Virus record (IMG/VR): IMGVR_UViG_3300015371_000003
Coordinates: 52,230 to 116,229 of that record
Source of the DNA: a virus
Length of the DNA stretch: 64,000 bases
Reading direction: 5' to 3' (one strand)
The notes beneath the pieces were generated by a model. It was not told where the DNA came from. It ran no database searches and saw nothing but the letters and a program-made list of their open reading frames with translations. The position numbers and the translations under genes are program-made. Of the stretch, positions 1 to 64,000 are shown piece after piece (positions within the stretch are counted from its first letter, which is position 1; each line of letters starts with the position of its first letter).

Positions 1-1
1 A

Positions 2-478
2 CTGTACAAGGATAGCTACGGGCCGGGAAGCCCGGATTCTCCCGGTAAGGAGGCCGCAGTCGGGGAGGAACCGACGCTGTTGGTGGTGGCGGAGATGAGC
101 CTGTTCTTCCTGATGGCCTGTCTCTGGTTCCGACAGACGGTGCCGGGGAATCCTAAGAAGAAGATCGAACCTAAGCTCACCCAGACACCCGGTCACATTG
201 AACGGCATGCGCGGAAGCGGTATGAGAAGGCGTTCAAGACCACGCCCACCGTGCATGTGATTGCGCTCCGGAAGTCGGCGGTGGAGCGGGTGGAGTCGGG
301 AGAGGGGACTGGTAGCAAGCTGAAGGTCCGGTTTGTGGTGCGAGGCCACGCGAAGCTGCAACCGTGTGGTCCGGGGAGAGCCGATAGAAAGTTGATTTGG
401 ATTGATCCGTTCGTCAAGGGGCCGGAGGATGCGCCGTTCAAGGAGTCGGGACCACGGGTATTCGCGGTGATCAGATGA
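2..478 (+). CDS. Conserved phage hypothetical protein, 5'-truncated by the window
   Basis: Frame is open from base 2; C-terminal VRGH..Q.CG.G...RK.IWI.P..KG motif seen in phage proteins. Confidence 0.7.
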   Translation: MYKDSYGPGSPDSPGKEAAVGEEPTLLVVAEMSLFFLMACLWFRQTVPGNPKKKIEPKLTQTPGHIERHARKRYEKAFKTTPTVHVIALRKSAVERVESGEGTGSKLKVRFVVRGHAKLQPCGPGRADRKLIWIDPFVKGPEDAPFKESGPRVFAVIR

Positions 479-771
479 TGCTTGTGCTCGAAGTGGCAGC
501 AGGCGTATTTCTGGCGTTACTGGCGTGGCGCATACGCCTCTTGTTACTGGTCTTCGTTATGACGGCAGCAGGGTTGACTTGCTTGGGAGCAACTTTTTGG
601 GCAGTGTTCTTGGCTGAGGGTCAGTGGACCGGATACGCTAAATTGGGGTGGTGGGTGATTTTTTGTGTAGGGATGTGGTTGATCGGTCCATTCGCGTCGT
701 GCATAGGGGCATGGTGTTATGGGGGATCCCCCCTCAGTGAGTTATATAACGAGAGTAAGTGGGGAGATTGA
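475..771 (+). CDS. Small membrane protein
   Basis: ATGA overlap with upstream gene; about 3 hydrophobic segments. Confidence 0.6.
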   Translation: MMLVLEVAAGVFLALLAWRIRLLLLVFVMTAAGLTCLGATFWAVFLAEGQWTGYAKLGWWVIFCVGMWLIGPFASCIGAWCYGGSPLSELYNESKWGD

Positions 772-772
772 T

Positions 773-1036
773 ATGATTGCTCAGGAGTATCTGAAAACGT
801 TCCCGCTGGCGTGTACGTTCTATCCCCATCTGAACGACGCGGCTCCCTGCGGGCAACCAGCCGTGGCGATCTACGTCACGGATGATGAGCGGCGGCGAGC
901 CTGTTTCGTCTGCCGGTCGTGCGCGGAGAAGGCGGAGCAGGATGGAGACGGCCCGGTGTTCTGGATGAAGGAGCGGCCAGCGGAGGCGGAAGCCGGGGAC
1001 GGGATGGACATGCGGTTGTTCTTGGGAGAGGGGTAG
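773..1036 (+). CDS. Small Cys-rich (putative Zn-binding) protein
   Basis: GGAG RBS before ATG 773; C..C...CxxC pattern. Confidence 0.6.
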   Translation: MIAQEYLKTFPLACTFYPHLNDAAPCGQPAVAIYVTDDERRRACFVCRSCAEKAEQDGDGPVFWMKERPAEAEAGDGMDMRLFLGEG

Positions 1037-1038
1037 GT

Positions 1039-1233
1039 ATGACACACTACGTGGATTACGATGTGCAAGTGCCACGTAAAACGATTGTGCAAGCCCTCTG
1101 CGGGGAATACGTCAGACGGGATGAAGGTGTGGGTGCTCCAACCTGTCCGAAGTGCCAACGGTTGCTGAAGATCCGCGAAGACGAGGATGCGGAAACAGCC
1201 CGGAAGTTGGGAGTGATCGATGACCACTCGTGA
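1039..1233 (+). CDS. Small Zn-ribbon-like protein
   Basis: H..ALCG...TCPKC pattern; ATG 1039 follows the previous stop. Confidence 0.55.
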   Translation: MTHYVDYDVQVPRKTIVQALCGEYVRRDEGVGAPTCPKCQRLLKIREDEDAETARKLGVIDDHS

Positions 1234-1316
1234 AATTGTCATCATGGTGATCGGCTTTTTCATCGGGTATTTTATCGGGTGGCGGTTTCTGCGGATCATT
1301 CGGTAGGAGGCGGCGA

Positions 1317-1490
1317 ATGGGGTGGCGCATTCGGAGCATGACCAAACGCGATTTCCACGGACGCTCCAAGTACTGGTCCTTCAGCGTAGGCTGGACGTGG
1401 TTGGAACATGCGGACGTGTTCACGAACTATGATCGGGAGCACATGCTGTTGCCGCCCGATGGCGTGTGGGAGGAAGTGCAGGACTACTAG
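1317..1490 (+). CDS. Hypothetical 57-aa protein (not in ORF track)
   Basis: AGGAGG RBS; MGWRIRSMTKRDF...WEEVQDY*. Confidence 0.5.
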   Translation: MGWRIRSMTKRDFHGRSKYWSFSVGWTWLEHADVFTNYDREHMLLPPDGVWEEVQDY

Positions 1491-1499
1491 TTTATCAAG

Positions 1500-1530
1500 A
1501 GGCCACTGATGATAGTGGCCTATCTTTTTT
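1500..1530 (+). terminator. Rho-independent terminator
   Basis: AGGCCACT-gatgat-AGTGGCCT stem followed by atcTTTTTT. Confidence 0.75.
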
Positions 1531-1555
1531 CTCAGACCCACCCCCCAACTCTCCG

Positions 1556-1585
1556 TTGCAATTGAGTGCAGCAGTCCCGTATACT
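1556..1585 (+). promoter_or_regulatory. Putative portal-operon promoter overlapped by a TGCA-N6-TGCA box
   Basis: TTGCAA-18 nt-TATACT; box at 1557-1570. Confidence 0.45.
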
Positions 1586-1630
1586 GGTGTCCGTCTGAAC
1601 TACAACCGATTGATTTGACAAGAGGGCCGT

Positions 1631-3625
1631 ATGCTCAAGTTGACGGACGGCACGCCCCCCAAAGACACTCCTGAATCCAAGATTACCTTCATCCAGAAGG
1701 TGATCAAGGGTGAAACGTGGATGGTGATGGCGCACTCCGCCGTCGAATTAGAGGATGAGTTTTCCAGCCTCTATTACACGGCAGGGCAGCAGAACAACCT
1801 GTTCCTGATGCCCCCGTTCGAACCCAACGTCCTCCTGAACCTCGTCCAGACCAACAACATCCTCAACCAGTGCATCGAAGCGATGGAAGTGAACATCGAT
1901 GGCACCGGGCATGAGTTTATTCCGGCGAAGGATAAAGCCTCCGACAAGTCCGCAGGAAAGCCGGGAGCCGAGGACAACGCTCCGGCACAGTCAGGCATTC
2001 CTCCGCCGACATCTTTTGGCAGCATCCGCAAACAGGATGCGACGGCGGATGACATCGATGAGGAGGAGAAGAAAGTAGCGGAGGGATTCTTCAAAGAACC
2101 CTATCCGAACACCTCGTTTGTGTCGATACGCCGGAGAATGCGGCGGCAGATGGAATCGGTGGGCTATGCGTTCCTCGAAGTACTCCGCAATGTGGCCGGG
2201 GACGTAGTAGCTATCCGGAACATTGAAACGCAGCATGTTCGCATGGTGAAGCTGGATGCCCCCATTCAGGTGAAGAAGAAGATTGAGCGGGACGGGAAAG
2301 TCGTGGAACTGGTGCTCTGGGAGCGGGAGCGACGATTTGCACAGACGGTGGCCCTGAAGCAGCAGGTGTACTACCGGGAGTATGGGTCCACCCGTGAAAT
2401 CAACCGGGAAACGGGGGATTGGGAGACGGACACCGAGAAGGTACCGCCGGAGAAGCGGGGATCAGAACTGCTGATGTTTGGGATCAATCCGGACGTGACC
2501 ACCCCGTACTTCCTCCCCCGGTGGATCAACGAGTTACCCTCCGTCATCGGTTCCCGAGCGGCGGAGGAACAGAACCTGCAATTTCTGGATGCGGGTGGTC
2601 TGCCTCCGGCCATCGTATTTATCCAAGGCGGCACACTCATCAAGGACACCTCCGACCAACTCCGCATGTATTTGTCTGGCCTGAACAAGAACAAGAACCG
2701 GGCGGTGGTCGTGGAGGTGCAATCCTCCAGTGGATCACTGGATGCGGCGGGCAAGGTGGATGTGAAAGTCGAGCGATTCGGTTCTGCCCAATCCCAAGAC
2801 GCGATGTTCACCAACTACGATGAATCCACCGAGGAGCACGTGCGGATCGGCTTCCGGTTGCCCAAGATTTTTCTGGGGCGGGAGGAATCCTACAACTTTG
2901 CGACGGCACAAGTGGCCTACATGATTGCGGAGGCCCAAGTCTTTGGTCCGGAGCGGGAGGAGTTTGACAAGATCATCAACAAGACGATCATCAAGGAACT
3001 GAAGCTCAAGACACTGGAATTCAAGTCCAAGCCCATTACCTTGAAGGATGTCACGTCGATTCTGACGGCTCTGGAATTGTCGGCACCGATGGCAACGCGG
3101 GAATCCTTCCTGAAGGAAGTGAATACGTCGGTGGGCACGTCGTTGGAACTGGCGGAAGTCCCGGCCCCGAATGTGGCCCCCGGTCAAACGCCGTTGCCGA
3201 ATACGCGGACCATCGATGAGATGCACCACGGTGAACTGCCCGCGTCTACCCAAACTCCGCAGATGACGGCTCCGCAACAGGAACCCAAGCCCGAGCCACC
3301 ACCGAAGGAGACACACGTCATCCTGAAACCGGGGGATGAGATGCACCCAGTGCCCGCCAAGGATGAGACGATTCGGGCTAAGCCGAAGGAGAAGAAGGCG
3401 GCGAGTGACATCCTGACGCTAGCGCAGGATTACGCCATCTATCAGGGGTTGATGCCCCAACTGGCGATCAAGCAGGAGTTGACCAAAGAGCGAGCGGATG
3501 CTATCAACGAGGAGCTAGACACGCTCCACCCGGATGATGTGCGTGTGTTCAACAGCCTGCTGGCGATGATGGTGTTTGGATCGGATGACGCGGATCTGTC
3601 CTCCGTGATTGCCGCCACCCGGTAA
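1631..3625 (+). CDS. Portal protein
   Basis: 664 aa; portal-type motifs (GYAFLEVLRN, YFLPRW, FLDAGGLP, FRLPKIFLG..YNFATA); first gene of the head module; Pro-rich insertion and C-terminal extension. Confidence 0.92.
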   Translation: MLKLTDGTPPKDTPESKITFIQKVIKGETWMVMAHSAVELEDEFSSLYYTAGQQNNLFLMPPFEPNVLLNLVQTNNILNQCIEAMEVNIDGTGHEFIPAKDKASDKSAGKPGAEDNAPAQSGIPPPTSFGSIRKQDATADDIDEEEKKVAEGFFKEPYPNTSFVSIRRRMRRQMESVGYAFLEVLRNVAGDVVAIRNIETQHVRMVKLDAPIQVKKKIERDGKVVELVLWERERRFAQTVALKQQVYYREYGSTREINRETGDWETDTEKVPPEKRGSELLMFGINPDVTTPYFLPRWINELPSVIGSRAAEEQNLQFLDAGGLPPAIVFIQGGTLIKDTSDQLRMYLSGLNKNKNRAVVVEVQSSSGSLDAAGKVDVKVERFGSAQSQDAMFTNYDESTEEHVRIGFRLPKIFLGREESYNFATAQVAYMIAEAQVFGPEREEFDKIINKTIIKELKLKTLEFKSKPITLKDVTSILTALELSAPMATRESFLKEVNTSVGTSLELAEVPAPNVAPGQTPLPNTRTIDEMHHGELPASTQTPQMTAPQQEPKPEPPPKETHVILKPGDEMHPVPAKDETIRAKPKEKKAASDILTLAQDYAIYQGLMPQLAIKQELTKERADAINEELDTLHPDDVRVFNSLLAMMVFGSDDADLSSVIAATR

Positions 3626-3626
3626 G

Positions 3627-5144
3627 ATGCCGACGCTCGATCTGCGGACGTATGTGCTGTTGGAGCGGGCCTTTGTCCGGAGGCTCCAACGGTCATGGCG
3701 GCAGCAGTCGGCTCCGCTGTACGCGAAGATTGCCCAAGCCTGCAACGACCACAAATGGGATGAAGCCCGCCGTCTTGTCACCGATCTGGACATGACGGAG
3801 GTCGGCACCGAGAACCGCGAGTGGATCACGTACATGCTCCGGTCGTGTGCCGTCTTCGGAGCCGGTACCGTCTCCAAGAAGAAACCGAGTTTCGTGGGCG
3901 TGGGCAGCTTCGATACCTTCCTGAAGCAGACCACGAACAATTTCCTGCAATACCTCGAATTGACCGCCACCGCTCAGATCCAAGCGGAAGCGTTGCAATC
4001 AATTGCCGAAGATGAGGCTAAGACCAAAGCCGCGATGTTGAAGGCGGCATGGGATGAATCCCAACACCCCCGTGACAAGGAAGGACAGTTCACGGAGGCC
4101 GGGGCCGGAACGGAGGCCAAGTCGGGGGATCCCGAAGGCAGTGGCCCCGCCCGTGTGGAATGGAACAAGCGCAACAAGGCGGTGATGGAAGCGACTGATG
4201 TCTATATTGACACCAGAGAAGCCCATCGAGCTTTAGTGGAGCGATTGAACGCTGAATATCAGGCGGAAACCCCGATGGGGTATCCAGAGGCCGGGTATGC
4301 GGCGTACAAGAAATCCCAAGCCACATTGGAGCAGGCCAACCAAGCGTTGGCACAGGCCGAAACTGCGCTGAAGCAACAAGAACCGCTGATGCGGAAGGAA
4401 ATCGTCCAGAATCTGGCGACAGACGTAGCCAGTGATTTGGGCGTTGATCCACGTTTGATTGACGTGGTGGACGAAGCTCCGCATCCGTTTACGGTTGGAG
4501 ATAAGCAATTTACCGAGGCGGGGCACTACGATCCGACTACCAAACGCATTCAGTTGAATTCCAACAATATCTCGTATGCGAATGCCCCCGGAGTCAAGGG
4601 GGTGGTAGCCCATGAAATTTCTCATGCGATCTATCACCAGTTGAAGATTGCGGCGGAGGAGGAATTTCAACGGTATCTCGTCAAAGCTACGACCGAGGAT
4701 GCCTATACCCCGTGGTTTCATGAGCGGTTTACCACCGATCCCCATAAAATTGGCCGTCAGGTGAAGCCCGAGTACGCCAAGGAAATGGCCGAGGAATTTC
4801 CGGCGTCTACCGTGCTGGCCCGGTTGAGTGGGGGAGATATTTTCTCCGGTATCACTGATGAGATGATTGCTGAAAATGGGCATAGTCGGTATGCCAAATC
4901 GTACTGGGCCGCTGAAGCCGAGAAACGGATAGGGCTGCGGAATTACCGTAACGCCATCAATGAAACGATAGCCGAGATTACGCGGTGGTTGGCCTACCCC
5001 CGGTCATGGGAGGAGGAGAAGCCACCGGATCTGGATTCTCCGTGGGTCAAGTTGACAGAATCCATGTTGGGATGGCATCAACGACAGCAAGCTGAACAGG
5101 CGAGGCAGTTTGCCGCGTCTTTGGCGTCGGGGTTCCGAGCATGA
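3627..5144 (+). CDS. Putative MuF N-terminal half + tag 1 + zincin-like metallopeptidase cargo
   Basis: Directly after portal; helical N-terminal ~140 aa; WDESQHPRDKEGQFT at 4050; HEISH at 4611 with downstream ETIAE. Confidence 0.8.
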   Translation: MPTLDLRTYVLLERAFVRRLQRSWRQQSAPLYAKIAQACNDHKWDEARRLVTDLDMTEVGTENREWITYMLRSCAVFGAGTVSKKKPSFVGVGSFDTFLKQTTNNFLQYLELTATAQIQAEALQSIAEDEAKTKAAMLKAAWDESQHPRDKEGQFTEAGAGTEAKSGDPEGSGPARVEWNKRNKAVMEATDVYIDTREAHRALVERLNAEYQAETPMGYPEAGYAAYKKSQATLEQANQALAQAETALKQQEPLMRKEIVQNLATDVASDLGVDPRLIDVVDEAPHPFTVGDKQFTEAGHYDPTTKRIQLNSNNISYANAPGVKGVVAHEISHAIYHQLKIAAEEEFQRYLVKATTEDAYTPWFHERFTTDPHKIGRQVKPEYAKEMAEEFPASTVLARLSGGDIFSGITDEMIAENGHSRYAKSYWAAEAEKRIGLRNYRNAINETIAEITRWLAYPRSWEEEKPPDLDSPWVKLTESMLGWHQRQQAEQARQFAASLASGFRA

Positions 5145-6826
5145 TCCTGCCTGAACCTATCACCCTCAACGGTCGGACGGGTACCGTCGCCTATCTGGAC
5201 GCGCAGTGGCATCCAGTCCCGGCGGATCAGGCGACGATGGCGCGAGTCCTGTTCGATGATGGGGGGACTGGTTTCTTTCAGGTGCAACCGATTGCCAAAT
5301 CCACTGAAGATGCGGTAAAATGGGATGAGTCCAAACACCCCCGCGATAAAGAGGGGCAATTTACCGAAGGAGTCGGAGATGGACGAAGTGGTAAGACAAC
5401 CCCGGAATCTGACAGAGGAGCAGGAGGCAGCGGAGGAGTTGGCGTATCGACGCCCCCCAAAGGGGTGGAAGCCGCAGGTCAAAAACGCCCCCCCGCCGTC
5501 CCCGAAGTCCAAGCCGTAGCGCGGGCGTATAACGCGCAGCACGGACTGCCCCCGGTCGAGCACGGCTATGCGACGGTGAATGAGGCCCGAGCAGGGGCCA
5601 TTGCCGATGCCTATGACGCGCTTCCGGTGGATGATACGGATAATCCAGCGGTGCGGGAGGCGTATGCGGCCCTGAGTCGAGAGATTCAGGAGCAGTGGGA
5701 TTTCATCACCTCTCACGGGGTGACGTTCGAACCGTGGACTGGAGAGGGACAGCCGTATCAGAATTCGCCGGAGATGGTGGCGGACATTCAGAAGAACCAC
5801 CACCTGTATTTCTTCACGGGTGGGGAGCCGCATCCGTTGTTGGGGGCGATTGATCCGGCGACGGGGCTGTCCATGAACGACAAACTGCGAGCAGTCCATG
5901 ACTACTTTGGGCATGCCGCAGGCGGCTATGGATTCGGAGCGAGAGGCGAGGAGAATGCGTGGCGGGCGCATTCCCAGATGTTCAGCGCCCAAGCGAGACG
6001 GGCGATGACGACGGAGACACGCGGGCAGAATTCGTGGGTGAATTTCGGGCGACAGAACTACACGCCTGAGGGCATCTACAAGAATATTCCCGCCGCCGAG
6101 CGTCCGTATGCGGTGCAGAAGGTGGCGATTCTCCCCGATGTGTACGTGGTCTTGGAGCATGGTGGAGTCCTGAAATGGGAGGAGTCACAGCATCCACGGG
6201 TGCCGGGAGGGGAGCATGGCGGAGAGTTTACGCGAGTCGCCATTACGAGTCAGCGACCGGCGGATGACCCCGGCCATCAGACCAATCGGGAAGTGTTTGA
6301 GCACATGCGCGTGTTTGCAGGCCGATTGGCAGCCATCCCCGGCGTGACCAACGTGTCGGTGAAGCCCGGAGTCGGGGGGTGGGACGGCGGAGCCGAATCG
6401 ATGTGGCAAGTGTTCTATCGGGGGAATGGTGAAGCTACGCGGTTGGTGGCGATGACGGCCAAGCACTTCAATCAGGATGCGGTGTTGATCCTTAAGAAGT
6501 GTCAGGGTGGAGCGGATTGTCAGCCCGCTACGGAATTGCATTTCTCCAAGGGGATTGGCGGGAAGGTTCGTGTGGGCGTCGAGAAAGTACTGGTTGAGCA
6601 TAAGATTAAGGGCTGGACGTGGATGAAGCGCGACGGACGGACCATTCTTCGAATGGTGGCGATTCCCGAAGAAGGGGATGATCCGGTCACGCATCAGCAG
6701 ACGACAGCGGTGATTAGTCAGCAGTTGCGGGATAAGGGCTTGATGAACAAACGGCACGTGCAAAAGGTGGCCGTGAGTATGATGCGGCGTGAAGGACCAA
6801 ACAGTTATGACCGAATCCTTGGATAA
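5141..6826 (+). CDS. Multi-module cargo protein: small N-terminal domain + tag 2 + HDxxGH domain + tag 3 + unknown domain
   Basis: ATGA overlap; tags at 5321 and 6176; RAVHDYFGH..GFGARGEENAW..MTTETRGQNSWVNFG at ~5890-6050. Confidence 0.8.
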   Translation: MILPEPITLNGRTGTVAYLDAQWHPVPADQATMARVLFDDGGTGFFQVQPIAKSTEDAVKWDESKHPRDKEGQFTEGVGDGRSGKTTPESDRGAGGSGGVGVSTPPKGVEAAGQKRPPAVPEVQAVARAYNAQHGLPPVEHGYATVNEARAGAIADAYDALPVDDTDNPAVREAYAALSREIQEQWDFITSHGVTFEPWTGEGQPYQNSPEMVADIQKNHHLYFFTGGEPHPLLGAIDPATGLSMNDKLRAVHDYFGHAAGGYGFGARGEENAWRAHSQMFSAQARRAMTTETRGQNSWVNFGRQNYTPEGIYKNIPAAERPYAVQKVAILPDVYVVLEHGGVLKWEESQHPRVPGGEHGGEFTRVAITSQRPADDPGHQTNREVFEHMRVFAGRLAAIPGVTNVSVKPGVGGWDGGAESMWQVFYRGNGEATRLVAMTAKHFNQDAVLILKKCQGGADCQPATELHFSKGIGGKVRVGVEKVLVEHKIKGWTWMKRDGRTILRMVAIPEEGDDPVTHQQTTAVISQQLRDKGLMNKRHVQKVAVSMMRREGPNSYDRILG

Positions 6827-8003
6827 GGCGTTACAGGAATTGGAACAGCTTGTGGCAGAAGAAGCCGCGTCATCGGACACGGGTGAAGATTTGCCAGAGT
6901 ATGATCCGCTGCCTGAAGACGATGACGATGTGTCAGTCACGTTTCTGGCTGGTCCTGCGGTGAAATGGGATCCATCCAAGCACCCGCGTGACAAAGAGGG
7001 GCAGTTCACGGACACCGTAGGCACCATCCGAGGAGTGGTTCGCACCACCGCTGAACAGGCCCGCCGGGATCTGGTCGCACTCGGGAAGAAGGTGGAGCAG
7101 TTAGACCACCGTCATGCGAAAGCCGCCGAGGAATCGCGGGTAGCGTGGGCGGCGTTCATGAAAGACGCACGGGAGCGGAAACGTCCCCTGAAGATTGACG
7201 GGGCGGCGGCGAAGAAATTGCCGTCCTACAAAGCCGCGCAAGCCGCCGATGCCAAGGTCATCGCCATTTCCGAGGAGACATCCCGAGTCGCCAGAGAAGT
7301 CAACAAAGAAGCGTTACGACAACTCGTGGTGCCGGAACGGGAGCGGTCCCTTGTGGAGTTTCTGGTTCCCGAGGGGCAATTGAATCCGGATCCACGGATT
7401 GAAGCTGGAATTGGCGACCACGCGAAGCGAGCGTTGGATGTCTTCCGCAAGTACGATGGGTCCGGGGAGTTGATGGGCGTCCCCATTCCACCGGGGAAAG
7501 AAGAACAGTTCAAAGAGATTTTTGGGGACGTGGAGTTTGAACATCTGCCGGATGGAAGTACGTGGGTGACGAAGAAGCTCCGGTTGACGCGGGCACCGGC
7601 TGGTGCGCGGGCCAATGCGTCGGCGTTTGGGGTACAAATTGGTGGGACTCGTGAGTTGGAGCGGACCATCTATCACGAGGTGGCGCACCATGTGGAGTTT
7701 GCCAACTCGGACATTTATCAGGCCGCTGTGGATCTGCGGGCTTCGCTTGCCAGCGAGTCTACGCCCAAGTCCTTGAATGACTTGAAGGGCGTGGGTGGGT
7801 ATGGACCCGAAGAAATTGCGCTGCCGGGAAAATTTCTCGATTCGTATGTGGGCAAGGTCTATCCGGAGGATGCACGGGCCACAGAAATGTTGTCCACCGG
7901 GATGGAGTACTATCTGACGGACCCGATTCGATTTGCCCGAGAAGCCCCCGAGCATTTCAAGTTTGTGTGGAACGTGATGCACGGGAAGTATCGGAGGAAG
8001 TAA
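6807..8003 (+). CDS. Acidic leader + tag 4 + zincin-like metallopeptidase
   Basis: GAAGGA RBS before ATG 6807; tag at 6966; HEVAHHVE at 7674; YVGKVY..ATEMLSTG.E. Confidence 0.8.
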   Translation: MTESLDKALQELEQLVAEEAASSDTGEDLPEYDPLPEDDDDVSVTFLAGPAVKWDPSKHPRDKEGQFTDTVGTIRGVVRTTAEQARRDLVALGKKVEQLDHRHAKAAEESRVAWAAFMKDARERKRPLKIDGAAAKKLPSYKAAQAADAKVIAISEETSRVAREVNKEALRQLVVPERERSLVEFLVPEGQLNPDPRIEAGIGDHAKRALDVFRKYDGSGELMGVPIPPGKEEQFKEIFGDVEFEHLPDGSTWVTKKLRLTRAPAGARANASAFGVQIGGTRELERTIYHEVAHHVEFANSDIYQAAVDLRASLASESTPKSLNDLKGVGGYGPEEIALPGKFLDSYVGKVYPEDARATEMLSTGMEYYLTDPIRFAREAPEHFKFVWNVMHGKYRRK

Positions 8004-8230
8004 TGGTGGAAGTCGAAGTGTACGGCGAACGAGCACGGTGCCAAAACGGGGTGTGGACGGCGGAGAGTCAGGCGCTGACGGATCTGCTGAACGCTCCGTG
8101 GAATCAGCCGGATGCCTTCCGGTATCGGCTGGATCCGGATATCGATGCGGCGGAGCACGTCGTGAAGACGATGGGCGCACAGGTGATTTCCACCGAACCC
8201 CCGCCCACTGAACCCGGCGTGGTGTACTGA
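8003..8230 (+). CDS. Small acidic protein, putative immunity/partner of the upstream metallopeptidase
   Basis: TAATG coupling; GGAGG RBS; 75 aa. Confidence 0.6.
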   Translation: MVEVEVYGERARCQNGVWTAESQALTDLLNAPWNQPDAFRYRLDPDIDAAEHVVKTMGAQVISTEPPPTEPGVVY

Positions 8231-8273
8231 CGAAACCTTAGGAGTTGCACTTGAGTGCAACGGAGCAACGCCG

Positions 8274-10082
8274 ATGCGGTCGTACCGAGACATTCTCCGG
8301 GGGGCATTGCGTTACGTCCACATCCTCAAGTGGGATGAGTCTAAAATTCACCGTAATCCTGCCGGGAGTCCGGGTAGTTCCGGGGGGCAGTTTGCGAAGA
8401 TGGGGATGCGGGGGAGTGCGTATGGCACGGCTCCGGTGCCCTCCTCTGAAGCTATTGCCCGTATGCCAAGTGGGGCACCGGAAGCGATGGCCCACATGCG
8501 ACGGGCGGGCCTGATCGCACAGCAGGATCGGGAGAAGTATCAGGAATTAGCCGCAGCGGAATCCCAAGCGGTGCGTCAAGGCGGCGGCGTGGCCGGATGG
8601 CGGTCGAGGGATAAAGCCGCAGAGCGGTACAAGGATGTGCTGATCAACCGCCCCCGTGCGGAGAATTTCGAACCACCTCCTCCCCCACCCCCAGAACCCA
8701 CACCAGTACTCACGTCTGGCAGTGCCACCAGTGTCGTGAAGAAATTGGGCGGCAGTTCGAATGCCTGCTACGTCGTCCAGATGGAGGATGGTTCCAAAGC
8801 CTTCTTCAAACCGGAAGCCGGGGAGACGTGGGAAGCCGGGTTCTGCAACAACGACATTTCCACCTACATCACCAATAAAGACTTTTCACTGGCGGAGCGG
8901 GAAGCCACCGCACATGAAGTGTCTATCGCGTTGGGGTTTGGGGAGTTGGTGCCGGAAACCCATCTCCGTGAACACTTCGACGTGCCGGGGATCGATCTAG
9001 CCACCGATGATGAATCCGGCGGCGGTTACGATGAAGACTACGTGCGGAGCCTCTACAACCAGTACCATGAAAAAGCCCAAGAAAAGGCTTTTGATGAGGC
9101 TGGTGAGGAGATGGCGAATCAGTACTATGATGCTCAGCAGGAGCATTTGAGGGATGTCAAGAATCGCGCCGAGGAAATGACGGATATCTGGAATGAGGTA
9201 ATTAAGGAATTTCCAGATGGTCCGGACTACGGATCACAGTCGGCGTTGCAAGAACATCCTCGTCTCCCGCTTGGGTCACAGCACTTCAGCCGCCCCCCGC
9301 AGGTCGGGGTGGTTGATCCACTGGACGTGTTGAAAGAAGCGGATGTGGACATCTCGGCGGCGATGAACAATGAGGAGCGAGAACGGGTTGCGGACGTGTT
9401 CCGTGATCGGTTGAAAGCCGGTCATCAGGAACTAGGCGATGTGGACGAGGAAGCCGCCAAAGACGATCTGGATCGGGATCAGTGGTACGAGGATCACCAA
9501 AATACCGAGGCACGGTTAATCGAAAGCAAAATTCAGTCGTTTGATTCGTGGCGGCATAGTCAGGGTTACGACAGCGGCGATCAAGGAGGGGGCGGCAACG
9601 TCTTCAAGAATTCCGAGGCTCCTCATCCTCACGGCGGATCCCTGCAACGGTGGTTAAACAGCGGAGGCCGCGATGGGGATATGACCCATGAGGAGGCCAC
9701 GCAATTTGCGGTGCTCGATTATGTGTTGGGCACGATGGATCGGCACGGCAACAACATCATGTTCTCCGGTGGGAAAGCCTACGCCATTGATAACGGTTAT
9801 GCCTTCCCCGGCCCGGATACGCCCGATGGGTTTACTTACCGGTCAGATGCCGTACGGGAGTGGATGGGGGATGACCAACACCGCGAAGTCCCCGAAAGCA
9901 CCCGGAATGAAATCTTGGGAGCGATGAATCGGACGGACTGGAAAGCCTTGGTAGACCGTCACCCGAGCATGAGCCGGGAAGAACGGCAGTCGTTTCTGGA
10001 CCGGGTGGACAAGATGAAAGAAGCCCTGTCCTACGCCGAGGGGTTGTCCACCCTCTGGCATGACCAGCAATTGATGTATTGA
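8274..10082 (+). CDS. Tag 5 + HipA/PI3-PI4-kinase-like kinase with large acidic insertion
   Basis: LGGSSN, FFKP, EREA, VPET, GSLQRW, DYVLGTMDRHGNN (9738), AIDNG (9786). Confidence 0.82.
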   Translation: MRSYRDILRGALRYVHILKWDESKIHRNPAGSPGSSGGQFAKMGMRGSAYGTAPVPSSEAIARMPSGAPEAMAHMRRAGLIAQQDREKYQELAAAESQAVRQGGGVAGWRSRDKAAERYKDVLINRPRAENFEPPPPPPPEPTPVLTSGSATSVVKKLGGSSNACYVVQMEDGSKAFFKPEAGETWEAGFCNNDISTYITNKDFSLAEREATAHEVSIALGFGELVPETHLREHFDVPGIDLATDDESGGGYDEDYVRSLYNQYHEKAQEKAFDEAGEEMANQYYDAQQEHLRDVKNRAEEMTDIWNEVIKEFPDGPDYGSQSALQEHPRLPLGSQHFSRPPQVGVVDPLDVLKEADVDISAAMNNEERERVADVFRDRLKAGHQELGDVDEEAAKDDLDRDQWYEDHQNTEARLIESKIQSFDSWRHSQGYDSGDQGGGGNVFKNSEAPHPHGGSLQRWLNSGGRDGDMTHEEATQFAVLDYVLGTMDRHGNNIMFSGGKAYAIDNGYAFPGPDTPDGFTYRSDAVREWMGDDQHREVPESTRNEILGAMNRTDWKALVDRHPSMSREERQSFLDRVDKMKEALSYAEGLSTLWHDQQLMY

Positions 10083-10085
10083 AAC

Positions 10086-10114
10086 TTGACATATCCACCA
10101 TTTGGTGGTAAACT
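10086..10114 (+). promoter_or_regulatory. Sigma70-type promoter for the small downstream gene
   Basis: TTGACA-17 nt-TAAACT with TGn extended -10; CCACCA-TT-TGGTGG palindrome in the spacer. Confidence 0.7.
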
Positions 10115-10134
10115 TACTACATGGGGGGTGTGTG

Positions 10135-10359
10135 ATGCACGTGGAATTGCTGGATGTTTCGTCAGGAAATGAGGAAGTGTACGGCACCGTCCGGATGGAC
10201 AACGGACAGGTGGTAGTCGAAGGGGACGTGCCCGCCCGTGTCAAACGAGATATCGAATTCGAGCGGCGGCACACCGATGTCGGGGACGAAGCGTTTCTTC
10301 TGCGCCTTGAACAGCGGGTGTTCACAGGCCGGTATCTGCGGGCGCGATTCGTGAAATAA
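10135..10359 (+). CDS. Small protein, putative kinase immunity/antitoxin
   Basis: 74 aa directly after the kinase, with its own promoter. Confidence 0.6.
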   Translation: MHVELLDVSSGNEEVYGTVRMDNGQVVVEGDVPARVKRDIEFERRHTDVGDEAFLLRLEQRVFTGRYLRARFVK

Positions 10360-10365
10360 TCCCCC

Positions 10366-13300
10366 ATGCTCCGTATCCACCCGCCGAAGGTGCAACCCAT
10401 TGCACCCTCCCTTCTTGAAGTCCTGAAGTTTGATCCGAGTGAACCTCGTGATCCTCACGGACGATGGACGACTTTCGGCGCGTCCATTCGAGTTGGGGAC
10501 CGAGAGATTGCCGTAGTCAAACCAGCCCGCGCCAGAGACGATCAACTGGTCCCCCTGAACGTCGTCGCATTTGATACCGAATTTCAGCGGGAGCAGGGGT
10601 TTTATCTGGGCGTCGGTGGAATTGGGGGGATCGGCACCCGCTACCAACGTTTCGGGGACTTCATTGCCTCTCATGACAGCATCGAAGCGGCGGAAGTGTC
10701 CGTGCAGGAGAACGGGCGCGTGGGTTTCACCAACGGACGCCACCGGTATGCGTGGCTCCGTGATCAAGGATTGACCACCATTCCCGTAGCCATGACCCCG
10801 GAGTCAGTCAGGAACGCCAAGAAGCATGGGTATCTGGCGGCGGTCAAGCTGGCGTGGGATGAGAGCCAACCTCGTGACGCTAAAGGACGGTGGGCAAAAG
10901 GATCAGCAGAACCTCCACCAGTCGGTCCACGTATTGGATTTGTGGGGCCGGATGGGAAGGAGCATGTTGGACGTAAGACGGGGGGATTAGGAGGGTATTC
11001 CGAAGATCACACGGACACGGCTCGCCGGTTACTAGATAAGGAATACTCCACGGCACTGAGTCAGGCGCAAGCACGTGGTGGGGATTACCCAAATGCCATT
11101 CGTTTGATGTTGGAACAAGGAGCCATTCGGTATTGGGTGCGGAACGGGGAGATTGCGCTGCATTTTCAAGCAGGCCACCCAAAGACCGTCGAACACGTCA
11201 TTCAATTTCTGCATGACAATTTTCAGGATGGGGATCGCATTTATATCGACATCGAAGGGGCCGAACCGCATGTGCATTTTTTCGATAATGTCGGAGCCGC
11301 GAATCGTACTATTCGTCAGACAAAGCCACTCAAGAAGGTGGCGCAAGAGCATTCCTACGGCAACACCCAGATTCAAATTGCTCCGACCAGTGCCGCCGCA
11401 CTTTCTCTGAATATGGCCCGTGCTGCCATCCGCGATGAACATTGCATGGCAACCGGCAAGGATGTGGATCCGAACCATGTGACGGTGCGCTTCGGCCTCC
11501 TGAACGATGATCTGGATGGTCTGCGGTCGTTTATTGTCCGTCAACAGTCCTTCGAAGCTGAGGTCGGAGAGATTGAACTATTCCCGGCCAGTGAGCACAG
11601 CGATGGAGCCGTGCCCGTCGTGGCCCGCATCGTCAGTCCCGAGTTGCATGCCATCGAAGCGGAGATAGGGCAGTATGCCGACTTCAAGGATAAGAATTTC
11701 CCCGAGTACAAACCCCATTGCACCCTTGCCTACGTCCACCCGGACAAAGCGGATTACTACCGTGATCTGTTCGTCAACGGATCGTTCGTGGTGCAGAGCA
11801 TTACCATCAGTCATGCCTCCGGGGTGCAGGAGACGATCCCCTTCGGGATGGCCCAGAAGTGGGACGTGACGAAGCGGGATGGCAAGAGCACCCGCTTTCA
11901 TAATCGTCCGCATTGGGCCGAGAGCCTACACCCACGTCAGCCTGCGGGATCTTCTCGCGGCGGCGAATTCATGTCCACGTTGCATGGTCCTAGAGATGCG
12001 TTGGATTCTCTGCTCAACAAAGAGAAGAACGTCAGCATTGACCGGAATGATGTCCGTCGCTTTCTCGAATTAGCCGGGGAGCAACTGGAAGATCCGGACC
12101 TCACCGATTTGCAAGTCGAGGGGATGGAGATTTTTGGGGGCAATGGTCTGGGCATCAAACGTGATCAGATGCCGCAGATTCCCCGTGAGCATCGGCAACG
12201 ATTTTTGAGAGAGTTGGTGGCGGCGGGTGTCAAGATTACGGAGGAGTCCGTCGATCCCCTCACCCTGAAACCCACCCAGAAGGAAATCTCCGCCCGCCGG
12301 GTGATGGAGAAGATTACCAAGTACGAAACCAAGAACAAAGCCTTTCCTCCCCTCCTCGTCTCTCTGGATGACCGAGTATTAGACGGCCATCATCATTGGG
12401 GCATGATGGCGGCATTTGCGCTGGATGTACCGGAGGCCAAGGTGCCCATCTTCCGGTTGCACATCAAGACCAAAGCCGCCTTGTCCATGATGCACGCTTA
12501 CATGCGAAAGCACCACATCAAGCGGGCGTCGATTACCGGGGAGAAGATTGCAGCGGATCCAGTCACAGGACGCTACGTTACACCTTTCGTCTCTTTCGAA
12601 AAACAAGGCGATGAACAACTCCGGATGATCGCCAGTCTCAATTCCAGCCGGTTGGCGACGTGGGGATTCACGGCAGAGGCCGAAGTCTTGGGGATGGCCC
12701 GGTACAAGTTGACCGCTGTACTGGACGGTCGCACCAGCAAATTCTGCCGGATGATCAACGGACATATCTTCGACGTGCCGGATGCCCGCCGCAAGGTGAT
12801 CGAAGCCCTGAACGTCCAAGACCCGAACGACTTGAAGACGGTGCAGCCGTGGCCCAAGCAAACCAAGGAGGCGATGGCTGAGTACGCCAAGATGAGTCCA
12901 CAGGATTTTGTGGATCGGGGACTGCACATTCCTCCGTATCATCCCCACTGCCGCACGCTCCTCCGCCATGTGCAATCAAGTGCAGGGAAAGCCACCGAAC
13001 CTCCGGTCCCCACCCTCCCTGATGACACCGAGGTGTTCCATCCGATCACCCAAGCGGACTTGAAAGAGTTGGGGGTGGAGGCCACGCCCGAAGAAGTTGC
13101 GTGGTGGAACAGTCAGATTGGGATGAGTCCCACGGAGTTGATCGCCAAGCTCACCGGCATGCCGCCCCAAGAAATTCTGACCAAGGGCAAAGGCATCGGA
13201 GCCAATCCTATTCGCTTCGATGAGGGGGGCGCGGGGAACATCGGCGTCCGAGCCAGAGGCGAACTACCGAGCGGCGTGGAATTCGCCATGGGCGCGATTC

Positions 13301-13773
13301 TCGATCCGTTCACAGGCATTTTCTACTTGTCAGAAGCCGCACTGGAAGTCGGAACACCAGCGGCAGAAATCTCGTTTCTCAAGAATCTGTTCTCGGAGAT
13401 GATCAATACCGGCCTTCGCACGTCAGCGACCGAAGTGGCGGTGGGCGTGGCCGGGAATGCGGCGTATTATGCGAAACTCGGTTTCCTCCCCGATGATTTG
13501 GAGTGGGAGACGCTACGCACGCATACGTTGACGGAGCTAGAGAGCGGTGGATTGCAGGAGATGTTTCAGTCCTTGGCCCCGCTGGATCAGGAACTGGTGA
13601 AGCATCTGTTGCAGGATCAATCCGCGTCAGCCCTTTCCGCATTGGTGGATCTGCCATTCACCTACGAAGGCCGTACATTCGGAGAGTGGATGCTGGAAGA
13701 TGCGGGCGGGACGTGGGGATTGGATCTGACGGATGAGGCGGTAGTGAACCAAGCGAAAGCCTACCTGTCATGA
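10366..13773 (+). CDS. Polyvalent head protein: ParB-like, unknown, Acb1-like 2H phosphoesterase, ParB/Srx-like, MuF C-terminal half, possible GNAT-like domain
   Basis: NGRHR; HVT (11476) and HCT (11716); DGHHHW (12382); LDGRTSKFC..G..F and PPYHPHCRT (12931); YYAKLGF (13465); tags at 10429, 10855, 11914. Confidence 0.85.
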   Translation: MLRIHPPKVQPIAPSLLEVLKFDPSEPRDPHGRWTTFGASIRVGDREIAVVKPARARDDQLVPLNVVAFDTEFQREQGFYLGVGGIGGIGTRYQRFGDFIASHDSIEAAEVSVQENGRVGFTNGRHRYAWLRDQGLTTIPVAMTPESVRNAKKHGYLAAVKLAWDESQPRDAKGRWAKGSAEPPPVGPRIGFVGPDGKEHVGRKTGGLGGYSEDHTDTARRLLDKEYSTALSQAQARGGDYPNAIRLMLEQGAIRYWVRNGEIALHFQAGHPKTVEHVIQFLHDNFQDGDRIYIDIEGAEPHVHFFDNVGAANRTIRQTKPLKKVAQEHSYGNTQIQIAPTSAAALSLNMARAAIRDEHCMATGKDVDPNHVTVRFGLLNDDLDGLRSFIVRQQSFEAEVGEIELFPASEHSDGAVPVVARIVSPELHAIEAEIGQYADFKDKNFPEYKPHCTLAYVHPDKADYYRDLFVNGSFVVQSITISHASGVQETIPFGMAQKWDVTKRDGKSTRFHNRPHWAESLHPRQPAGSSRGGEFMSTLHGPRDALDSLLNKEKNVSIDRNDVRRFLELAGEQLEDPDLTDLQVEGMEIFGGNGLGIKRDQMPQIPREHRQRFLRELVAAGVKITEESVDPLTLKPTQKEISARRVMEKITKYETKNKAFPPLLVSLDDRVLDGHHHWGMMAAFALDVPEAKVPIFRLHIKTKAALSMMHAYMRKHHIKRASITGEKIAADPVTGRYVTPFVSFEKQGDEQLRMIASLNSSRLATWGFTAEAEVLGMARYKLTAVLDGRTSKFCRMINGHIFDVPDARRKVIEALNVQDPNDLKTVQPWPKQTKEAMAEYAKMSPQDFVDRGLHIPPYHPHCRTLLRHVQSSAGKATEPPVPTLPDDTEVFHPITQADLKELGVEATPEEVAWWNSQIGMSPTELIAKLTGMPPQEILTKGKGIGANPIRFDEGGAGNIGVRARGELPSGVEFAMGAILDPFTGIFYLSEAALEVGTPAAEISFLKNLFSEMINTGLRTSATEVAVGVAGNAAYYAKLGFLPDDLEWETLRTHTLTELESGGLQEMFQSLAPLDQELVKHLLQDQSASALSALVDLPFTYEGRTFGEWMLEDAGGTWGLDLTDEAVVNQAKAYLS

Positions 13774-13946
13774 TCAAAGTGAAACCGATTACTTCCCACC
13801 GAGCAGGACCGGCCATCAAACCACTGGTGACGGTGCCTGCCAAGCCTCCGATGGTGAAGCGGTCCTATCAGCAATTGGTCACGCGACAGAACGTCCCTCC
13901 CGAGAGAGCCATATCTCTCCTGTTGAGCTTGCCTAGAGAAAAATAG
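13770..13946 (+). CDS. Small basic 58-aa protein (not in ORF track)
   Basis: ATGA overlap; MIKVKPITSHR...VKRSYQQLV...PREK*. Confidence 0.5.
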   Translation: MIKVKPITSHRAGPAIKPLVTVPAKPPMVKRSYQQLVTRQNVPPERAISLLLSLPREK

Positions 13947-14007
13947 TTGTTGCCTCTCAACCGGTCCTGTAAAATAACGTGCAATCAGTTGCACCGGGAG
14001 AGCCACC

Positions 14008-14526
14008 ATGCCCCTACATACGACCGGATTGACTTCGCGGCACGACCTCGATCATCCGGACGAGAAACCTCCTGCGAAGGCCGATCCGCTGCCCTATGAA
14101 CGGGTGTTGAAGTTCAACCCCAATCATGGGCCGGATGGCCGGTTCACCTCCGGCGGTGGAGGCCGCAGAGGTGGGACGGAAGGTCCACCGCGAGTGGGAG
14201 CCTTCGGGCAGAAGCTGTCTCCGGCGGAGGTTGAGTTTCGGGTTTCTCGCCCGAAAACATATCAAGATCGATTGAAAGGTTCAGCGGCACGAGCCGCGAA
14301 TGATGCGAGGCTGGATCGACAGCAGGCGGAAGTCGCCCGTCAGCAACAAGAATCTCTCGCAGAAGCAACAAGAATTATTTCTGGAGTGACCTATGCCTCA
14401 GCGGGGCGTCAAGCATCGGCCCGCCAGATGCTGAGCAATGCGAGTCTTGCGACTCGTGCGACGACTACCACGCACACGGGTTCGATGGTCGGAGGTGTTC
14501 CCACCAAGCGATCCACTTTCAGCTAA
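14008..14526 (+). CDS. Putative internal head protein with tag 9
   Basis: GGGAG RBS; MPLHTTGLTSR leader; YERVLK-FNPNHGPDGRF. Confidence 0.7.
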   Translation: MPLHTTGLTSRHDLDHPDEKPPAKADPLPYERVLKFNPNHGPDGRFTSGGGGRRGGTEGPPRVGAFGQKLSPAEVEFRVSRPKTYQDRLKGSAARAANDARLDRQQAEVARQQQESLAEATRIISGVTYASAGRQASARQMLSNASLATRATTTTHTGSMVGGVPTKRSTFS

Positions 14527-14538
14527 GGGATTCGGGTC

Positions 14539-14844
14539 ATGCCCATCACTTCCGGGTTTACTACCCGTGCCGCCGCCGCCGAGAAAGGCGAAGGCCATAT
14601 CCACACGGATAAGTGGCATCGCTGTATTGAGCACGTGAAAGGCAAAAGCAGCGGCGTCGATCCCTATGCGGTGTGTACCCACAGCATCGGATATGCGGGA
14701 TCGGTCAATCCTGAACATCGGACGGAAGGACGCCATGCGTCCGCGAATCCCAAGCGGTTCAAGACCAAAGAAGGCCAGCGAAGTGCCCGTGCCCGTGAGA
14801 AAGCCGCGAAACAGTCCTATGCGGAAGTCCTGAAGTTCAAATAG
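14539..14844 (+). CDS. Small basic putative internal head protein
   Basis: MPITSGFTTR leader; KWHRCIEHV..DPYAVC; ends SYAEVLKFK. Confidence 0.7.
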   Translation: MPITSGFTTRAAAAEKGEGHIHTDKWHRCIEHVKGKSSGVDPYAVCTHSIGYAGSVNPEHRTEGRHASANPKRFKTKEGQRSARAREKAAKQSYAEVLKFK

Positions 14845-14847
14845 TCC

Positions 14848-15924
14848 ATGCCGATTACGGAAGGCTTTACCACACGGGGGATGGTCGCCAAAAGTGGCTA
14901 CTCGTGTGTCGGTCCCCCCAAGCAAGGGCACATGGAGAAGCGGGGGCACCAGAAGAAACGGAAAGCCGCCTCCTATCTGGGGGTGTTGAAGTTTGATGAA
15001 AGTGCGGTCAATCGCCAACCAGCGGGTGCTCCCGGTAGCAAAGGCGGAGAATTCGCCCCGAAAGGTCAAGGATTTAAGGGGAGTACCGGCAGCAGAACTG
15101 GTAAAGATTTGACGCCCGCTCAGCGAGCCATGCAGCGGACGTTGAAGGAACAGAGCCGCAAGCGCATCCATAAAGTGGACACCCCCGAACAAGGGGTGGC
15201 GCTGATTCTCAAGGGCGAACGGGTGGAATTACGGGACACCAAAGATGTTCACACGGTCCTCAAAGAACTAGGCGAGATGGCGATCAAAGCCAAGGAAGCC
15301 TGTGGCGGGAAGGAACCGTGTGAAGGCGTCCCCAATTTCGATCCCTGTCTGGTGACGGTCAAAGGCACCAGCTTGTTTTGCTCTGAAAAACTCAAAACGA
15401 AAGAATTTCCTCACGGGATTCCGCGTATTGAGATGCCGCAGTTCAAGTCCAAGAATCCCGTGCCGGGGAGCGAAGCCGATAAACTGCCCCGTGATGCCAA
15501 CGGAGAAGTGGATGCTACGGATGCGTTTCTCAAGCATCTGGATGAAGCAGGTGTGAAAACAAATTCGTATGACACCGTGCTTGCCCGCAAATTGAAGGCG
15601 AGTCAGGCGGAGATGGAAGGCGCGAAAGTCGCCGCCATGATGCTGTCGTCACGGGATCCCAAGAAAGCCCGTATTGTGGTGTCGGCAGACAACTACGTGG
15701 TGGATGGGCACCACACGTGGGCCGCGTCGGTGGGCCGGGATGCTGAGGACGGCAATCTGGACAACGACAAAGAAATGGAAGTGGTCCGGATCAATCTGCC
15801 GATGTCCGACATCTATCAGTTGGCGGTGGAGTGGACCAAGACTTTTGGCATGCCGCAAGCCGGTATCAAAAAGCGTGATTGGTTGAGGGCTGTGCTCACC
15901 TTCGGGCAGGCGTCTCTCAACTGA
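14848..15924 (+). CDS. Tag 10 + ParB/Srx-like domain protein
   Basis: MPITEGFTTR leader; tag at 14992; LKASQ..IVVS.DNYVVDGHHTW (15703); paralogous to the 11971-12540 module. Confidence 0.78.
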   Translation: MPITEGFTTRGMVAKSGYSCVGPPKQGHMEKRGHQKKRKAASYLGVLKFDESAVNRQPAGAPGSKGGEFAPKGQGFKGSTGSRTGKDLTPAQRAMQRTLKEQSRKRIHKVDTPEQGVALILKGERVELRDTKDVHTVLKELGEMAIKAKEACGGKEPCEGVPNFDPCLVTVKGTSLFCSEKLKTKEFPHGIPRIEMPQFKSKNPVPGSEADKLPRDANGEVDATDAFLKHLDEAGVKTNSYDTVLARKLKASQAEMEGAKVAAMMLSSRDPKKARIVVSADNYVVDGHHTWAASVGRDAEDGNLDNDKEMEVVRINLPMSDIYQLAVEWTKTFGMPQAGIKKRDWLRAVLTFGQASLN

Positions 15925-15935
15925 ATGGAGAGCCT

Positions 15936-16676
15936 ATGCCAACAAGACAGGTACTGATTCAGGGCATCATGACGTGGGATGAGCCGACACAGCCTCAGCC
16001 CCCGAGTGGTGCTCACCCGGAGCATCCGATCTTCTATCCACCGGGGATCTGGGGACCGACCGATCCTCGTCCTTCGAATCCGATTGCCAACGTTCCCGGT
16101 ATCAGCAATCCCAATCCTCCGGGGTGGGGTCAGCGACCGGAACATCCCATCGTGCTGCCTCCTCCGGGTGGTGGCGGTGGGACTCCTCCGGGGATCTGGG
16201 GGGGAGGCAATCAGCCGTTCCCCACGCCCCCGATTGCCAATGTGCCGGGGATCGACAATCCCAATCCTCCGGGCTGGCAACCGCCGGGGATCTGGGGTCC
16301 ACCGGGACCGTGGCCCACTCCGCCGATTGCGTTTCCGCCCGGATGGGTAGGAGGCGTACCACCCGGTGGGGGGACTCCGCCGTCCGGTGCTCATCCGGAG
16401 CATCCCATCGTGCTGCCGCCGAACGTGCCGCCATCAGGACCGGGAGGTCCGAGCGGAGGCGTTCCGACGCATCCCATCGGTGGGGTGCAAGGTCCAGCCG
16501 GGATGTTCGTGTGGTACTGGTCCCCGGCATGGGGGTGGTTCGCAGTGCCTGCGAGCGGGCCGATTCAGCCGCCGCAACAGCCACCGACGCAGCCTCCGAC
16601 CGAGCCGCCGTTACCGGGAGATATTCCGCATCCGGAGCATCCGATTGTGCTGCCGCCGGAAGCGGAGCCGAAGTAG
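15936..16676 (+). CDS. Pro/Gly/Trp-rich repeat protein
   Basis: GGAG RBS; PEHPI x4, PPGIWG x3, PIANVPGI.NPNPPGW x2. Confidence 0.75.
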   Translation: MPTRQVLIQGIMTWDEPTQPQPPSGAHPEHPIFYPPGIWGPTDPRPSNPIANVPGISNPNPPGWGQRPEHPIVLPPPGGGGGTPPGIWGGGNQPFPTPPIANVPGIDNPNPPGWQPPGIWGPPGPWPTPPIAFPPGWVGGVPPGGGTPPSGAHPEHPIVLPPNVPPSGPGGPSGGVPTHPIGGVQGPAGMFVWYWSPAWGWFAVPASGPIQPPQQPPTQPPTEPPLPGDIPHPEHPIVLPPEAEPK

Positions 16677-16690
16677 CAGGGGAGGGGCGT

Positions 16691-17287
16691 ATGCCGAAAC
16701 CAAAACACAAGGCACTCGTGATCAAGAACGAAGAAGCACAACTTGTGTTTGGGGAGGTGTACGCCCCGAACCGTCCCGACGCGCAAGGTGAGTACATGAC
16801 GGCCACGGACATTCAGAAGATGGCCCATGAATTCATCCGGTCAGGCAAGATGGGTCAGATTGATGTGATGCACGGGAACAAAGTGGTGACGGGCGCGAGT
16901 GTGGTTGAGTCCTTCGTGGCGGATGACACGGATTCCCGCTTCCTGCCCGGTTCGTGGGTGATCGGTGTCCACATTCCCGATCCTCAACTCTGGTCTGCCA
17001 TCAAGAAGGGTGAAATCAACGGCTTCAGCATGGAAGCCTTGGTGACACGCCATGAGATGGATGTGGAAGTCGAAATTCCTCCGGTGGTCACAGGCTTGAC
17101 CAGTAAGCATGACGATCATCAACACAAATTTTTCGTCGCCTACGACCAAAAAGGGGAATTCAAAGGCGGTGTGACGGATACGGTCAATGGGCATTTCCAT
17201 GCGATTGTCGCCGGGACACATACTCAGGATGCCGCAGGCCACCGTCACCGCTTTTCTAGCGTTGATAACGTGCGGATTCTAGGGTAG
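16691..17287 (+). CDS. Prohead protease, XkdF-like, with His-rich C-terminal tail
   Basis: GGAGG RBS at ATG 16691; VFGEVYAP..PDAQGE, IDVMH, VVESF, GSWVIGV, W..IKKGEINGFS.E. Confidence 0.88.
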   Translation: MPKPKHKALVIKNEEAQLVFGEVYAPNRPDAQGEYMTATDIQKMAHEFIRSGKMGQIDVMHGNKVVTGASVVESFVADDTDSRFLPGSWVIGVHIPDPQLWSAIKKGEINGFSMEALVTRHEMDVEVEIPPVVTGLTSKHDDHQHKFFVAYDQKGEFKGGVTDTVNGHFHAIVAGTHTQDAAGHRHRFSSVDNVRILG

Positions 17288-17297
17288 TCTTGCACAC

Positions 17298-18392
17298 ATG
17301 GCTACGATTCAAACCAAGCTGAAGCAGTTGCGAAACGCGGATGTCCGGTTTATTTCGCTGGTGGATCGTGCCGCCACGCGCATTCCCTTCCGGGTGCTGA
17401 AGCGGAACAAGGAGAATTCGATGGGCATTGATTTGACGAGCGTGTTCAAGTCGGAGGCACAAGTACCGCCACACGTCTCGGCAGTGGTGGTCTTTGCCCA
17501 GAAGAATGAAGCCGCCGGGAAGCAGATCGCGGAGGCGATCAAGGCCCACGGCTTCATCACGGATCGGGTGCAGAAATCTGACGAGGGAGAAACGCTGGTG
17601 TTCTCCCAAGGCGATCAGCCGAAGGACACCGTGGTCGTGCGTCTGAGCGATCAGATGCTGGTGTCGGTAGCTGGTCTGGGCATCCCCGAAGGATGGGTGG
17701 GGGATCTGGTCGAGGAGCACGGTTTCTTCCCCGATCTGGCAATGGCGAATGCGGCGATGGAAGATCGGTTGCAGGAAGTCGTCACCAAGTCCGAAGCCCC
17801 GCAGCAGGACGCCCAAGCGGTGCTCACCAGCTATGCTCAGTACGTGAGCCAGATGGCGGTGTTGCCGACCGCCGTGTTCAAGCTGGATGAAGCCATCCGT
17901 GACATCGTGCAGAAGTGCGCGTGTCAGGAACCGGCGGAAAAAACCGACGATGCCTCGCCCACCAAGAAGATCGTGGAGAAGGCGGCAGGCACCACGGAAA
18001 CCGACGCGGAGAAAGCGAAGCGAGTCAAGAACCATCCGCCTGCGGAGATGGCTCCTCCGGACGAAGACGACGATCAGAAACCACCACCGGATGAAGTCAA
18101 CAAGTCCGACGAATCGGCTATTCTCACGGCGCTGAAGGGCATCGAAACGACCGTCTCCGGGTTGTCCGCCAAGCTGGAAACGGTTGTCACCGAGCAAGTC
18201 GCGCAGAAGAAAGTGCTTGACGACGTGGTGCAGAAATCCGACACTCTGGCAACTACGTTGAAGTCCACCGTGACGGCTCCCCCGCTCGCAGGGGATCATC
18301 CGGCGGGCCTTCCCCGGATGCGGGTGGAGAAGCAGGACACGGATCCCCGCACGGGCAATTTCGACACGGCGTTTCTCCGGAGACGGCGCTAG
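17298..18392 (+). CDS. Capsid scaffold protein
   Basis: Between protease and capsid; FISLVDRAA N-terminal motif; many V-x-K-[SA] repeats; coiled coil. Confidence 0.75.
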   Translation: MATIQTKLKQLRNADVRFISLVDRAATRIPFRVLKRNKENSMGIDLTSVFKSEAQVPPHVSAVVVFAQKNEAAGKQIAEAIKAHGFITDRVQKSDEGETLVFSQGDQPKDTVVVRLSDQMLVSVAGLGIPEGWVGDLVEEHGFFPDLAMANAAMEDRLQEVVTKSEAPQQDAQAVLTSYAQYVSQMAVLPTAVFKLDEAIRDIVQKCACQEPAEKTDDASPTKKIVEKAAGTTETDAEKAKRVKNHPPAEMAPPDEDDDQKPPPDEVNKSDESAILTALKGIETTVSGLSAKLETVVTEQVAQKKVLDDVVQKSDTLATTLKSTVTAPPLAGDHPAGLPRMRVEKQDTDPRTGNFDTAFLRRRR

Positions 18393-18432
18393 ATCACGGT
18401 TCACCGGCAGTTCTTTTTGGTAAGGAGCAGAC

Positions 18433-19377
18433 ATGACGAATCAGGAAGTGATCATCCAGAAAGCTGATCTGGCGCTGAGTGATCTGGCGACCGCCGGGAA
18501 GCTGAATCCCGAGCAGACCGACCGGTTCATTCGGACGCTGATCGATCAGCCGACGTTGCTCGCCTCTGTCCGCACGGTGGCGATGGGCGCTCCGCAGATG
18601 AAGATCAACAAGATCGGATTCGGGAGCCGCATTCTGCACCCGGCAGTCAGCGCCACCCCGCTGCCTGACAACCTCCGCTCGAAACCCGATCTGGGTCAGG
18701 TCCAACTCGAAACCGCCGAAGTCATCGCGGAAGTTCACATTCCGTACGATGTCATCGAGGACAACATCGAGAAGGGCAACGTCAACGTGCCGATGCAAAC
18801 CGGCGCGGGCGGATTGCATCAGACCATCGTGGACCTGATGGCGGAACGGGCGGCTCTCGATCTGGAGGAACTTGCCATTCAGGGCGATACCACCAACGTG
18901 GGGGATCCCTATCTGGCCCTTCAGGACGGGTACCTGAAGATGGCGACGGCGAACGTCGTCAACGTCGGGGGCGCGTTCGACAAGACGGCGGTCAAACAGG
19001 CGCTCAAGACGATGCCCACCCGGTACCTCCGGAACCGGAGTGCCATGTCGCACTTCGTCTCCGTGGACAACGAGACGGAAATCCGTGACCAGTACGGCGC
19101 ACGGCAGACGGCACTCGGGGATCAGCAGTTGCAGGGGCTGCTGCCCGTTTACATCTACGGTTCGAAGGTCGTGCCGGTTGCCATGATGTTGGGCACCAGC
19201 GGGCTGTTCACCGATCCGATGAACCTGATCTTCGGGATCCAGCGCAACATCATGATCGAGTACGACAAGGACATCCGGGCGCGGGTGTTCATCATCGTGC
19301 TGACGGCCCGCATCGACTTCGCCATCGAAGAAGCGAACGCCGTCGTCAAGTACACCGGCATCACCGGAAGCCGGTAG
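18433..19377 (+). CDS. Major capsid protein (HK97 fold, XkdG-like)
   Basis: 314 aa; AAGGAG RBS; G.LNPEQ..RFI, EDNIE, DLEEL.IQGD, N.IFGIQR.I.IE; strong codon bias. Confidence 0.92.
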   Translation: MTNQEVIIQKADLALSDLATAGKLNPEQTDRFIRTLIDQPTLLASVRTVAMGAPQMKINKIGFGSRILHPAVSATPLPDNLRSKPDLGQVQLETAEVIAEVHIPYDVIEDNIEKGNVNVPMQTGAGGLHQTIVDLMAERAALDLEELAIQGDTTNVGDPYLALQDGYLKMATANVVNVGGAFDKTAVKQALKTMPTRYLRNRSAMSHFVSVDNETEIRDQYGARQTALGDQQLQGLLPVYIYGSKVVPVAMMLGTSGLFTDPMNLIFGIQRNIMIEYDKDIRARVFIIVLTARIDFAIEEANAVVKYTGITGSR

Positions 19378-19441
19378 GCACTCTCCTTGCTTTGGTTCAG
19401 GCCGGTTTTATTGGTGGAGTAGGAACGACAAGGAGGATGCG

Positions 19442-19954
19442 TTGACTGACAAGCATGACAAGACGCCGTTGGAGTCCAAGTTGGGGCAGAAAACGGAAAT
19501 CGTCGGTGGGAAGCCGATGACCCCGGAGGAAGCCCAACAGAACGTCAAGCAAGTCGAGGCGGAGCAGGCCAAGCTGTCCGATCCGGGCGAACGCAACGTT
19601 CCGCCGGATGCCAAGGTAAACCAGCCGCCGCAGCCGTCTCACCCCGAAACCATCCGTTCCGCGAAGGAGACGGAGAAGGAAAGCGGCGAGTCCAAGGCCA
19701 AGCGCGTGGACACCGCTGACGTAGATCCTGCCGGGGAGAAAGCTCCCGCCGGGTGGGGCAAGAAGCCGACCGTCTACGTCATGACCAACGTGGACGGCGA
19801 GAAGATGAACGTGACGGTCAAGCAGTGGGCCAAGCACGGACAGCTTCTCCGCGCCAAGGGCTGGACCACGCCGGAATTCGCGGAAGGCGATCAGGGGGGC
19901 AGCGAGCCGATCCCCGGCGATGTCGTGTGGGGCAAGGACAAGCCCGAGGAGTAA
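19442..19954 (+). CDS. Hypothetical, probably head-associated protein
   Basis: AGGAGG RBS with TTG start; codon bias like the capsid gene. Confidence 0.7.
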   Translation: MTDKHDKTPLESKLGQKTEIVGGKPMTPEEAQQNVKQVEAEQAKLSDPGERNVPPDAKVNQPPQPSHPETIRSAKETEKESGESKAKRVDTADVDPAGEKAPAGWGKKPTVYVMTNVDGEKMNVTVKQWAKHGQLLRAKGWTTPEFAEGDQGGSEPIPGDVVWGKDKPEE

Positions 19955-19978
19955 GTCATTCTCGGTCCTACCGGATGA

Positions 19979-20007
19979 GGGAGGCGAGTACGTGGCCTCC
20001 CTTTTTT
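19979..20007 (+). terminator. Rho-independent terminator after the capsid operon
   Basis: GGGAGGC-9 nt-GCCTCCC followed by TTTTTT. Confidence 0.85.
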
Positions 20008-20066
20008 GTTGCACTTGATTGCACCACAAAGTGTGGTAAGCTGTGGCTCCATCCAAAGGAGTGCTG

Positions 20067-20372
20067 ATGCCACAATTTCCGCGCCCGATCAAGTTTCAGA
20101 CGCCTGCCATGCGTGTTGCACAGCCGGTAGATTATCTCGGAAACGGCACTATCGTCCGCTCCACCTACAAGGAAGGCGAATTCAGCATTCAGGGTCCGGA
20201 CGGACAGTGGCTGTCTCCCTGTCAGGAAGGCAACCCGATGAACGACCAGTGGGCGGGAGCCGTGCTGGATCAGGAGTCGTTCGCCCCGGATCCGAATCTT
20301 CCCAACGTTCTTATCATTGACCGCAGTCGGTTCGAAGGGGGCAAGTCCTACACACTGGTGATCTTCGGATGA
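20067..20372 (+). CDS. Hypothetical protein
   Basis: AAGGAG RBS; ATGA overlap with next gene. Confidence 0.65.
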   Translation: MPQFPRPIKFQTPAMRVAQPVDYLGNGTIVRSTYKEGEFSIQGPDGQWLSPCQEGNPMNDQWAGAVLDQESFAPDPNLPNVLIIDRSRFEGGKSYTLVIFG

Positions 20373-21460
20373 CTCCCGCGATTGATGTCACCCGTGGCGT
20401 CGGCAGTCTGATAGGCGCACCCTCTGGCGGAGGCGGTGGACGGCATCCTATCCCCACGCCAGTACAGCGGGAGCCGCTGCCCCCGTTTGATCCGAATACC
20501 ACCGACAAGGAAACCGGTTCTCCCCTGCCGGTGTACACAACACTTCCCAGACCGTTCCCCCCGTTGGATGATCCCAATTACATGCGAGCCGATTTATGGA
20601 GTCTCACGATTCCCGGCTTGCCACCGATTCCCGGTGGGGCGGGTGGGCCTGCTCAGGAACGGGTGCTCACCTATTTGTGGGAACGCTACGGCATGGTGCC
20701 GGGGGACTGGCAACAGAAAATCCTGAAAGCCTACGGTGAAGCGGGCCTCCGGCTGTTCGTTCGTTCGTGGCCGGATGAACGGAGTGCCAGCGGGATTTCG
20801 GTGCAGCAGTACGTCGATGACACCAAGCGCATTCAGGATGCGGGCCTCGACAACGGGCACATGCTCCGCAGCAAGTACTACGACGGTCCGGACAATTACA
20901 CCACTTGCGATGAGGTGGTGGACGCGCTTGTCAAGATCAACGGGATTCAGTGGGCCGCACATGCGTGGGAAGCGAGTCTCTGGATGTCCCCGGAGCAGTA
21001 CCGCCGCATGATTGACCACGACGCGCTTCGGCATCCCGATATTCGTTGGTTGATTCACCTCCAAGAGCACTATGCTGACTTCGGCCCAGACGGAGCAGGT
21101 CACTCGAAGAAATTTTGGGAAGCCAATTTTGCCGTGGGCGTGCGTCATCTGGCGTATCAGCATGTGACCACGAGCGGTTCTCCGAATGACCCGTGGGCCG
21201 CAGGGATGATGGCGGCACGTCTCGAAGATGTACAGGTCCGTCGTGTGGCCGGAGGGCTGTGGGGGTTGTCGCAGTCGTTCGAAATAATTGATTTCGAACG
21301 GACGGCGCAGTTGCAATTCAACAACCAAAGGGACGGCGACGGCAACATCGCGGATGAACTGCACGGCAACTTGAAAGGCTATGAGAATTCGTGTCACCCC
21401 AAGGTGGTGATGGCTGGATACGGCAACGGCAATCGGAAGCCGGATGGGAGCTACGCATGA
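20369..21460 (+). CDS. Hypothetical protein, Pro-rich N-terminus and possibly glycoside-hydrolase-like domain
   Basis: 363 aa coupled ORF; aromatic-rich alpha/beta pattern; fold is a guess. Confidence 0.6.
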   Translation: MTPAIDVTRGVGSLIGAPSGGGGGRHPIPTPVQREPLPPFDPNTTDKETGSPLPVYTTLPRPFPPLDDPNYMRADLWSLTIPGLPPIPGGAGGPAQERVLTYLWERYGMVPGDWQQKILKAYGEAGLRLFVRSWPDERSASGISVQQYVDDTKRIQDAGLDNGHMLRSKYYDGPDNYTTCDEVVDALVKINGIQWAAHAWEASLWMSPEQYRRMIDHDALRHPDIRWLIHLQEHYADFGPDGAGHSKKFWEANFAVGVRHLAYQHVTTSGSPNDPWAAGMMAARLEDVQVRRVAGGLWGLSQSFEIIDFERTAQLQFNNQRDGDGNIADELHGNLKGYENSCHPKVVMAGYGNGNRKPDGSYA

Positions 21461-21672
21461 CACCGAAGCCACCGCCTGCGGTTCTCGAACGTGTGGAAGA
21501 AGCCCTCCGGAATCTCAAGGGCACGCGCAACGAGCAAGAGGAGCAGGAAGCTGTCTCCCGAGCCGTGAGCGTCCCGTTGGTTGCCGCCAAGTGGTTGATC
21601 GCCCACGTCCGGGGCGAGGAGAAAGTCGTTGCGGATCCGCAATACATTCCCGGTGGGAAGGGCGGATGTTGA
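21457..21672 (+). CDS. Hypothetical protein
   Basis: GGGAG RBS; ATGA overlap. Confidence 0.5.
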   Translation: MTPKPPPAVLERVEEALRNLKGTRNEQEEQEAVSRAVSVPLVAAKWLIAHVRGEEKVVADPQYIPGGKGGC

Positions 21673-21725
21673 ACTAGGTGTTGCACTTGCAGTAAACTCG
21701 CGTCAAAGGAGTAGCCTGTGACGTT

Positions 21726-22127
21726 ATGGCCTTGAAAACTTCGGACAAGCCCGCCGCCACGCCCGCCCAACCGCCGTTTACGCAGACGACGGTGTTGGAG
21801 TTGGCCCTGTACAAGTTGTATACGTGGCAGAACAACACGTATGAACAGGGCAAGCCCTATCGCTTTCGCAACGAGGATGCGATGTTGCTTCTCGGAGAAC
21901 AGGATCTGGGCCGTCAAGTTTGGAAGCTGTATCAGCCGCCCAAGAAGCGGGAAGCTCCCAAACATGAAATCGTGGACGCCACACGAGTGGTTGCCACGCG
22001 CCCGGTGGAAGATGTCGGCTTCGGCACGCTGAACAAAGCCTCAGGCCGCATTGAAGTGGGCACCGATGACGAGATTCAAGACATTCTGGAGCGGAACGAA
22101 GAAGGCGGTGGAGATGTGACGGTCTAG
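21726..22127 (+). CDS. Hypothetical (head-completion region) protein
   Basis: AAGGAG upstream; position before the adaptor gene. Confidence 0.65.
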   Translation: MALKTSDKPAATPAQPPFTQTTVLELALYKLYTWQNNTYEQGKPYRFRNEDAMLLLGEQDLGRQVWKLYQPPKKREAPKHEIVDATRVVATRPVEDVGFGTLNKASGRIEVGTDDEIQDILERNEEGGGDVTV

Positions 22128-22129
22128 TC

Positions 22130-22939
22130 ATGTCCCCCACCAAGATGCACATGCCGTTGTTCGTGGATCCGCAGGATGTGATTCTGCGGATGCAGTTGAG
22201 TCCTGACCTGACGGGCATCGAAGACGTGGTTACGTCAGGCATCATCGGAGCACAACTCCATGTGGAACGCATCATTGATGGACGCCTATCTCGACAAGCC
22301 CAAGACTGCCTATTCTTCATCGATGCGGAGTCCTTCTCTGGAATCGCTCCGGGCGGTGCTTACCGACTGGAAATCCCAAGCGGGCTGGTCCGACAGGATG
22401 TCCCCCAGAACGTATCATCCTCAACCGGGACGGTTAGTGGCCCCTTTACGGACTACGAAGCGGTTCAGACGAACCTGATGAAGTTTGATTACAACCGAGG
22501 CTACTTGTACCTCGACACGCAGTATGCGAATAACCACATTCGCGTGACGTGTGAAACGGGGTACGAGGACGGCACCCGCCCGCTCCCGCCCACGGGGTTG
22601 CCGGATTTCGATGACACGGTGCAATATCAAGTTGGGGACCGAGTGGCGTATCTTGAAGCTGCCTTTGAATGTACGGCGGCTCCGCCCGTTGGTACGGTCC
22701 CCACCACCGCCGCGTATTGGAAGCGAGCACTCGTCCCGCAGGAACCGCTACCGGATGCCATCTACGAAGCGATCATGTCGCTGGTGCCGATGGTGTTCAA
22801 CGCGAATCAAACGACCAACCGGAGCGACGAAGCCAAGAACCAGTACCAGACGTTGACGGATCACGCCAACCTGTTGCTGCAACCGTGGGTGCGGACCAAA
22901 GGGTTTACGTTCCGCACGGTGTTTGGACATACGGGATGA
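22130..22939 (+). CDS. Head-tail adaptor with inserted CBM5/12-like module
   Basis: Position; V.C.TGY...LPDAIYEA adaptor pattern interrupted by YQVGDRVAY....EC......P....YW. Confidence 0.7.
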   Translation: MSPTKMHMPLFVDPQDVILRMQLSPDLTGIEDVVTSGIIGAQLHVERIIDGRLSRQAQDCLFFIDAESFSGIAPGGAYRLEIPSGLVRQDVPQNVSSSTGTVSGPFTDYEAVQTNLMKFDYNRGYLYLDTQYANNHIRVTCETGYEDGTRPLPPTGLPDFDDTVQYQVGDRVAYLEAAFECTAAPPVGTVPTTAAYWKRALVPQEPLPDAIYEAIMSLVPMVFNANQTTNRSDEAKNQYQTLTDHANLLLQPWVRTKGFTFRTVFGHTG

Positions 22940-23400
22940 GACTCCTCAGCGTCACCGTCCAAGGGCAACCCGGCTTGGTAAAAGCCATGCAGGGGATGGC
23001 CGATGCCCTCGATACGGTGAAGATTCTGGACGAAGGGGCAGCGGTCATCTACAACCGCATGCGCTCCCGGTTTCTGGTGGAGACGGATCCGTTGGGGAAC
23101 AAGTGGCCCCCGAGTCAAGCGGCTCTCAGGCGAGCACGGTCAGGACGGGGTGGTGGGACGCTGTTCGACAGCGGGAAGCTGTTTCGCAGCATTCAGTTGT
23201 ATGCGGACAGCCCAACTACCCGAGCGATTGGGACCAACGTTACGTCTCCACAAGGCTACTTCTATCCCTATCAGCATCAATATGGGATTGGCTTCCCACA
23301 GCGGCAATTCTTGGGCTTCGCCCCTGAGGACATGGACGTGATGTCCAAAGTCATCATCAACCGTGTCGTGAGGGGATTGAAGCAGGGGATGACGCCGTGA
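22936..23400 (+). CDS. Virion morphogenesis / tail completion protein (Mu gpG-like)
   Basis: RF..ETDP.G.KW.P, TLFDSG.L..SI, IGTN, HQYG, P.RQFLGF. Confidence 0.85.
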   Translation: MRLLSVTVQGQPGLVKAMQGMADALDTVKILDEGAAVIYNRMRSRFLVETDPLGNKWPPSQAALRRARSGRGGGTLFDSGKLFRSIQLYADSPTTRAIGTNVTSPQGYFYPYQHQYGIGFPQRQFLGFAPEDMDVMSKVIINRVVRGLKQGMTP

Positions 23401-23891
23401 GTAAGTTGAACGAAGTCTTGGATGAAGCCAAGCAGCGGTTGCTGCAATTGAATGCACCACCCGTGACCCTCACCGGCAAGGTGGTCGTGGCCTACGATGA
23501 GAACGATTTGCTGGATGTGCTGAAGGGCGTCCGGTCGTTTCCTGCGGTGGGTATCGTCTACGAAGGCATGCGCTCCATGTCGGAGGAGCCGAATCCTACG
23601 GCGAAGGTTGGGCTGTCGTGTGAAATCGTGTTGGGCTTTGTGCTGGTGGAACGGGGTGATGAAATTCACGCCACCGACCAGAAGAAAACCCGAGCGATTG
23701 ATTACTTGGATGCGATGCGCCTGCAATTCATCGGGCAGCGCAGTACTGTCTCGAAACACTATTGGCACTTCATGGTAGAGGCTCCTGCCGCGCTTCGATC
23801 CGGAGCCGTCTGTTGGGTACAGCGATGGTCCTTGCCAGTGCAACTGCCTCACTTGCCCCCGAACGGCCAGCAACACCCGTTCTGCCCGTAG
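23397..23891 (+). CDS. Tail terminator-like protein
   Basis: Position and size; PAVGIVYEG motif. Confidence 0.65.
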   Translation: MSKLNEVLDEAKQRLLQLNAPPVTLTGKVVVAYDENDLLDVLKGVRSFPAVGIVYEGMRSMSEEPNPTAKVGLSCEIVLGFVLVERGDEIHATDQKKTRAIDYLDAMRLQFIGQRSTVSKHYWHFMVEAPAALRSGAVCWVQRWSLPVQLPHLPPNGQQHPFCP

Positions 23892-24559
23892 TCTCGTGCA
23901 TTCTGCCGACGAAGGACCGAGCGGCGTACATCCCACACGCCATCCGTAGCTATCAGTCGCAAACCTACCCCGCCAAAGAACTGATCGTCGTGGATAATGG
24001 GACCGATGCGACGGAGGCGCTGATTCCGCCGGATCCATCGATTCGGTATACCAAGGTGACGGGCACGCTGTCCACCGGAGAAATGCGGAATCTCTGTGTG
24101 AAACAGGCGCAGGGAAAGTTTATCTGTCATTTTGATTCGGATGATTGGAGTGCGCCGGAACGGGTGGCCGATCAAATTACGCGCCTTGGAGTGTTTGGGG
24201 TCGTGACCGGGTACGACTCCATGTTATTTTATGATGAGCGGGATGGGCAGTGCTACCAGTGGTCGTATCCGGCCCCCATCCGTTTTGCCTTGGGTACGTC
24301 GTTGTGCTACCGGAAGGCATGGTGGGATCACCATCCGTTTCATGCGTTGCGGGTGGGGGAGGATGTGCGGTTTTTTATGCAGGCCATCCGCGAAGCCAAT
24401 CGACTGGTTCTGACGGCTCCCGCCAATCACCTGATGGTGGCGCGAGTCCACAATCAGCAGACGAGTCGCAAGACGTTGAATCGCACCAGTTACAAACCCG
24501 TCCCTCCGGTGCATCTCCCCCCGTTGTACCCATGCGATTTAACCTCATCTCCAATCTGA
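23825..24559 (+). CDS. Glycosyltransferase family 2 (start uncertain)
   Basis: VSCILPT, SYQSQTY, ELIVVDNG, RN, FDSDD, GED. Confidence 0.9.
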   Translation: MVLASATASLAPERPATPVLPVVSCILPTKDRAAYIPHAIRSYQSQTYPAKELIVVDNGTDATEALIPPDPSIRYTKVTGTLSTGEMRNLCVKQAQGKFICHFDSDDWSAPERVADQITRLGVFGVVTGYDSMLFYDERDGQCYQWSYPAPIRFALGTSLCYRKAWWDHHPFHALRVGEDVRFFMQAIREANRLVLTAPANHLMVARVHNQQTSRKTLNRTSYKPVPPVHLPPLYPCDLTSSPI

Positions 24560-25395
24560 CCAACGGGTGCGGGCTGCAACAGGATTACCTGTTGCTGAAG
24601 TCGGCCTTGGAAGCCCGTGGGCATTCGGCGTATGGCATTCAGTTCAATCACAAGCCCTTGCTGGTGAAGCCTGCGGATGTCAATATTTTCTTGGAAGTGG
24701 TGGTGCCTCAGGTGTTTACGGCGGCTCCGAAACAATGGGCCATTCCCAATCCCGAATGGTGGTTTGCCGGGTGGGATGCGAGTCCGTGGGATCGGGTGTT
24801 CGCCAAGACGCACGATTGCGAACGGATTTTTCGGGAGAAGGTTGGGAACCGGTGTGAATATCTGGGGTGGATGGCCCGTGACCTCTACCACGAGGGGATT
24901 CAGCGGGAACGGAAGTTTTTGCATGTGGCCGGGAAATCCCGGTTCAAGAATACTGCGGCAGTGGTGACAGGATGCCGCATGGCGGGTGTGCCGTTGACGG
25001 TCGTAAGTGCCTTTCCTCCCTACACCCGAGTCTCCGATTATACGCTTATCCAATTGATGAATTCTCATTTCTGCCACGTCATGCCTTCGGCCTACGAAGG
25101 GTATGGGCACGTGTTGCATGAGGCGTTGGGGACCGGTCAGATTGTCATTACGACCAATGCCCCACCGATGAATGAAATTACGCCCGCGATCTACGTGCCG
25201 AGTGTGGCGACGACGGCGCATCATTCCGGGTGGTTGCACCGGGTGGACGCTCAAGCTGTCGCCAAGGCGGTGCAGGAAGTTTCGGCGTACTCCGATGACG
25301 AGGTGAAGCAGCAACAGCGTCAGGCCCGAGCGTCGTTTCAGCAGAGTCAACAGGCGTTTGAATACGCCTTGGATCACGTGGTGGGACACGCATGA
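24532..25395 (+). CDS. GT-B (GT4-like) glycosyltransferase
   Basis: FLHVAGKS..KNT, PS.YEGYGH.LHEA...G..VITTNAPPMNE. Confidence 0.85.
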   Translation: MRFNLISNLTNGCGLQQDYLLLKSALEARGHSAYGIQFNHKPLLVKPADVNIFLEVVVPQVFTAAPKQWAIPNPEWWFAGWDASPWDRVFAKTHDCERIFREKVGNRCEYLGWMARDLYHEGIQRERKFLHVAGKSRFKNTAAVVTGCRMAGVPLTVVSAFPPYTRVSDYTLIQLMNSHFCHVMPSAYEGYGHVLHEALGTGQIVITTNAPPMNEITPAIYVPSVATTAHHSGWLHRVDAQAVAKAVQEVSAYSDDEVKQQQRQARASFQQSQQAFEYALDHVVGHA

Positions 25396-25943
25396 AGTGG
25401 CAGTGGTCTGGTACGGCTGGACTGGATTTACATGAGGCGTTGCGGGCCGCATGTGCGTTCATCAAACCCGTGAACAGTTATCTGGAAATTGGGGTGGATG
25501 GCGGCGGATCCCTGAACACGGTGCTCTGTGAAGGTCGCCCCGAGCGGATTGTGCTGTGTGATATCTGGGATCCCACTTACTGCGAGCACGGAGACGCCAA
25601 GCCCCGTGTGCTGGAAATCCTTGACTTCTTCGAAGCCACGGCCCGATTTTTGGATGGGGATTCGAAACGGCTCATTCCCACGTTGAAGGAGTCCTTCGAT
25701 CTGGTGACTGTGGATGGGGACCACAGTCCAGAGGGAGCCTATATCGATCTGTGTAACGCATGGCCCCTCGTGAAAGTCGGTGGCATTTTGGTAATGGATG
25801 ACATTCACCATCCGAATTACCCGTGGCTCAAGCAAGTCTGGGAAGGCTGTCTGCAACAGTGGCATCTCCAACAGTGGCGGTTGGAACGCATCATCGAACA
25901 ACACGGGGGCTGTAACGCCGACATGGTGAAGAAGATCGCATGA
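25392..25943 (+). CDS. Class I SAM-dependent methyltransferase (Methyltransf_24-like)
   Basis: YLEIGV..GGS, GDS, FDLVTVDGDH, GGILVMDD. Confidence 0.88.
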   Translation: MKWQWSGTAGLDLHEALRAACAFIKPVNSYLEIGVDGGGSLNTVLCEGRPERIVLCDIWDPTYCEHGDAKPRVLEILDFFEATARFLDGDSKRLIPTLKESFDLVTVDGDHSPEGAYIDLCNAWPLVKVGGILVMDDIHHPNYPWLKQVWEGCLQQWHLQQWRLERIIEQHGGCNADMVKKIA

Positions 25944-25961
25944 AACTGGAATTGGGGCCAA

Positions 25962-26531
25962 ATGGTAGCATTTGAGAATTTAACAGGGCACCGATTTGGC
26001 CGTCTTGTGGTGTTGGGGCGTGCTGGTACTGATAAGAACGCTTTTGTTCTTTGGAAATGCCGGTGCGATTGCGGGAAGGTGGTGGATCGTGTTAGGACTC
26101 CCGGCTTAAAGAAGGGCAAAGCTAAAAGTTGTGGGTGCCTGAATAGGGAGAGAGTGCGAGCATTACACGCAAAGAACGCCAACGAAATGTCAGCTTTGCG
26201 TAGGTTGTATTACGAGACGGGAGCCTCCGCACGCCAGAGGGAGCTTAGTTTTACACTAACCCTTGAAGTTTTTATTGAGTTGGTAAAGTCTGATTGTGTT
26301 TATTGTGGAGCACCACCATCGAGAGTATTCAGACGAACGAATAAGGGTGGAATGAAGGCCCATTCGTTATGTGTGGTGAACGGGATCGATAGACGAGACA
26401 ATCAGTATGGATATGAAACGCTCAATTGCGTGACTGCCTGCGAGCTTTGCAATCGAGCCAAGTCTGCGATGGGGGAAGTTGAATTCGTGGCTTGGATTGA
26501 TAGATTGGCGAGGCACCGAAAATTCGATTAG
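25962..26531 (+). mobile_element. HNH-type homing endonuclease gene (AT-richer insertion)
   Basis: LTG.RFGRLVV, WKCRCDCG, SCGC N-terminal module; CVYCG..NGIDR.DN..GY...NCV.AC..CN..K. Confidence 0.85.
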
Positions 26532-26983
26532 AACTTGGTTGCGGAAACCACCCGACACCGGGCTACCTGCATCATGATCGGTGGGTGCATTCACCGCACA
26601 TCGATATTGCCTTTGATCTAGATACGTTTCCGTGGCCCGTCGAGGACGGGTCCGTCGAAATGCTCCTTGCCACAGACGTGTTCGAACATCTCAAGTGCGA
26701 CGTGCAGACATGGTTGGATGAGTGCTGGCGAATTCTCAGACGACAAGGCGTGCTGAGCATGCGCCTCCCTGCGTATGACAACCCGTATAGCTGGCGGGAT
26801 CCCACGCACCAACGGGTGTTTCATCAGGAATCGTTTCTTTACTGGTGCCCCCAAGCGGAGGGCACAGTATGGAAGGATTTTGGGCGCTACTACTTCGGTC
26901 CTGCGTATCAGAAGTGGTGGCGGCAGCAGTCCGTGATTCGTGAAGTCAAAGACTGGCGTTTTACGCTATGCAAGATGTCGTAA
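26522..26983 (+). CDS. SAM-dependent methyltransferase (type 11-like), 5' end interrupted by the HNH gene
   Basis: IRLELGCG motif I lies upstream of the track's GTG 26585; D.FEHL, E.WRIL..G, DPTH; no canonical start upstream of motif I in this segment. Confidence 0.8.
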   Translation: MRLELGCGNHPTPGYLHHDRWVHSPHIDIAFDLDTFPWPVEDGSVEMLLATDVFEHLKCDVQTWLDECWRILRRQGVLSMRLPAYDNPYSWRDPTHQRVFHQESFLYWCPQAEGTVWKDFGRYYFGPAYQKWWRQQSVIREVKDWRFTLCKMS

Positions 26984-27729
26984 TCATCCCTACGTATGAC
27001 CGGCCTGAACTGTTGTGGCTTTGTCTGGATTACCTGTCTAAGTGTCCTGATAGCGTGCATGTGCCGATTCGGATTTACGTGGATGCTCATATCGGACAGC
27101 CGCCCCCGCCACGAGAGGATATTACGGCGGTGGTTGAGAAGTTTCCCACGCTCTCCATCCAAGTGGCCTATCGCGCCTCCCATCCCTACCCCGGCAACAG
27201 TCATAACGTCCTGATGGCCTACAAGGATGCCTACGAATCGGAAGCGTCCTACGTCTTTCTCGTGGAAGACGATGTGCTAATTCATCCGCAGTTTTTTACG
27301 TGGCACCGGTATGTGCAGAACGGGAGTAAAGCCATCGGGTGCAGTATTGCGGTGACGAATCCGGGGCATGGCGCGTATGCGTCGTTGGGCGTGTGTTTCA
27401 AGCGGGAGCGGCTTCAACTGGTGATGCCCCACTGCAAAGCCGCCTATTTTCAGGATATGCGGGGGTATTGTCGTGCCCATTTCCCACCCTCACGGTTTGA
27501 CTGTGAACAGGATGGGTTATTCGCACGAGTGCTGGCAGGCCATCCGGTCGTGTGGGCAGGCACCCCCTACGCACAGCATGTGGGATGGTACGGGTATCAC
27601 CGTCCGAGAAGTGTCCGACCACAGGGCACCTTAGAAGATCGCTATTTTCAAGTGAAGCAGGCGTTGCGAACCACGCAATCCATCCGGAAAGTCTCGCGTG
27701 ATTTCAGGGATATCCAACCGTTGACGTAA
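26968..27729 (+). CDS. GT-A fold glycosyltransferase
   Basis: VIIPTYDRPE.L..CL, FLVEDDV, EQDG, QHVG.YG. Confidence 0.8.
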   Translation: MQDVVIIPTYDRPELLWLCLDYLSKCPDSVHVPIRIYVDAHIGQPPPPREDITAVVEKFPTLSIQVAYRASHPYPGNSHNVLMAYKDAYESEASYVFLVEDDVLIHPQFFTWHRYVQNGSKAIGCSIAVTNPGHGAYASLGVCFKRERLQLVMPHCKAAYFQDMRGYCRAHFPPSRFDCEQDGLFARVLAGHPVVWAGTPYAQHVGWYGYHRPRSVRPQGTLEDRYFQVKQALRTTQSIRKVSRDFRDIQPLT

Positions 27730-27764
27730 CCTCAACCGCTGCAACCAATTGCACGAAAAGTCCG

Positions 27765-27793
27765 TTGACTTTGGGGGGTGGCCCCCTTACAGT
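27765..27793 (+). promoter_or_regulatory. Putative promoter for the tail operon
   Basis: TTGACT-17 nt-TACAGT; TGCA box 11 bp upstream. Confidence 0.5.
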
Positions 27794-27838
27794 ATCTGTT
27801 GCAGCCGAATAGGTTGCCCCTATCAAGGAGTCATTGCT

Positions 27839-28666
27839 ATGGGGATGGTAAATGTACGAAACTTGGGGTTTGGTGGATCAGGGATTCCTGACACTTTGCC
27901 TCAGGCGATTGCCGAACTACAGGGCATGAGACAATCCGTCGTGAACGGGGCGGCGGCTGGCACCGTCATCGTGGTGCCGGGAATGGACCCCGAGGACAGC
28001 GTGGGAGCGGTGGTGGATCTGACTACGCCCGCCACGATTGATCCGGCTACGGTCACTGTGGCGGAGAGGAATGCCTCTGCCACGATCACGGCGCTTACCA
28101 CTGCCGCCGATGGCGACAAGGTGATCGTCAACGGCAAGACGTACACGATCAAAGATGTGGTCGTGAACACCAGCTATAACGCGCCCCCCTTCGTGGTGCC
28201 GGTGGACATTACGCCGAGCGGCAACGACGCGGAGATTCTGGCGGATCGTCTCGCCAAGGCCATCATGTCCGGGGACAGCACCCTGACCACTTCCGTGGGA
28301 CCGAATGCGGCGTCTCCGCCCGCCCGTGTGGTGGTCACTGTGAAGGTGCGGCAACCCGGCACCGCAGGCAACTCGTACACCCTGTCCGAAGTCGGCAGTG
28401 CCGTGACCGTCTCAGGTGCGAATTTCACCGGAGGTGTGGCGGCGGCATCGGCTGGTTTTTCCAGCAGCGTCAACACGTCGGGCAAGAAACTGCTGGTGAC
28501 GTGGTACGACCGTCATCCGGGTGCTGCCACGGCTCCGCTGATGGTGGAGTCGGAGGACATCGCATCTCCGCCCGAAGGTGACGATCTTCAGTCGCCGCCG
28601 GAGCCGAACACTCACGCGAATCTGCACATGCCGGATTCGCCTAACAAGAAGCCCGTCAGGAAGTAA
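27839..28666 (+). CDS. Virion structural/decoration protein
   Basis: AAGGAG RBS; Ala/Thr/Val-rich; GD.V.VNGKTYT and GTAGN...L...FTGG motifs. Confidence 0.7.
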   Translation: MGMVNVRNLGFGGSGIPDTLPQAIAELQGMRQSVVNGAAAGTVIVVPGMDPEDSVGAVVDLTTPATIDPATVTVAERNASATITALTTAADGDKVIVNGKTYTIKDVVVNTSYNAPPFVVPVDITPSGNDAEILADRLAKAIMSGDSTLTTSVGPNAASPPARVVVTVKVRQPGTAGNSYTLSEVGSAVTVSGANFTGGVAAASAGFSSSVNTSGKKLLVTWYDRHPGAATAPLMVESEDIASPPEGDDLQSPPEPNTHANLHMPDSPNKKPVRK

Positions 28667-28692
28667 ACTGGCCGTAGCTAAGGAGAATCAGC

Positions 28693-29526
28693 ATGAGCAC
28701 TTTTGATGCGGCCAACTGGTACTTCAGCGGCCAAGGGGTGATCATGATCGGGCGTCGTGACCCGATCACGGGCAACCCGATTGGGCTGAGGCCAGTGGGC
28801 AACTGCCCGGAGATGCGCTTGACGGTCGCTACCACCGTCGTCAACCACAAAGGTTCGCAGGATGGACAGCGGGCCACCGATGCTCGACTGCAAACCGAAG
28901 TCAACGTGACGGCCTCGTTCACGTGCGAGAACTGGAATGCCCGGAACCTTGCGGAAGCCACTCGTGGGTCCGATACGCTGATCCCGGCAGGGTCCGTGGT
29001 CAACGAAGCGGCCAAGGCGTTCCCCGGACTGGTGACGGCCCTCCGGTACATCAAGGTCAACGGTGTCGTGGTCAAGAAGGGCGCGACCACCCTGACCAAG
29101 TACACCGATGGCACCGTGCCGTGGGATTACAAGCTGAATCCCGAGGCCGGTTCCATCATGTTCAACGACGGGGATCTGATGGACTTCGCGGGGTTCGTGC
29201 CCTCGTCGCCGCCGGATCCTGATGGGGATGATCTGACGGTGAGCTATTCGTACGAGGAACAGTACCTCGTCTCGTCTCTCACCCGTCCGATCACCGACAA
29301 CTGGCTCCGCTTCGAGGGTCTGAACACCATCGAGGAGAACAGCCCGGTCATCGTGGACGTGTTCCGCTTCTCCAACGATCCGCTCAAGGAACTGGCGCTC
29401 CTGTCCGATACCTTCGGGCAGTTTGTCATCGAGGGATCGGTGCTGAAGGACGACACGCGGCTGAGCGGCAGCAACTATTTCAGCATCAAGAAGCTGAAGG
29501 CACAGCCTGACAATCTCGTCAACTAA
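28693..29526 (+). CDS. Major tail tube protein
   Basis: YFSGQG, R.VGNCPE, LRFEGLNT, L.L.SD.FG...IEG.VL.D; precedes chaperones and tape measure. Confidence 0.88.
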   Translation: MSTFDAANWYFSGQGVIMIGRRDPITGNPIGLRPVGNCPEMRLTVATTVVNHKGSQDGQRATDARLQTEVNVTASFTCENWNARNLAEATRGSDTLIPAGSVVNEAAKAFPGLVTALRYIKVNGVVVKKGATTLTKYTDGTVPWDYKLNPEAGSIMFNDGDLMDFAGFVPSSPPDPDGDDLTVSYSYEEQYLVSSLTRPITDNWLRFEGLNTIEENSPVIVDVFRFSNDPLKELALLSDTFGQFVIEGSVLKDDTRLSGSNYFSIKKLKAQPDNLVN

Positions 29527-29540
29527 CGCCGCATCGTGAT

Positions 29541-29577
29541 CGGGGGTGACTCCTCAATGGTGGGGAGTCACCTTCCG
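29541..29577 (+). terminator. Strong hairpin after the tail tube gene (terminator/processing, no U-tract)
   Basis: GGTGACTCCTCA-atgg-TGGGGAGTCACC. Confidence 0.5.
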
Positions 29578-29605
29578 TGTCGAGGCCAGAAGACAAGGAG
29601 TGGAT

Positions 29606-30070
29606 ATGGCCCCCAAGCAAGTTGTCAAAATAACGGACCTCGCACAACTTAGCCGTCCTGTTGACATTTCCGACGACAAACAAATCATGGTCCGCGCTCT
29701 CAATTTGCGCGAGATGGTGACGTTGTTTGTGGATTCACGGGATGTGTTCCTTCCGCTGTATGCCGCAGGCGTCGAAGGACGCATGAACCCGGATGATTTA
29801 GCGCCGTTTCTGCTGTCCGCCCCACAGGTAGTCGCCCAGATCATTGCGATGGCCGGGGATGAACCGGAATCGGCCTCCACTGTTGAAAAACTCATGCCTG
29901 CTACGTCGCAATTGATTGCATTGTCGGAGATTTGGCGAGCGTCGGTACCGGATCAAAAAAAAGCGAAGCAACTGTTATCCGAGGTGACGGCGCTAGTGCA
30001 AAAGCTATCCGAAAAAGGCGAAAACTTACTCCAGAAGACGCCTTCTCTCATGGACTCGCCGCCTCTGTAG
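29606..30070 (+). CDS. Tail assembly chaperone (gpG-like)
   Basis: AAGGAG RBS; between tail tube and tape measure; slippery A-run. Confidence 0.8.
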   Translation: MAPKQVVKITDLAQLSRPVDISDDKQIMVRALNLREMVTLFVDSRDVFLPLYAAGVEGRMNPDDLAPFLLSAPQVVAQIIAMAGDEPESASTVEKLMPATSQLIALSEIWRASVPDQKKAKQLLSEVTALVQKLSEKGENLLQKTPSLMDSPPL

Positions 30071-30267
30071 AGGTGTTGGTCGCCAATGGGCATCGTCCTG
30101 CGGAAGTCTGGGGTTATAGTTTGCGGGTCATTGATGCCTATATCGAATTGATTGCTCAACGTCTTCAGCACGAGTTGCATGATCTGACCGTGGCAGTTCG
30201 ACACTCTCAAGGAACGGACGCAAAGGTGTTTCGTCAATTTTTAGAGAGTTTGCAGGGAGACGAGTAA
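29956..30267 (+). CDS. Tail assembly chaperone gpGT extension via programmed -1 frameshift
   Basis: A_AAA_AAA at 29956-29962; -1 frame open to TAA 30267 with L.ANGH....VWGYSL. Confidence 0.8.
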   Translation, partial: KKSEATVIRGDGASAKAIRKRRKLTPEDAFSHGLAASVEVLVANGHRPAEVWGYSLRVIDAYIELIAQRLQHELHDLTVAVRHSQGTDAKVFRQFLESLQGDE

Positions 30268-33200
30268 TGCCCCCGACCTCCGCCGCGATGGAACTGAAAG
30301 TCCTGATCAGCGTGCTTCAGAGCGGCAATGCGCTGAAGACGCTACTCGGGCAGGTCAATCAGCTATCGTCGGCGCTGACCACTCTCCAATCGAAAAGTAA
30401 TGGGGCACAGCCTCCCGGTATTCCTCCGACACTCAAGCCCCGTGCTGATGAAGCTACCAAGTCCCTGCTGAATATTGAAGGCGCGGCGAATAAGGTTACG
30501 AATGCTCTCAAGTTTATGGTCGGGGGGTTTCTGGCCCTTGAGAGCGTACGGTTCGTGAAAGATTTGGCGGATGCGGCGGCGAGAGCGGAGGTGTTGCAAA
30601 CTGTTCTGCATGTGGTGGGGAACAACGCCGGGTACATGCGAACGGAATTGGATGCTGCTGACAAAGCGGTCCAGAAGCTCGGAATCACGGCGTCGGCATC
30701 TCGTCAGGCGTTGACCCAAGCGATTCAAGCCGGGATCCCCCTTGCCGATGTGACCAAGTTGGCGCGGGCGGCTCAGGATACGGCGGTCATTCTCGGGACG
30801 AATTCATCAGAAGCCTTCCAGCGGCTTGTGACAGCGGTGCAGACCAGTAACACCCTGATGCTTCGGCATATGGGGATTACGGTGCAAGCGCAAGCTGCGT
30901 ACGACCGGTTTGCCTTATCGATTGGAAAGACCGCGAGTCAGTTGACCGCTCACGAGCGAGTGCTGGCGTTTTCGAACGCCACATTGCGGGAGGCCGCGAA
31001 ACTCCAAGGCACGTACGAAGCCGCAATGGGGAATGTCGGTAAGCAACTGACTTCTCTGGATCGGTTGCAAGAAAACCTCAAGGTATCGTTGGGCGCGGGA
31101 CTGTTGCCTGCGTATTCAGCGTTAGTCGAGGAACTATCGGAATTTCTGAAGTATCTGGGCCTGACCACTGACGAAATGGGTGGGCAGACCAAAGCCGCAC
31201 GGGATCTTGGAGCGACCATCAAAGATTTGGCCCATAGTTTTTTTGAAATTGGGAAATTTTTGATTGAGCACAAGGGTGTGGTGTTGGGGGTGATCGAAGC
31301 CTACTTCGTCTTCACTCGTGTGCTTCCGTGGATACGAAGTTTGGTTGCTGCGCTGCCCGCGTTAGAAGCCGCTATAGCCGGAGTAGCGGGCGGCGGAGCC
31401 GGTCTGGTCGCGGCCTTAGGCGGATGGCCCGTCATTATTGCCGGAGTGATTGCCATTCTTGTTGCACTGGCGGCTCAATTCCCCACAGTCCGGGCGGGAT
31501 TGCTCAGCGTGTGGTATGCCTTCTTGACGGTGCTGACCGTCATTGGGGCTGTGGCGAAAGCCATCTTCGGGCTGATTCCCCTGTTGAATACGCTGAATGA
31601 TGTGTTGATCCATCCGTGGAGAGCCGCTGATTTGGCAGCGGCATGGAAACAATGGGAGGACACCGCGAAGCAGTCGATGGACGAGGTGGTGGCTTATGCC
31701 AAAAAAACACAGGAGCAAGTTGGTAAAGCCTTAACTCCTGAAACACCAGAACAGGCGGCAGCACGAGAAAAACAGGCCAGAGAAGACGACATTGCCAAGG
31801 GCCGCGTCGAAATTGCCAAACTCATGGCGCAGGAGGCGGATGCGAAAGAGCGATTGGAGAAGGCCCAAACGCTTGGGGGAGGAAGTAAAGTCACGGATCT
31901 TGAGGAGGCGCTGAAACGAGTCCGAGAGGAACTAGGCAAAGCGCAAGCGGCCCAAGACAAACTGTATGGGGCGGGCGGGTATTCCCCCGAAAGTATCGAG
32001 CGGGAAAAGAAGATGGTGGCGGTGCTGGCTGAAGAACAGAAAGCCCGCTATGACATGGAAGGGATTGAGGAAGCCAGATCCAAGAGTCGATTTACCTACG
32101 GGGCGGAAGGGGAGTTGAGTCGAAGTTTTGGCTTACAGATCGGGCAATATAGCGAATTGCTGAATGGGTACGTCAATAAAACGAAAGATGCCAATGTTAC
32201 GACCGCTGAACTGACTACCAATCTCGAAGAAGCTGGTAAAGCGGCCCAAACTGCGGGCGATTTGAAGCTGCTGACAGCGGCGGTGAATGACCTTCTGAAA
32301 AGTAACAAAGAACTGTCCGCCGAAGAACGTTCGCGTGTCCGGTCAGCCCTGACAACAGGGCGTTTGCAAGTGGAGCAGGCAACGCTGGCCCGAACAAATG
32401 AAATTTTCCAACGTCAACAAGCCTTGCGGAATGAAGCCAACAAGCAGACTGATCAGCAGCTACAGCTTGAGTTGACGCAGTTACAGACTCATAACGCTCA
32501 GACACAGGCTCTCGAAGATCAGGCGTACGCCCGTGGAGCCATTTCCCTCCAAGATTATTACGATCATCGTGCGGCCATCATTGAGGCGGAATACCAGAAA
32601 CAAAAACAAGTTGCAGAGACAGACTTACAGCAAGCGATTACGAGGCCCGTGCGAAACGTGCAGGAGGAAGCTGCTCGGGCTACAGAGGTTCAAGCGGCCC
32701 GGAATCGTTTGGCAAAATTGGAAGACGATACCGAGGGGAAGCGGCAAGAGAACCGGATCAAACGGGATCAGGAACGTACGTCGATTAACAACGAGATTCT
32801 GGATATTCAGCGGGAAATTGCGGAATACGAGGGAGACGAAGCGACCGTTCTTGAAGTCCTGAATGCGAAGTATCAGGACCGATTAAATAGGCTCAAGGAT
32901 TCAAAACCGGAAGCTCGGGAATTGCTACGGATTCAACAGACCATCGAAGAATTTGATATTGCCCGAGAGAATCGTGAAAAAAGGGCACAACCCATCTTTG
33001 ATGAGTTGGCGGCTCGGAAACAGACGCTGGATCTGGAGCAGAAGCAAGCCGATCTTGAGAAAATTCGTGTGGATGCGCTGGAGAAGTCTGGGAATCTGAC
33101 GGCGACTCAAGCCGCCCGTGCTCGCAATCAATTGCTGCAACAACAGGAACAGCGGGTCTACCAGCAGGGGTTGAACGAAGCCAATAAACTCCGGCAGACG

Positions 33201-34364
33201 AGTATTCGGTTAGCTGAGGAGGAGGCGGCCAAACGGAAGGAGTTGGAGAGTATTGGTGTTAAAGATTCTGGACAGATGGAATTGCTGCTGTCTCAGGACA
33301 AAGCGATTATCAAACTGCGTGAGGATTTCCGCCAAGGGAAGATTGCCGTTCAAGATTTCGAAAATCAGATGGCGGCTCTCGCTACGCAAATCGAGCGGTC
33401 TGGGGATCAAATTCGAAAAGCTTTCCAAGATGGGTTGGGGAAGGCCATCAACGATTCAATTTACGGGATCAAGAAACTCGGAGAGACGTGGGGCACGTTC
33501 CTTGTAGATTTCAGCAAGAGCGTGACTGGAATGATCACGGGGGATATCGCGGCCCGCATTACGAATGCGATCAATCGGATTGGGGCGAAGACCGATAAAG
33601 GAAATGTGGTTCCGGGGACAGGGTTGTTTGAACGGTTTCTGCCCCCGTGGTTGCGAACAGCCCCCAAGCGGGATGGTAGTTCGCCCGGAATGTCGCTGTA
33701 TGTGGATTTTGCGAATCCGGAAAAGCTGTTCAATTATCTCAAGCCCACGGCGATTGGAGAACAACCACAACTCAATTTCTCACCCAAAACGAATCAGCAG
33801 TTCAATTTCTTGATGGCGGGGGTGAGTAGTGCGTCCACGTCGTTCAGTCAGTTTGCACCTCTTGCCAATTTGGGAGCTAATTTAGCACCCCACCTTCTAC
33901 GGATGTTTAGCACGAGAGCACCGGTTTTTGAAGGGGGATCGACGCTTGCCGCCAATCTCGGCGGAGCCGGAGCACTAACAGGGTTTGAAGAAGGTGGCCC
34001 GGTCCAAGGGCCGGGAACCGGCACCAGTGATTCCATCTTGGCCCGAGTCTCAGCGGGTGAGCACATCATGCCAGCGGCCAAAGCCGCACGATGGATGCCC
34101 CTGCTAGAGAGCATTCGGCTTGGGACACTGGCTCCGGCGTTTGCCTTGGGTGGGGTGGTCGCGTTGCAATCAATTGCCATGTCTCCGGTGATCCCCCGTC
34201 GCTATGCCTCCGGTGGGGTGGTGGTGACGGATGGCGGAGCCTCAGCGGTAGAAACCGGAGGCGGAGCCGGGAATATGGTGGTGTCTCTCCATCCCGATGC
34301 CTTGAATCTGACCATGCGAGAGTGGTTGGAGCATGAAGTGGTGCGTCAGCAGGGGAGACGGTAG
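30267..34364 (+). CDS. Tape measure protein
   Basis: 1365 aa, Ala/Leu-rich helical, hydrophobic middle; C-terminal F..GG.V.GPGTGTSDSI.AR.S.GE. Confidence 0.93.
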   Translation: MPPTSAAMELKVLISVLQSGNALKTLLGQVNQLSSALTTLQSKSNGAQPPGIPPTLKPRADEATKSLLNIEGAANKVTNALKFMVGGFLALESVRFVKDLADAAARAEVLQTVLHVVGNNAGYMRTELDAADKAVQKLGITASASRQALTQAIQAGIPLADVTKLARAAQDTAVILGTNSSEAFQRLVTAVQTSNTLMLRHMGITVQAQAAYDRFALSIGKTASQLTAHERVLAFSNATLREAAKLQGTYEAAMGNVGKQLTSLDRLQENLKVSLGAGLLPAYSALVEELSEFLKYLGLTTDEMGGQTKAARDLGATIKDLAHSFFEIGKFLIEHKGVVLGVIEAYFVFTRVLPWIRSLVAALPALEAAIAGVAGGGAGLVAALGGWPVIIAGVIAILVALAAQFPTVRAGLLSVWYAFLTVLTVIGAVAKAIFGLIPLLNTLNDVLIHPWRAADLAAAWKQWEDTAKQSMDEVVAYAKKTQEQVGKALTPETPEQAAAREKQAREDDIAKGRVEIAKLMAQEADAKERLEKAQTLGGGSKVTDLEEALKRVREELGKAQAAQDKLYGAGGYSPESIEREKKMVAVLAEEQKARYDMEGIEEARSKSRFTYGAEGELSRSFGLQIGQYSELLNGYVNKTKDANVTTAELTTNLEEAGKAAQTAGDLKLLTAAVNDLLKSNKELSAEERSRVRSALTTGRLQVEQATLARTNEIFQRQQALRNEANKQTDQQLQLELTQLQTHNAQTQALEDQAYARGAISLQDYYDHRAAIIEAEYQKQKQVAETDLQQAITRPVRNVQEEAARATEVQAARNRLAKLEDDTEGKRQENRIKRDQERTSINNEILDIQREIAEYEGDEATVLEVLNAKYQDRLNRLKDSKPEARELLRIQQTIEEFDIARENREKRAQPIFDELAARKQTLDLEQKQADLEKIRVDALEKSGNLTATQAARARNQLLQQQEQRVYQQGLNEANKLRQTSIRLAEEEAAKRKELESIGVKDSGQMELLLSQDKAIIKLREDFRQGKIAVQDFENQMAALATQIERSGDQIRKAFQDGLGKAINDSIYGIKKLGETWGTFLVDFSKSVTGMITGDIAARITNAINRIGAKTDKGNVVPGTGLFERFLPPWLRTAPKRDGSSPGMSLYVDFANPEKLFNYLKPTAIGEQPQLNFSPKTNQQFNFLMAGVSSASTSFSQFAPLANLGANLAPHLLRMFSTRAPVFEGGSTLAANLGGAGALTGFEEGGPVQGPGTGTSDSILARVSAGEHIMPAAKAARWMPLLESIRLGTLAPAFALGGVVALQSIAMSPVIPRRYASGGVVVTDGGASAVETGGGAGNMVVSLHPDALNLTMREWLEHEVVRQQGRR

Positions 34365-34367
34365 ATC

Positions 34368-35267
34368 GTGCATCGGGTCCAAGGCGCATCTCGCAGCGAA
34401 AATTTTCAGGCGTTCACGAACCTGATTTTTGCTGCACCCCCTATTGTGGGAAGTGGCATCGTCGTCGCCATGAACATGACGCTGTTTGATACCAATGACG
34501 TGACCACTTCGTGTGCCGATAGCGGAGGGCACGAGTACGTGCGGGTGGTGTCCCGGTGGCATCAAACAGGCCGGGTGAAGTCGGAGATTTGGTATCTACC
34601 ACGAGTGCAGCGCACGAGTGCTTCGTATACGGTGGTTGCTGGCGCTTCCGGGGGCCGCATGGCGGCGTCGGCGGTGGAAGTCGGGGACTTAGGGTATGCG
34701 GGGTTGTTGTCCGGAGTGTTCACCGGGGCCATCGGCAACTCCAACGTGATTGATACCGGCGCGACAATTCCGTTGACAGCACTCGAAAGTTTTGTGCTGG
34801 CCGCAACGATCATTGGCGTCAACAGCACTAGTTCATTGGTGATTCGGGCGGATACCCCGGCATGGTATGAGGAGGGGGAACACCGGTCCCTGTTTTTCTT
34901 CCCGAGTGAGGAGGATAGCCGTAAAGTCGTCAAGCCGACACTGGCTGATGGAGATCCCCAACAAGCAATCTGGGATTTTCCTACGGCTGGCCCGTGGGCG
35001 ACGGTGCTGGCGACGTTCTCCACCGATGCCCGTCCTCAGCCGGTCATTCGCAATTTGACTGGTTCCGTGCGGCAATTCGGAGGCGCGATTCTCTGTTTCC
35101 AAGGGCCACCCAATAAGAGCGTGGACTGGCGGATTCTCGAAGGGCATGGCACGTTGACGCCGTTTACCACCTTCACGGATGCGTTGGGGCGGTGTTCGTG
35201 CCGATATGAGGCGGCGGGGTTCGTAGAGCATGTGGTGGTCGGTGTGGCCTACGTGCCGGAGGACTGA
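34368..35267 (+). CDS. Tail protein (C-terminal Ig-like segment)
   Basis: After tape measure; beta-rich; V.W...G.GTL...TDA.G. Confidence 0.7.
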   Translation: MHRVQGASRSENFQAFTNLIFAAPPIVGSGIVVAMNMTLFDTNDVTTSCADSGGHEYVRVVSRWHQTGRVKSEIWYLPRVQRTSASYTVVAGASGGRMAASAVEVGDLGYAGLLSGVFTGAIGNSNVIDTGATIPLTALESFVLAATIIGVNSTSSLVIRADTPAWYEEGEHRSLFFFPSEEDSRKVVKPTLADGDPQQAIWDFPTAGPWATVLATFSTDARPQPVIRNLTGSVRQFGGAILCFQGPPNKSVDWRILEGHGTLTPFTTFTDALGRCSCRYEAAGFVEHVVVGVAYVPED

Positions 35268-36244
35268 TGGCCCTTCGACTCCTGTCAGGTCCGAACAAGA
35301 TCGTGGATGACGAGGGAAATCTTCCCTTGACCATGAATCTGTCCTCGTACTATCCGGGCCGGGGGTTACTGGCGTATGGGTACTACGACTACTACAAAAG
35401 CACCAGCTATCATTGGGTGACGTTTGACGGCGTGAGTCAGCGGTGTCCAATGGCGGGCACAGCCACGAGTGAGTTGGGGTGGTGGGTAGTCAAGAAGCGC
35501 ATGGTGAGTTATCCGGGGTTTGCGTTCAATCAACCTGAAATTGTCTGGGAACCCAAGGTGTTCATGGCTCAGAATGCTGAGGATCCGGGCACGGGGTTGC
35601 TCAATCCACCGGGGGGATTGGCACATAAGCCATACGTGCGGCTGTCAGATCGGTGGCTGTACGGAGATAGCACGCGCATCAACGTCGTGCGGCAGAATGG
35701 CACCAGTTATACCAACGTACAAGAGGGTCCAGTGTGGCCGTTTACGTTGAATGGACTCCGCCCCGGACGGTCAGACATCGAAGTGTTGGGTATTGGTATC
35801 AACCATGACCGTGCCCGGTTCTACGATGTCGAACGACACGAATTTACCTCTGATGTGTTGTATCTGGGCATGACGGCCAATTGTCTGGTGTTCGCGCCGG
35901 AATGGGGCGTGCTGGTGTCCGGGCATTCGAATGAGCCGTTTGATGAGGGGAATGCCTACGCCATTCGGGTGTGGAGTCTGGAAGTTAACCCGATAGTGCT
36001 GTCCGATCCGGCCCCATGGTTTGGCACGGTGAAATCAGGGCAGATCGTGACCTACGCCACGGTGTTGGCCGGGGCGCAGGGGGATCCAGCGGCTGATGAA
36101 TTTGTGAACTGGCAACTCGGTGGAGCGGGCGTGCTGCTGGATGTGCAGTCCAAGACCAATGCCGCCGGGAGAGCCTTTGCTAGAGTCCAATACCGAGTCG
36201 GAGAAACGGGCACGTCTACGGTGCAGGCGAGCGTGCAATGCTGA
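35267..36244 (+). CDS. Tail protein (C-terminal Ig-like segment)
   Basis: Coupled ORF; VNW.L.G.G.L....TNA.G.A. Confidence 0.7.
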   Translation: MALRLLSGPNKIVDDEGNLPLTMNLSSYYPGRGLLAYGYYDYYKSTSYHWVTFDGVSQRCPMAGTATSELGWWVVKKRMVSYPGFAFNQPEIVWEPKVFMAQNAEDPGTGLLNPPGGLAHKPYVRLSDRWLYGDSTRINVVRQNGTSYTNVQEGPVWPFTLNGLRPGRSDIEVLGIGINHDRARFYDVERHEFTSDVLYLGMTANCLVFAPEWGVLVSGHSNEPFDEGNAYAIRVWSLEVNPIVLSDPAPWFGTVKSGQIVTYATVLAGAQGDPAADEFVNWQLGGAGVLLDVQSKTNAAGRAFARVQYRVGETGTSTVQASVQC

Positions 36245-37983
36245 GGGAAATTTTCAAAACGGTGCCTATTCCCTACCTAAAGCGGGATGATCCGCTCAGT
36301 CCGTTGGGGAAAACGATTTTCGGGGGGCTGGAGTACCACGCCAATCAAGAGCCGTATATCGAAAGCATGCGGTGGTTCAATGGCATTCATGTGGGACGAC
36401 AGCAGTCAAATGCCAAAGCTACGCTTGGGGACAGTAACCCCGATAGCCCGACTTCAATTTATGTGTGGACCACGCTCAACGTGGCGTGGTGGCCGAGTTG
36501 GGGATTTGGCTACTACCGGTTCAATGGAAAAACGGGTGTCTTTGTCCGGCGGTTGGGCATTCCGGGTACGGAGTCCATCGGGCAGGCGCTTGCCATTGGG
36601 CACGTGACCACGACACGAAACGGCGTCCCCTACGCCACGAATTGGTACGGCAATGCGATTTTCAAAATTTCGTTGGGCGATACGGCTCAAGCGTTAGTCG
36701 GAGAAGTCCCTGAAGATCGGGATAGTTGGCGGCTGGTGGCGGAAGGGGATCCCGGTGGGAATCCCTTCGATGGCTACATGGTGTCTCGGTTTCATGGAGA
36801 AATCAATTCCTATGGGAGTTTTGCGTTGGACGATCAACAGGGGGAGAACATCTTCCTGAATTTGTCCTATCAGGATTTGCGGGTGTTTACGTGGACCACG
36901 GGTGAACTGCTCTACAAAACATTCTTACCGAATCTCGGAGTGGCGATTGCGCTGGAAGATGCTCAACGATGCTACATCCTGCTGGAAGATCGGTCCATCA
37001 TTCTGTTTGATTACATGCGGGGGGAAGTCCTTGGGGCCAGTCGCATTCCTCCGAGTGAATCAGGGTTGAGTTATTGGAACAATGGTGACGTGACCCTCAC
37101 GTACGATGCGGTCAACCGCCGCATTTTGATTGCGGAACAGACGCCGGATGACCCGGATACCGGAGCCTGCACCTGTCAGATTCGCGGCTATCGCATGGTG
37201 CCGGAACCTACTCGGTTGACGGTGCCTATTCCCCTCAAAGCCCCCCGGCAACGTCGTGTGATCCCCGTGCTGGTGCAAGCGGTGGGAGATACCAACGAAG
37301 GTGTGGGCGGGTATGTGATCAAGGCCAAGGTGACGGGATCCGGCTCACTGGTGGGCATTCCGATTTCTGATCATTACGGCAACACGGTGATGCAAGTCGC
37401 CTGTGAAGGCTCCTCGTTGTTTGCCGAATCGATGGGGGATTGGGCGTCCACTGGTTCTCCAGAAGCGACTCCGCCCCATACCGGATTGGTGAATATCTCC
37501 GCCACGGCATACGTCTATCAACCCGATCCTCCTGATATTCAGACGAGTGCGGGGCCGGTGGACCCGTCGAAGCCTAAAATTGGTGCGCCCGGAGGCGGGG
37601 TGGATAGCGGAACGGGGCTGCATGAATCCGCGCCGAATATGTTTGAGGTGGTCAAGCAAGTCCGGGCCTCTCGGAAGTGGGTGTTGGGGAAAGGCGATGC
37701 CTACGACAGCACCGCATCCGATGGGCGGGGGGAGTTTACGGAACAGTGCGCCAATTCCATGCACGATTTGGATGCCCGGTGGGGGCACATCAAAAAGAAT
37801 CCGGGGCAGTTGCAGTACAACAAACACTCTGTGGATTCCGTCATTTTCCTGAACGATGATCATGTGACCGCAGAAATTTTCAGCATTGTCAGCACGCCCA
37901 CGGTGAAGGGTGATGTCACGATCAAGTGGGAGTTTGTGAGTCGCAATTCGAATTCCCGAAGTCTGTGGTATTACCCGGCGTAA
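36238..37983 (+). CDS. Tail protein with extra C-terminal domain
   Basis: 581 aa; propeller-like and Ig-like segments, Pro-rich linker, terminal WGH.KK.PG..Y..HSVD domain. Confidence 0.7.
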   Translation: MLREIFKTVPIPYLKRDDPLSPLGKTIFGGLEYHANQEPYIESMRWFNGIHVGRQQSNAKATLGDSNPDSPTSIYVWTTLNVAWWPSWGFGYYRFNGKTGVFVRRLGIPGTESIGQALAIGHVTTTRNGVPYATNWYGNAIFKISLGDTAQALVGEVPEDRDSWRLVAEGDPGGNPFDGYMVSRFHGEINSYGSFALDDQQGENIFLNLSYQDLRVFTWTTGELLYKTFLPNLGVAIALEDAQRCYILLEDRSIILFDYMRGEVLGASRIPPSESGLSYWNNGDVTLTYDAVNRRILIAEQTPDDPDTGACTCQIRGYRMVPEPTRLTVPIPLKAPRQRRVIPVLVQAVGDTNEGVGGYVIKAKVTGSGSLVGIPISDHYGNTVMQVACEGSSLFAESMGDWASTGSPEATPPHTGLVNISATAYVYQPDPPDIQTSAGPVDPSKPKIGAPGGGVDSGTGLHESAPNMFEVVKQVRASRKWVLGKGDAYDSTASDGRGEFTEQCANSMHDLDARWGHIKKNPGQLQYNKHSVDSVIFLNDDHVTAEIFSIVSTPTVKGDVTIKWEFVSRNSNSRSLWYYPA

Positions 37984-37995
37984 AAGAGAGCACCT

Positions 37996-39408
37996 ATGAT
38001 CGTCAATCCGCAAGGTCACATCGCCCACGGCATCGGCACTGCCGGAGCCTGTCTGGATAACGTCAAGTTCGATGACGGGGGTGATACTCGGTGGCTGACA
38101 AGTACGAAACTCATTTATCAGCATGGCGTAGCGGGGGATCCGGACTGGCATTTGTCCACGTATGACCCCACCACATCTCCTCCGACCATCACTCAAATCC
38201 ATGCGCTCGGGGAGAATGCGCTATTTGCTGATGAGCATGGACATTGGGCCGCATGGATTTACGGGACGGGGATCTTTACGTCGTGGGGGCTGACCAAGCC
38301 CAATGCCGGGTTGTTGGGGATGGGGCGGGATGGCACGTTGGCCTTTCGTCCAGTCTACAGCGAAGCGGGCGGGTTGACGCTCCGCACGTTGAGTGGCACG
38401 GAGACGCCCATTTCTACTGGTCCTGCCGATCAGGTGGCGATTGTCGGGCCGGGGCAGGCGCTCTGGCACGAAGTGAACGTGCTCAAGAGTTACGGCATGC
38501 CGCCCATTCAGGTGGTCACAGGCGGGATCTGGTCCCCTAAGGCAGTGTTGGCCGGAGGCAAGTGGTGGATTGCCTACTACTCGGCGTCGTATGGCACGGT
38601 GCTCCACCCGATTGATTCGTTGGAAGGGATCAAACCCATCACGATGGATGGGTGGTTCGATATCTGTGTGCTGGAAGGCCAACCGAATGTGATTCGGTTC
38701 GCATGGTCCACCACTCAATTGGAATTCGAAGGCACGATTCACTACACCGATATCGATGTGACGACGGCAGATCGTACGTTGTTGGGGGAAGCCGGTACGC
38801 CTGTGGAGGGTGTCACCCCTCTCGATGAGACGATTGATGCGGCGGGGACTCGGACCATCGTGGTGTCTGGATCGTTTGGGGTAGCATCAGCCGCTGAAGA
38901 AATCGTATCGTTGCCCATCGAAGTCTTTCCGGCCTTTCCAGAGGAGAGTGGGCGGGGCCGCATTGTCCACCCTATTCTCGGAGCCTTCGATTACGAAGTG
39001 AAACCCGATGAGTGGGTGAACATCGATGCGGATGCGGTGATTCCGCCAGTCTGGTCTTCTTCTCGGACGCTCACGAGTGCGGCCAACGTGCTGTGGTTGG
39101 GCAATATCCGAGATGTGGTGGTCGAGGAACGGTGGAAGGCGTTGGGCGGGTTGGCGATGCCGATCACTCAACTGCGGATGCTGATGGCTATTTGGACCAT
39201 GCCCATTGATCCAGATGTGGGATACGTTCATTGGCACCCCAATTACATTACCTCAGTGGCCTTTAAGGTGTTACCGGTCATGCTCTCAGCAGGAGGGCAG
39301 GGACTGACGTTCGATGACATCGTGAACTACAAAGATGAGTTTGGGGATCCGATTGGGTGGATGACAAATCCGGTGACGTTTCAACTGAAGTTGGTGGAGC
39401 GGATCTAA
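37996..39408 (+). CDS. Tail protein (distal-tail-like C-terminus)
   Basis: Position; beta-rich. Confidence 0.65.
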   Translation: MIVNPQGHIAHGIGTAGACLDNVKFDDGGDTRWLTSTKLIYQHGVAGDPDWHLSTYDPTTSPPTITQIHALGENALFADEHGHWAAWIYGTGIFTSWGLTKPNAGLLGMGRDGTLAFRPVYSEAGGLTLRTLSGTETPISTGPADQVAIVGPGQALWHEVNVLKSYGMPPIQVVTGGIWSPKAVLAGGKWWIAYYSASYGTVLHPIDSLEGIKPITMDGWFDICVLEGQPNVIRFAWSTTQLEFEGTIHYTDIDVTTADRTLLGEAGTPVEGVTPLDETIDAAGTRTIVVSGSFGVASAAEEIVSLPIEVFPAFPEESGRGRIVHPILGAFDYEVKPDEWVNIDADAVIPPVWSSSRTLTSAANVLWLGNIRDVVVEERWKALGGLAMPITQLRMLMAIWTMPIDPDVGYVHWHPNYITSVAFKVLPVMLSAGGQGLTFDDIVNYKDEFGDPIGWMTNPVTFQLKLVERI

Positions 39409-41352
39409 GTGGACTACCGCTGGAAACCGTTCAGCCCGGATAGCCGGAAGGATGTGCGGGTCATCCTGCACCCTACGGCTCCTATCTGGGCAGTGCGTGA
39501 GGGCTTGGACCCCGGATCGGATGATTCGGTGGACTTGTCTCCGTACGTGACGCAGGGTTCGCATTCAGCCTTCGAAGCCCGTGTGACGCTCAAATTCAAT
39601 CGGGAGTTGTTTGGGGAGACGCAACCCAAGCCGTTTCAGATTCTCGAAATTCAACTGTGGCAGAGTAACGAGTGGAAGCCCGTGTGGTTGGGCATTGTCG
39701 ATTCGCTGAATTCGTTCACCCTCCAACGGGGAGAGCGGTCGGTGCAATTGACTGCAAAAACCCGAGAGCAGCAGGACATCTGGAAGAACACCAAGCGCAT
39801 TACTCCGTTGTTTCCGCAGATGACGGATTTATCCTACATCATTCAGCGGGTGGCACGGTCGGCGGGCATGCGCGGGGATGAAATTCTCCTGCCCAACACC
39901 TCATTTACGACGGCGCACAGCAACACACAGCTAGCCGATATGAATGCGTGGGACATGGTGCAATCGGTCTGCACTCCTATTGGTTGGACACCGTTCATTG
40001 ATGCGTTGGGGCGTTTGAGAGTCGCCAATCGAGAACTACAACACCGAGTTTCCGATGTCGTGTTGAAAGACGCGCTGTTGGTGAAGGTGGGTGGGCAGCG
40101 GCAGCGGCCCCCGAAGTCTCGCGTCCGGGTGAGTTGGTTGAACCCCACGATGAAGATGTATCGGAGGCAGGATCAATCTCTCGGGGGGCCACAGACCATT
40201 ACGATGGGGTGGTTCCTGCCGTACTGGAAGCATACCGTCTGGTTTTCTGCCGATAAAACCCAACGAGCCGATCATACCCGGATCAATTGGGACACGAGTC
40301 AGAGCGTCAATATCTTTGGGCATTTGCTGCATGCGAATATTTTGAATTGGTGTAAGGAATCATGGACGCAACAAGCCCCGAATCACGGGAAGTTGTCGTT
40401 TGTAAATTACGACACGTTTGCGGTGGTGGGGGCGTTGATTATTTCATGGTTAGCGGCCCATAAAACACCGGATACGGTGCATGTTCCAAGTGTGCCCATA
40501 ACAGTACCTACTCAACCCACCGGACGGACAGCGGAAGCCGCCGCTGGTGCGCTTCTGATGTTTACGATGATGAACGTTGGCACCGGAGCCTATGACATCT
40601 GGGGCACCCCGTACGATTGGGTGCATGCCCGGAACGTCTCCGAAGCCTTTGATAGCTCCGTGCCCACCTACGTGGACAACGCGGATGAGATTGAATCGGA
40701 TTTCATCGTCAACGAGGAACATGCGAAGGCGGTGGCGATTCGAGAACTGATCTATCAAGCGAGAGCCGCCAACAAATGGTCGGTGACGATGGTGGACGAT
40801 CCCCGCATTGAATTCGGGGACATTTTGCAGTTCACGGATGGCAGTCAGTTGTATGTCGAAGATTTCACGCGCTCGATTGAGCGGGGCAGCGAAGCCATCC
40901 TCGATGTGAGTGGATTCCTCATTCCGTTGACCAAGACGGCGGCGTTTGCGGGCTTCGAAGGATCGTCGCCCCCGCCGCCCACAGGAGATGGCGTGACACC
41001 CCCAACAGGGGCTGGTGATGGATCGGATGGCCTCCAACCGGGTGAACCGGCGTTTGGTCCGGGTTCTCGCAATGAGCCGCTGATTCCCATGAGCGATGAT
41101 CCGGCGCAGATGGAGAGTGCGATCAAGGCGAGTCTGTACTATTTCAATCGCAAGGATTTCAGCTATTGGTTTAATGCGGTCAACCATCCGGGGCAGTATG
41201 GGGATGGGCGATGGGTCATTGGGTGGAATGCCTACATGGAACAGCGGATGGCACCGGGAGATACCGGAGCCGCGTTGCATTCTTTGATTGAACAGCCTTC
41301 AGTCCATACCACGCCTCCGCCGCCGGGGTATCCGCCGGGAGGATGGGTCTGA
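39409..41352 (+). CDS. Tail tip/baseplate hub-like protein
   Basis: W.GIVD, W.PFIDA.G.L, DPRIEFGDI; Pro-rich linker and extra terminal domain. Confidence 0.7.
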   Translation: MDYRWKPFSPDSRKDVRVILHPTAPIWAVREGLDPGSDDSVDLSPYVTQGSHSAFEARVTLKFNRELFGETQPKPFQILEIQLWQSNEWKPVWLGIVDSLNSFTLQRGERSVQLTAKTREQQDIWKNTKRITPLFPQMTDLSYIIQRVARSAGMRGDEILLPNTSFTTAHSNTQLADMNAWDMVQSVCTPIGWTPFIDALGRLRVANRELQHRVSDVVLKDALLVKVGGQRQRPPKSRVRVSWLNPTMKMYRRQDQSLGGPQTITMGWFLPYWKHTVWFSADKTQRADHTRINWDTSQSVNIFGHLLHANILNWCKESWTQQAPNHGKLSFVNYDTFAVVGALIISWLAAHKTPDTVHVPSVPITVPTQPTGRTAEAAAGALLMFTMMNVGTGAYDIWGTPYDWVHARNVSEAFDSSVPTYVDNADEIESDFIVNEEHAKAVAIRELIYQARAANKWSVTMVDDPRIEFGDILQFTDGSQLYVEDFTRSIERGSEAILDVSGFLIPLTKTAAFAGFEGSSPPPPTGDGVTPPTGAGDGSDGLQPGEPAFGPGSRNEPLIPMSDDPAQMESAIKASLYYFNRKDFSYWFNAVNHPGQYGDGRWVIGWNAYMEQRMAPGDTGAALHSLIEQPSVHTTPPPPGYPPGGWV

Positions 41353-41930
41353 TGACAGTTCTCACGGATCTAGCCTCAGCAGAGGTCAAGCGCAACGCCA
41401 AGCGGCTGTATGGCGAGACGTTGACGCGCCCCACACTCCTCGTGTCGGATGGCATCAACGAGCAGTACGCCTGCGATGTGCATATTGGTCCGACCGATCC
41501 GACCGGGCAGATTCGGCAGTACGTGGACAAGAAGAATCACTCCACGTATTTGACCGGCCTCCCCGGACAGAAGCCGGAAGACTGGCAATTGGATGATTCG
41601 TTGCCGGGGCACGTGGATACCACGCTTCGCAATGTCGTCATCTCTCGCAACAACGCCGATTTGATTTATGCCGATGTCGGGAGTCCGGTGATCTGTGATC
41701 GCACGGAATCCGGCAATTGGCAGATCACGGGGTTCTCCATTGAGCGACCGGGTACCCACATGCTCTATCCGGTGGACTTGGGCGATATGTCCATCGGAAC
41801 CGTGATTGATTTGTCGATTGACACGCGCCTGTTGACGCTGGCGGAGATGGGGGAATTCAAACCGTTTGGCGTCCTTCCGTTTGGCGCAAGTGCGATTTTC
41901 GAAGGTGGCGAACTGGTGAACATCGTTTAA
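41343..41930 (+). CDS. Tail protein
   Basis: Coupled ORF in tail module; OB-fold-like pattern. Confidence 0.65.
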   Translation: MGLMTVLTDLASAEVKRNAKRLYGETLTRPTLLVSDGINEQYACDVHIGPTDPTGQIRQYVDKKNHSTYLTGLPGQKPEDWQLDDSLPGHVDTTLRNVVISRNNADLIYADVGSPVICDRTESGNWQITGFSIERPGTHMLYPVDLGDMSIGTVIDLSIDTRLLTLAEMGEFKPFGVLPFGASAIFEGGELVNIV

Positions 41931-41939
41931 GAGGGCCGC

Positions 41940-42908
41940 ATGGAACTACGAAACTTTGCCAGTGGCGATACTGACTATATTGCCAAACTGAATTCGAACA
42001 ATTCCGAGATTCAAGCGGCCATTGATGCGTTGCAGGCGGCAGCAGGGGCAGCAGGGGCGGGCACTGCGCTGTCGGCGGGTCTATTTATCAGTTCCCTGTG
42101 TAATGGGGAAGATTGTCTGATCGGTCCCGGCAGTTACACCCTCACTCAGAATCCTACGTCGGTGACGGTGAGTCCCGGCAGTATATTTTTGGCGGGTTCT
42201 CAAGCGGTGGTGCAGTCGTTGTTGACGCCCACGCTGAATTTTTTGGGGCAGACGGCGGGCACCAAGTACATCGTGGTGGATGCGGCGGGCACGCCTGCGA
42301 TTCGATCCACGGCAGATGCGGGTGCGATTTATTCGGTGTTTTGGACAGGCAGCGGGTTTCTCGGGGAACCGGTGCGTATCGCGTCCGTGTTATCGGATGC
42401 TGATGAAGATACAGCGGCCCGACTCAGTACGGCCCTTGGGGATTTGGAATCGCCTCCAAACGATAAACCGTTCGACACGTTGGATGATCGGCTGGAAGCC
42501 ATTGAATTGGTGGCGACTCAAGCCAAAGCCCTCGCAGGGGGGACTCGAAAAATTGGGGCGACGGTGGATGGTTCGACAGGGGTGAAAGGAGCCATCCAGA
42601 TCGATTTTGCAGGCACCATCATTGGATGGAGCATCATTGCCGATCAACCGGGGGATATCACGGTGACGGTGAGTCGAGCGTCCTCCTCTCCACCTGATGA
42701 CGCCCCGGCGATTCCCGATCCGGTGGCAGACAAGATTTCGGCCAGTGCGCCCATTCAGTTGGTCGGTGCCCAATCAGCGTCTGGGAATGAATCGGATGTC
42801 TCGACGTGGGATCCGGATTTGTTGCCGTGGGACGTGGTGCAATTTGCTGTAACTGCGGCCACGACACTCACGAGTGCCACGTTGTATCTCCGCATTGCTC
42901 CGCTGTAA
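41940..42908 (+). CDS. Tail fibre proximal/adaptor protein
   Basis: F.SGDTDYIAKLN.N N-terminus; TG.KG.I...F.GTI.GW C-terminal domain. Confidence 0.65.
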   Translation: MELRNFASGDTDYIAKLNSNNSEIQAAIDALQAAAGAAGAGTALSAGLFISSLCNGEDCLIGPGSYTLTQNPTSVTVSPGSIFLAGSQAVVQSLLTPTLNFLGQTAGTKYIVVDAAGTPAIRSTADAGAIYSVFWTGSGFLGEPVRIASVLSDADEDTAARLSTALGDLESPPNDKPFDTLDDRLEAIELVATQAKALAGGTRKIGATVDGSTGVKGAIQIDFAGTIIGWSIIADQPGDITVTVSRASSSPPDDAPAIPDPVADKISASAPIQLVGAQSASGNESDVSTWDPDLLPWDVVQFAVTAATTLTSATLYLRIAPL

Positions 42909-42917
42909 ACGAGGCAC

Positions 42918-44504
42918 ATGGCGTTTGCACTCACAACTTCTCTGACGGCGGGCCTCGGTGCCAGTGGTGGCACCACGGGGACGTTTGATTCAACCGGCGC
43001 GAAGCTGATCGTTGTCGGGGTGTCCTATTACAACGGGGGTGGGGGCGCACCTTCCAGCATCAGTGATAACAAGGGCAATACCTACATTCCGACCACACTC
43101 CGAGCAGCGGTGAACGTTGCCCATCGTTTTTACTATGTGCTCAATCCCACCGTAGGCACAGGGCACACGGTCACGATATCTGGGTCGAATTTCTATCCCG
43201 GTGTCGTGATTCAGGCGTTTAGTGGGAATGGGACGTTTGACGTACAGAATGGAGCCGGATTTAACGGTCCCACTCCTCCGCAGAGTGCGGGATCGATTAC
43301 GCCTACTGCGAACAATTCGCTGGTGGTGACAGGCTTCGCGTCGGATAACGTCGCAAGCCCCACGACCAGTGGATTTACCGTCACGACGCAGGCGTATGGC
43401 GCAGGCGTCAACATGACGGGCGCGTCGGGGTACGTGGTGCAGACCACGGCGACTGCCGTGAATCCGTCGTGGTCATGGTCTACCGCCCCCGCAGGCGTCA
43501 AAGATGTCGCGTTATCCGTCATCTCGTTTACGGTGGCGGCAACTATTCCGACGAGAGTCCAGACCACCGCTAAACTTCAACGGTCGAATACGAACACGGC
43601 GACGATTACGTTTGCGGGGGCACAGCCTACCGTTGGGAACGCGATTGTCATTCCCATCATTGGATGGAATTCTGGTTCCATCTCTGCCACGGATAACTAC
43701 GGCAATACCTATAACTTGGCGCGGCAGACCAACAATGGCAGCGTCAACGTTCATGCGTTGTATTGCGGGCGGGTCAATGCGTCTGGATCCGGGTTCACGA
43801 TCAACGTGCTGTCCTCCGTCAATCAGTACTGGATCTTGTGCGCGATTGAAGTCACGAATATTGGAACGGGTTTAACGGCGAATCAAACTGCGGTAGCGAC
43901 GGGGAACAGCACGGCTCCGTCCGTGACGACTCCCACGTTGCTGTCCACCTCTACCGATGCGTTTCTGTTGGGCGTGATGGGGTGCGGCGGGGGGCAATCC
44001 TCTATTACCGTGGCCGGAGGGTGGACGCAGGAAGTCGAAGAATTACCGTTTTCGATTGTGCCGGGGGAGGCGGATAGTAAATCCATCACAGGAGCGGTTG
44101 GCACGACGGAAACGGTGTCATGGACGCTCGCTTCGTCAGCGACGTGGGCCACGGCTATTGTGGTGTTTGTCCCGGCCTTTGTTTCAGCCGAAGAACGAGT
44201 CTCCCAAGATGTAGTGGAGATTGTGGCCCTCCCCGGCACGACCGGGCGCGTCTCCCAAGATGTGGTGGAAGCGATTACGCTGCCCCCCTCCTCCGCGCAG
44301 TTGACGCAAGGGGTGGTGGAAGTTCTGAGTCTCCCGGCGATTGAGTCTCGGGTAACGCAACAGATTGTGGAAACGCTGAGTGTGCCACTGGCTCCGGTGC
44401 GAGTCACGCAACTCGTGGTCGAAGTGCTGTTTCCCACGCCCCCGAGTGGAGTGGTGAATTCGGTGTGGTTGGGGGAGCGAGTCGGGAACATTTGGGTGGA
44501 ATAG
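42918..44504 (+). CDS. Tail fibre / receptor-binding protein
   Basis: Thr/Ser/Gly-rich tandem beta domains (DN.GNTY x2); five C-terminal RV[ST]Q.VVE repeats. Confidence 0.7.
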   Translation: MAFALTTSLTAGLGASGGTTGTFDSTGAKLIVVGVSYYNGGGGAPSSISDNKGNTYIPTTLRAAVNVAHRFYYVLNPTVGTGHTVTISGSNFYPGVVIQAFSGNGTFDVQNGAGFNGPTPPQSAGSITPTANNSLVVTGFASDNVASPTTSGFTVTTQAYGAGVNMTGASGYVVQTTATAVNPSWSWSTAPAGVKDVALSVISFTVAATIPTRVQTTAKLQRSNTNTATITFAGAQPTVGNAIVIPIIGWNSGSISATDNYGNTYNLARQTNNGSVNVHALYCGRVNASGSGFTINVLSSVNQYWILCAIEVTNIGTGLTANQTAVATGNSTAPSVTTPTLLSTSTDAFLLGVMGCGGGQSSITVAGGWTQEVEELPFSIVPGEADSKSITGAVGTTETVSWTLASSATWATAIVVFVPAFVSAEERVSQDVVEIVALPGTTGRVSQDVVEAITLPPSSAQLTQGVVEVLSLPAIESRVTQQIVETLSVPLAPVRVTQLVVEVLFPTPPSGVVNSVWLGERVGNIWVE

Positions 44505-44530
44505 TTGCACTCAATTGCCACGGAGGGTCT

Positions 44531-44935
44531 ATGTTGCCGGATCGTCAGGGAGAGGCACAGGATTACGCGCAGTGCATGACATTGACGCGGTATTTCTATC
44601 CCCCATCGGAGCGGCCTGATGTGATATTGCAGGCCCAACTCCAAGAAGCGGAGCAGGTCGTAGACAAACTCATCGTGCGCCCGTTGCTGCCCCACCAACG
44701 GGAGGCGTTGTTGTGTCTCGTGTCTGATGTGATCGCAGGGTTAGCCACGGCTCCGCCCCCCGTGAAGTTGGAGAAAAGTTTCCTTGTCTCAGCCCTGAAC
44801 AAAGGCATGTTCCAAATCGCGGCGGCGGAATTCCATGTGTTCTGCTACGCGAAGGGGAAGGTGCAAACCCGACTCTGGCAGAAGCGGCGGGCCGAATCTT
44901 TTCTCTTTACCACGGGGCAGTTGCTTTTCGAATAA
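44531..44935 (+). CDS. Degenerate GH24 lysozyme-like protein
   Basis: L.PHQ.EAL..L, L..LNKG....AA.EF, Y.KGKV...L..RR.E..LF; N-terminal catalytic lobe not recognisable. Confidence 0.65.
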   Translation: MLPDRQGEAQDYAQCMTLTRYFYPPSERPDVILQAQLQEAEQVVDKLIVRPLLPHQREALLCLVSDVIAGLATAPPPVKLEKSFLVSALNKGMFQIAAAEFHVFCYAKGKVQTRLWQKRRAESFLFTTGQLLFE

Positions 44936-44982
44936 ACCTCTGCTACAGTAGACCCGGCACCAATGGAGTGGCTGGTTAGGTC

Positions 44983-46185
44983 ATGATTTCGTTCGAAATT
45001 GCATTCAAGGCGCATCTCCCGTTTATCGGGATTCGCACCGATGATCCGGTCAATGTCCGCATGGTGTTGCAGCAGTTGACCGGGAAGCCGGTGCAACCAC
45101 TGCCAACTGTCCGAACGGCCCCGGTCGGGGACAGCTATCTCTGGTGGACGGAGAACCCGGACCACATCACCACCGATATGTACCGTAAGCTGTGTGCAGC
45201 GACGGCGAGTGCCGTGGTGATCAACCCGGACAAGCCCAATCCGCTGGTCTACGACACGGGCATTCTGCCCACGCCCAACGAGTTTTACCGTGACTACCTC
45301 AAGAATTTCGTGGCGGCGGAGCAGATCGAACCAATTGTCCAACAATTGAAGGGGTTGTCTCTCAAAACCGCCCAAGAGGTCGTACAGTTGACGATGGCGC
45401 GGGTGCAATCGATTGCCCCGCATGAGGTGCGGAAAACCCGGCAGATGATGGGCGGGGAAACCCCCGGCCTGATGGCTCTGGAAACGGATTACGACTTTTA
45501 CGAGTGGCCTACGGCCCTCAAAGAGTGGTTGACGCTGAATGAAAGCTATTTTCTGGACCTAAACACCCCTCAGCAACTGGTCCCTCGTGGCCTCTTGTTG
45601 GGCGGGGAACCGGGCGTCGGCAAGACCATGGCGGCAAAGGTCTTAGCCAAGCATTGGGACGTACCACTGTTCCGATTGGACATCTCCACCAGTTTGAACC
45701 GCTATCTGGGGGAGAGCGAGAGCCGGATCGCCCGGAATATGGCGGTCATTGAACAGAACGCCCCGTGCGTCTGGTTGCTGGATGAAGTGGAGAAGCTGTT
45801 CGTCAGCAATGGGGACGAAGGCACCACCCAACGCATCCTGAGTCAGATGCTCTGGTGGCTCCAAGCCCATACGTCTCGTGTGCTCACCATCATGACCACG
45901 AATAACCTTGCGGGAATTCCCAAAGAGTTGTATCGTGCGGAACGGCTGGACAAGGTGTTGCACCTTGAAAAGCTGTCCCTGTCGGGAGCCAAGGCGTTTG
46001 CGGTCCAAGTGTACGAGTCGGTGCTCAAGACACCCATTCCACAGAAACGGGCCAAGGCACTGCGGGAGATGCTGGACAAGGGGGACAAAGGTACCTATGC
46101 CCATGCGGAAGTGCGAGTCCTCGTGTATGAGGCAATAAAGGCCCAAAACTGGCTAGTTGACAAACCTTCGGAGCCTGTGTTATAG
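44983..46185 (+). CDS. AAA+ ATPase
   Basis: GEPGVGKT Walker A, LLDEVEK Walker B, TTN, PKELYR.ERLD. Confidence 0.9.
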   Translation: MISFEIAFKAHLPFIGIRTDDPVNVRMVLQQLTGKPVQPLPTVRTAPVGDSYLWWTENPDHITTDMYRKLCAATASAVVINPDKPNPLVYDTGILPTPNEFYRDYLKNFVAAEQIEPIVQQLKGLSLKTAQEVVQLTMARVQSIAPHEVRKTRQMMGGETPGLMALETDYDFYEWPTALKEWLTLNESYFLDLNTPQQLVPRGLLLGGEPGVGKTMAAKVLAKHWDVPLFRLDISTSLNRYLGESESRIARNMAVIEQNAPCVWLLDEVEKLFVSNGDEGTTQRILSQMLWWLQAHTSRVLTIMTTNNLAGIPKELYRAERLDKVLHLEKLSLSGAKAFAVQVYESVLKTPIPQKRAKALREMLDKGDKGTYAHAEVRVLVYEAIKAQNWLVDKPSEPVL

Positions 46186-46186
46186 T
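46157..46186 (+). promoter_or_regulatory. Sigma70-type promoter
   Basis: TTGACA-18 nt-TATAGT with TGn. Confidence 0.65.
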
Positions 46187-46229
46187 TGATGCCGGGTCAC
46201 GAATGACCCCCATCAATGGAGTGAATGAC

Positions 46230-46850
46230 ATGAGTGAATCCACCGCCCCGATTGCCCCGCTTCGCTACCGAGGATCCTACAGCCAGTATGTGGACATCGC
46301 CATCCGTGGCGAGGAGCATCTGGGCATCTCCGCGCAGTACCAGATCCACCCGTCCAACGTCGGCTTCGTGATCATCCGATTCGTGTCACATGGCGCGGGC
46401 AAGCCCAAGCCGGAGAACTACACGCGCCTGTCCCTTCGGGAAGGGGCCAAATTCAAGACGTTTGGCGACCACTCCGAGGTCTTTCATGGCGTCCGTCTGA
46501 ACAAGGTGGCGGTGCCGGTGTTCAAGCCTGCCGTGCAGCCGTTCGAAGTCGGCGCATTCGCAGTCACGTCGAATCTCTACCCCACTCTTGCGGCGTGGGT
46601 GGCGGAACAGATCACGGCGGAAGGTTTCGAGTTGACAGTGCCCGATGTGGCGGCACTCATTCAGGACCAGATCGAAATTCAACCCACGGATCCCTCGACG
46701 GTCGAGAGCGTGGTGGAGTTTCCGGATCTGACGGATCCGAAGAACAAGACGAAGGCGAAGAAGTCGTACACGCCCGATCCGGAACCGGAAGACGAGGAAG
46801 ACGAAGACGGCGACGAGTCGGATGAGGAATCCGAAGACTGGTTGAACTGA
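46230..46850 (+). CDS. Hypothetical protein with acidic tail
   Basis: GGAG RBS; E/D-rich C-terminus ending DWLN. Confidence 0.75.
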   Translation: MSESTAPIAPLRYRGSYSQYVDIAIRGEEHLGISAQYQIHPSNVGFVIIRFVSHGAGKPKPENYTRLSLREGAKFKTFGDHSEVFHGVRLNKVAVPVFKPAVQPFEVGAFAVTSNLYPTLAAWVAEQITAEGFELTVPDVAALIQDQIEIQPTDPSTVESVVEFPDLTDPKNKTKAKKSYTPDPEPEDEEDEDGDESDEESEDWLN

Positions 46851-46981
46851 ACCGAAAAACGCTCAGGGTAAGCGAGTAGGGACGCCGGGAGGTCGCAGGG
46901 CCATGCGGACATCGGTGAGCAATCTGGGCGGGGGGAGATGCGCGTCCTAGCAGGCTCCTCCACTTTTTCAAGGAGTGAAGT

Positions 46982-47785
46982 ATGAAGCACGTGTCGTTGG
47001 CGGAACGCCTTCAAGCCAAACTGCAAAAGTTGGGGCTGTCGAAGCGCAAGGCCACCACGCTGGCGCAGGGGGTGACGCCCACGGCACAGCGGGCGAAGGT
47101 GTCAGGGACCGTCACGGAGAAGCTGGTGGCGCGGCTGATTGCCTTGGGCCTGACGAAGAAGAAGGCGGCGGAACTGGCAAAGGGGCTGGCCCCGGTTGTG
47201 CGGGCGTCCATCAAGGCCAAGGCCAAGCAGAAACAGATCAAGCTGGCCGAGGTCGAGGATGAGATGGTCAACCAGACGGTGGAGCAGACCACCGATGAGG
47301 CCGAGGATGAGGCACTGGATAAGGTGGCTCCTCGTGTCAACGGGCATCGGGTCCGTCTGGATCTGCCGGTCGTGCGTCGGTCCACGTGGATGAATACCCG
47401 TGTGACGGGGATCGAAATACTCCGGGTCATGGATGGTCTGACCACGGAAGCGACCTATCTCGTGGCGGCGGTCAAGAGTGATCAGGGCATTGTGGCCGTC
47501 CGTCAATTGGGTACGGATTTCTACAACGTGAAGTTCTATCCGACCATGCGGTACTGGGATCGGACCCCGGATGAACTGCTGTCCGTGGATGGGGCGTCGG
47601 AGTACCTGCAACGGCAGTGGTACGAGCGGGTGCATGTGACCAAGGCGGGGCTGGCAATCATCCTGAAGTCGGTGGACAATCGGCCCAAGATCAAGCAGGT
47701 GCTGGACCGGCTGTTGTCGGTGACAGCCACGGTGCTGGTCAAGGCGTTCGATCATCTACACAAGCGGATCGGCGCGGCGGCGTAA
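46982..47785 (+). CDS. Hypothetical protein with basic N-terminal repeat
   Basis: AAGGAG RBS; L..LGL.K.KA..LA.G x2. Confidence 0.75.
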   Translation: MKHVSLAERLQAKLQKLGLSKRKATTLAQGVTPTAQRAKVSGTVTEKLVARLIALGLTKKKAAELAKGLAPVVRASIKAKAKQKQIKLAEVEDEMVNQTVEQTTDEAEDEALDKVAPRVNGHRVRLDLPVVRRSTWMNTRVTGIEILRVMDGLTTEATYLVAAVKSDQGIVAVRQLGTDFYNVKFYPTMRYWDRTPDELLSVDGASEYLQRQWYERVHVTKAGLAIILKSVDNRPKIKQVLDRLLSVTATVLVKAFDHLHKRIGAAA

Positions 47786-47790
47786 ACAGT

Positions 47791-47875
47791 TGAGTCGAAG
47801 GTGTCTGCCGATATATCTGAATAAGGCAGCAGGGATGGCTTGTGAGCCTCCTCGTCATGGGCATCCTTCGACTCA
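47791..47875 (+). other. Intergenic multi-stem structure
   Basis: 11-bp outer stem TGAGTCGAAGG/CCTTCGACTCA enclosing CTGCC/GGCAG and GGCT/AGCC hairpins. Confidence 0.5.
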
Positions 47876-47899
47876 TTTATTCACATTTTCCATGAGGTA

Positions 47900-48457
47900 A
47901 TGAGGAAATTCGCAATGACGAAAGTAACGGTAACGGGAAGTCTCATCGTGCTGGCGGCTCTCATCCTGTCAGCGTGCGGCGGCAACGGCAACGGACCAAG
48001 CGGCAAGGTTCCGGATTATAGCGGCGGGTGGACCGGCAATTATACCGTCACCGGCTGTACGCAGTCGGGGGGCGTAGCACTGGCGAACCTCTGCGGATCG
48101 ATTGGCAATTCGGCTCCCTACACCTTCAGCCTGCAACAGAGCAGCCGGAGCGTGACAGGCACCTTTGCACTCGGATCTATCGGCTTCCCTTCGACGGGTG
48201 GGACGATTGATGACGGTGGCGGGCTGACGCTCCAAGGTACGACCCTCTCGAATGGTGTGACCATCATTGTGACGTGGCACCTGACGAATAACGGCACGCT
48301 TGGCGGAACCGTCACACAGAACTGGACATCGACCACGCTGGCCGGTCAAGCCAATGTGGTGGGGACGTTGACCAACGCGATTCGGAGTAAGGCCGCAGTC
48401 GTGGAAGGCGTCCGACCGGCGACGTTGGAAGGGTTGCTGAAGGCGCTCAAGGAATAA
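47900..48457 (+). CDS. Lipoprotein
   Basis: Signal peptide with lipobox LSA-C (Cys codon 47975); beta-rich Thr/Gly domain. Confidence 0.8.
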   Translation: MRKFAMTKVTVTGSLIVLAALILSACGGNGNGPSGKVPDYSGGWTGNYTVTGCTQSGGVALANLCGSIGNSAPYTFSLQQSSRSVTGTFALGSIGFPSTGGTIDDGGGLTLQGTTLSNGVTIIVTWHLTNNGTLGGTVTQNWTSTTLAGQANVVGTLTNAIRSKAAVVEGVRPATLEGLLKALKE

Positions 48458-48633
48458 CCAAGCTGTACAGCACGCGCCGATGCGTGTTCCTTTACGTCGG
48501 CACCCGGCGACGGGGTTCTCAAGTCGCGGGCTGTGCTCCGGTCTAAATTCCAAGGAGCAGCCGCTGAGGGCGTGGCGGGATACAAAGTAGACGCCCTCCA
48601 TTCTTTGCACTTAATTGCACGACGGAGGTGATC

Positions 48634-48858
48634 ATGGCCCGAGTGACCGTTTCCCCGTTTCGAGCACCAGAGTTTCCTTCTTCGAAGAAAAAGTCGCCCA
48701 CCAGAGGGTTGAAAGCCCGAGCCACGCGCTTCGCCAACGATGTTCGAACCTTCTGTGATTGGTACTTCACCGGCACCAATCGGCGGAAGCGGTCTGAAGT
48801 CAACGGGTACGTGGAGTGGTTGCGGGACCGATCCAAGCAAGCGGGGTGTACCAAATGA
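48634..48858 (+). CDS. Small basic hypothetical protein
   Basis: GGAGG RBS. Confidence 0.55.
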   Translation: MARVTVSPFRAPEFPSSKKKSPTRGLKARATRFANDVRTFCDWYFTGTNRRKRSEVNGYVEWLRDRSKQAGCTK

Positions 48859-49109
48859 TTACGTGCAGTGCCACGGGTGAAAACGGCCAACGCATCATCG
48901 TGTTGGGCCTCACCGCCGAGAACGTGGACCTATTGGTGGACGGCAACGCGATTCATGTCAGTGCGGAGACGCATCCGGGGTTTCCCACGGATATCAACAT
49001 TCTCATCATGGTGAAGGAGACGGAGCAGGAGTTGTTGGAGGTGTTGAAGCCCTACATGGGTCCGGACACCAAGATCGTGCCCTACACCACGAAGTCCAAA
49101 CCGTCCTAA
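48855..49109 (+). CDS. Hypothetical protein
   Basis: ATGA overlap; IVLGL..EN...L..G..I motif. Confidence 0.65.
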   Translation: MITCSATGENGQRIIVLGLTAENVDLLVDGNAIHVSAETHPGFPTDINILIMVKETEQELLEVLKPYMGPDTKIVPYTTKSKPS

Positions 49110-49125
49110 AGACTCGGAGTCGTTT

Positions 49126-50166
49126 ATGGCAACGTCCGTCGTGGCGTTCTACCCGGCACTGGTCCCCGCTACCGGGGATCATGTGCTGGCGTCTGTGTTG
49201 TGTCATCTCTTTCACTGGCACCAGACGGATCCCGGTGTGTACTGGCAGGGCAAACCGTGGATTGTGAAATCCCGTGCCCAATTCTGTAAAGAGACGGCCA
49301 TCACGCTGGATCAATACAAGCGGGTCATTCCGAAGTTGATTCGGCAAGGGTGGATCGTCTCCGAACGCCACCAACGCTACGACAAAGTGCGGGCGTACAT
49401 CCGACTGGCTGAAAAAGGCAAATCGACGTGTGCGGCCCTTTTTGCCTCCGCAACGCATGGATTGGTGGCGTACGCCTCCAAGCCTTTTAATAATAAAGAT
49501 ACTAAGAAGAACGGAGTAGAGAATAAGAGTAGTAGTACCAGTAATGGCGACTTAACAGTCGCAAAGGAAACGGGGAAGGAGATAATAGAGAAAGTCAACA
49601 CAGTAGAGGATCTGAACAAGAGCAATATAATTTTTACGGCTGAGCTAGCGAAACCCAACAAACCGTGGTGGGCCATGAAAGCTGAGCATGTCTTGGCGGC
49701 GATGAAGGACATCACCCTCAAGAGTAGTCTGGAGTCCCATTGGAAGAAAAAATGCTCGCTGGCGATGGATGGGATCTACCAGAAGCCCTTGACCGGGAAA
49801 GAGCGGGGCCAGTTGAAGATGCTGGCAAAGTATCTCGGGGGGAATGAGCAGGCCAAGGAAGTCATCAGTTATGCCGTGGAACACTGGTGGAAATTTGCGG
49901 TGGCCGCGAGTGCTGCCGCCGATACCGGGATGCCCACCGAACCGCATATCGGGTATCTGTTGAAACACCATGCGGTGGCCGTGAAATTGCTAAGCAAGGA
50001 ACAGACGGCTCAGCCGTTGCCCTCGTCCCCTGAGCCGGTGCAACTGATTGCACCTCCGGTCCCGGTGGAGGAGGTCTACGTGATATCCGATGACGACTAC
50101 GCCAAGATGATGGCGGAATTGGCGGACATTCACGCGCAGCAGGCCGCAAAGAAGAACGCGCCCTAA
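49126..50166 (+). CDS. Replication initiator-like protein (N-terminal winged HTH)
   Basis: W..KS..QF..ET.IT..QY.R...KL...G.I; AT-rich linker; followed by loader-like and helicase genes. Confidence 0.65.
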   Translation: MATSVVAFYPALVPATGDHVLASVLCHLFHWHQTDPGVYWQGKPWIVKSRAQFCKETAITLDQYKRVIPKLIRQGWIVSERHQRYDKVRAYIRLAEKGKSTCAALFASATHGLVAYASKPFNNKDTKKNGVENKSSSTSNGDLTVAKETGKEIIEKVNTVEDLNKSNIIFTAELAKPNKPWWAMKAEHVLAAMKDITLKSSLESHWKKKCSLAMDGIYQKPLTGKERGQLKMLAKYLGGNEQAKEVISYAVEHWWKFAVAASAAADTGMPTEPHIGYLLKHHAVAVKLLSKEQTAQPLPSSPEPVQLIAPPVPVEEVYVISDDDYAKMMAELADIHAQQAAKKNAP

Positions 50167-50179
50167 GGAGGGTGCCACC

Positions 50180-50737
50180 GTGCAGAGCATTCCATTCCCT
50201 CAGACGACGGGTATGCTAGACGCCAAGGAGCATGCAAGGATCATTGCCGACTTCGAACGGGTGTGTACGACCGCCGGGATTCAAGGGCATTTCCTCTATG
50301 AATCCATGACGAAGTATTGCGGGGATGTGGAGGTTGGATGGGTGAAGCACTTCTGGACCCACAAGGCGAAGGGTATACCGGGACTATTGCTACAGGGCGT
50401 GTCGCGTCCTGATACGCGGTGTCAGTCGATTGCGGCGGCATTGGTCCGGAACTACGTGGATGCCCGTGTGATTCCGTTGAACACCCTGATCGAGAGCACG
50501 ATGAATGGGAATACGCCGCCCTCCCCCACGGTGCTGTTGATTCCGAACCTGTTCATGGTGGCGACGACGGGGAAGCAGATCCCGTGGCGCGTCCAAGCCA
50601 TCTACGATGTGCTGTTGGAGCGGAGCATCCGCAACAAGCCTTCGGTGGTCTACGTGGAGGATCTGACCAAGCTCAGCACGATGTATGGTGCCCCATTTCA
50701 TGATTTTCTCAGCCGATTTCTCGCCGTCGAGAAATAG
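50180..50737 (+). CDS. DnaC-like/helicase loader-like protein (degenerate P-loop)
   Basis: GLLL.G, VLLIPN, YDVLLER..RNKPSVV; no intact GKT. Confidence 0.55.
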   Translation: MQSIPFPQTTGMLDAKEHARIIADFERVCTTAGIQGHFLYESMTKYCGDVEVGWVKHFWTHKAKGIPGLLLQGVSRPDTRCQSIAAALVRNYVDARVIPLNTLIESTMNGNTPPSPTVLLIPNLFMVATTGKQIPWRVQAIYDVLLERSIRNKPSVVYVEDLTKLSTMYGAPFHDFLSRFLAVEK

Positions 50738-50745
50738 AGGGGTGA

Positions 50746-52032
50746 ATGCCGTTTGCGCTCGGCACCAAAGCGATTAAGCGATTCTGTCAGGAACAAAACC
50801 CGTTGGGGTGGCAGAAAGCCAAGTTGTCTCCCCAACTCTTTCATACCCACGAACATCCGTTGCTCGCATACGTGGCGAATCATGTGAAACTCCACCATGT
50901 GCTGCCACAAGTGGCGACGGTGGAAGCGCAGTTTCCAGATGTGGTGCCGGTGGATGCCCCAGAACCATCCAGTTACTACGTCCAATTGCTGGAGAACCAG
51001 TATTTCTACAACCGCCTGAACCGGGCGTCTCTCGAATCGCAAGCCATCCTGCAACAGAATCAGGATGCCCACGAGTTAGCCATTGAAGTGGTGCGGCAGG
51101 GACTCCGAGATATTGTTGAACAGCAACATCGGGTGCGGATTCTGGATATGGGGGTGGAAGGCGCGAATCTGGTCCTCGCGGCCTACCACCACATGACCTC
51201 CTCCGAATTCGTCGCCGCCTTCGGATGGCCGTATCTGGATTCCCAGAGTGGTGGGGTGATGCCGGGGGATGTGATTTCTTTTGTGGGCAGACCCGCAGTC
51301 GGCAAGACATGGTTGACGCTCTGGACGGCCCTGCACAATTGGGTGATCCGGAAGTTGAACGTGCTGTATGTCTCCATGGAAATGATGACCCTGCCCATTG
51401 CCCAACGAGTCGCGTCCCTCTACACCAAGCAGAACATTTCCCAATTGAAAATGGGCGGCTACAGCAATCAGACCTTTGCGAAATTCTATGCGGGCCTCAA
51501 GACGATGGCGTTGGAGCAGGCCAAGTTCTACGTGGTGGACGGCAATCTGGCGACGAACGTCGAAGATTTGTTTGGCTTGGCCGAGACGTTGAGTTGCCGC
51601 GTCATCATCATCGATGGAGCCTACCTCCTCCGCCACCGCAATACGCGATTGGATCGCTTCACGCGGGCGGCGGAGAACGTCGAACTAATCAAACGCGCCT
51701 GCACCGATCTGGAAATGATGGCGTTCTGCTCATGGCAGTTCAATCGGGAAGCCAGTAAGAAGCAGAAGAAGGGCAAAGGCGACTCCGGGGATCTGGAAGA
51801 TATTGGGTACTCGGATGCCATCGGCCAGATTTCGAGCATTGCCCTGTCCCTCTTTCAAGAGGATGGGATCGAAACCATGAAGACCCGGAAGGTGCAAATC
51901 ATGAAGGGCCGGAATGGAGAAGTCGGACAGTTTGCCATCGCATGGGATTTCAATTTGATGAATTTCAGTCAGACGTTCCCTCCCCTCATCGGCCAACCGG
52001 CGGAGGAAAGCGGGTTGTTGCAATGGGTTTGA
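50746..52032 (+). CDS. dnaB: DnaB-like replicative helicase
   Basis: GRPAVGKT, VSMEM, IIDG.YL, QFNR, YSDAIGQ, KGRNG. Confidence 0.92.
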   Translation: MPFALGTKAIKRFCQEQNPLGWQKAKLSPQLFHTHEHPLLAYVANHVKLHHVLPQVATVEAQFPDVVPVDAPEPSSYYVQLLENQYFYNRLNRASLESQAILQQNQDAHELAIEVVRQGLRDIVEQQHRVRILDMGVEGANLVLAAYHHMTSSEFVAAFGWPYLDSQSGGVMPGDVISFVGRPAVGKTWLTLWTALHNWVIRKLNVLYVSMEMMTLPIAQRVASLYTKQNISQLKMGGYSNQTFAKFYAGLKTMALEQAKFYVVDGNLATNVEDLFGLAETLSCRVIIIDGAYLLRHRNTRLDRFTRAAENVELIKRACTDLEMMAFCSWQFNREASKKQKKGKGDSGDLEDIGYSDAIGQISSIALSLFQEDGIETMKTRKVQIMKGRNGEVGQFAIAWDFNLMNFSQTFPPLIGQPAEESGLLQWV

Positions 52033-53231
52033 CGGTCGTGAAAAAGACGGTGCCCCTTTTCTTGTGGTCGGGGTGTTATGAACAACGCTGGCATTCGCGT
52101 CTTGTACCCGCTGCTTTTGTTCATCCCGCGAAGGTCAGTCGGGCGCTGCTTGTACGGATTTATAACCATCTGCGGGATTGCGGTTTTCTTCAACCGGGGG
52201 ACACGGTGCTTGATCCATTTGCGGGGGTTGGGACAACAGCGATTGAAGGGGCGAACCGAGGGTTGCGAGTGGTTGGGGTGGAACTGGAATCTACGTTTGT
52301 GGATTTGGCCCGAGCCAACTTCGATAAGCATCGTCGCTATTGGGAGTGGATGGGCTACCCTCTGCCGATCATTGTGCAAGGGGATAGTCGGCAGTTGCGG
52401 CAAGTGTTGGGAGAAGTGGGTATCGATGTGGTGATGGGGTTTCCTCCTTTTCAAAATCAACTTGCAAATGTGACTCAACGAGGTATTGGGTCTGGTCAGT
52501 ATCGATCAGATGGGTCTGTGTCAATAGAAGAACGGCGAATGACCTATCCTATAGATTTTGACCATGCTGGTTTTGCGAGTTATTTGAAGAAGGCGCGTGA
52601 AGTATCCGGGTTTACGAAGGCAGAAATCGATCAAAAAGTCGGAACGAATACGGCGTATGCGTTTTGGGAAGGAAGAAATGTTGGGGGTCAAATTGAATAC
52701 CGCCTTCCAACTCCGAAATTTTATCGTAAGTTAAAACAAGTGTTGTCGTTGGACGACCGTTTTGACGAGGATCTTTTGACCACGACTAGGGTCACTGTTG
52801 TTCGAAAGCCCATTAAATTGGGGCATACGGCACATGATTATGGCACGACAGAGGGTCAGCTTGGGGCCTTGCAGAAGGACGAGACGTTTTGGTCAGCCGC
52901 ACAGCAAGTAGTGAGCGAATGTTACGCGCTTCTGAAGCCGGGTGGAGTGGCGGTGTGGATCGTGAAAAGTCTAGTCAGACATAAAAAGATCGTGGACTTT
53001 CCCGGTGATTGGCAAAAGCTGTGCGAGCAGGTGGGGTTTGAGACGCAGGAAGAAATTCATGCGTTGTTCGCGCAGGAACGTACGGTGAAGGGGCAGAAAG
53101 TTCGAGTGGAACGGAAGTCGTTCTTCCGGAGACTGGCGGAGAAAAAAGGATCGCCTCCTATTGATTGGGAGACGATCTGGATTATGCAGAAACCCCTTTC
53201 GCGGCGACGAGGAGTGGTGACATGGCGTTGA
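52023..53231 (+). CDS. DNA amino-methyltransferase with in-frame HTH insertion
   Basis: HPAK, DPFAGVGTT (motif I), GDSR, FPPF (variant motif IV), LKPGG. Confidence 0.8.
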   Translation: MGLTVVKKTVPLFLWSGCYEQRWHSRLVPAAFVHPAKVSRALLVRIYNHLRDCGFLQPGDTVLDPFAGVGTTAIEGANRGLRVVGVELESTFVDLARANFDKHRRYWEWMGYPLPIIVQGDSRQLRQVLGEVGIDVVMGFPPFQNQLANVTQRGIGSGQYRSDGSVSIEERRMTYPIDFDHAGFASYLKKAREVSGFTKAEIDQKVGTNTAYAFWEGRNVGGQIEYRLPTPKFYRKLKQVLSLDDRFDEDLLTTTRVTVVRKPIKLGHTAHDYGTTEGQLGALQKDETFWSAAQQVVSECYALLKPGGVAVWIVKSLVRHKKIVDFPGDWQKLCEQVGFETQEEIHALFAQERTVKGQKVRVERKSFFRRLAEKKGSPPIDWETIWIMQKPLSRRRGVVTWR

Positions 53232-53235
53232 GGCG

Positions 53236-53490
53236 ATGAGTATGGACGAACGCTATCAGGTACGGGATCCGGAGATTGAACGGGCGCTCCGCACCCTTGC
53301 CGCCTTGGTGGATGATTGCGTGCCAGAAGGATGGGGGTGGGGCATCTTCCTCGTGCCCTTCGGGGAGAATGAAGCGGCCCCGAAAGGCAAGGGAGCCGTG
53401 TTCTGGATTTCGAGCGGGGAGCGGGAAGGCATGGTGGATGCGGTGCAAGGGTGGATTGACGAAAACAAGAAGAACAAAAAGAAGCGGTAG
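53236..53490 (+). CDS. Hypothetical protein
   Basis: GAGG RBS; P.GWG..IFL.PFG...FWISS.ERE.M. Confidence 0.7.
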   Translation: MSMDERYQVRDPEIERALRTLAALVDDCVPEGWGWGIFLVPFGENEAAPKGKGAVFWISSGEREGMVDAVQGWIDENKKNKKKR

Positions 53491-53498
53491 GAGAGTGC

Positions 53499-54035
53499 AT
53501 GGCGCTCAAGTTTCGCACGCACACAGATGCAGTTGGCACGACCGGCGGGAAAGCCACGATAGCGACGTTGATGCCTCCCCTCGTGGAACCGGTGGTGGAG
53601 CCGGAGCCACAGAAGGTGTTGGTGGAGCCACTGTCTCCCACAGAGCAGGCTCATGCGGAAATTTTGGCGGCGGAGTATATCGAACTGTGGAAGAAGTTTG
53701 AATACTTCGAAGTCAAGGCGTTGGTGAAGCGGATGGAGGAAATCCGCAAGACGCTGGTGGGGGTGGCGAACGAGACGATGGACGACAAGAAGCCCGCGCT
53801 CTTTACGTGTTCGAAGGGCACCATCGAATTTTCGGAGCGGGGCAAGGAAGCCACGGTGCCCAACCCCTTGGCGCTCATCCAGCAGCTTCTGGTAAAATTC
53901 GGACCAGAGGCCACCGCCAGTGTGGTGGACATCGCCATCACGCCGTTGCGGAAGATTCTGAGTGAGCACGAGTTGCAACAGCATCTCGTGGATGTCCCGG
54001 CCACACGCAGGCTTCTGGGGGTGCGGCCCAAGTAA
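53499..54035 (+). CDS. Hypothetical protein
   Basis: GGAG RBS; coiled coil. Confidence 0.7.
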   Translation: MALKFRTHTDAVGTTGGKATIATLMPPLVEPVVEPEPQKVLVEPLSPTEQAHAEILAAEYIELWKKFEYFEVKALVKRMEEIRKTLVGVANETMDDKKPALFTCSKGTIEFSERGKEATVPNPLALIQQLLVKFGPEATASVVDIAITPLRKILSEHELQQHLVDVPATRRLLGVRPK

Positions 54036-54047
54036 AGGACGGAGCAC

Positions 54048-54233
54048 ATGGATCTGATTACGCTGATCATCGGGATCGTGATTCTCGGCGTGGCGTTGTA
54101 TCTGATCGAGAACTACGTGCCGATGTCGCCGCCGATTCGTGTCGTGCTTCGCGTGATCGTGGTGCTGGTCATCGTGGTGTGGTTGCTCAGGTTCATAGGA
54201 GTCCCGTTTGGTGGCGTCCGAACAGTCCGTTGA
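54048..54233 (+). CDS. Small two-TM membrane protein (Thivi_2564-like)
   Basis: LI.LII..VILG..LYLI..YVPM.PPI...L.VIVV. Confidence 0.75.
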   Translation: MDLITLIIGIVILGVALYLIENYVPMSPPIRVVLRVIVVLVIVVWLLRFIGVPFGGVRTVR

Positions 54234-54450
54234 TGTGTTGTGTGGGTGGACCATCTACGTTCACCCACTCGACTTTCCCAAGCATTATGTGGTCCGGATG
54301 TGGGTGGCCCATGAGGGGCGTCCTGTCTTTCGGATGGTCGGCGTGCTGTGCGATACGCTGGCCGAAGCCCGTGCTCAGGTGCCCACTGGCACGTATCGGT
54401 TTCCTCGTGATGAGTCTGATGACGCGGTGATCGTGGAGACGTGGATTTGA
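54211..54450 (+). CDS. Hypothetical protein
   Basis: WTIY.HP.DFP..YVVR...TL.EAR..VP..R...DD.VIVETW. Confidence 0.7.
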   Translation: MASEQSVDVLCGWTIYVHPLDFPKHYVVRMWVAHEGRPVFRMVGVLCDTLAEARAQVPTGTYRFPRDESDDAVIVETWI

Positions 54451-54659
54451 GTTTGTTTTCCTTGCAGGAACTGCGGTGCTGCATCTGCGGGGCGCAGTAC
54501 GAAACGACCGTCACTTCCGGTACTCGGTGGAGCAATGGCGTCTGTTCGATGCGCTGCCACTACGAAAAGGAGTGGCGGGGTTTTCTCTCCACGATGGGGA
54601 AACCGTATCGGCCTGACGAGCGGCAGTATGATGAGTCCGGGTATCCAGTCAAATCATGA
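54441..54659 (+). CDS. Small Zn-finger protein
   Basis: CCICG...CSMRC. Confidence 0.6.
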   Translation: MDLSLFSLQELRCCICGAQYETTVTSGTRWSNGVCSMRCHYEKEWRGFLSTMGKPYRPDERQYDESGYPVKS

Positions 54660-55606
54660 CGGCTGAACAGGTGGTTTCGTTTCTCGAAGCCCTGCACGCG
54701 AAGCAAATTCATATCAAGGGGAACGGGTGGGTGGAGGCGAGTTGCCCCCTTGCCCGCTGGACCCATTCCCATCACAAAGATTCGAAACCGAGTTTCGGGA
54801 TCAGCGTGGTGCCGGGGGGCAAAAGCTACTTTCTCTGTTTCTCGTGCCGACAAGGGAGTGTCGAGGAACTGTTACAGACCATTGAATGGTATACCAAGGG
54901 GAATGGGCCGGAGGACTTCGCTAGGTGCCGTCAGATCCTAGCGGATGAACCGCAGATTGTCACGCTCCCTCCCTATCAGGAATTCGCGGCGTCGAAGACG
55001 GTCTTTATCGAGTGGCCGCAATATTGGGTAGAAAGTTTCAAACGGGCGGATTGGGTGCTGGACGCCATGACCTACCTGACTTCCCGCGAAGTCAGTCCGC
55101 AGACCATCGAAACGTTTGACTTGCGATGGGATCCGAAACGCTGCATGATTGTCGCGCCCTACCGGGATGTGTATGGGCGGCTGGCAGGCGCACGGGGACG
55201 CACCATCCTTCCCACCGTGGGGAACAAGCACTACGATTACACGTTCCAAGCGGTCAACAATGCCCGGTTGGTGTGGTACAACGAAGCAGTGCTCAACCTC
55301 CCCGGCCCAGTGGTCGTAGTCGAAGGGCAGTTTGACTGTTTCCGCACGGTGCAAGCCTTTCCCAAGACGGTGGCGGCTCTCACGGCCAAACCAACATGGG
55401 ACAAGATGAAAAAGCTCGGGGAGTGTGGGACGGTCATTCAGATTCCTGACCGGGATGAAGCGGGGCATCAGAGTGTGCATCGCTATGCCGCCCTCTGCCA
55501 TCAATTTAACTTGAAGCATCGGGTGGTTTGGTTAGACGAGGGAGTCAAGGATCCGGCACAGTGCCACGTGGACTACCTGCGGGATCGCATTCAGGAGATG
55601 GTGTGA
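54656..55606 (+). CDS. DNA primase (Zn-binding + Toprim)
   Basis: CPLA..TH..D..PSF...CFSC; VVEGQFD; DRD.AG; KDP. Confidence 0.9.
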   Translation: MTAEQVVSFLEALHAKQIHIKGNGWVEASCPLARWTHSHHKDSKPSFGISVVPGGKSYFLCFSCRQGSVEELLQTIEWYTKGNGPEDFARCRQILADEPQIVTLPPYQEFAASKTVFIEWPQYWVESFKRADWVLDAMTYLTSREVSPQTIETFDLRWDPKRCMIVAPYRDVYGRLAGARGRTILPTVGNKHYDYTFQAVNNARLVWYNEAVLNLPGPVVVVEGQFDCFRTVQAFPKTVAALTAKPTWDKMKKLGECGTVIQIPDRDEAGHQSVHRYAALCHQFNLKHRVVWLDEGVKDPAQCHVDYLRDRIQEMV

Positions 55607-55893
55607 TGGTGCTCCATTACAACGGTTTGAAGCCGCGCTCCAAAAAAACGCCCGCTGGTGTTAGTCCGTGGACAGCGGAGAAAGCGGCGGAGATAGACCA
55701 GAGCGGCAAGGGTGGCTACATTTTCCTGCTGACGGATGCGGCAGGCGCACGGTTGTTGGCGTCAGGTGTGCTGCCGGAGTATATTCGGGAGCAAGCGGAG
55801 CGGGCGATTGATTGGATGGCCCTTGATGAGCGACGAGAAGGCTTAGAAGAAGTGTTGCAATCAATTGCCGGAGAGGAGGGGCTTGACAAATAG
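55606..55893 (+). CDS. Hypothetical protein
   Basis: TGATG coupling with the primase stop. Confidence 0.55.
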   Translation: MVLHYNGLKPRSKKTPAGVSPWTAEKAAEIDQSGKGGYIFLLTDAAGARLLASGVLPEYIREQAERAIDWMALDERREGLEEVLQSIAGEEGLDK

Positions 55894-55911
55894 GTAGGAG
55901 TTTGGTAGACT
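55883..55911 (+). promoter_or_regulatory. Sigma70-type promoter for SSB
   Basis: TTGACA-17 nt-TAGACT with TGn; TGCA box 13 bp upstream. Confidence 0.65.
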
Positions 55912-55972
55912 GAGCCGTGGTCATTGTAGGACCACAATGGAGGCCAATCGTATGGCCGAAGGAGCCAATCAA

Positions 55973-56743
55973 ATGGCATTTACGTTCTTGAAGAAGGGGG
56001 CCGAAAGCGCGAAACTCGCGCAACGTGCCGCCGCAGAAGCGGAACAGCGTCAGGGTAACAAGGCGTTCCGTTTCTGGATGAAAGAGAAAGAGGAAGCCCG
56101 GATTACCTTCATCGACGGGGATCTTCAGGAGGATGGCCCACACGCGGGACACCTCGATCAGTACCGGTATTACGAACACAACCTGTTTCTGAACGGACAG
56201 TGGAACAACTTTTTCGTCTGTCCGGAGCGGACCAACCCGGACTCCGGGGAGAAGTGCCCCATCTGTGAGAGCGGCGACAAACCGGCGTTCGTGGCTCTGT
56301 TCACGGTCATTGACCACCGGCAGTTCACGTCCTCCAAGGACAAGACCAAGGTCTACAAGGACACCAAGAAACTGCTGGTCGCCAAGCCCCAGACGTACGA
56401 ACTGCTGACCAAGCACGCCATCAAGCGGGGCGGGTTGACGGGCTGCACCTTCGACGCTTCACGGATCGGAGACAAGTCGGCGTCGGTCGGCTCCATGTTC
56501 GATTTTGTGGAGAAGAAGTCTGTCGAAGACTGGAAGAAGCTGTACCAGATCGAACGGACGGATCCGAAGACCAATCAAAAGTCCAAGGTGAGCAACTTCA
56601 CGCCGCTGGAGTACGAGAAGGAAATTAGCTATCGAACCGCCGACGAACTGCGTAAGGAGGTGGCGGCGGATGCGGATGTCCCTTTTAAGGCACCCGGTGG
56701 GACCGGGGCAGCAGGTTCGCCGGATTACAGCGACGAGTTGTGA
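55973..56743 (+). CDS. Single-stranded DNA-binding protein (gp32-like)
   Basis: RFW.K, EH, C......CPICE, acidic tail DYSDEL; alternative start 55952. Confidence 0.8.
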   Translation: MAFTFLKKGAESAKLAQRAAAEAEQRQGNKAFRFWMKEKEEARITFIDGDLQEDGPHAGHLDQYRYYEHNLFLNGQWNNFFVCPERTNPDSGEKCPICESGDKPAFVALFTVIDHRQFTSSKDKTKVYKDTKKLLVAKPQTYELLTKHAIKRGGLTGCTFDASRIGDKSASVGSMFDFVEKKSVEDWKKLYQIERTDPKTNQKSKVSNFTPLEYEKEISYRTADELRKEVAADADVPFKAPGGTGAAGSPDYSDEL

Positions 56744-56746
56744 AAT

Positions 56747-56811
56747 CGTGGTGAGGCAAGCCGAGGCATGGCGCGGTTAGGCAAGGTTCGGTGCGGTGAG
56801 GCATGGTAAGG
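56747..56811 (+). repeat. Tandem pentamer array (YNNGG)x13
   Basis: cgtgg tgagg caagc cgagg catgg cgcgg ttagg caagg ttcgg tgcgg tgagg catgg taagg. Confidence 0.85.
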
Positions 56812-56935
56812 GTATAATCGCGGTGGGGGTTCATGCTGGAAGTTCTGAGAGCCGTGTTTCAGCCCCTGAGACACGAATGGAGCGACTTCTCGTGTGGATC
56901 CCCACTACGAACCGATGGAGCGGACGATGGGATTT

Positions 56936-58246
56936 ATGACGACGGAATTGCCGTTGCGAACAGGTGCGATGTCGGTCTACCCCTATTCGAAGGGGTTGGA
57001 GTCGTTGTACACCTTCAAGACGGCGTTCGAAGACGAGGTGTGCGGAGCCGTGCGGCAGGGCAATACACTACTGGTGCCACGTGAGAGCGTGCCGTACGCT
57101 CCATCTGGGTGTGACTTCCGCGTCAGCAAAGTGGCGCAGCCGCTGAAGGTTGAATTCCTCCCCCGGAGTCAGGAACAAGCGGACCTGACCATGAAGTCAC
57201 TGGCGCTTCTGGATCAAGGGCAAAGTCATATCTTCGAAGCCCCCACGGGGTGGGGCAAGACGGTAGTCGGCAGTGTCATTGCGGCTCAGTTTGGACAACC
57301 GACGTTGATCGTCGTGACCAAGGAAGATTTGCTGGATCAATGGCGTAAGTCCTTACTGATGTTGGGGATACCGCCGAATCTGATCGGCCACATTCAGGCG
57401 GATGTCGCGGACTGGCAGGGGAAGCAGTTTGTCTTGGGGATGGTGCAGAGCCTGATCATTCCGGACAAGTATCCCTACGACCTGTACCGCTACTTTGGGC
57501 TGATGATTCTGGATGAAGTGCATCAGATGGCGGCGGACTGTTTCGTGCGGTCCTGCCAACTGTTCTCCGCGCAGTATCGGTTGGGGTTCAGTGCCACCCC
57601 TCAGCGCCGGGATGGGAAAACGAAGCTGTTGCACTGGCACATCGGCCCCGTCATGGTCCGGGGCACGATCCTTGAAGCCAAACCCAAGGTGTTGGTGCGG
57701 CAGACCGGTTGGCGGATTCCGGAACGCAATGGTGCGCCCATCTACTACAAGCCGGGGCGTATGACGTTGGTGACAAAGGCAATGGCGGCGTCGGATGTCC
57801 GGAACATGGAAATCGTGAACTGCGTGATTCAGTCCTATCGGGCTGGACGCATTACGCTGGTCATGTCCGAACTGCGGGAGAGCCATCTGGATCGGTTGTT
57901 TCAGATGTTGACGGGAGAGGGTATTCCCGGTGAGGATATCGGCTATTACGTGGGTGGGATGACCAAACACGAACTGGCCTGCACGAAGAAACGCAAGATT
58001 GTGTTGGGCACCTACAAGATGTGTTCGACGGGCACGGATGTGCCACATTGGGACACGCTGGTGCTCGCCACGCCACGAGCGGACGTGAAGCAGGCCATCG
58101 GGCGCGTCCTGCGAGCGGTGGACGGGAAGAAGCAACCGGTCATTTTTGATTTGGTGGACCGTGACGCCATTTTTCAAAACTTTCATTTATCACGGCTGAA
58201 GACGTATTATCAAGTACGGTCAGAGGTAGTGAAGATTCGAGCCTAA
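56936..58246 (+). CDS. SF2 DEAD/DEAH-like helicase (start uncertain)
   Basis: APTGWGKT, DEVH, SATP.R.DG, TG.D.P, QAIGRVLR. Confidence 0.92.
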   Translation: MTTELPLRTGAMSVYPYSKGLESLYTFKTAFEDEVCGAVRQGNTLLVPRESVPYAPSGCDFRVSKVAQPLKVEFLPRSQEQADLTMKSLALLDQGQSHIFEAPTGWGKTVVGSVIAAQFGQPTLIVVTKEDLLDQWRKSLLMLGIPPNLIGHIQADVADWQGKQFVLGMVQSLIIPDKYPYDLYRYFGLMILDEVHQMAADCFVRSCQLFSAQYRLGFSATPQRRDGKTKLLHWHIGPVMVRGTILEAKPKVLVRQTGWRIPERNGAPIYYKPGRMTLVTKAMAASDVRNMEIVNCVIQSYRAGRITLVMSELRESHLDRLFQMLTGEGIPGEDIGYYVGGMTKHELACTKKRKIVLGTYKMCSTGTDVPHWDTLVLATPRADVKQAIGRVLRAVDGKKQPVIFDLVDRDAIFQNFHLSRLKTYYQVRSEVVKIRA

Positions 58247-58255
58247 GGGGGAGTC

Positions 58256-58711
58256 ATGTTGATTTGGAAAGCAACGGAGGTGCAGCCAACGAGCGTGCCG
58301 GTGAAGAAAGCCGGTTTCGATTGGGATGCGTGGTACGAGAAGAACAAGCAGCGGCTGTCCGAGAAGCGGGCGAAGCGGTACCGGGAGGATTCTGCGTATC
58401 GAGCCGCCGCGTTGGAGCGGAGTCGGCATCAGCGGGCGGGCAAAAAGCCCCACGTCGTGGCTTCGACGGATGTCTCGTTCTCGCAGGCCGCAGTAGCCAT
58501 CGGGGTGTCGATCTGGACGTTGCGGGAGTGGCGGCGGAAGAATTACTTTCCGGAACCACTGCGTCGAAACGGCCAGTTGTGGTTTTCGCCGGAACAGGTG
58601 GAGCGGTTGCGGATGCTTCAGCACTTTTTCGAGGTGCATGGCGTTCGCACGACCAAGCAGACCAAACCGGATCTGGAGTCGTTGGTCAGTTTGACCTACG
58701 CCAATTGGTAA
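58256..58711 (+). CDS. MerR-like HTH DNA-binding protein
   Basis: SQAA.AIGVS..TLREW......PEP. Confidence 0.75.
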   Translation: MLIWKATEVQPTSVPVKKAGFDWDAWYEKNKQRLSEKRAKRYREDSAYRAAALERSRHQRAGKKPHVVASTDVSFSQAAVAIGVSIWTLREWRRKNYFPEPLRRNGQLWFSPEQVERLRMLQHFFEVHGVRTTKQTKPDLESLVSLTYANW

Positions 58712-58739
58712 ATTCGTTTCGGTCCAAGGGAGTGGCACT

Positions 58740-59087
58740 GTGGCGTTGAAGATGAAAGAACACAAGAATCTTGGTGTGGATTACCAGCAACATCTCCACA
58801 CCAAGCCGATGACGGGCATTACCTCCACCTCAAAGAATGTCGGGGGCAAAGAGGTGGCAGCGTCTGCCTCCGCCACCCAAACGCTCCATCCGGGGGTGTT
58901 CACGAGCGGGATGAGCGTGACGGTGGAAGGCGGACGGGTGATCAATCTCGGGAATTACGAGACGGCCCGGATCGGGGTGTCGATTACGGTGCCCTGCACC
59001 CCGGAGACGCTGGCGGAGGCGTATGGCTTTGCCACGGATTGGGTGTCCAGCAAGATCGATGAAGCGGTGGCGTCAGCCAAGGAGTGA
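58740..59087 (+). CDS. Conserved phage hypothetical protein
   Basis: INLGNYE.ARI.V...PC. Confidence 0.75.
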   Translation: MALKMKEHKNLGVDYQQHLHTKPMTGITSTSKNVGGKEVAASASATQTLHPGVFTSGMSVTVEGGRVINLGNYETARIGVSITVPCTPETLAEAYGFATDWVSSKIDEAVASAKE

Positions 59088-59270
59088 ATGATGCCGAATA
59101 CGACCAAGACCCCGGCCCCGCTGTTGTATGACTTGATTCGAGAGGAATTCGAAAAGGAAATCAGTCAGAAAACGGGGTGGGGCAAAAATGAAATCATGGT
59201 GGCTTTCGACAAGGCGTGCTCTCGGGCGCTCTACCGATTAGCGGCGGCAAGAGGCATCAGTCTCGATTAA
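59088..59270 (+). CDS. Hypothetical protein
   Basis: AAGGAG RBS; KTGWGKNE motif. Confidence 0.6.
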   Translation: MMPNTTKTPAPLLYDLIREEFEKEISQKTGWGKNEIMVAFDKACSRALYRLAAARGISLD

Positions 59271-59275
59271 ATCGC

Positions 59276-59304
59276 TTGACACCCCCTTCGAAGTCTGTCA
59301 GTCT
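59276..59304 (+). promoter_or_regulatory. Putative promoter for recA
   Basis: TTGACA-17 nt-CAGTCT with TGn; weak -10. Confidence 0.4.
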
Positions 59305-59325
59305 GCCGTTCGCAAGGAGTGCTCC

Positions 59326-60525
59326 GTGGCGCTTGTGTTGAAAAAGCCGCTTCCCTCACCTCCGTCTGTGGTTGAAGAAGTGACGCACTCGGCCCCCGCG
59401 AAGAAAAAGGCGGAGCGGCTGGTGTCGGGGACGTTAGAGGAAGTACTGGCCGGGATTCGCAAGGACAAGGGCGATAAGGTCATTGTCAGTGGGAACAAGA
59501 TTCCGGTGGTCCGTCGTTTGCCCACGGGCATTTTCGAATTCGACTTCTATACCGGCGGCGGATTCCCCTGCGGACGCTATAGCATCGTGTACGGCCCCGA
59601 GTCGAGCAACAAGAGCAACGTGTGCCTCCGGGCGGTCGCCACGGCGCAGAAGCTGCCTCCGCCCTGCAACAAGGCCATCTGGGTGAACATCGAACAGAGT
59701 TTCGATCCCGTGTGGGCGGAGAAGATGGGCGTCGATACGACTGAACTGCTGGTCGTGCAGGCGGGGTACGGGGAAGAAGCCATCGATCTGGTGGATGCGC
59801 TGGTGCGGGCCGAAGACGTGGCGATTGTCGTGGTCGATTCGATGGCGGGCTTGATTGCCTCCAAGGAAATTGCCCAGAGCGTCGAGAACTATGATATTGG
59901 TTCTTCTGCTCTGCTCATCAAACGCATGGTCAACAAGCTGATGATTGCCTTCTGTGAAGAACAGAAGCGGGATCACGATCCGTGTATTGTCCTGATCAAC
60001 CAGACGCGCTATAAACCGGGCGTGCTGTTTGGGGATCCGGAGACGATGCCCGGTGGGGAGGCGCAGAAATTCCTCTCCAGCCTCCGAGTCCGTCTCAGTG
60101 CCAAGAACGTCATCGATAAGGCCACCAACACGCTGGTGTTCAAAGACACCCACGTGGTGGTGAAGAAGTCCAAGGTGCCGGTGCTCGCCACGAGTTTCGA
60201 TTTTCAGATGTGCGTCCACCCCGTGGATGATTTGAAGGTCGGGGAAACCGATAGCTTCACGATGGTGAAAGGGCATCTGGCCGCAATGGGCGCGTTGGAG
60301 AAGCACAAAGACGGGTGGGCATTGAACGTGGAGGGCACTACGAAAGTGTTTCCGACGCTTAGCGCGATTGCGGATAAATATGCGAAGCAGTCTGTGTTTC
60401 GCAGTGCCCTGCAAGCGATGGTGATTGCGGCCCATCGGGACAAGCTGATGCTGGTGGAAGAAGAAACGTTTGAGCCAAACGATGTCCCTCCGGGCCAAGC
60501 GGTGAAGATCGAAAATGGCAAGTAA
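59326..60525 (+). CDS. recA: RecA/UvsX-like recombinase
   Basis: PTG...D...GGG.P.GR, YGPESSNKS, VVVDS, INQ.R, FGDPET.PGG. Confidence 0.92.
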   Translation: MALVLKKPLPSPPSVVEEVTHSAPAKKKAERLVSGTLEEVLAGIRKDKGDKVIVSGNKIPVVRRLPTGIFEFDFYTGGGFPCGRYSIVYGPESSNKSNVCLRAVATAQKLPPPCNKAIWVNIEQSFDPVWAEKMGVDTTELLVVQAGYGEEAIDLVDALVRAEDVAIVVVDSMAGLIASKEIAQSVENYDIGSSALLIKRMVNKLMIAFCEEQKRDHDPCIVLINQTRYKPGVLFGDPETMPGGEAQKFLSSLRVRLSAKNVIDKATNTLVFKDTHVVVKKSKVPVLATSFDFQMCVHPVDDLKVGETDSFTMVKGHLAAMGALEKHKDGWALNVEGTTKVFPTLSAIADKYAKQSVFRSALQAMVIAAHRDKLMLVEEETFEPNDVPPGQAVKIENGK

Positions 60526-60880
60526 CCCCTATCTGGATCGACTCGCCAACGAAGGCAAGAACGCCCACGGTAAACGGTCGGAGAAGCGGATGGCGAAGAA
60601 ACTCGGCGCGAAGCAACATCCGAATTCAGGAGCCATGCGCGGGGCCAAGTCCGATGCGAGTCTCAAAACATTTCGCATGGAGATGAAAAGCACCAAGACG
60701 GACATCATGCCCCTCGAAATGTCGTGGCTGGTGAAGATCGCGCATGAAGCCTTGGCGCATGGACAGACCCCGGTGGTGACGCTTTCGTTTGTGGATCCCG
60801 GCGGCAGACCTCGATTGCAACGATATGCGGAGTGGGTGTTGATGCCGCTGGTGACGTTTCAGGAGCTAACGCAGGAATGA
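60515..60880 (+). CDS. PD-(D/E)XK nuclease, Hjc-like resolvase
   Basis: G..SE...A, PNSGA, SD, E.KST. Confidence 0.75.
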   Translation: MASNPYLDRLANEGKNAHGKRSEKRMAKKLGAKQHPNSGAMRGAKSDASLKTFRMEMKSTKTDIMPLEMSWLVKIAHEALAHGQTPVVTLSFVDPGGRPRLQRYAEWVLMPLVTFQELTQE

Positions 60881-61767
60881 CGGTGCCGTGGCTGAAGAAG
60901 GCGCTGACCCCCATCAGACCGAAGCATTCGGTGATCGGGGTGCTCCGGCAGCAATTGGGTGGTCCTCGCGTCGGACGGTCCATGAAGATAGTCCATGCGT
61001 CAGACGTGACCAAGATTGATTTCTGCCCCCGGAAATGGGCGTTCTTCGATTTGTTCGACAAGACAGCCGCCACCGATACGATATCGACGGCGCTTGACGT
61101 GACGTTTCAAATGGGGAACGTTGCGGAAACCTTGTTAGTCGAGGAATGGGCCGGGGATGCGGCCATTGGCAATTGGCGGTGCCGGTACTGCGATGAGCAG
61201 CGGAGCATGGTGCCCAATCCCGGTGGGTGGTGCAAGTCCGGGCGGAAGCACTGGTGGCAATACATCCATGTGATCGTGGAAGCCGCCGACTACGGGATTC
61301 AGGGGGAGATTGATGCGCTGTTCAATCTGGGCGCTCCGCAACTGGTGGTGACGGAGGTCAAGATCCTGAATCCGGCGGAATTCGACACGATTCTCGTGCC
61401 GTTGCCGGAGCATCGGTTGCGAACCAACCTCTACCTGTGGATTCTGGAGCACTCGAAACACCCCCACCGCGAAAAAATCAATGCTTCTGAAGCCAGAGTG
61501 TTGTATATTAGTCGTGGCTATGGAAAGCTCAATGCGGAGTGGCAGGAAATTCTGCCGTTTAAGGAATTCACCGTCAAGCGCAATGATGCTGATCTGACCG
61601 AGTTTCTGAAGCGGGCAGCGGCGTTGCAAGTGTTTCGGCAGCAGGGATTGATGCCCCACGGGATTTGCACGACGGCGTTGGACAAGATTGCCAAGAATTG
61701 CAGCGTCTCCAAGCCATGTTTCTCCGGGCAGTATCCATCGGGCAAGTATCCGCCACCTCCGGAGTGA
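60877..61767 (+). CDS. Cas4-like PD-(D/E)XK exonuclease
   Basis: HAS...CPR, GEID, EVK, terminal C...C...C. Confidence 0.8.
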   Translation: MTVPWLKKALTPIRPKHSVIGVLRQQLGGPRVGRSMKIVHASDVTKIDFCPRKWAFFDLFDKTAATDTISTALDVTFQMGNVAETLLVEEWAGDAAIGNWRCRYCDEQRSMVPNPGGWCKSGRKHWWQYIHVIVEAADYGIQGEIDALFNLGAPQLVVTEVKILNPAEFDTILVPLPEHRLRTNLYLWILEHSKHPHREKINASEARVLYISRGYGKLNAEWQEILPFKEFTVKRNDADLTEFLKRAAALQVFRQQGLMPHGICTTALDKIAKNCSVSKPCFSGQYPSGKYPPPPE

Positions 61768-61991
61768 CATTGACGTGTCCGTGGTGGTCACGATGGCAGC
61801 ATCGTCGCCTCCGTACGATGGACGTGGAGGTGATGTGGCGTTCCTTGCGGGAGCGGGCGGAAACTATCGAAGAAGCCCGAGTCGCATGGGAGGTGTTTCT
61901 GTTGCAGGATGGGCAGGAGCATTGGCATTGTGCCTGCGGGAGTCCGATAGTCGAACTGTTTCGCACGGTGACTATCGTGGTGAGCGAATGA
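61764..61991 (+). CDS. Hypothetical protein
   Basis: GTGA and ATGA overlaps with both neighbours. Confidence 0.5.
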   Translation: MTLTCPWWSRWQHRRLRTMDVEVMWRSLRERAETIEEARVAWEVFLLQDGQEHWHCACGSPIVELFRTVTIVVSE

Positions 61992-62494
61992 GGACCGTGG
62001 GCCTAGACATTGCGACGTGTACGGGCATGGCAGTGGTGGGCGATGGGGAGGACCGGGGAAAAACGGTGCATCTCCCTCAGGAACAAGGGTTTCTGCGCCT
62101 GCAATTGATTGCCGAGAGCGTGGCCGAGACGTTGGCGGTGTGGCAACCAGCATTCGCGGCAGTGGAAGCCTACGCTTATGTGAAGAACGTGGATGCCTTC
62201 GTACGACTGGTTGAGGTAGGCACGGTGATTCGCGGAGTGCTCTACAAACAAGGGATTTCGTGGGTGGAAGTGCCCCCGACCGTCTTAAAGAAGTGGACAA
62301 CCGGCGTCGGAAATGCTAAAAAAGATCACATGGCGTTTTCGGTGAGGCAACGCTGGCAGTTTTCAAGCCTGTCGCATGACATCATCGATGCCTATGCGCT
62401 CGCACAGATGGCGCAACTCGGGTGGGAGCAGATTCAAGAGATTCGTGGTGTTTCAGTGGGGTATCAAACCCAAGGGAGTGGACAAAGGAGTTAG
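61988..62494 (+). CDS. ruvC: RuvC-like Holliday junction resolvase
   Basis: VGLD...TG, AVE.Y, PT.LKK.TTG.GNAKK, D..DAYALA. Confidence 0.88.
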   Translation: MRTVGLDIATCTGMAVVGDGEDRGKTVHLPQEQGFLRLQLIAESVAETLAVWQPAFAAVEAYAYVKNVDAFVRLVEVGTVIRGVLYKQGISWVEVPPTVLKKWTTGVGNAKKDHMAFSVRQRWQFSSLSHDIIDAYALAQMAQLGWEQIQEIRGVSVGYQTQGSGQRS

Positions 62495-62496
62495 TT

Positions 62497-63243
62497 ATGC
62501 AGATTGGAACGTTTCGACGGAATGTGATGAAGACGATGACCAACAAGGCCACGAAGCTAGCCCTGCGAACCGTGTCGAAGAACACGGCGCGGGTACAGGT
62601 GGCAGCGGCGACGGTGGCGTTCAAGCGGCACACGGGGCAGTTGCTTCAGGTGCTGGCTCCGTATCTTCTGGGTCTGCCCATCACGCAGGAGCAGAAGGAG
62701 GCGTCGGTCAAGACGCTCGGGGACATCGGGTTTGATCTGGCAGCGTTGGCGCGGGTGCTCAAGGTGAAGCTCCCGGCGGCGACCAAGAAGGTCAAGCTGG
62801 TGGGGACTCGTGGCGCGGCTATCCTTCAGTTGGACAGTCTGGCGACCGACATGCTGTCTCAGGTGGAGCAGGGGTTGTTCATCAGCCCGAAGATGACCAC
62901 GGCGACCAAAATGGTGCCCATGCCGCAGAAGGGTGGGGCCAAGGAGGAGCGTCAGGTCGAGGTCGTGGATTCGGCGGCGGATTTCGCGGTGGAGCAGGAG
63001 CGTCAGACGGCTCTGCGGTCCTTTGCAGCGGGAGCCATCGATGTGTACTGGCGGCTGTGTCTGGATCTGACGGGTCAACCGCCGCAGTCGGTGCTGGATG
63101 CCAAGGCCGGTCGGATGCCCACTGAGTATCCCGGCGTGGCGTTCAACTTCTCCGAGGAGAAGAAGGCTCCGCCGAAGGCGGGCTTCAAGAAGGGTCAGAA
63201 GCCGAAGGCCAAGGCACCGGCAGCGGAGCCGGTTTCGGCCTAA
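62497..63243 (+). CDS. Hypothetical protein
   Basis: AAGGAG RBS; strong codon bias; Lys/Ala tail. Confidence 0.75.
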   Translation: MQIGTFRRNVMKTMTNKATKLALRTVSKNTARVQVAAATVAFKRHTGQLLQVLAPYLLGLPITQEQKEASVKTLGDIGFDLAALARVLKVKLPAATKKVKLVGTRGAAILQLDSLATDMLSQVEQGLFISPKMTTATKMVPMPQKGGAKEERQVEVVDSAADFAVEQERQTALRSFAAGAIDVYWRLCLDLTGQPPQSVLDAKAGRMPTEYPGVAFNFSEEKKAPPKAGFKKGQKPKAKAPAAEPVSA

Positions 63244-63265
63244 TTTCCTGAGGAAAACACAACAT

Positions 63266-63295
63266 TTGACAAACAGTCAGATGTTGTGTCATACT
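63266..63295 (+). promoter_or_regulatory. Sigma70-type promoter within an inverted repeat
   Basis: TTGACA-18 nt-CATACT with TGn; inverted repeat at 63257-63289. Confidence 0.6.
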
Positions 63296-63336
63296 TAGGC
63301 ACGGTTTGAGAGTTTCGTAAACGTAAGGAGAATTAC

Positions 63337-64000
63337 ATGGCAGAAGCAGCGGCGGCAGCAACCGAAGTGGTCGAGAAGCCGGAAACGACCACCATCGGGA
63401 AGAAGAAGGTCGAGAAGACGGGCAACCTCATTCTCGATATCGCCCATGAAGTGGAGAGCCTGACCAAAACCAAGGCGCTCAACATGGCGGAGAATCTGGC
63501 CGAGAATATCGAAGTCAACTACTTCAAACTCGGCGGGGTGCTCAAACTCATCAACGACAACTCGTGGTTTGAAGGCTTCGATTACTTCGATGACTTCGTG
63601 TACGAGCGGTACGGCTTTCAGGGCCGCAAGGCGCGGTACCTCGTCAGCATCTACGACAACCTCGTCACCAAGCAGATTCCGTGGGACAAGGTGTCGCATC
63701 TCGGCTGGACCAAGCTGAAGGATCTGGCTCCTATCATTACGCCGGAGACGGTGGACGAGTGGGTGGCGAAGGCCGAGAAGGTCACGGTCGTGGAGTTGCA
63801 GGCGCTGATCAAGGCGTCGAAGCCTTCCGAGGAAGGCGACAAGACGGCCAAGACCACGGACGAAGTGGTCAAGATCACCTTCAAGCTGAAGCCGGATCAG
63901 GCGGAGGCGGTGACGCAGGCGCTTGCCAAGGCCAAGGGTGAACTGCACACCGAGTACGATACCGTCGCGCTCGAAAACATCTGCGCCGGGTATCTCGGAG
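63337..64000 (+). CDS. Putative DNA-binding protein, 3'-truncated (not in ORF track)
   Basis: AAGGAG RBS; open to window end; YFKLGG.L..I....W...F.DFV..RYG...RKARYL..IY..LGWTKL. Confidence 0.75.
   Translation, partial: MAEAAAAATEVVEKPETTTIGKKKVEKTGNLILDIAHEVESLTKTKALNMAENLAENIEVNYFKLGGVLKLINDNSWFEGFDYFDDFVYERYGFQGRKARYLVSIYDNLVTKQIPWDKVSHLGWTKLKDLAPIITPETVDEWVAKAEKVTVVELQALIKASKPSEEGDKTAKTTDEVVKITFKLKPDQAEAVTQALAKAKGELHTEYDTVALENICAGYLG

Follow-up and report, generated by a model that had tools for sequence, protein, structure and literature searches.

MuF is a small head protein that normally enters the capsid together with the portal. The MuF gene of an uncultured 116-kb phage is present in two parts, with 8.5 kb of enzyme modules lying between them. 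Comparison of its sequence with those of relatives shows that the hinge of MuF is interrupted in this phage lineage and that the gap holds a hypervariable array of cassettes, each headed by a peptide tag. The gene looks like a loading dock for changeable proteins that probably enter the host by injection; what is new here is the split of MuF, the tag itself being widespread. Within the window (the 64,000-nucleotide stretch of DNA that was analysed), the region is organized as follows.

1631–3625, plus strand: portal protein (phrog_12, E 4.5e-20)
3627–4049, plus strand: MuF N-terminal helical domain (MuF-N), first 141 residues of ORF 3627–5144 (ORF1)
4050–4091, plus strand: tag 1, WDESQHPRDKEGQF, in a disordered linker (model pLDDT 26–42)
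4092–5144, plus strand: zincin-like metallopeptidase module 1 (HEISH at 4611–4625)
5141–6826, plus strand: ORF2, with a 60-residue leader, tag 2 (5321–5362), a phrog_3170 module, tag 3 (6176–6229) and a further module
6789–8003, plus strand: ORF3, with an acidic leader, tag 4 (6966–7007) and zincin-like module 2 (HEVAH at 7674–7688)
8274–10082, plus strand: ORF4, with a 19-residue leader ending ...YVHILK, tag 5 (8331–8393) and a kinase-like domain
9699–9839, plus strand: PI3/PI4-kinase-like catalytic domain (PF00454, E 3.7e-8, 34 bits against a cut-off of 27.1)
10086–10359, plus strand: small partner gene (probable start ATG 10136, 74 residues)
10366–12555, plus strand: N-terminal two-thirds of ORF5, with three tags and the modules ahead of the MuF core
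10429–10467, plus strand: tag 6, then a PFIN/ParB-like module
10855–10893, plus strand: tag 7, then an unknown and a 2H/Acb1-like module (11470–11751)
11914–11970, plus strand: tag 8, then a ParB-like module (11995–12510)
about 12556–13029, plus strand: MuF core domain, residues 731–888 of the 1135-residue ORF 10366–13773 (ORF5)
13033–13773, plus strand: C-terminal GNAT-like domain behind the MuF core

The first-pass annotation had described a helical start of about 140 residues after the portal, followed by a tag and a metallopeptidase, a recognisable MuF core only at about 12550–12975, and roughly nine modules in five large ORFs, with small ORFs, between the two; all of these were found. The 141-residue stretch ends in ...EDEAKTKAAMLKAA and is followed by the tag and an HExxH zincin, the core carries the motif LDGRTSKFC...PPYHPHCRT, and a search of the 116-kb genome returned this one core only. 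The insert holds about nine modules, with five large ORFs and two small ones, of which one is conserved and the other doubtful.

Homology confirms the assignment of 3627–4049 as the N-terminal domain of a MuF (SPP1 gp7-like) protein and of the ORF5 segment as its core. MuF-N aligns with residues 1–127 of gp003 from Stenotrophomonas phage DLP_5 (35% identity, E 7e-21) and the core with residues 145–303 (52% identity, E 1e-53); because these parts adjoin, the two halves are contiguous in DLP_5. An unsplit MuF lies behind the portal in DLP_5 and in five distant metagenomic contigs (L048, L049, L051, L053 and L056; three distinct arrangements), with 10–17 residues between N part and core, in keeping with the earlier suggestion that joining the halves would give a compact MuF. 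The homology of 3627–4049 to MuF N-termini, on which that suggestion depended, extends beyond DLP_5 to the contiguous proteins of L048, L051 and L056 (35–47% identity). The PF04233 match to the core (E 1.8e-3, 19.4 bits) falls below the Pfam cut-off of 29.6 bits, and the MuF identity therefore rests on DLP_5-type homology, conserved motifs and gene position; the core also matches head-morphogenesis PHROGs, and the portal is 44.6% identical to that of DLP_5 across 98% of its length. Just ahead of the core lies DPVTGRY, whose likeness to the tag end had been pointed out and is real: split relatives keep DPVSGRY, and contiguous relatives have xxR[FY]V there.

The split recurs in all ten distinct close relatives in IMG/VR, whose portals are about 70% identical, with MuF-N at 76–84% and the core at 68–80% identity. 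Since these are independent metagenome contigs, it is not an assembly artefact. The halves lie 3.0–13.0 kb apart (about 15 kb in one circularly permuted contig) and enclose 2–9 ORFs and 1–11 tags with differing module sets, so that the comparison proposed in the first-pass annotation reveals no fixed cassette content. The 2H module, for instance, directly follows MuF-N in two relatives and is part of the last ORF in this phage, and the phrog_3170 module is present in one of the ten. From one relative to another, cassettes have been acquired or lost and their order changed, and at the tags they have been joined into long ORFs or separated from them. Other inserts occupy the same hinge in distant relatives: L054 has an in-frame zincin insert of roughly 338 residues with HELGH, and in L055 MuF is split as two genes, with HESGH after MuF-N. 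The first module after MuF-N is a zincin in three separate lineages. The hinge is a repeated insertion site, which supports the earlier image of MuF as a landing pad; because the distant relatives took hinge inserts without any tag, tags are not needed for insertion.

The cargo, comprising two zincins and PI3/4-kinase-like, 2H/Acb1-like, ParB-like and GNAT-like domains, reads as typical polyvalent-protein content. Assignments are mostly weak, with both zincins, the PFIN-like domain and the Acb1 match below cut-offs, and a defence-system search found no match. Zincin module 1, found in seven of the ten relatives, matches Zn_peptidase_2 (E 1.3e-4) and SprT-like (E 8e-4) in Pfam, both below cut-off; its model (pLDDT 85–95) gives weak fold matches to selecase and ArdC. 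The ORF2 start overlaps the ORF1 stop (ATGA), and the last ORF2 module is common to five relatives. ORF3 probably starts at ATG 6807; zincin module 2 has no counterpart between the MuF halves in any of the ten relatives, and the one weak partial match to ORF3 is an ORF downstream of MuF in one of them. Homologues of the kinase ORF4 occur in eight of ten relatives as a separate ORF with conserved leader and tag, and the small partner gene, which has a sigma-70-like promoter (TTGACA, 17 nt, TG-n-TAAACT; 10086–10114), has homologues after the kinase ORF in five. Matches in ORF5 are PF13563 (2H; E 5.4e-6, scoring exactly its cut-off of 27.0 bits), PF23474 (E 1.5e-3), PF22162 (E 5.2e-4) and phrog_2859 (E 2e-31). 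The C-terminal domain (pLDDT >88) resembles the GNAT fold (Z 7.5–7.7, rmsd 2.9–3.9 Å over 96–127 residues; Foldseek E 0.03–0.1) and is kept behind the core in close relatives as well as in four of the contiguous metagenomic forms; in DLP_5 a ParB domain takes this place.

The tags follow the pattern [WF]-D-x3-(H)PR-x(2-14)-G-x-[FW], and the cassette head in its fuller form reads [YF]xx[VI]LK-[WF]Dxxx(H)PR-x(2-14)-Gx[FW], followed by the enzyme module. Eight lie between the MuF halves and two at 14113 and 14992, all on the plus strand and in coding frames; the rest of the 64-kb window yielded only one out-of-frame chance match (8756). The tag is not peculiar to this locus: a profile search retrieved 2,425 protein clusters at E ≤ 1e-3, among them giants with 17–21 copies, and the motif is widespread among polyvalent and cargo proteins of phages. 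The proteins retrieved carry ART-PolyVal, ADPrib_exo_Tox, GNAT, Acb1, topoisomerase IB, MuF and Portal_Mu domains, and none of the 41 scanned from the profile matches had conjugation-specific domains. The tag also occurs in the C-terminal extension of the portal of Xanthomonas phage PhiXhv-5, at the junction with portal-fused cargo; it is general and linked to phage heads. Its DNA copies are merely 68–81% identical, with some short stretches in common, and the relatives hold about 90 distinct variants; this synonymous divergence points to selection on the tag peptide rather than on DNA. In structural models the tags sit in disordered linkers between folded modules.

Tagged genes also stand alone, one of them well upstream of MuF:

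39,659–40,192 (genome coordinates): free-standing tagged ORF of 177 residues, beginning MFAAVLK plus tag, 16 kb upstream

This protein is 70% identical (E 6e-62) to a module fused behind MuF-N in L024, and the tag travels with its cassette; since a tagged gene can lie 16 kb from MuF, the two need not be physically linked. Members of the P0009 family end ...VLKF(K) in five relatives and continue into tag and cargo in two, which puts the unit boundary between VLK and F. Several separate ORFs start directly with M-x-[YF]-x-x-[IV]-L-K-[WF]. Downstream of ORF5, the head module continues:

14008–14526, plus strand: tagged small protein, leader ...YERVLK, degenerate tag FNPNHGPDGRF at 14113–14145
14539–14844, plus strand: Cys/His-rich protein of 101 residues, ending ...SYAEVLKFK
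14848–15924, plus strand: tagged ParB-like protein, tag at 14992–15054 (phrog_2859, E 9.6e-18)
16688–17287, plus strand: prohead protease, XkdF/S78-like (phrog_15223, E 7e-69 on residues 202–387)
17298–18392, plus strand: scaffold-like protein
18433–19377, plus strand: major capsid protein

In two relatives the Cys/His-rich protein runs on at its end into tag and cargo. The protease is 56% identical to that of DLP_5; a longer ORF in the same frame, from 16124, is a spurious upstream extension. The scaffold-like and major capsid proteins (phrog_27672 and phrog_1623 E 8e-98) together close the module.

Modelling of a contiguous MuF gave pLDDT <50 at residues 141–169, which places the insertion point in a low-confidence linker, and the hinge between MuF-N and core is predicted to be flexible. 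The separated halves are predicted to bind each other: three runs gave ipSAE values of 0.85, 0.87 and 0.86 against 0.00 for the best of three controls, this score being the model's own confidence, obtained from small custom alignments (15 and 14 rows). Of 80 solved complexes, 58 attained that ipSAE mark, as did 2 of 110 mismatched pairs. The runs share at least 74% of their contacts, with 140–151 confident contacts and partner pLDDT of 88–89, and MuF-N modelled alone is poor (pLDDT 38–67). No sequence relatives of either half were found in the PDB, and a fold search with MuF gave no match.

Based on these data, a model would suggest that the two halves, the N half joined to a zincin and the core half closing a five-domain protein, come together noncovalently as one MuF fold, which would bind the portal during procapsid assembly and bring both cargo chains inside. 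Free-standing tagged proteins would be recruited via the same tag. The chains would then undergo cleavage at the tags or close by, probably near the junction of VLK and [WF], with either the prohead protease or the zincins encoded alongside doing the cutting, and the freed enzymes (2H/Acb1-like phosphoesterase, ParB-like nucleases, atypical kinase, GNAT-like domain and peptidases) would be ejected with the DNA, blunting host defences. The small partner gene of the kinase, with its own host-type promoter, would silence the kinase at an early stage of infection. Packaging into capsids and cleavage at tags are steps that we infer, the former from gene position, from SPP1 gp7, which enters procapsids via the portal (PMC6316719), and from the polyvalent protein gp47 of phi24B, which was detected in virions (bioRxiv 10.64898/2026.04.10.717836). 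Taken as a whole, a split MuF with variable cassettes, noncovalent reassembly, packaging, cleavage and ejection is probably, though by no means certainly, the best explanation.

Alternatively, the tags could be cleavage sites only, for the prohead protease or, as in Iyer et al., for zincins after injection, and not addresses; packaging would be limited to chains with a covalent link to a MuF half, and free-standing tagged ORFs would be recent break-offs, acting in the infected cell or being lost. Tags in disordered linkers, a zincin first after MuF-N in three lineages, a P0009 family that ends exactly at VLKF and the zincin processing proposed in PMC5512222 agree with this, as does the PhiXhv-5 portal, whose junction tag lies where release is needed and addressing is not. 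However, in the several separate ORFs that start directly with the M-x-[YF] motif given above such a cut would remove only about seven residues, the kinase ORF is separate with leader and tag conserved in eight of ten relatives, and the remote gene keeps an intact tag and its identity to the fused counterpart, unexpected for a relic; a role in cleavage alone has some plausibility but is unlikely. A neutral gene fission without mechanistic meaning, in which MuF-N is a portal-binding anchor and the core works alone (for example in DNA binding) with no re-association, would suit the flexible hinge predicted, the plain two-gene split in L055 and Pfam's MuF domain model, which is the core only. It is decidedly unlikely given the large predicted interface (ipSAE 0.86 against 0.00 in controls, by the model's own confidence), the poor fold of MuF-N modelled without the core, and the retention of both halves in ten of ten split relatives at 68–84% identity.

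The island might instead encode late intracellular enzymes for anti-defence or host takeover that lie in the head operon by chance and are not virion cargo, the tag acting to link domains structurally or to mark where recombination takes place, as VENN-type motifs do in polymorphic toxins. Packaging is indeed something we infer, tags do mark cassette exchange junctions, and the short DNA stretches common to tags could act as microhomology. Yet both halves of a head protein that associates with the portal have cargo covalently fused to them, the tag co-occurs database-wide with MuF and portal fusions, its synonymous divergence points to the peptide, and anti-defence proteins made late would miss the infecting genome, all of which leave this account a slim chance. 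Longer fused ORFs in relatives (up to 1,779 residues) could hint that errors in assembly or sequencing have broken up one giant polyvalent ORF, or that programmed frameshifting yields a single chain. This is highly improbable: starts are proper at the ORF boundaries, where an ATGA overlap and conserved leaders are also seen; 7–8 independent contigs show the same ORF1/ORF2 boundary and a kinase ORF that stands apart; a small conserved gene between ORFs has a promoter of its own; and no obvious slippery heptamer was seen at the ORF1/ORF2 junction (5135–5156), the one junction read.

In phage T4, an N-terminal capsid-targeting sequence marks the unrelated internal proteins and Alt and is cut by the gp21 prohead protease, and these proteins are injected and counter host defence. 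The present tag is unrelated to that sequence, is also internal and occurs in many copies per chain, and its targeting and cleavage are proposed here. We know of no repeated tag shared among the Dar proteins of phage P1. These large anti-restriction proteins (DarA, DarB, DdrA/B and Hdf) undergo ordered head loading and are injected; by description, the likeness is that loading is tied to head morphogenesis, but in P1 it requires DarA and Hdf instead of a split MuF (PMC12810830). VENN (CdiA) and Rhs pre-toxin motifs likewise bound exchangeable modules with a short motif, at which recombination swaps in spare cassettes (Zhang et al. 2012, PMC3482391); CdiA and Rhs proteins are secreted from cells and have a single variable toxin at the C-terminus, in contrast to the module arrays in a virion assembly operon seen here.

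According to Iyer, Burroughs, Anand, de Souza and Aravind 2017 (PMC5512222), phage-type polyvalent proteins, proposed to be packaged, zincin-processed and injected, string unrelated effector domains into long proteins beside portal and terminase genes, as here; zincin peptidase, ParB-like, 2H, GNAT, kinase and MuF domains are common to both, as are adjacent small ORFs as spare domains that may recombine in. A term search of that paper's main text found no mention of a conserved module-heading tag or a split MuF; its kinase is a truncated Ser/Thr kinase rather than PI3/PI4-kinase-like, and here the MuF anchor itself is split, its halves flanking an array that occupies at least five genes. MuF polymorphic toxins of temperate phages (Jamet et al. 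2017, PMC5576092) share with this locus a MuF behind the portal that carries variable domains, and small downstream partner (immunity-like) genes. In those toxins one variable domain follows an intact MuF, whereas here the variable part lies between N domain and core, many modules are spread over several genes, and the post-core GNAT-like domain is conserved, not polymorphic.

The gene that follows the portal gene in this phage encodes only the first part of a MuF head-morphogenesis protein. Among named phages, the closest is Stenotrophomonas phage DLP_5 (portal identity 44.6%), in which the gene after the portal, gp003, encodes an unsplit MuF protein of 446 aa. This single protein aligns to two separate places in the window: residues 1–127 correspond to the N-terminal 136 residues of ORF1 (35% identity, E 7e-21), and residues 145–303 match residues 736–888 of ORF5 (52% identity, E 1e-53). 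Based on these alignments, two pieces that are spaced by 17 residues in DLP_5 are separated by 8,506 bases here. The first-pass annotation had proposed a MuF gene split by tagged effector cassettes, and the alignment of both halves to one gene confirms the split. The N-terminal half (MuF-N) begins 2 nt past the portal stop codon (3625/3627), with the core another 8.9 kb on; in contiguous relatives, the entire MuF gene lies directly downstream of the portal gene. The window covers bases 52,230–116,229 of the 116,229-bp IMG/VR viral record, which carries direct terminal repeats, and its head block is arranged as follows.

Genes of the head block (window coordinates)
1631–3625, + strand: portal, start of the head block
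3627–5144, + strand: ORF1, MuF-N followed by a zincin module
5141–6826, + strand: ORF2
6789–8003, + strand: ORF3
7967–8230, + strand: doubtful small ORF among the five large ORFs
8274–10082, + strand: ORF4, the kinase ORF
10102–10359 as listed, + strand: conserved small ORF (74-aa partner gene) 3' of the kinase ORF, probable ATG start 10136
10366–13773, + strand: ORF5, PFIN/ParB-like, 2H, ParB-like, MuF core and GNAT-like domains
14008–15924, + strand: three small or medium ORFs after ORF5
15879–16676, + strand: proline-rich ORF with repeats (265 aa), flanked by the tagged ParB-like gene and the protease gene
true start near 16688, + strand: prohead protease, 3' of the proline-rich ORF
after the protease, + strand: scaffold-like protein, then major capsid protein

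The island of polyvalent genes is thus flanked by the portal gene on one side and by the protease, scaffold and capsid genes on the other. A promoter and terminator scan detected no + strand terminator-like site inside the block and one directly upstream of the portal gene; site counts were no higher than those in shuffled sequences, and the single site used here is the one before the small partner gene. That gene (10086–10359, 74 aa from the probable ATG) has its own promoter-like site, consisting of TTGACA, a spacer of 17 nt and TG-n-TAAACT. The proline-rich ORF, which lies in a 64% G+C stretch and has no family match, repeats PEHPIVLPP about four times and NPIANVPGIxNPNPPGW twice. In the 387-aa protease ORF as listed, some 190 upstream residues (16124–16687) are rich in Arg, Ser and Ala and look non-coding, and homology to the relatives begins at MPKPKHK (about 16688).

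The core in ORF5 is the only MuF core in the genome. Its motifs, D-G-R-T-x-x-x-C and P-P-x-H-P-x-C-R, are present as LDGRTSKFC and PPYHPHCRT and are invariant in 14 relatives. Because the match to PF04233 falls short of the gathering score (19.4 versus 29.6 bits, E 1.8e-3, profile positions 34–110), the assignment is based on homology to DLP_5, on matches of the core to PHROG head-morphogenesis and minor-head families (E 1e-6 to 1e-7) and on gene position. An assembly artefact or a frameshifted polyprotein is contradicted by the ORF boundaries, which are conserved in independent contigs.

Two IMG/VR scans, one with each MuF half, returned 23 and 31 loci, which yielded 10 distinct close relatives after loci on the same contig were merged. 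In these relatives the portal is 69–73% identical, and MuF is split in all 10. The interval that separates MuF-N from the core measures 3,046, 4,662, 5,587, 8,534, 9,550, 10,674, 10,844, 12,278, 12,972 or 12,992 bases, with two to nine ORFs and 1–11 tags in between, and one additional, circularly permuted contig implies about 15 kb. Module content differs as well, and the same module is found in changing contexts. For example, a 2H domain directly follows MuF-N in two relatives and lies in the last ORF of the window phage, and large modules that one phage encodes inside a 1,714-aa ORF have genes of their own in another. Cassette content therefore varies among relatives in insert size, ORF number, tag number and modules.

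More distant relatives, with portals 46–51% identical, show other arrangements, both contiguous and interrupted. The contiguous single-gene MuF anticipated by the first-pass annotation was found in DLP_5 and in loci L048, L049, L051, L053 and L056. Locus L054 carries an in-frame hinge insert of about 338 residues with an HELGH zincin motif, and in locus L055 MuF is split over two genes, the first of which encodes MuF-N and an HESGH zincin; a zincin is the first element after MuF-N in three lineages. The tag is absent from all seven of these metagenomic forms (L048, L049, L051 and L053–L056). Since the L054 insert and the L055 split occur at the same place as in the close relatives, the sequences indicate that the hinge has been used repeatedly as an insertion site. 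Tagged genes are also placed between the portal gene and MuF-N in some relatives (L021:8152–9989 and L024:9341–10008), including a 366-aa kinase-like gene that starts MDYARILKW, and L056 has a 1,285-aa ORF there, so that the portal–MuF junction appears to be a second insertion site. In the contiguous MuF of L056 (L056:9566–12181), the invariant motif PPFHP|NCRT is interrupted by some 330 extra residues. This insert terminates in TGN before Cys and has LAGLIDADG-like features, which makes it a probable intein in a head protein.

The modules share a short N-terminal peptide, the HPR-type tag, of the form [WF]-[DN]-x3-(H)PR-x(2-14)-G-x-[FW], and a K almost always stands before it. Where the tag opens an ORF, it follows [YF]xx[VI]LK, and some genes of relatives start M-x-Y-x-x-I-L-K-W. 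Ten tags occur in the window, all in the head block, and one elsewhere in the genome; the rest of the window has none in real frames. DNA identity between tag copies is only 68–81%, which argues that the tag is conserved as a peptide. A Cys/His-rich family of about 95 aa (14539–14844 here) ends in VLKF(K) in five relatives and continues into the rest of the tag and a cargo domain in two others, placing the unit boundary at VLK|F. The family member in this phage, a protein of 101 aa, is abundant in conserved His and Cys residues (HIH..WHRC..H..AVC) and for this reason may bind zinc; its gene and those at 14848–14990 and 14008–14112 are neighbors with a common N-terminal MP[IL]T.G[FL]T[TS]R. The N-terminus of the scaffold-like protein (17298–17420) contains ...VRFISLVDRAATRIPFRVLKRNKE, and its DLP_5 counterpart keeps ...RIPFRITKSDKE; these stretches resemble the VLK that precedes the tags and may represent another site for the same protease.

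The single tag outside the window belongs to a free-standing gene (genome 39,659–40,192; L059:2660–3190) for a 177-aa protein that starts MFAAVLK-FDPAQPRDAKGRW and is 70% identical (E 6e-62) to the module directly after MuF-N in locus L024. The tag thus travels with its cassette, and a free-standing cassette retains it. This gene, whose product contains ..VELYHGTS.. in its body, is located some 12.5 kb ahead of the window; a gene resembling pyruvate phosphate dikinase (PF01326, E 6.7e-40) follows shortly downstream.

A profile built from 90 tags and searched against 1.84 billion representative proteins matched 2,425 proteins at E ≤ 1e-3, 414 at E ≤ 1e-10 and 29 at E ≤ 1e-30, including giants of 7,334 aa with 21 tags and 5,313 aa with 17 tags. 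Pfam domains in 51 scanned tag proteins comprise ART-PolyVal (up to six copies), ADPrib_exo_Tox, GNAT, Acb1, topoisomerase IB, Zeta toxin, SNF2, MuF and Portal_Mu, and a tally of 41 members contained no conjugation-specific domain. The motif also occurs in the C-terminal portal extension of Xanthomonas phage PhiXhv-5 and in an HI1409-family protein of a Helicobacter prophage. Searches with single tags were less productive: tblastn with a 38-aa query gave four borderline phage matches (E 0.1–5), of which the two inspected both contain the motif, and two insignificant plasmid matches, and a word-indexed protein search with one tag region returned only ORF3 of the window itself. The accessible literature that was searched gave no published account of the tag or of a MuF in two pieces.

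Two HExxH modules are present in the cargo, with Pfam zincin matches below cut-offs: the one in ORF1 (HEISH) matches Pfam models weakly, as it does the folds of selecase and ArdC (E 0.35–0.9), and for the second (HEVAH) no relative has an equivalent between its MuF halves. A catalytic domain resembling PI3/PI4 kinases scores over the Pfam cut-off; a PDB sequence search gave weak PI3-kinase rows for ORF4 (E 0.4–0.8) and nothing at E ≤ 1 for ORF2. Other modules comprise a phrog_3170 domain, for which an ESM Atlas search matched nameless viral clusters only, a module common to this phage and five relatives with a faint SAM-lyase hint (E 0.022), a PFIN/ParB-like domain, a domain without assignment, a 2H phosphoesterase that also matches Acb1 weakly, and a ParB-like domain. 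A tagged ParB-like protein is encoded downstream of MuF as well. PADLOC gave no meaningful match. In the two smallest inserts (L020:3619–4500 and L023:3882–4775), the sole tagged module looks by eye like a type IB topoisomerase; Topoisom_I and Top1B_N_bact also occur among tag-bearing database proteins.

Structure predictions place the insertions in a flexible region. The AlphaFold2 model of the contiguous MuF of L051 (542 aa, mean pLDDT 76.9) comprises a helical domain at the N-terminus (11–139), a stretch with pLDDT below 50 (141–169), the core (159–280) and a confident C-terminal domain (300–542) with a GNAT fold (Z 7.5–7.7; rmsd 2.9–3.9 Å over 96–127 residues; Foldseek E 0.03–0.1). Every insert maps to the low-confidence stretch. 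In ORF1 modeled alone, MuF-N is poorly defined (pLDDT 38–67) and the tag region disordered (26–42), with a confident zincin module (85–95). Complex prediction with MuF-N (141 aa, 15-row alignment) and the core (176 aa, 14-row alignment) of the window phage scored 0.86 (runs 0.85, 0.87 and 0.86), compared to 0.00 for the best of three controls; of 80 solved complexes, 58 score at least as high, as do 2 of 110 mismatched pairs. At least 74% of contacts agreed between runs, with 140–151 confident contacts and a partner pLDDT of 88–89. That the score reflects a complex already known to the model is unlikely, because no solved relative of either half was found by sequence or fold: a PDB sequence search with MuF-N and the core gave nothing at E ≤ 1, Foldseek gave nothing at E ≤ 1e-3 for the L051 or ORF1 model, and VIA-align of the MuF model, whose length of more than 400 residues limits what this comparison can show, related MuF-N to generic helical bundles only and the core to no row. 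The prediction supports, rather than demonstrates, reassembly of the two products into one MuF fold.

The split and its conservation, the changing content, the hinge that was used more than once and the general, mobile tag are observations. In the proposed model, the MuF halves would reassemble and be carried into the procapsid by the portal in the manner of SPP1 gp7, which binds the portal and occurs in a few copies per virion (PMC6316719). Free-standing tagged proteins would also be loaded, the tags would be cut by the prohead protease or the zincins, and the cargo would be ejected into the host. The position of tags at the extreme N-terminus of separate genes favors a role as an address, and tags at portal–cargo junctions together with the VLKF ends favor a role as a cut site; both roles may hold. 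An N-degron created by cutting before W/F was set aside, since the second residue is acidic, which is expected to weaken ClpS binding. A wider reading, which we advance tentatively and regard as doubtful, is that MuF acts as a two-piece portal clamp and the HPR tag as a trans-acting address, together forming a general modular cargo-loading code in thousands of phages with the MuF hinge as the preferred integration site. Each MuF half would then pull a chain of enzymes before the halves snap together on the portal, and any gene in the genome could acquire a tag, be loaded and later be cut free in the capsid. If so, the code could be read from sequence and reused for loading chosen proteins into phage heads. 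A tag that serves as an address could also be used to annotate injected proteins in phage genomes.

Phages inject proteins together with their DNA. To our knowledge, it is only in a few model phages, such as T4, P1 and P22, that the selection of unrelated proteins for the capsid and the evolution of the packaged set are understood. The locus described here is a natural comparative experiment, with a conserved anchor, one hinge and ten relatives carrying ten different cargo sets, in which modules occur either joined to the anchor or on their own, always with the shared peptide. Three questions become directly testable: does a divided head protein reassemble and thereby load two chains of cargo, does the tag serve as an address, as a cut site or in both roles, and which packaged enzymes counter which host defenses? 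Candidates include the Acb1-like 2H domain against cyclic-nucleotide signaling, the ParB-like nucleases, and the kinases with antidotes.

The window cargo corresponds to the domain repertoire of phage polyvalent proteins (PMC5512222). [quoted passage not shown] (2017), at least two unrelated effector domains are combined in a single polypeptide (ORF5 and ORF1), and the island lies among portal and other virion genes; the zincin hub domain of that class would be represented by the two HExxH modules, which are below Pfam cut-offs with weak fold matches. A precedent for packaging is phi24B gp47, which was detected in virions (bioRxiv 10.64898/2026.04.10.717836), and by analogy we infer capsid packaging of the cargo and its delivery at infection. 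Within the limits of what sequence can test, the first-pass interpretation of MuF as a landing pad for exchangeable cassettes is supported. In contrast to the MuF polymorphic toxins (Jamet et al. 2017), in which a variable toxin lies C-terminal to an intact MuF, the variable modules here are located between MuF-N and the core, and the domain after the core, variable in MuF toxins, is conserved in the close relatives and in four contiguous metagenomic forms. Those toxins are followed directly by a small immunity gene, for which the conserved 74-aa gene after the kinase ORF is a possible counterpart. Compared to these known systems, the arrangement adds to the phage polyvalent-protein systems a carrier that is split at its hinge and predicted to reassemble, with the hinge apparently serving as the integration site for a tagged, fast-changing, multi-gene cargo set.

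Follow-up and report, generated by a model that had tools for sequence, protein, structure and literature searches.

Alt and the internal proteins of phage T4 carry a capsid targeting sequence, which gp21 cuts at L/I-x-E. For polyvalent proteins, metallopeptidase-type processing of the polyprotein has been proposed (Iyer, Burroughs, Anand, de Souza and Aravind 2017, PMC5512222). In the polymorphic toxins of temperate phages, the MuF domain is believed to direct the toxin to the capsid (Jamet et al. 2017, PMC5576092; Bxa, PMC11699363), and pre-toxin junction motifs are known from Rhs (PxxxxDPxGL) and CdiA (VENN) proteins (Zhang et al. 2012, PMC3482391). The island described here lies in a window of 64,000 nt, by which we mean the whole stretch of DNA analysed (positions 52,230-116,229 of IMG/VR record IMGVR_UViG_3300015371_000003, a 116-kb phage; Table 1). 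It is most likely a phage-type polyvalent or MuF polymorphic effector locus, situated within a split MuF gene. At least two unrelated domains share one polypeptide in ORF E and in ORF B (two modules), the island is located among virion genes between portal and prohead protease, with MuF pieces in ORFs A and E, and zincin-like HExxH motifs, with weak Pfam matches, occur in ORF A (HEISH) and ORF C (HEVAH). Polyvalent and MuF-linked phage effectors are as such already known. The short peptide tag that stands before the modules is apparently undescribed as a junction motif: we found no record of it in Pfam, NCBIfam, the PDB or the literature, and no Pfam or NCBIfam model (RHS_repeat included) matched it at thresholds as loose as E=10 or E=1, so that it could not be placed by sequence in a pre-toxin family. 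A keyword search of the text of Iyer et al. (PMC5512222) returned no description of a junction peptide, and the MuF-toxin papers (PMC5576092, PMC11699363) do not mention a junction motif.

Table 1. Features of the effector island and flanking head genes, in window coordinates.
Feature	Position	Strand	Description
Portal protein	1631..3625	+	phrog_12 portal, 4.5e-20; weak Pfam Phage_portal match; Summit portal homologue
ORF A	3609..5144	+	MuF N-terminal part, tag, zincin-like metallopeptidase (HEISH)
Tag 1, WDESQHPRDKEGQFT	4050..4094	+	Within ORF A
ORF B	5141..6826	+	60-aa leader domain, tag, phrog_3170 domain, tag, C-terminal module
Tag 2	5321..5365	+	
Tag 3	6176..6232	+	Long form with P-G-G...G-G-E-F
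ORF C	6789..8003	+	Acidic leader, tag, second HExxH (HEVAH) module
Tag 4	6966..7010	+	
ORF D	8274..10082	+	19-aa leader, tag, PI3/PI4-kinase-like module
Tag 5	8331..8396	+	Long form
Small untagged ORF	10102..10359	+	3' of kinase-like gene; possible partner or immunity protein
ORF E	10366..13773	+	Polyvalent protein with three tags
Tag 6, FDPSEPRDPHGRWT	10429..10470	+	
Tag 7	10855..10896	+	
Tag 8	11914..11970	+	Long form; sole copy without nearby Lys
ORF F	14008..14526	+	Leader, degenerate tag, low-complexity tail
Tag 9, FNPNHGPDGRFT	14113..14148	+	Loose variant
ORF G	14539..14844	+	Leader-only paralogue; ends two residues into tag (...VLKFK*)
ORF H	14848..15924	+	Leader, tag, ParB-like module; phrog_2859
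Tag 10	14992..15057	+	Long form
Prohead protease, XkdF-type (Peptidase_S78_2)	16685..17287	+	PF14550, 4.1e-24, residues 199-307 of long ORF
Scaffold-like protein	17298..18392	+	Conserved RIPFRVLK site
Major capsid protein	18433..19377	+	Resembles Summit major capsid protein

An earlier note on this DNA had described a separate module behind each tag, and our assignments agree: two HExxH peptidases, a phrog_3170 domain, and PI3/PI4-kinase-like, ParB-like, 2H phosphoesterase and MuF core modules. The N-terminus of ORF A matches that of the Summit MuF-ParB protein, and its peptidase matches Zn_peptidase_2 and SprT-like families in Pfam, both weakly. The AF2 model of ORF A is confident over residues 180-511 and disordered over residues 144-175, with weak Foldseek matches to selecase, abylysin and lethal factor; its tag (pLDDT <50) adjoins the confident domain. 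ORF E, which comprises a ParB/PFIN-like module, an unknown module, a 2H/Acb1-like phosphoesterase, a ParB-like module, the MuF core and a C-terminal region, is modelled with low confidence overall, and tag 8 falls in a low-pLDDT linker (residues 495-538) between two better-folded modules. The models show the tag in linkers predicted to be disordered or flexible, directly upstream of effector modules. The MuF core scored below the model cut-offs (Phage_Mu_F, 19.4 bits vs 29.6; TIGR01641, 32.9 vs 39.65); it clearly resembles the Summit protein in its MuF region. The kinase-like module of ORF D (PF00454, 3.7e-8) has seven homologues in related contigs, and of the two small untagged ORFs in the island (7967-8230 and 10102-10359) the second is conserved in five contigs of related phages, where it likewise lies 3' of the kinase-like gene. 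A G-like leader and the H module are fused in one 411-aa protein in L074, and we place the start of the prohead protease near 16685 and not at 16124, the 196-aa L074 homologue being 83% identical. Among homologues of the ORF B domain, 102 of 120 lack the tag, which is therefore dispensable for that domain, an observation that we counted against the explanation favoured below.

All ten tag peptides reported in the earlier note were recovered at their coordinates on the + strand, in the interval from the portal to the XkdF-type protease. A regular expression for the strict pattern, [WF]-[DE]-[EP]-S-x-H-P-R...G-x-[FW], found nine copies in the window, and the tenth, FNPNHGPDGRFT at 14113, needs a looser pattern; its FNP-x-H variant is also present in other phages. 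A six-frame scan of the window detected no tag outside these ten positions. Matches averaged 0.0125 in residue shuffles of the eight ORFs (maximum 1) and 0.28 in codon shuffles of the whole window (maximum 3). As the note had stated, nine tags begin one to three residues past a Lys, and this Lys occupies -1 in seven of them and -3 in the other two (4050 and 10855); the copy at 11914 is preceded by NRPH. Its remark on synonymous differences was likewise borne out, since the closest copies (4050 vs 5321) differ over 45 bases by nine synonymous changes and one non-synonymous change, with seven and three for 5321 vs 6966, and four and four for 4050 vs 6966. These comparisons show the tag to be a linear motif of 14-22 residues under protein-level selection, its closest copies differing mainly at synonymous sites. 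Its universal core is W-D-E-S-x-H-P-R...G-x-F.

Similarity between related genes breaks at the tags. Internal HSP breakpoints fell at tags in 109 of 466 cases against 33 expected, and in ORF A in 40 of 70 against 3.5 expected, at residues 148 and 161-181 (tag 1). Relatives have a MuF-N head and tag followed by a metallopeptidase, ART, Tpt1, TopoIB, 2H or exotoxin-type ART module, that is, a variable C-terminus of six types behind a conserved N-terminus, as in MuF toxins. In the Neisseria portal and Desulfovibrio Rhs sets, DNA identity is 77-100% up to the end of the tag and about 25% from +60 nt onward, placing the tag on the conserved/variable border of alleles. In these alignments we show that the tag marks the switch from conserved to unrelated sequence between related genes, in keeping with the cassette junction, similar to Rhs/CdiA motifs, that the earlier note had suggested. 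Its further idea that tag DNA supplies microhomology for swapping fared poorly, as the longest DNA word common to any two copies of the window is 13 nt, too short for ordinary homologous recombination. That the tag is solely such a DNA-level recombination site, without protein function, would explain why breakpoints and identity drops coincide with it, but we consider this highly improbable: the synonymous-difference pattern largely refutes it, and the amino-acid core is kept across phyla of different codon usage.

An HMM of the tag, a search that the earlier note had proposed, matched 1257 protein clusters at E≤1e-3 and 195 at E≤1e-10; the highest number of copies in a single protein was 22. 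The phage head-module context that it had looked for was overwhelming; the Lys at -1 proved to be a lineage habit and not a family feature, being present before 30% of tags overall. Tagged proteins were polyvalent proteins of the phage type and fusions with portal, MuF or DUF2213, with ART-PolyVal, MuF, 2H, GNAT, LPD1/3, TopoIB, zeta toxin and portal domains, and their neighbouring genes encoded MuF, terminase, DUF2213 and portal proteins. In phages the tag joins effector modules to each other and to carrier domains of the head interior (portal, MuF, DUF2213 and XkdF-type protease), the last being directly preceded by tags in other phages, and further tags stand behind short leaders on separate small head-module genes. 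Among tags in viral contigs, 67 of 169 lie ≤60 residues from the ORF start, where a cut to separate domains would remove a short leader only; this, too, weighs against our main explanation. The claim that tags are confined to the portal-to-protease interval holds for the window and fails for the genome: about 14 kb upstream of the portal, outside the head module and beside PPDK-like and phosphatase genes, a 177-aa protein (genome position 39659-40192) is headed by an eleventh copy, MFAAVLK-FDPAQPRDAKGRW.

The tag itself could be a capsid-targeting, retention or ejection signal, as the earlier note had envisaged, that binds a component of the head interior and loads each module, much as the T4 capsid targeting sequence does. 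The many stand-alone small head-module proteins that bear N-terminal tags without a carrier domain are consistent with this, as are the eleventh copy, whose module stands alone here and is part of a MuF polyprotein in relatives, the exposure of the tag in a disordered linker of the AF2 model, and the T4 internal proteins, which have only a packaging leader in common (PMC12373910). Nevertheless, we regard such a signal as unlikely. The portals associated with the tag belong to at least five unrelated families (Phage_portal, Phage_portal_2, Phage_portal_3, Portal_Mu and SPP1_portal), so that no single conserved head partner is evident; portal- or MuF-fused proteins would need no second targeting signal, yet they bear numerous tags; and most homologues of one cargo domain have no tag, or another junction peptide instead. 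Occurrence in non-virion proteins, which the earlier note had held to speak against its proposal, was found in part: tags head the Rhs C-terminal toxins of chromosomal, non-phage Desulfovibrionaceae loci, which lack a capsid, and lie 0-10 residues past the DPxGL self-cleavage motif. The position of the eleventh copy outside the head module and the lineage dependence of the Lys at -1 also speak against a signal for the capsid only.

Because it marks cassettes in other phages and in Rhs toxins, the tag is, judging from these contexts, a general junction motif and not a capsid-only label, and its presence in Rhs toxins argues for a role broader than capsid loading. Rhs proteins possess an autoprotease of their own and lack a capsid, which was also counted against our main explanation. 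One alternative is that the tag works in the target cell once delivery is complete, as a handle for a widely conserved bacterial factor (a chaperone, protease, membrane or nucleic acid) or in unfolding and refolding on exit from the container. Such a role would account for the tag on capsid cargo and Rhs toxins alike; two different delivery machines use the tag, the modules that they release carry it at or close to their N-terminus, and its core recurs across very distant bacterial phyla. We find it quite improbable, given that the tag matches no known motif or solved structure and that Rhs use has so far been seen in Desulfovibrionaceae only, so that the tag could have reached Rhs proteins as a passenger of cassette transfer. 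A broader reading, which we judge unlikely, makes the tag a system-independent header of the phage capsid and the Rhs cocoon, serving a step common to both and acting as a currency for cassette movement between loci; the shared step might, for example, be threaded exit from the container, or recognition by a target-cell factor that is conserved.

The residues before the tag bear on how modules might be separated. Positions -4 to -1 are conserved within proteins (44% identity at -1) and not between proteins (17%). The similarity within proteins is no greater than at variable positions inside the tag, and it could therefore reflect concerted evolution rather than protease specificity. The class of residue at -1 showed no clean association with the presence of an XkdF-type protease. 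A conserved Lys is present in the scaffold (RIPFRVLK) and at the N-terminus of the capsid protein in the window, Summit and L074. Cutting by another enzyme is conceivable: the zincin-like metallopeptidase modules could recognise the tag and cut the polyprotein in the capsid or after injection. The island does contain two HExxH modules with a tag before each, and polyvalent proteins have the metallopeptidase as their main hub and proposed processor (PMC5512222). However, many tagged proteins and loci show no metallopeptidase (Neisseria portal-toxin fusions, small stand-alone proteins and Rhs toxins), and AF2 leaves the tag disordered and not in the active-site cleft, which makes this a doubtful explanation of low probability.

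On balance, we think that the tag is probably a conserved peptide that heads, or forms the junction of, a swappable effector cassette. In the phage studied here, modules would enter the procapsid by way of MuF pieces and leaders, and would be cut apart just before the tag at a lineage-specific site, here hydrophobic-hydrophobic-Lys, with the XkdF-type head protease as the most likely cutter. Each released module would then begin at or near its tag and exit with the DNA. A short, near-universal header offers a sequence handle by which phage-delivered effectors, anti-defence enzymes among them, could be found in any genome, and the tag provides a defined site for mutational tests of processing and packaging.

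Similar to polyvalent proteins, the island strings together unrelated effector domains (metallopeptidase, ART, 2H, ParB, kinase-like) in genes beside virion genes, with MuF or portal fusions and proposed proteolytic processing; unlike them, its polyprotein is partly split into eight adjacent genes inside a split MuF gene. It has in common with MuF toxins a conserved head-protein N-terminus followed by a variable C-terminal effector, but carries many modules instead of a single toxin, and its immunity genes are candidates only. The T4 targeting sequence is likewise a short peptide common to unrelated injected proteins, with a protease site beside it and polymorphic cargo genes. However, it has no sequence similarity to the tag, which is also found outside phages, and it is strictly N-terminal and removed, whereas the tag is internal as well as N-terminal, occurs in as many as 22 copies and would be retained by the module. 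Gp21-type leader removal at L/I-x-E has no counterpart here, where the protease is XkdF/S78_2 and the residue before the tag is Lys, varying by lineage. The Rhs and CdiA motifs differ from the tag in sequence, Desulfovibrionaceae Rhs proteins having both DPxGL and, downstream, the tag, and autoproteolytic activity is neither known nor evident for the tag. They resemble it as short conserved motifs exactly at the border between conserved and variable toxin sequence, with motif-bearing cassettes as separate nearby genes, and the presence of the tag in Rhs toxins shows that bacterial contact-toxin systems and phage cargo share one cassette pool.

The tag, a short peptide with the core [WF]-[DE]-[EP]-S-x-H-P-R...G-x-[FW], is best described as a header or junction peptide of mobile effector cassettes, used mainly by the polyvalent and polymorphic proteins that phages deliver from the head, and also by some Rhs toxins. 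The observation itself is solid. All ten peptides reported in the earlier note were recovered at their positions, on the + strand and in three reading frames, and nine strict copies were observed, where shuffled controls gave between 0.01 (residues of the ORFs shuffled) and 0.28 (codons of the window shuffled). Their reported confinement to the interval between portal and protease held across all six reading frames of the window, where no other copy was found, but not in the whole genome, a single contig of 116,229 bp whose right-hand 64 kb make up the window. An eleventh tag, 14 kb upstream of the portal gene, starts a 177-aa Tpt1/ART-like protein after a 7-residue leader; the gene adjoins PPDK-like and dual-specificity phosphatase genes, and in related phages the same module lies within MuF polyproteins, between MuF-N and the metallopeptidase. 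As had been described, a lysine precedes nine of the ten window copies by one to three residues (at -1 in seven and at -3 in two), the copy at 11914 having none nearby. Differences between the closest copies are likewise mostly synonymous (9 synonymous and 1 non-synonymous of 45 bases in the closest pair), and selection therefore acts on the peptide.

In the phage collection, Stenotrophomonas phage Summit (Delepquintavirus, 95.7 kb) alone was related at the DNA level, with 74% identity across the capsid region. Summit has a single 400-aa MuF-ParB gene between portal and protease (L001:1993-3195), the N-terminus of which matches the start of ORF A, while residues ~745-880 of ORF E correspond to its MuF core; the cargo island therefore sits within a split MuF gene, with ~8.5 kb of cassettes between the two parts. 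No homologue of the Pro/Gly-rich ORF that follows the island was found among the collected relatives. The second of two small untagged ORFs within the island is kept directly 3' of the kinase-like gene (ORF D) in five related contigs, as expected of an immunity or partner gene. The last three island genes share a leader (MPIT-x-GFTTR / MPLHTTGLTSRHD) resembling a stretch, PVVTGLTSKHDDH, of the protease's C-terminal portion (window 17100-17200), and ORF G is a leader-only copy ending two residues into a tag (VLKFK-stop). A 56-aa Summit ORF 3' of the protease (L001:3846-4016) has a degenerate tag-like NPYRGAGGKF and a terminal GGLKF that resembles the cut-short end of ORF G.

Features of the head block and of the eleventh tagged gene (window positions unless marked)
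Feature	Position	Strand	Remarks
Portal	1631-3625		
Cargo island	3609-15924	+	12.3 kb; eight collinear genes, A-H
ORF A	3609-5144	+	N-terminal part of the split MuF, with zincin-like module
Small untagged ORF	7967-8230	+	within island
Small untagged ORF	10102-10359	+	within island
ORF E	10366-13773	+	three tags and MuF core
ORFs F, G and H	14008-15924	+	common leader at start
Pro/Gly-rich ORF	15879-16676	+	265 aa; HPEHPIVLPP and PPGIWG units, repeated; occupies the gap from last cargo gene to protease
XkdF-type (Peptidase_S78_2) prohead protease	16685-17287 (real start near 16685)		after the Pro/Gly-rich ORF
Scaffold-like protein			3' of protease, before major capsid protein
Major capsid protein			3' of scaffold-like protein
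Eleventh tagged gene	genome 39659-40192 (L190:5660-6193)		177 aa

Comparison of ORFs A-H by BLAST with all collected relatives placed 109 of 466 internal similarity breakpoints on tags, compared with 33 expected, and for ORF A alone 40 of 70, compared with 3.5. The excess bears out the suggestion that the tag marks a cassette junction, but the accompanying idea that tag DNA could supply microhomology for swapping fares less well: the longest run of identical bases between any two copies is 13, and the copies are too dissimilar for ordinary homologous recombination inside the genome. In relatives, a MuF-N head and tag are followed by a metallopeptidase, ART-PolyVal, Tpt1-like, TopoIB, 2H or exotoxin-type ART module, and additional modules are inserted between two tags. 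In one related phage contig (L074), the leader of ORF B is joined at a tag straight to the third module of that gene, and the ORF G leader and ORF H module form one protein. Within two sets, Neisseria portal genes (five) and Desulfovibrio Rhs genes (six), ungapped DNA identity was 77-100% up to and through the tag and ~25% from +60 nt, a drop that is the classic polymorphic-toxin junction. The Neisseria portals (L118, L140, L164, L167, L169) have a conserved acidic linker and a tag before unrelated C-terminal domains, and the portal itself is thus a carrier of a polymorphic effector.

A tag HMM of 34 positions, built from the ten copies and run against 1.84 billion representative proteins, matched 1257 clusters at E<=1e-3, 195 at E<=1e-10 and 9 at E<=1e-30, counts that are lower bounds because, against so large a library, one tag copy alone cannot be significant. 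The most tags per protein were 22 (in 7334 aa) and 17 (in 5313 aa). The matches examined are phage-type polyvalent proteins, the strings of unrelated effector domains of Iyer et al. 2017 (PMC5512222), with ART-PolyVal, MuF, 2H, GNAT, LPD1, topoisomerase IB and similar domains; no conjugative-element domains (ArdC, relaxase) were seen in tagged proteins among the matches examined. Searched for as a degenerate DNA pattern, the core gave over 104 stretches among the IMG/VR matches listed, and 84 in bacterial contigs (one genome per species), compared with ~7 by chance on our own estimate. Hosts include Proteobacteria, Firmicutes, Actinobacteria, Cyanobacteria/Melainabacteria, Planctomycetes, Bacteroidetes and Verrucomicrobia. 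By Pfam, 15 of 75 viral tag-bearing ORFs were portal fusions; LPD3 (8), DUF2213 (6), kinase-like (6) and MuF (5) domains were also present, as were ART, zeta toxin, PBECR1, 2H, NUDIX, pyrophosphatase, TopoIB, Acb1 and SAM lyase. Bacterial tag-bearing ORFs had Phage_portal_3 (9), LPD3 (6), PBECR1 (4) and others, and adjoining genes encoded MuF (8), terminase (5+3+3), DUF2213 (4) and portal. A tblastn search with a 29-aa tag lacked sensitivity, giving four weak matches among 50,697 phage records, and a 113-aa tagged E. coli protein was unmatched in the phage collection.

Nine bacterial tag ORFs carried the YD-shell (Teneurin YD-shell Pfam match) typical of Rhs proteins. In Desulfovibrio/Nitratidesulfovibrio (L106, L113, L122, L124, L128, L142, L144, L148, L160, L163), the tag lies 0-10 residues past the Rhs core end (the self-cleavage motif DPxGL, or DASGL), and precedes C-terminal pesticin-like or NlpC/P60 toxins. 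The earlier note had proposed a capsid-retention or ejection signal, and had named common occurrence in non-virion proteins as the finding against it; this was found in part, in that the tag heads these Rhs toxins, and the loci examined have cellular neighbours (e.g. nitroreductase) and no phage genes. The tag is not virion-specific, and its presence in Rhs toxins makes it less likely that capsid targeting is its only role. Derivation of its second half (D-x-x-G-R-F) from the YD repeat was considered and rejected; the tag gives no match to the RHS_repeat model, and the likeness is a resemblance only.

Other peptides occupy the same position. Within the ORF B domain family, 102 of 120 homologues are without the tag, and some have instead a Gly-rich peptide, GGPGSGNFGH-x-GRPG-xx-GGS, or an FNP-x-H variant. 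The Gly-rich peptide lies upstream of this domain in other phage proteins (homologues P0197, P0200, P0204, P0209 and others), and two proteins contain both types; none was found in this genome, and a literature search for it found nothing relevant. The tag is thus not obligatory for a domain; several junction peptides, of which it is one, are interchangeable.

AF2 modelled ORF A with a mean pLDDT of 79.9; there the tag (residues 148-162) falls within a stretch of pLDDT <50 (144-175), with a helical MuF-N part on one side and a confidently modelled zincin-like domain on the other. The ORF E model (mean pLDDT 49) is too poor to place tags 6 and 7, and has tag 8 in a low-confidence stretch separating 2H and ParB-like modules. 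Given the low pLDDT in both models, the tag has the behaviour of a linear motif that is exposed.

The residue at -1 was K in 30%, A in 20%, E in 13% and D in 13% of 633 instances in the 150 best proteins, and positions -4 to -1 were far more alike within than between proteins (44% compared with 17% identity at -1). This pattern may reflect a lineage-specific cut site before a universal core. Concerted evolution explains it equally well, because the tag's own variable positions have the same within-protein excess of similarity, and the class of residue at -1 gave a mixed result and did not track with the presence of an XkdF-type protease. Lysine is conserved in the RIPFRVLK stretch of the scaffold and at the N-terminus of the capsid protein in the window, Summit and L074, and in other phages tags directly precede XkdF-type protease domains; both observations lean slightly toward the cut site. 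It is reasonable to suppose that the head protease would cut the modules just upstream of the tag, and that the cut modules would be delivered together with the DNA.

The tag matches no Pfam or NCBIfam model and no PDB chain; full-text literature searches for motif strings found nothing relevant, and it is not described in the key papers on polyvalent proteins, on MuF and polymorphic toxins, or on Bxa. A virion proteome of phage phi24B confirms that virions can contain a polyvalent protein in abundance, and the closest functional analogue is the internal proteins of T4.
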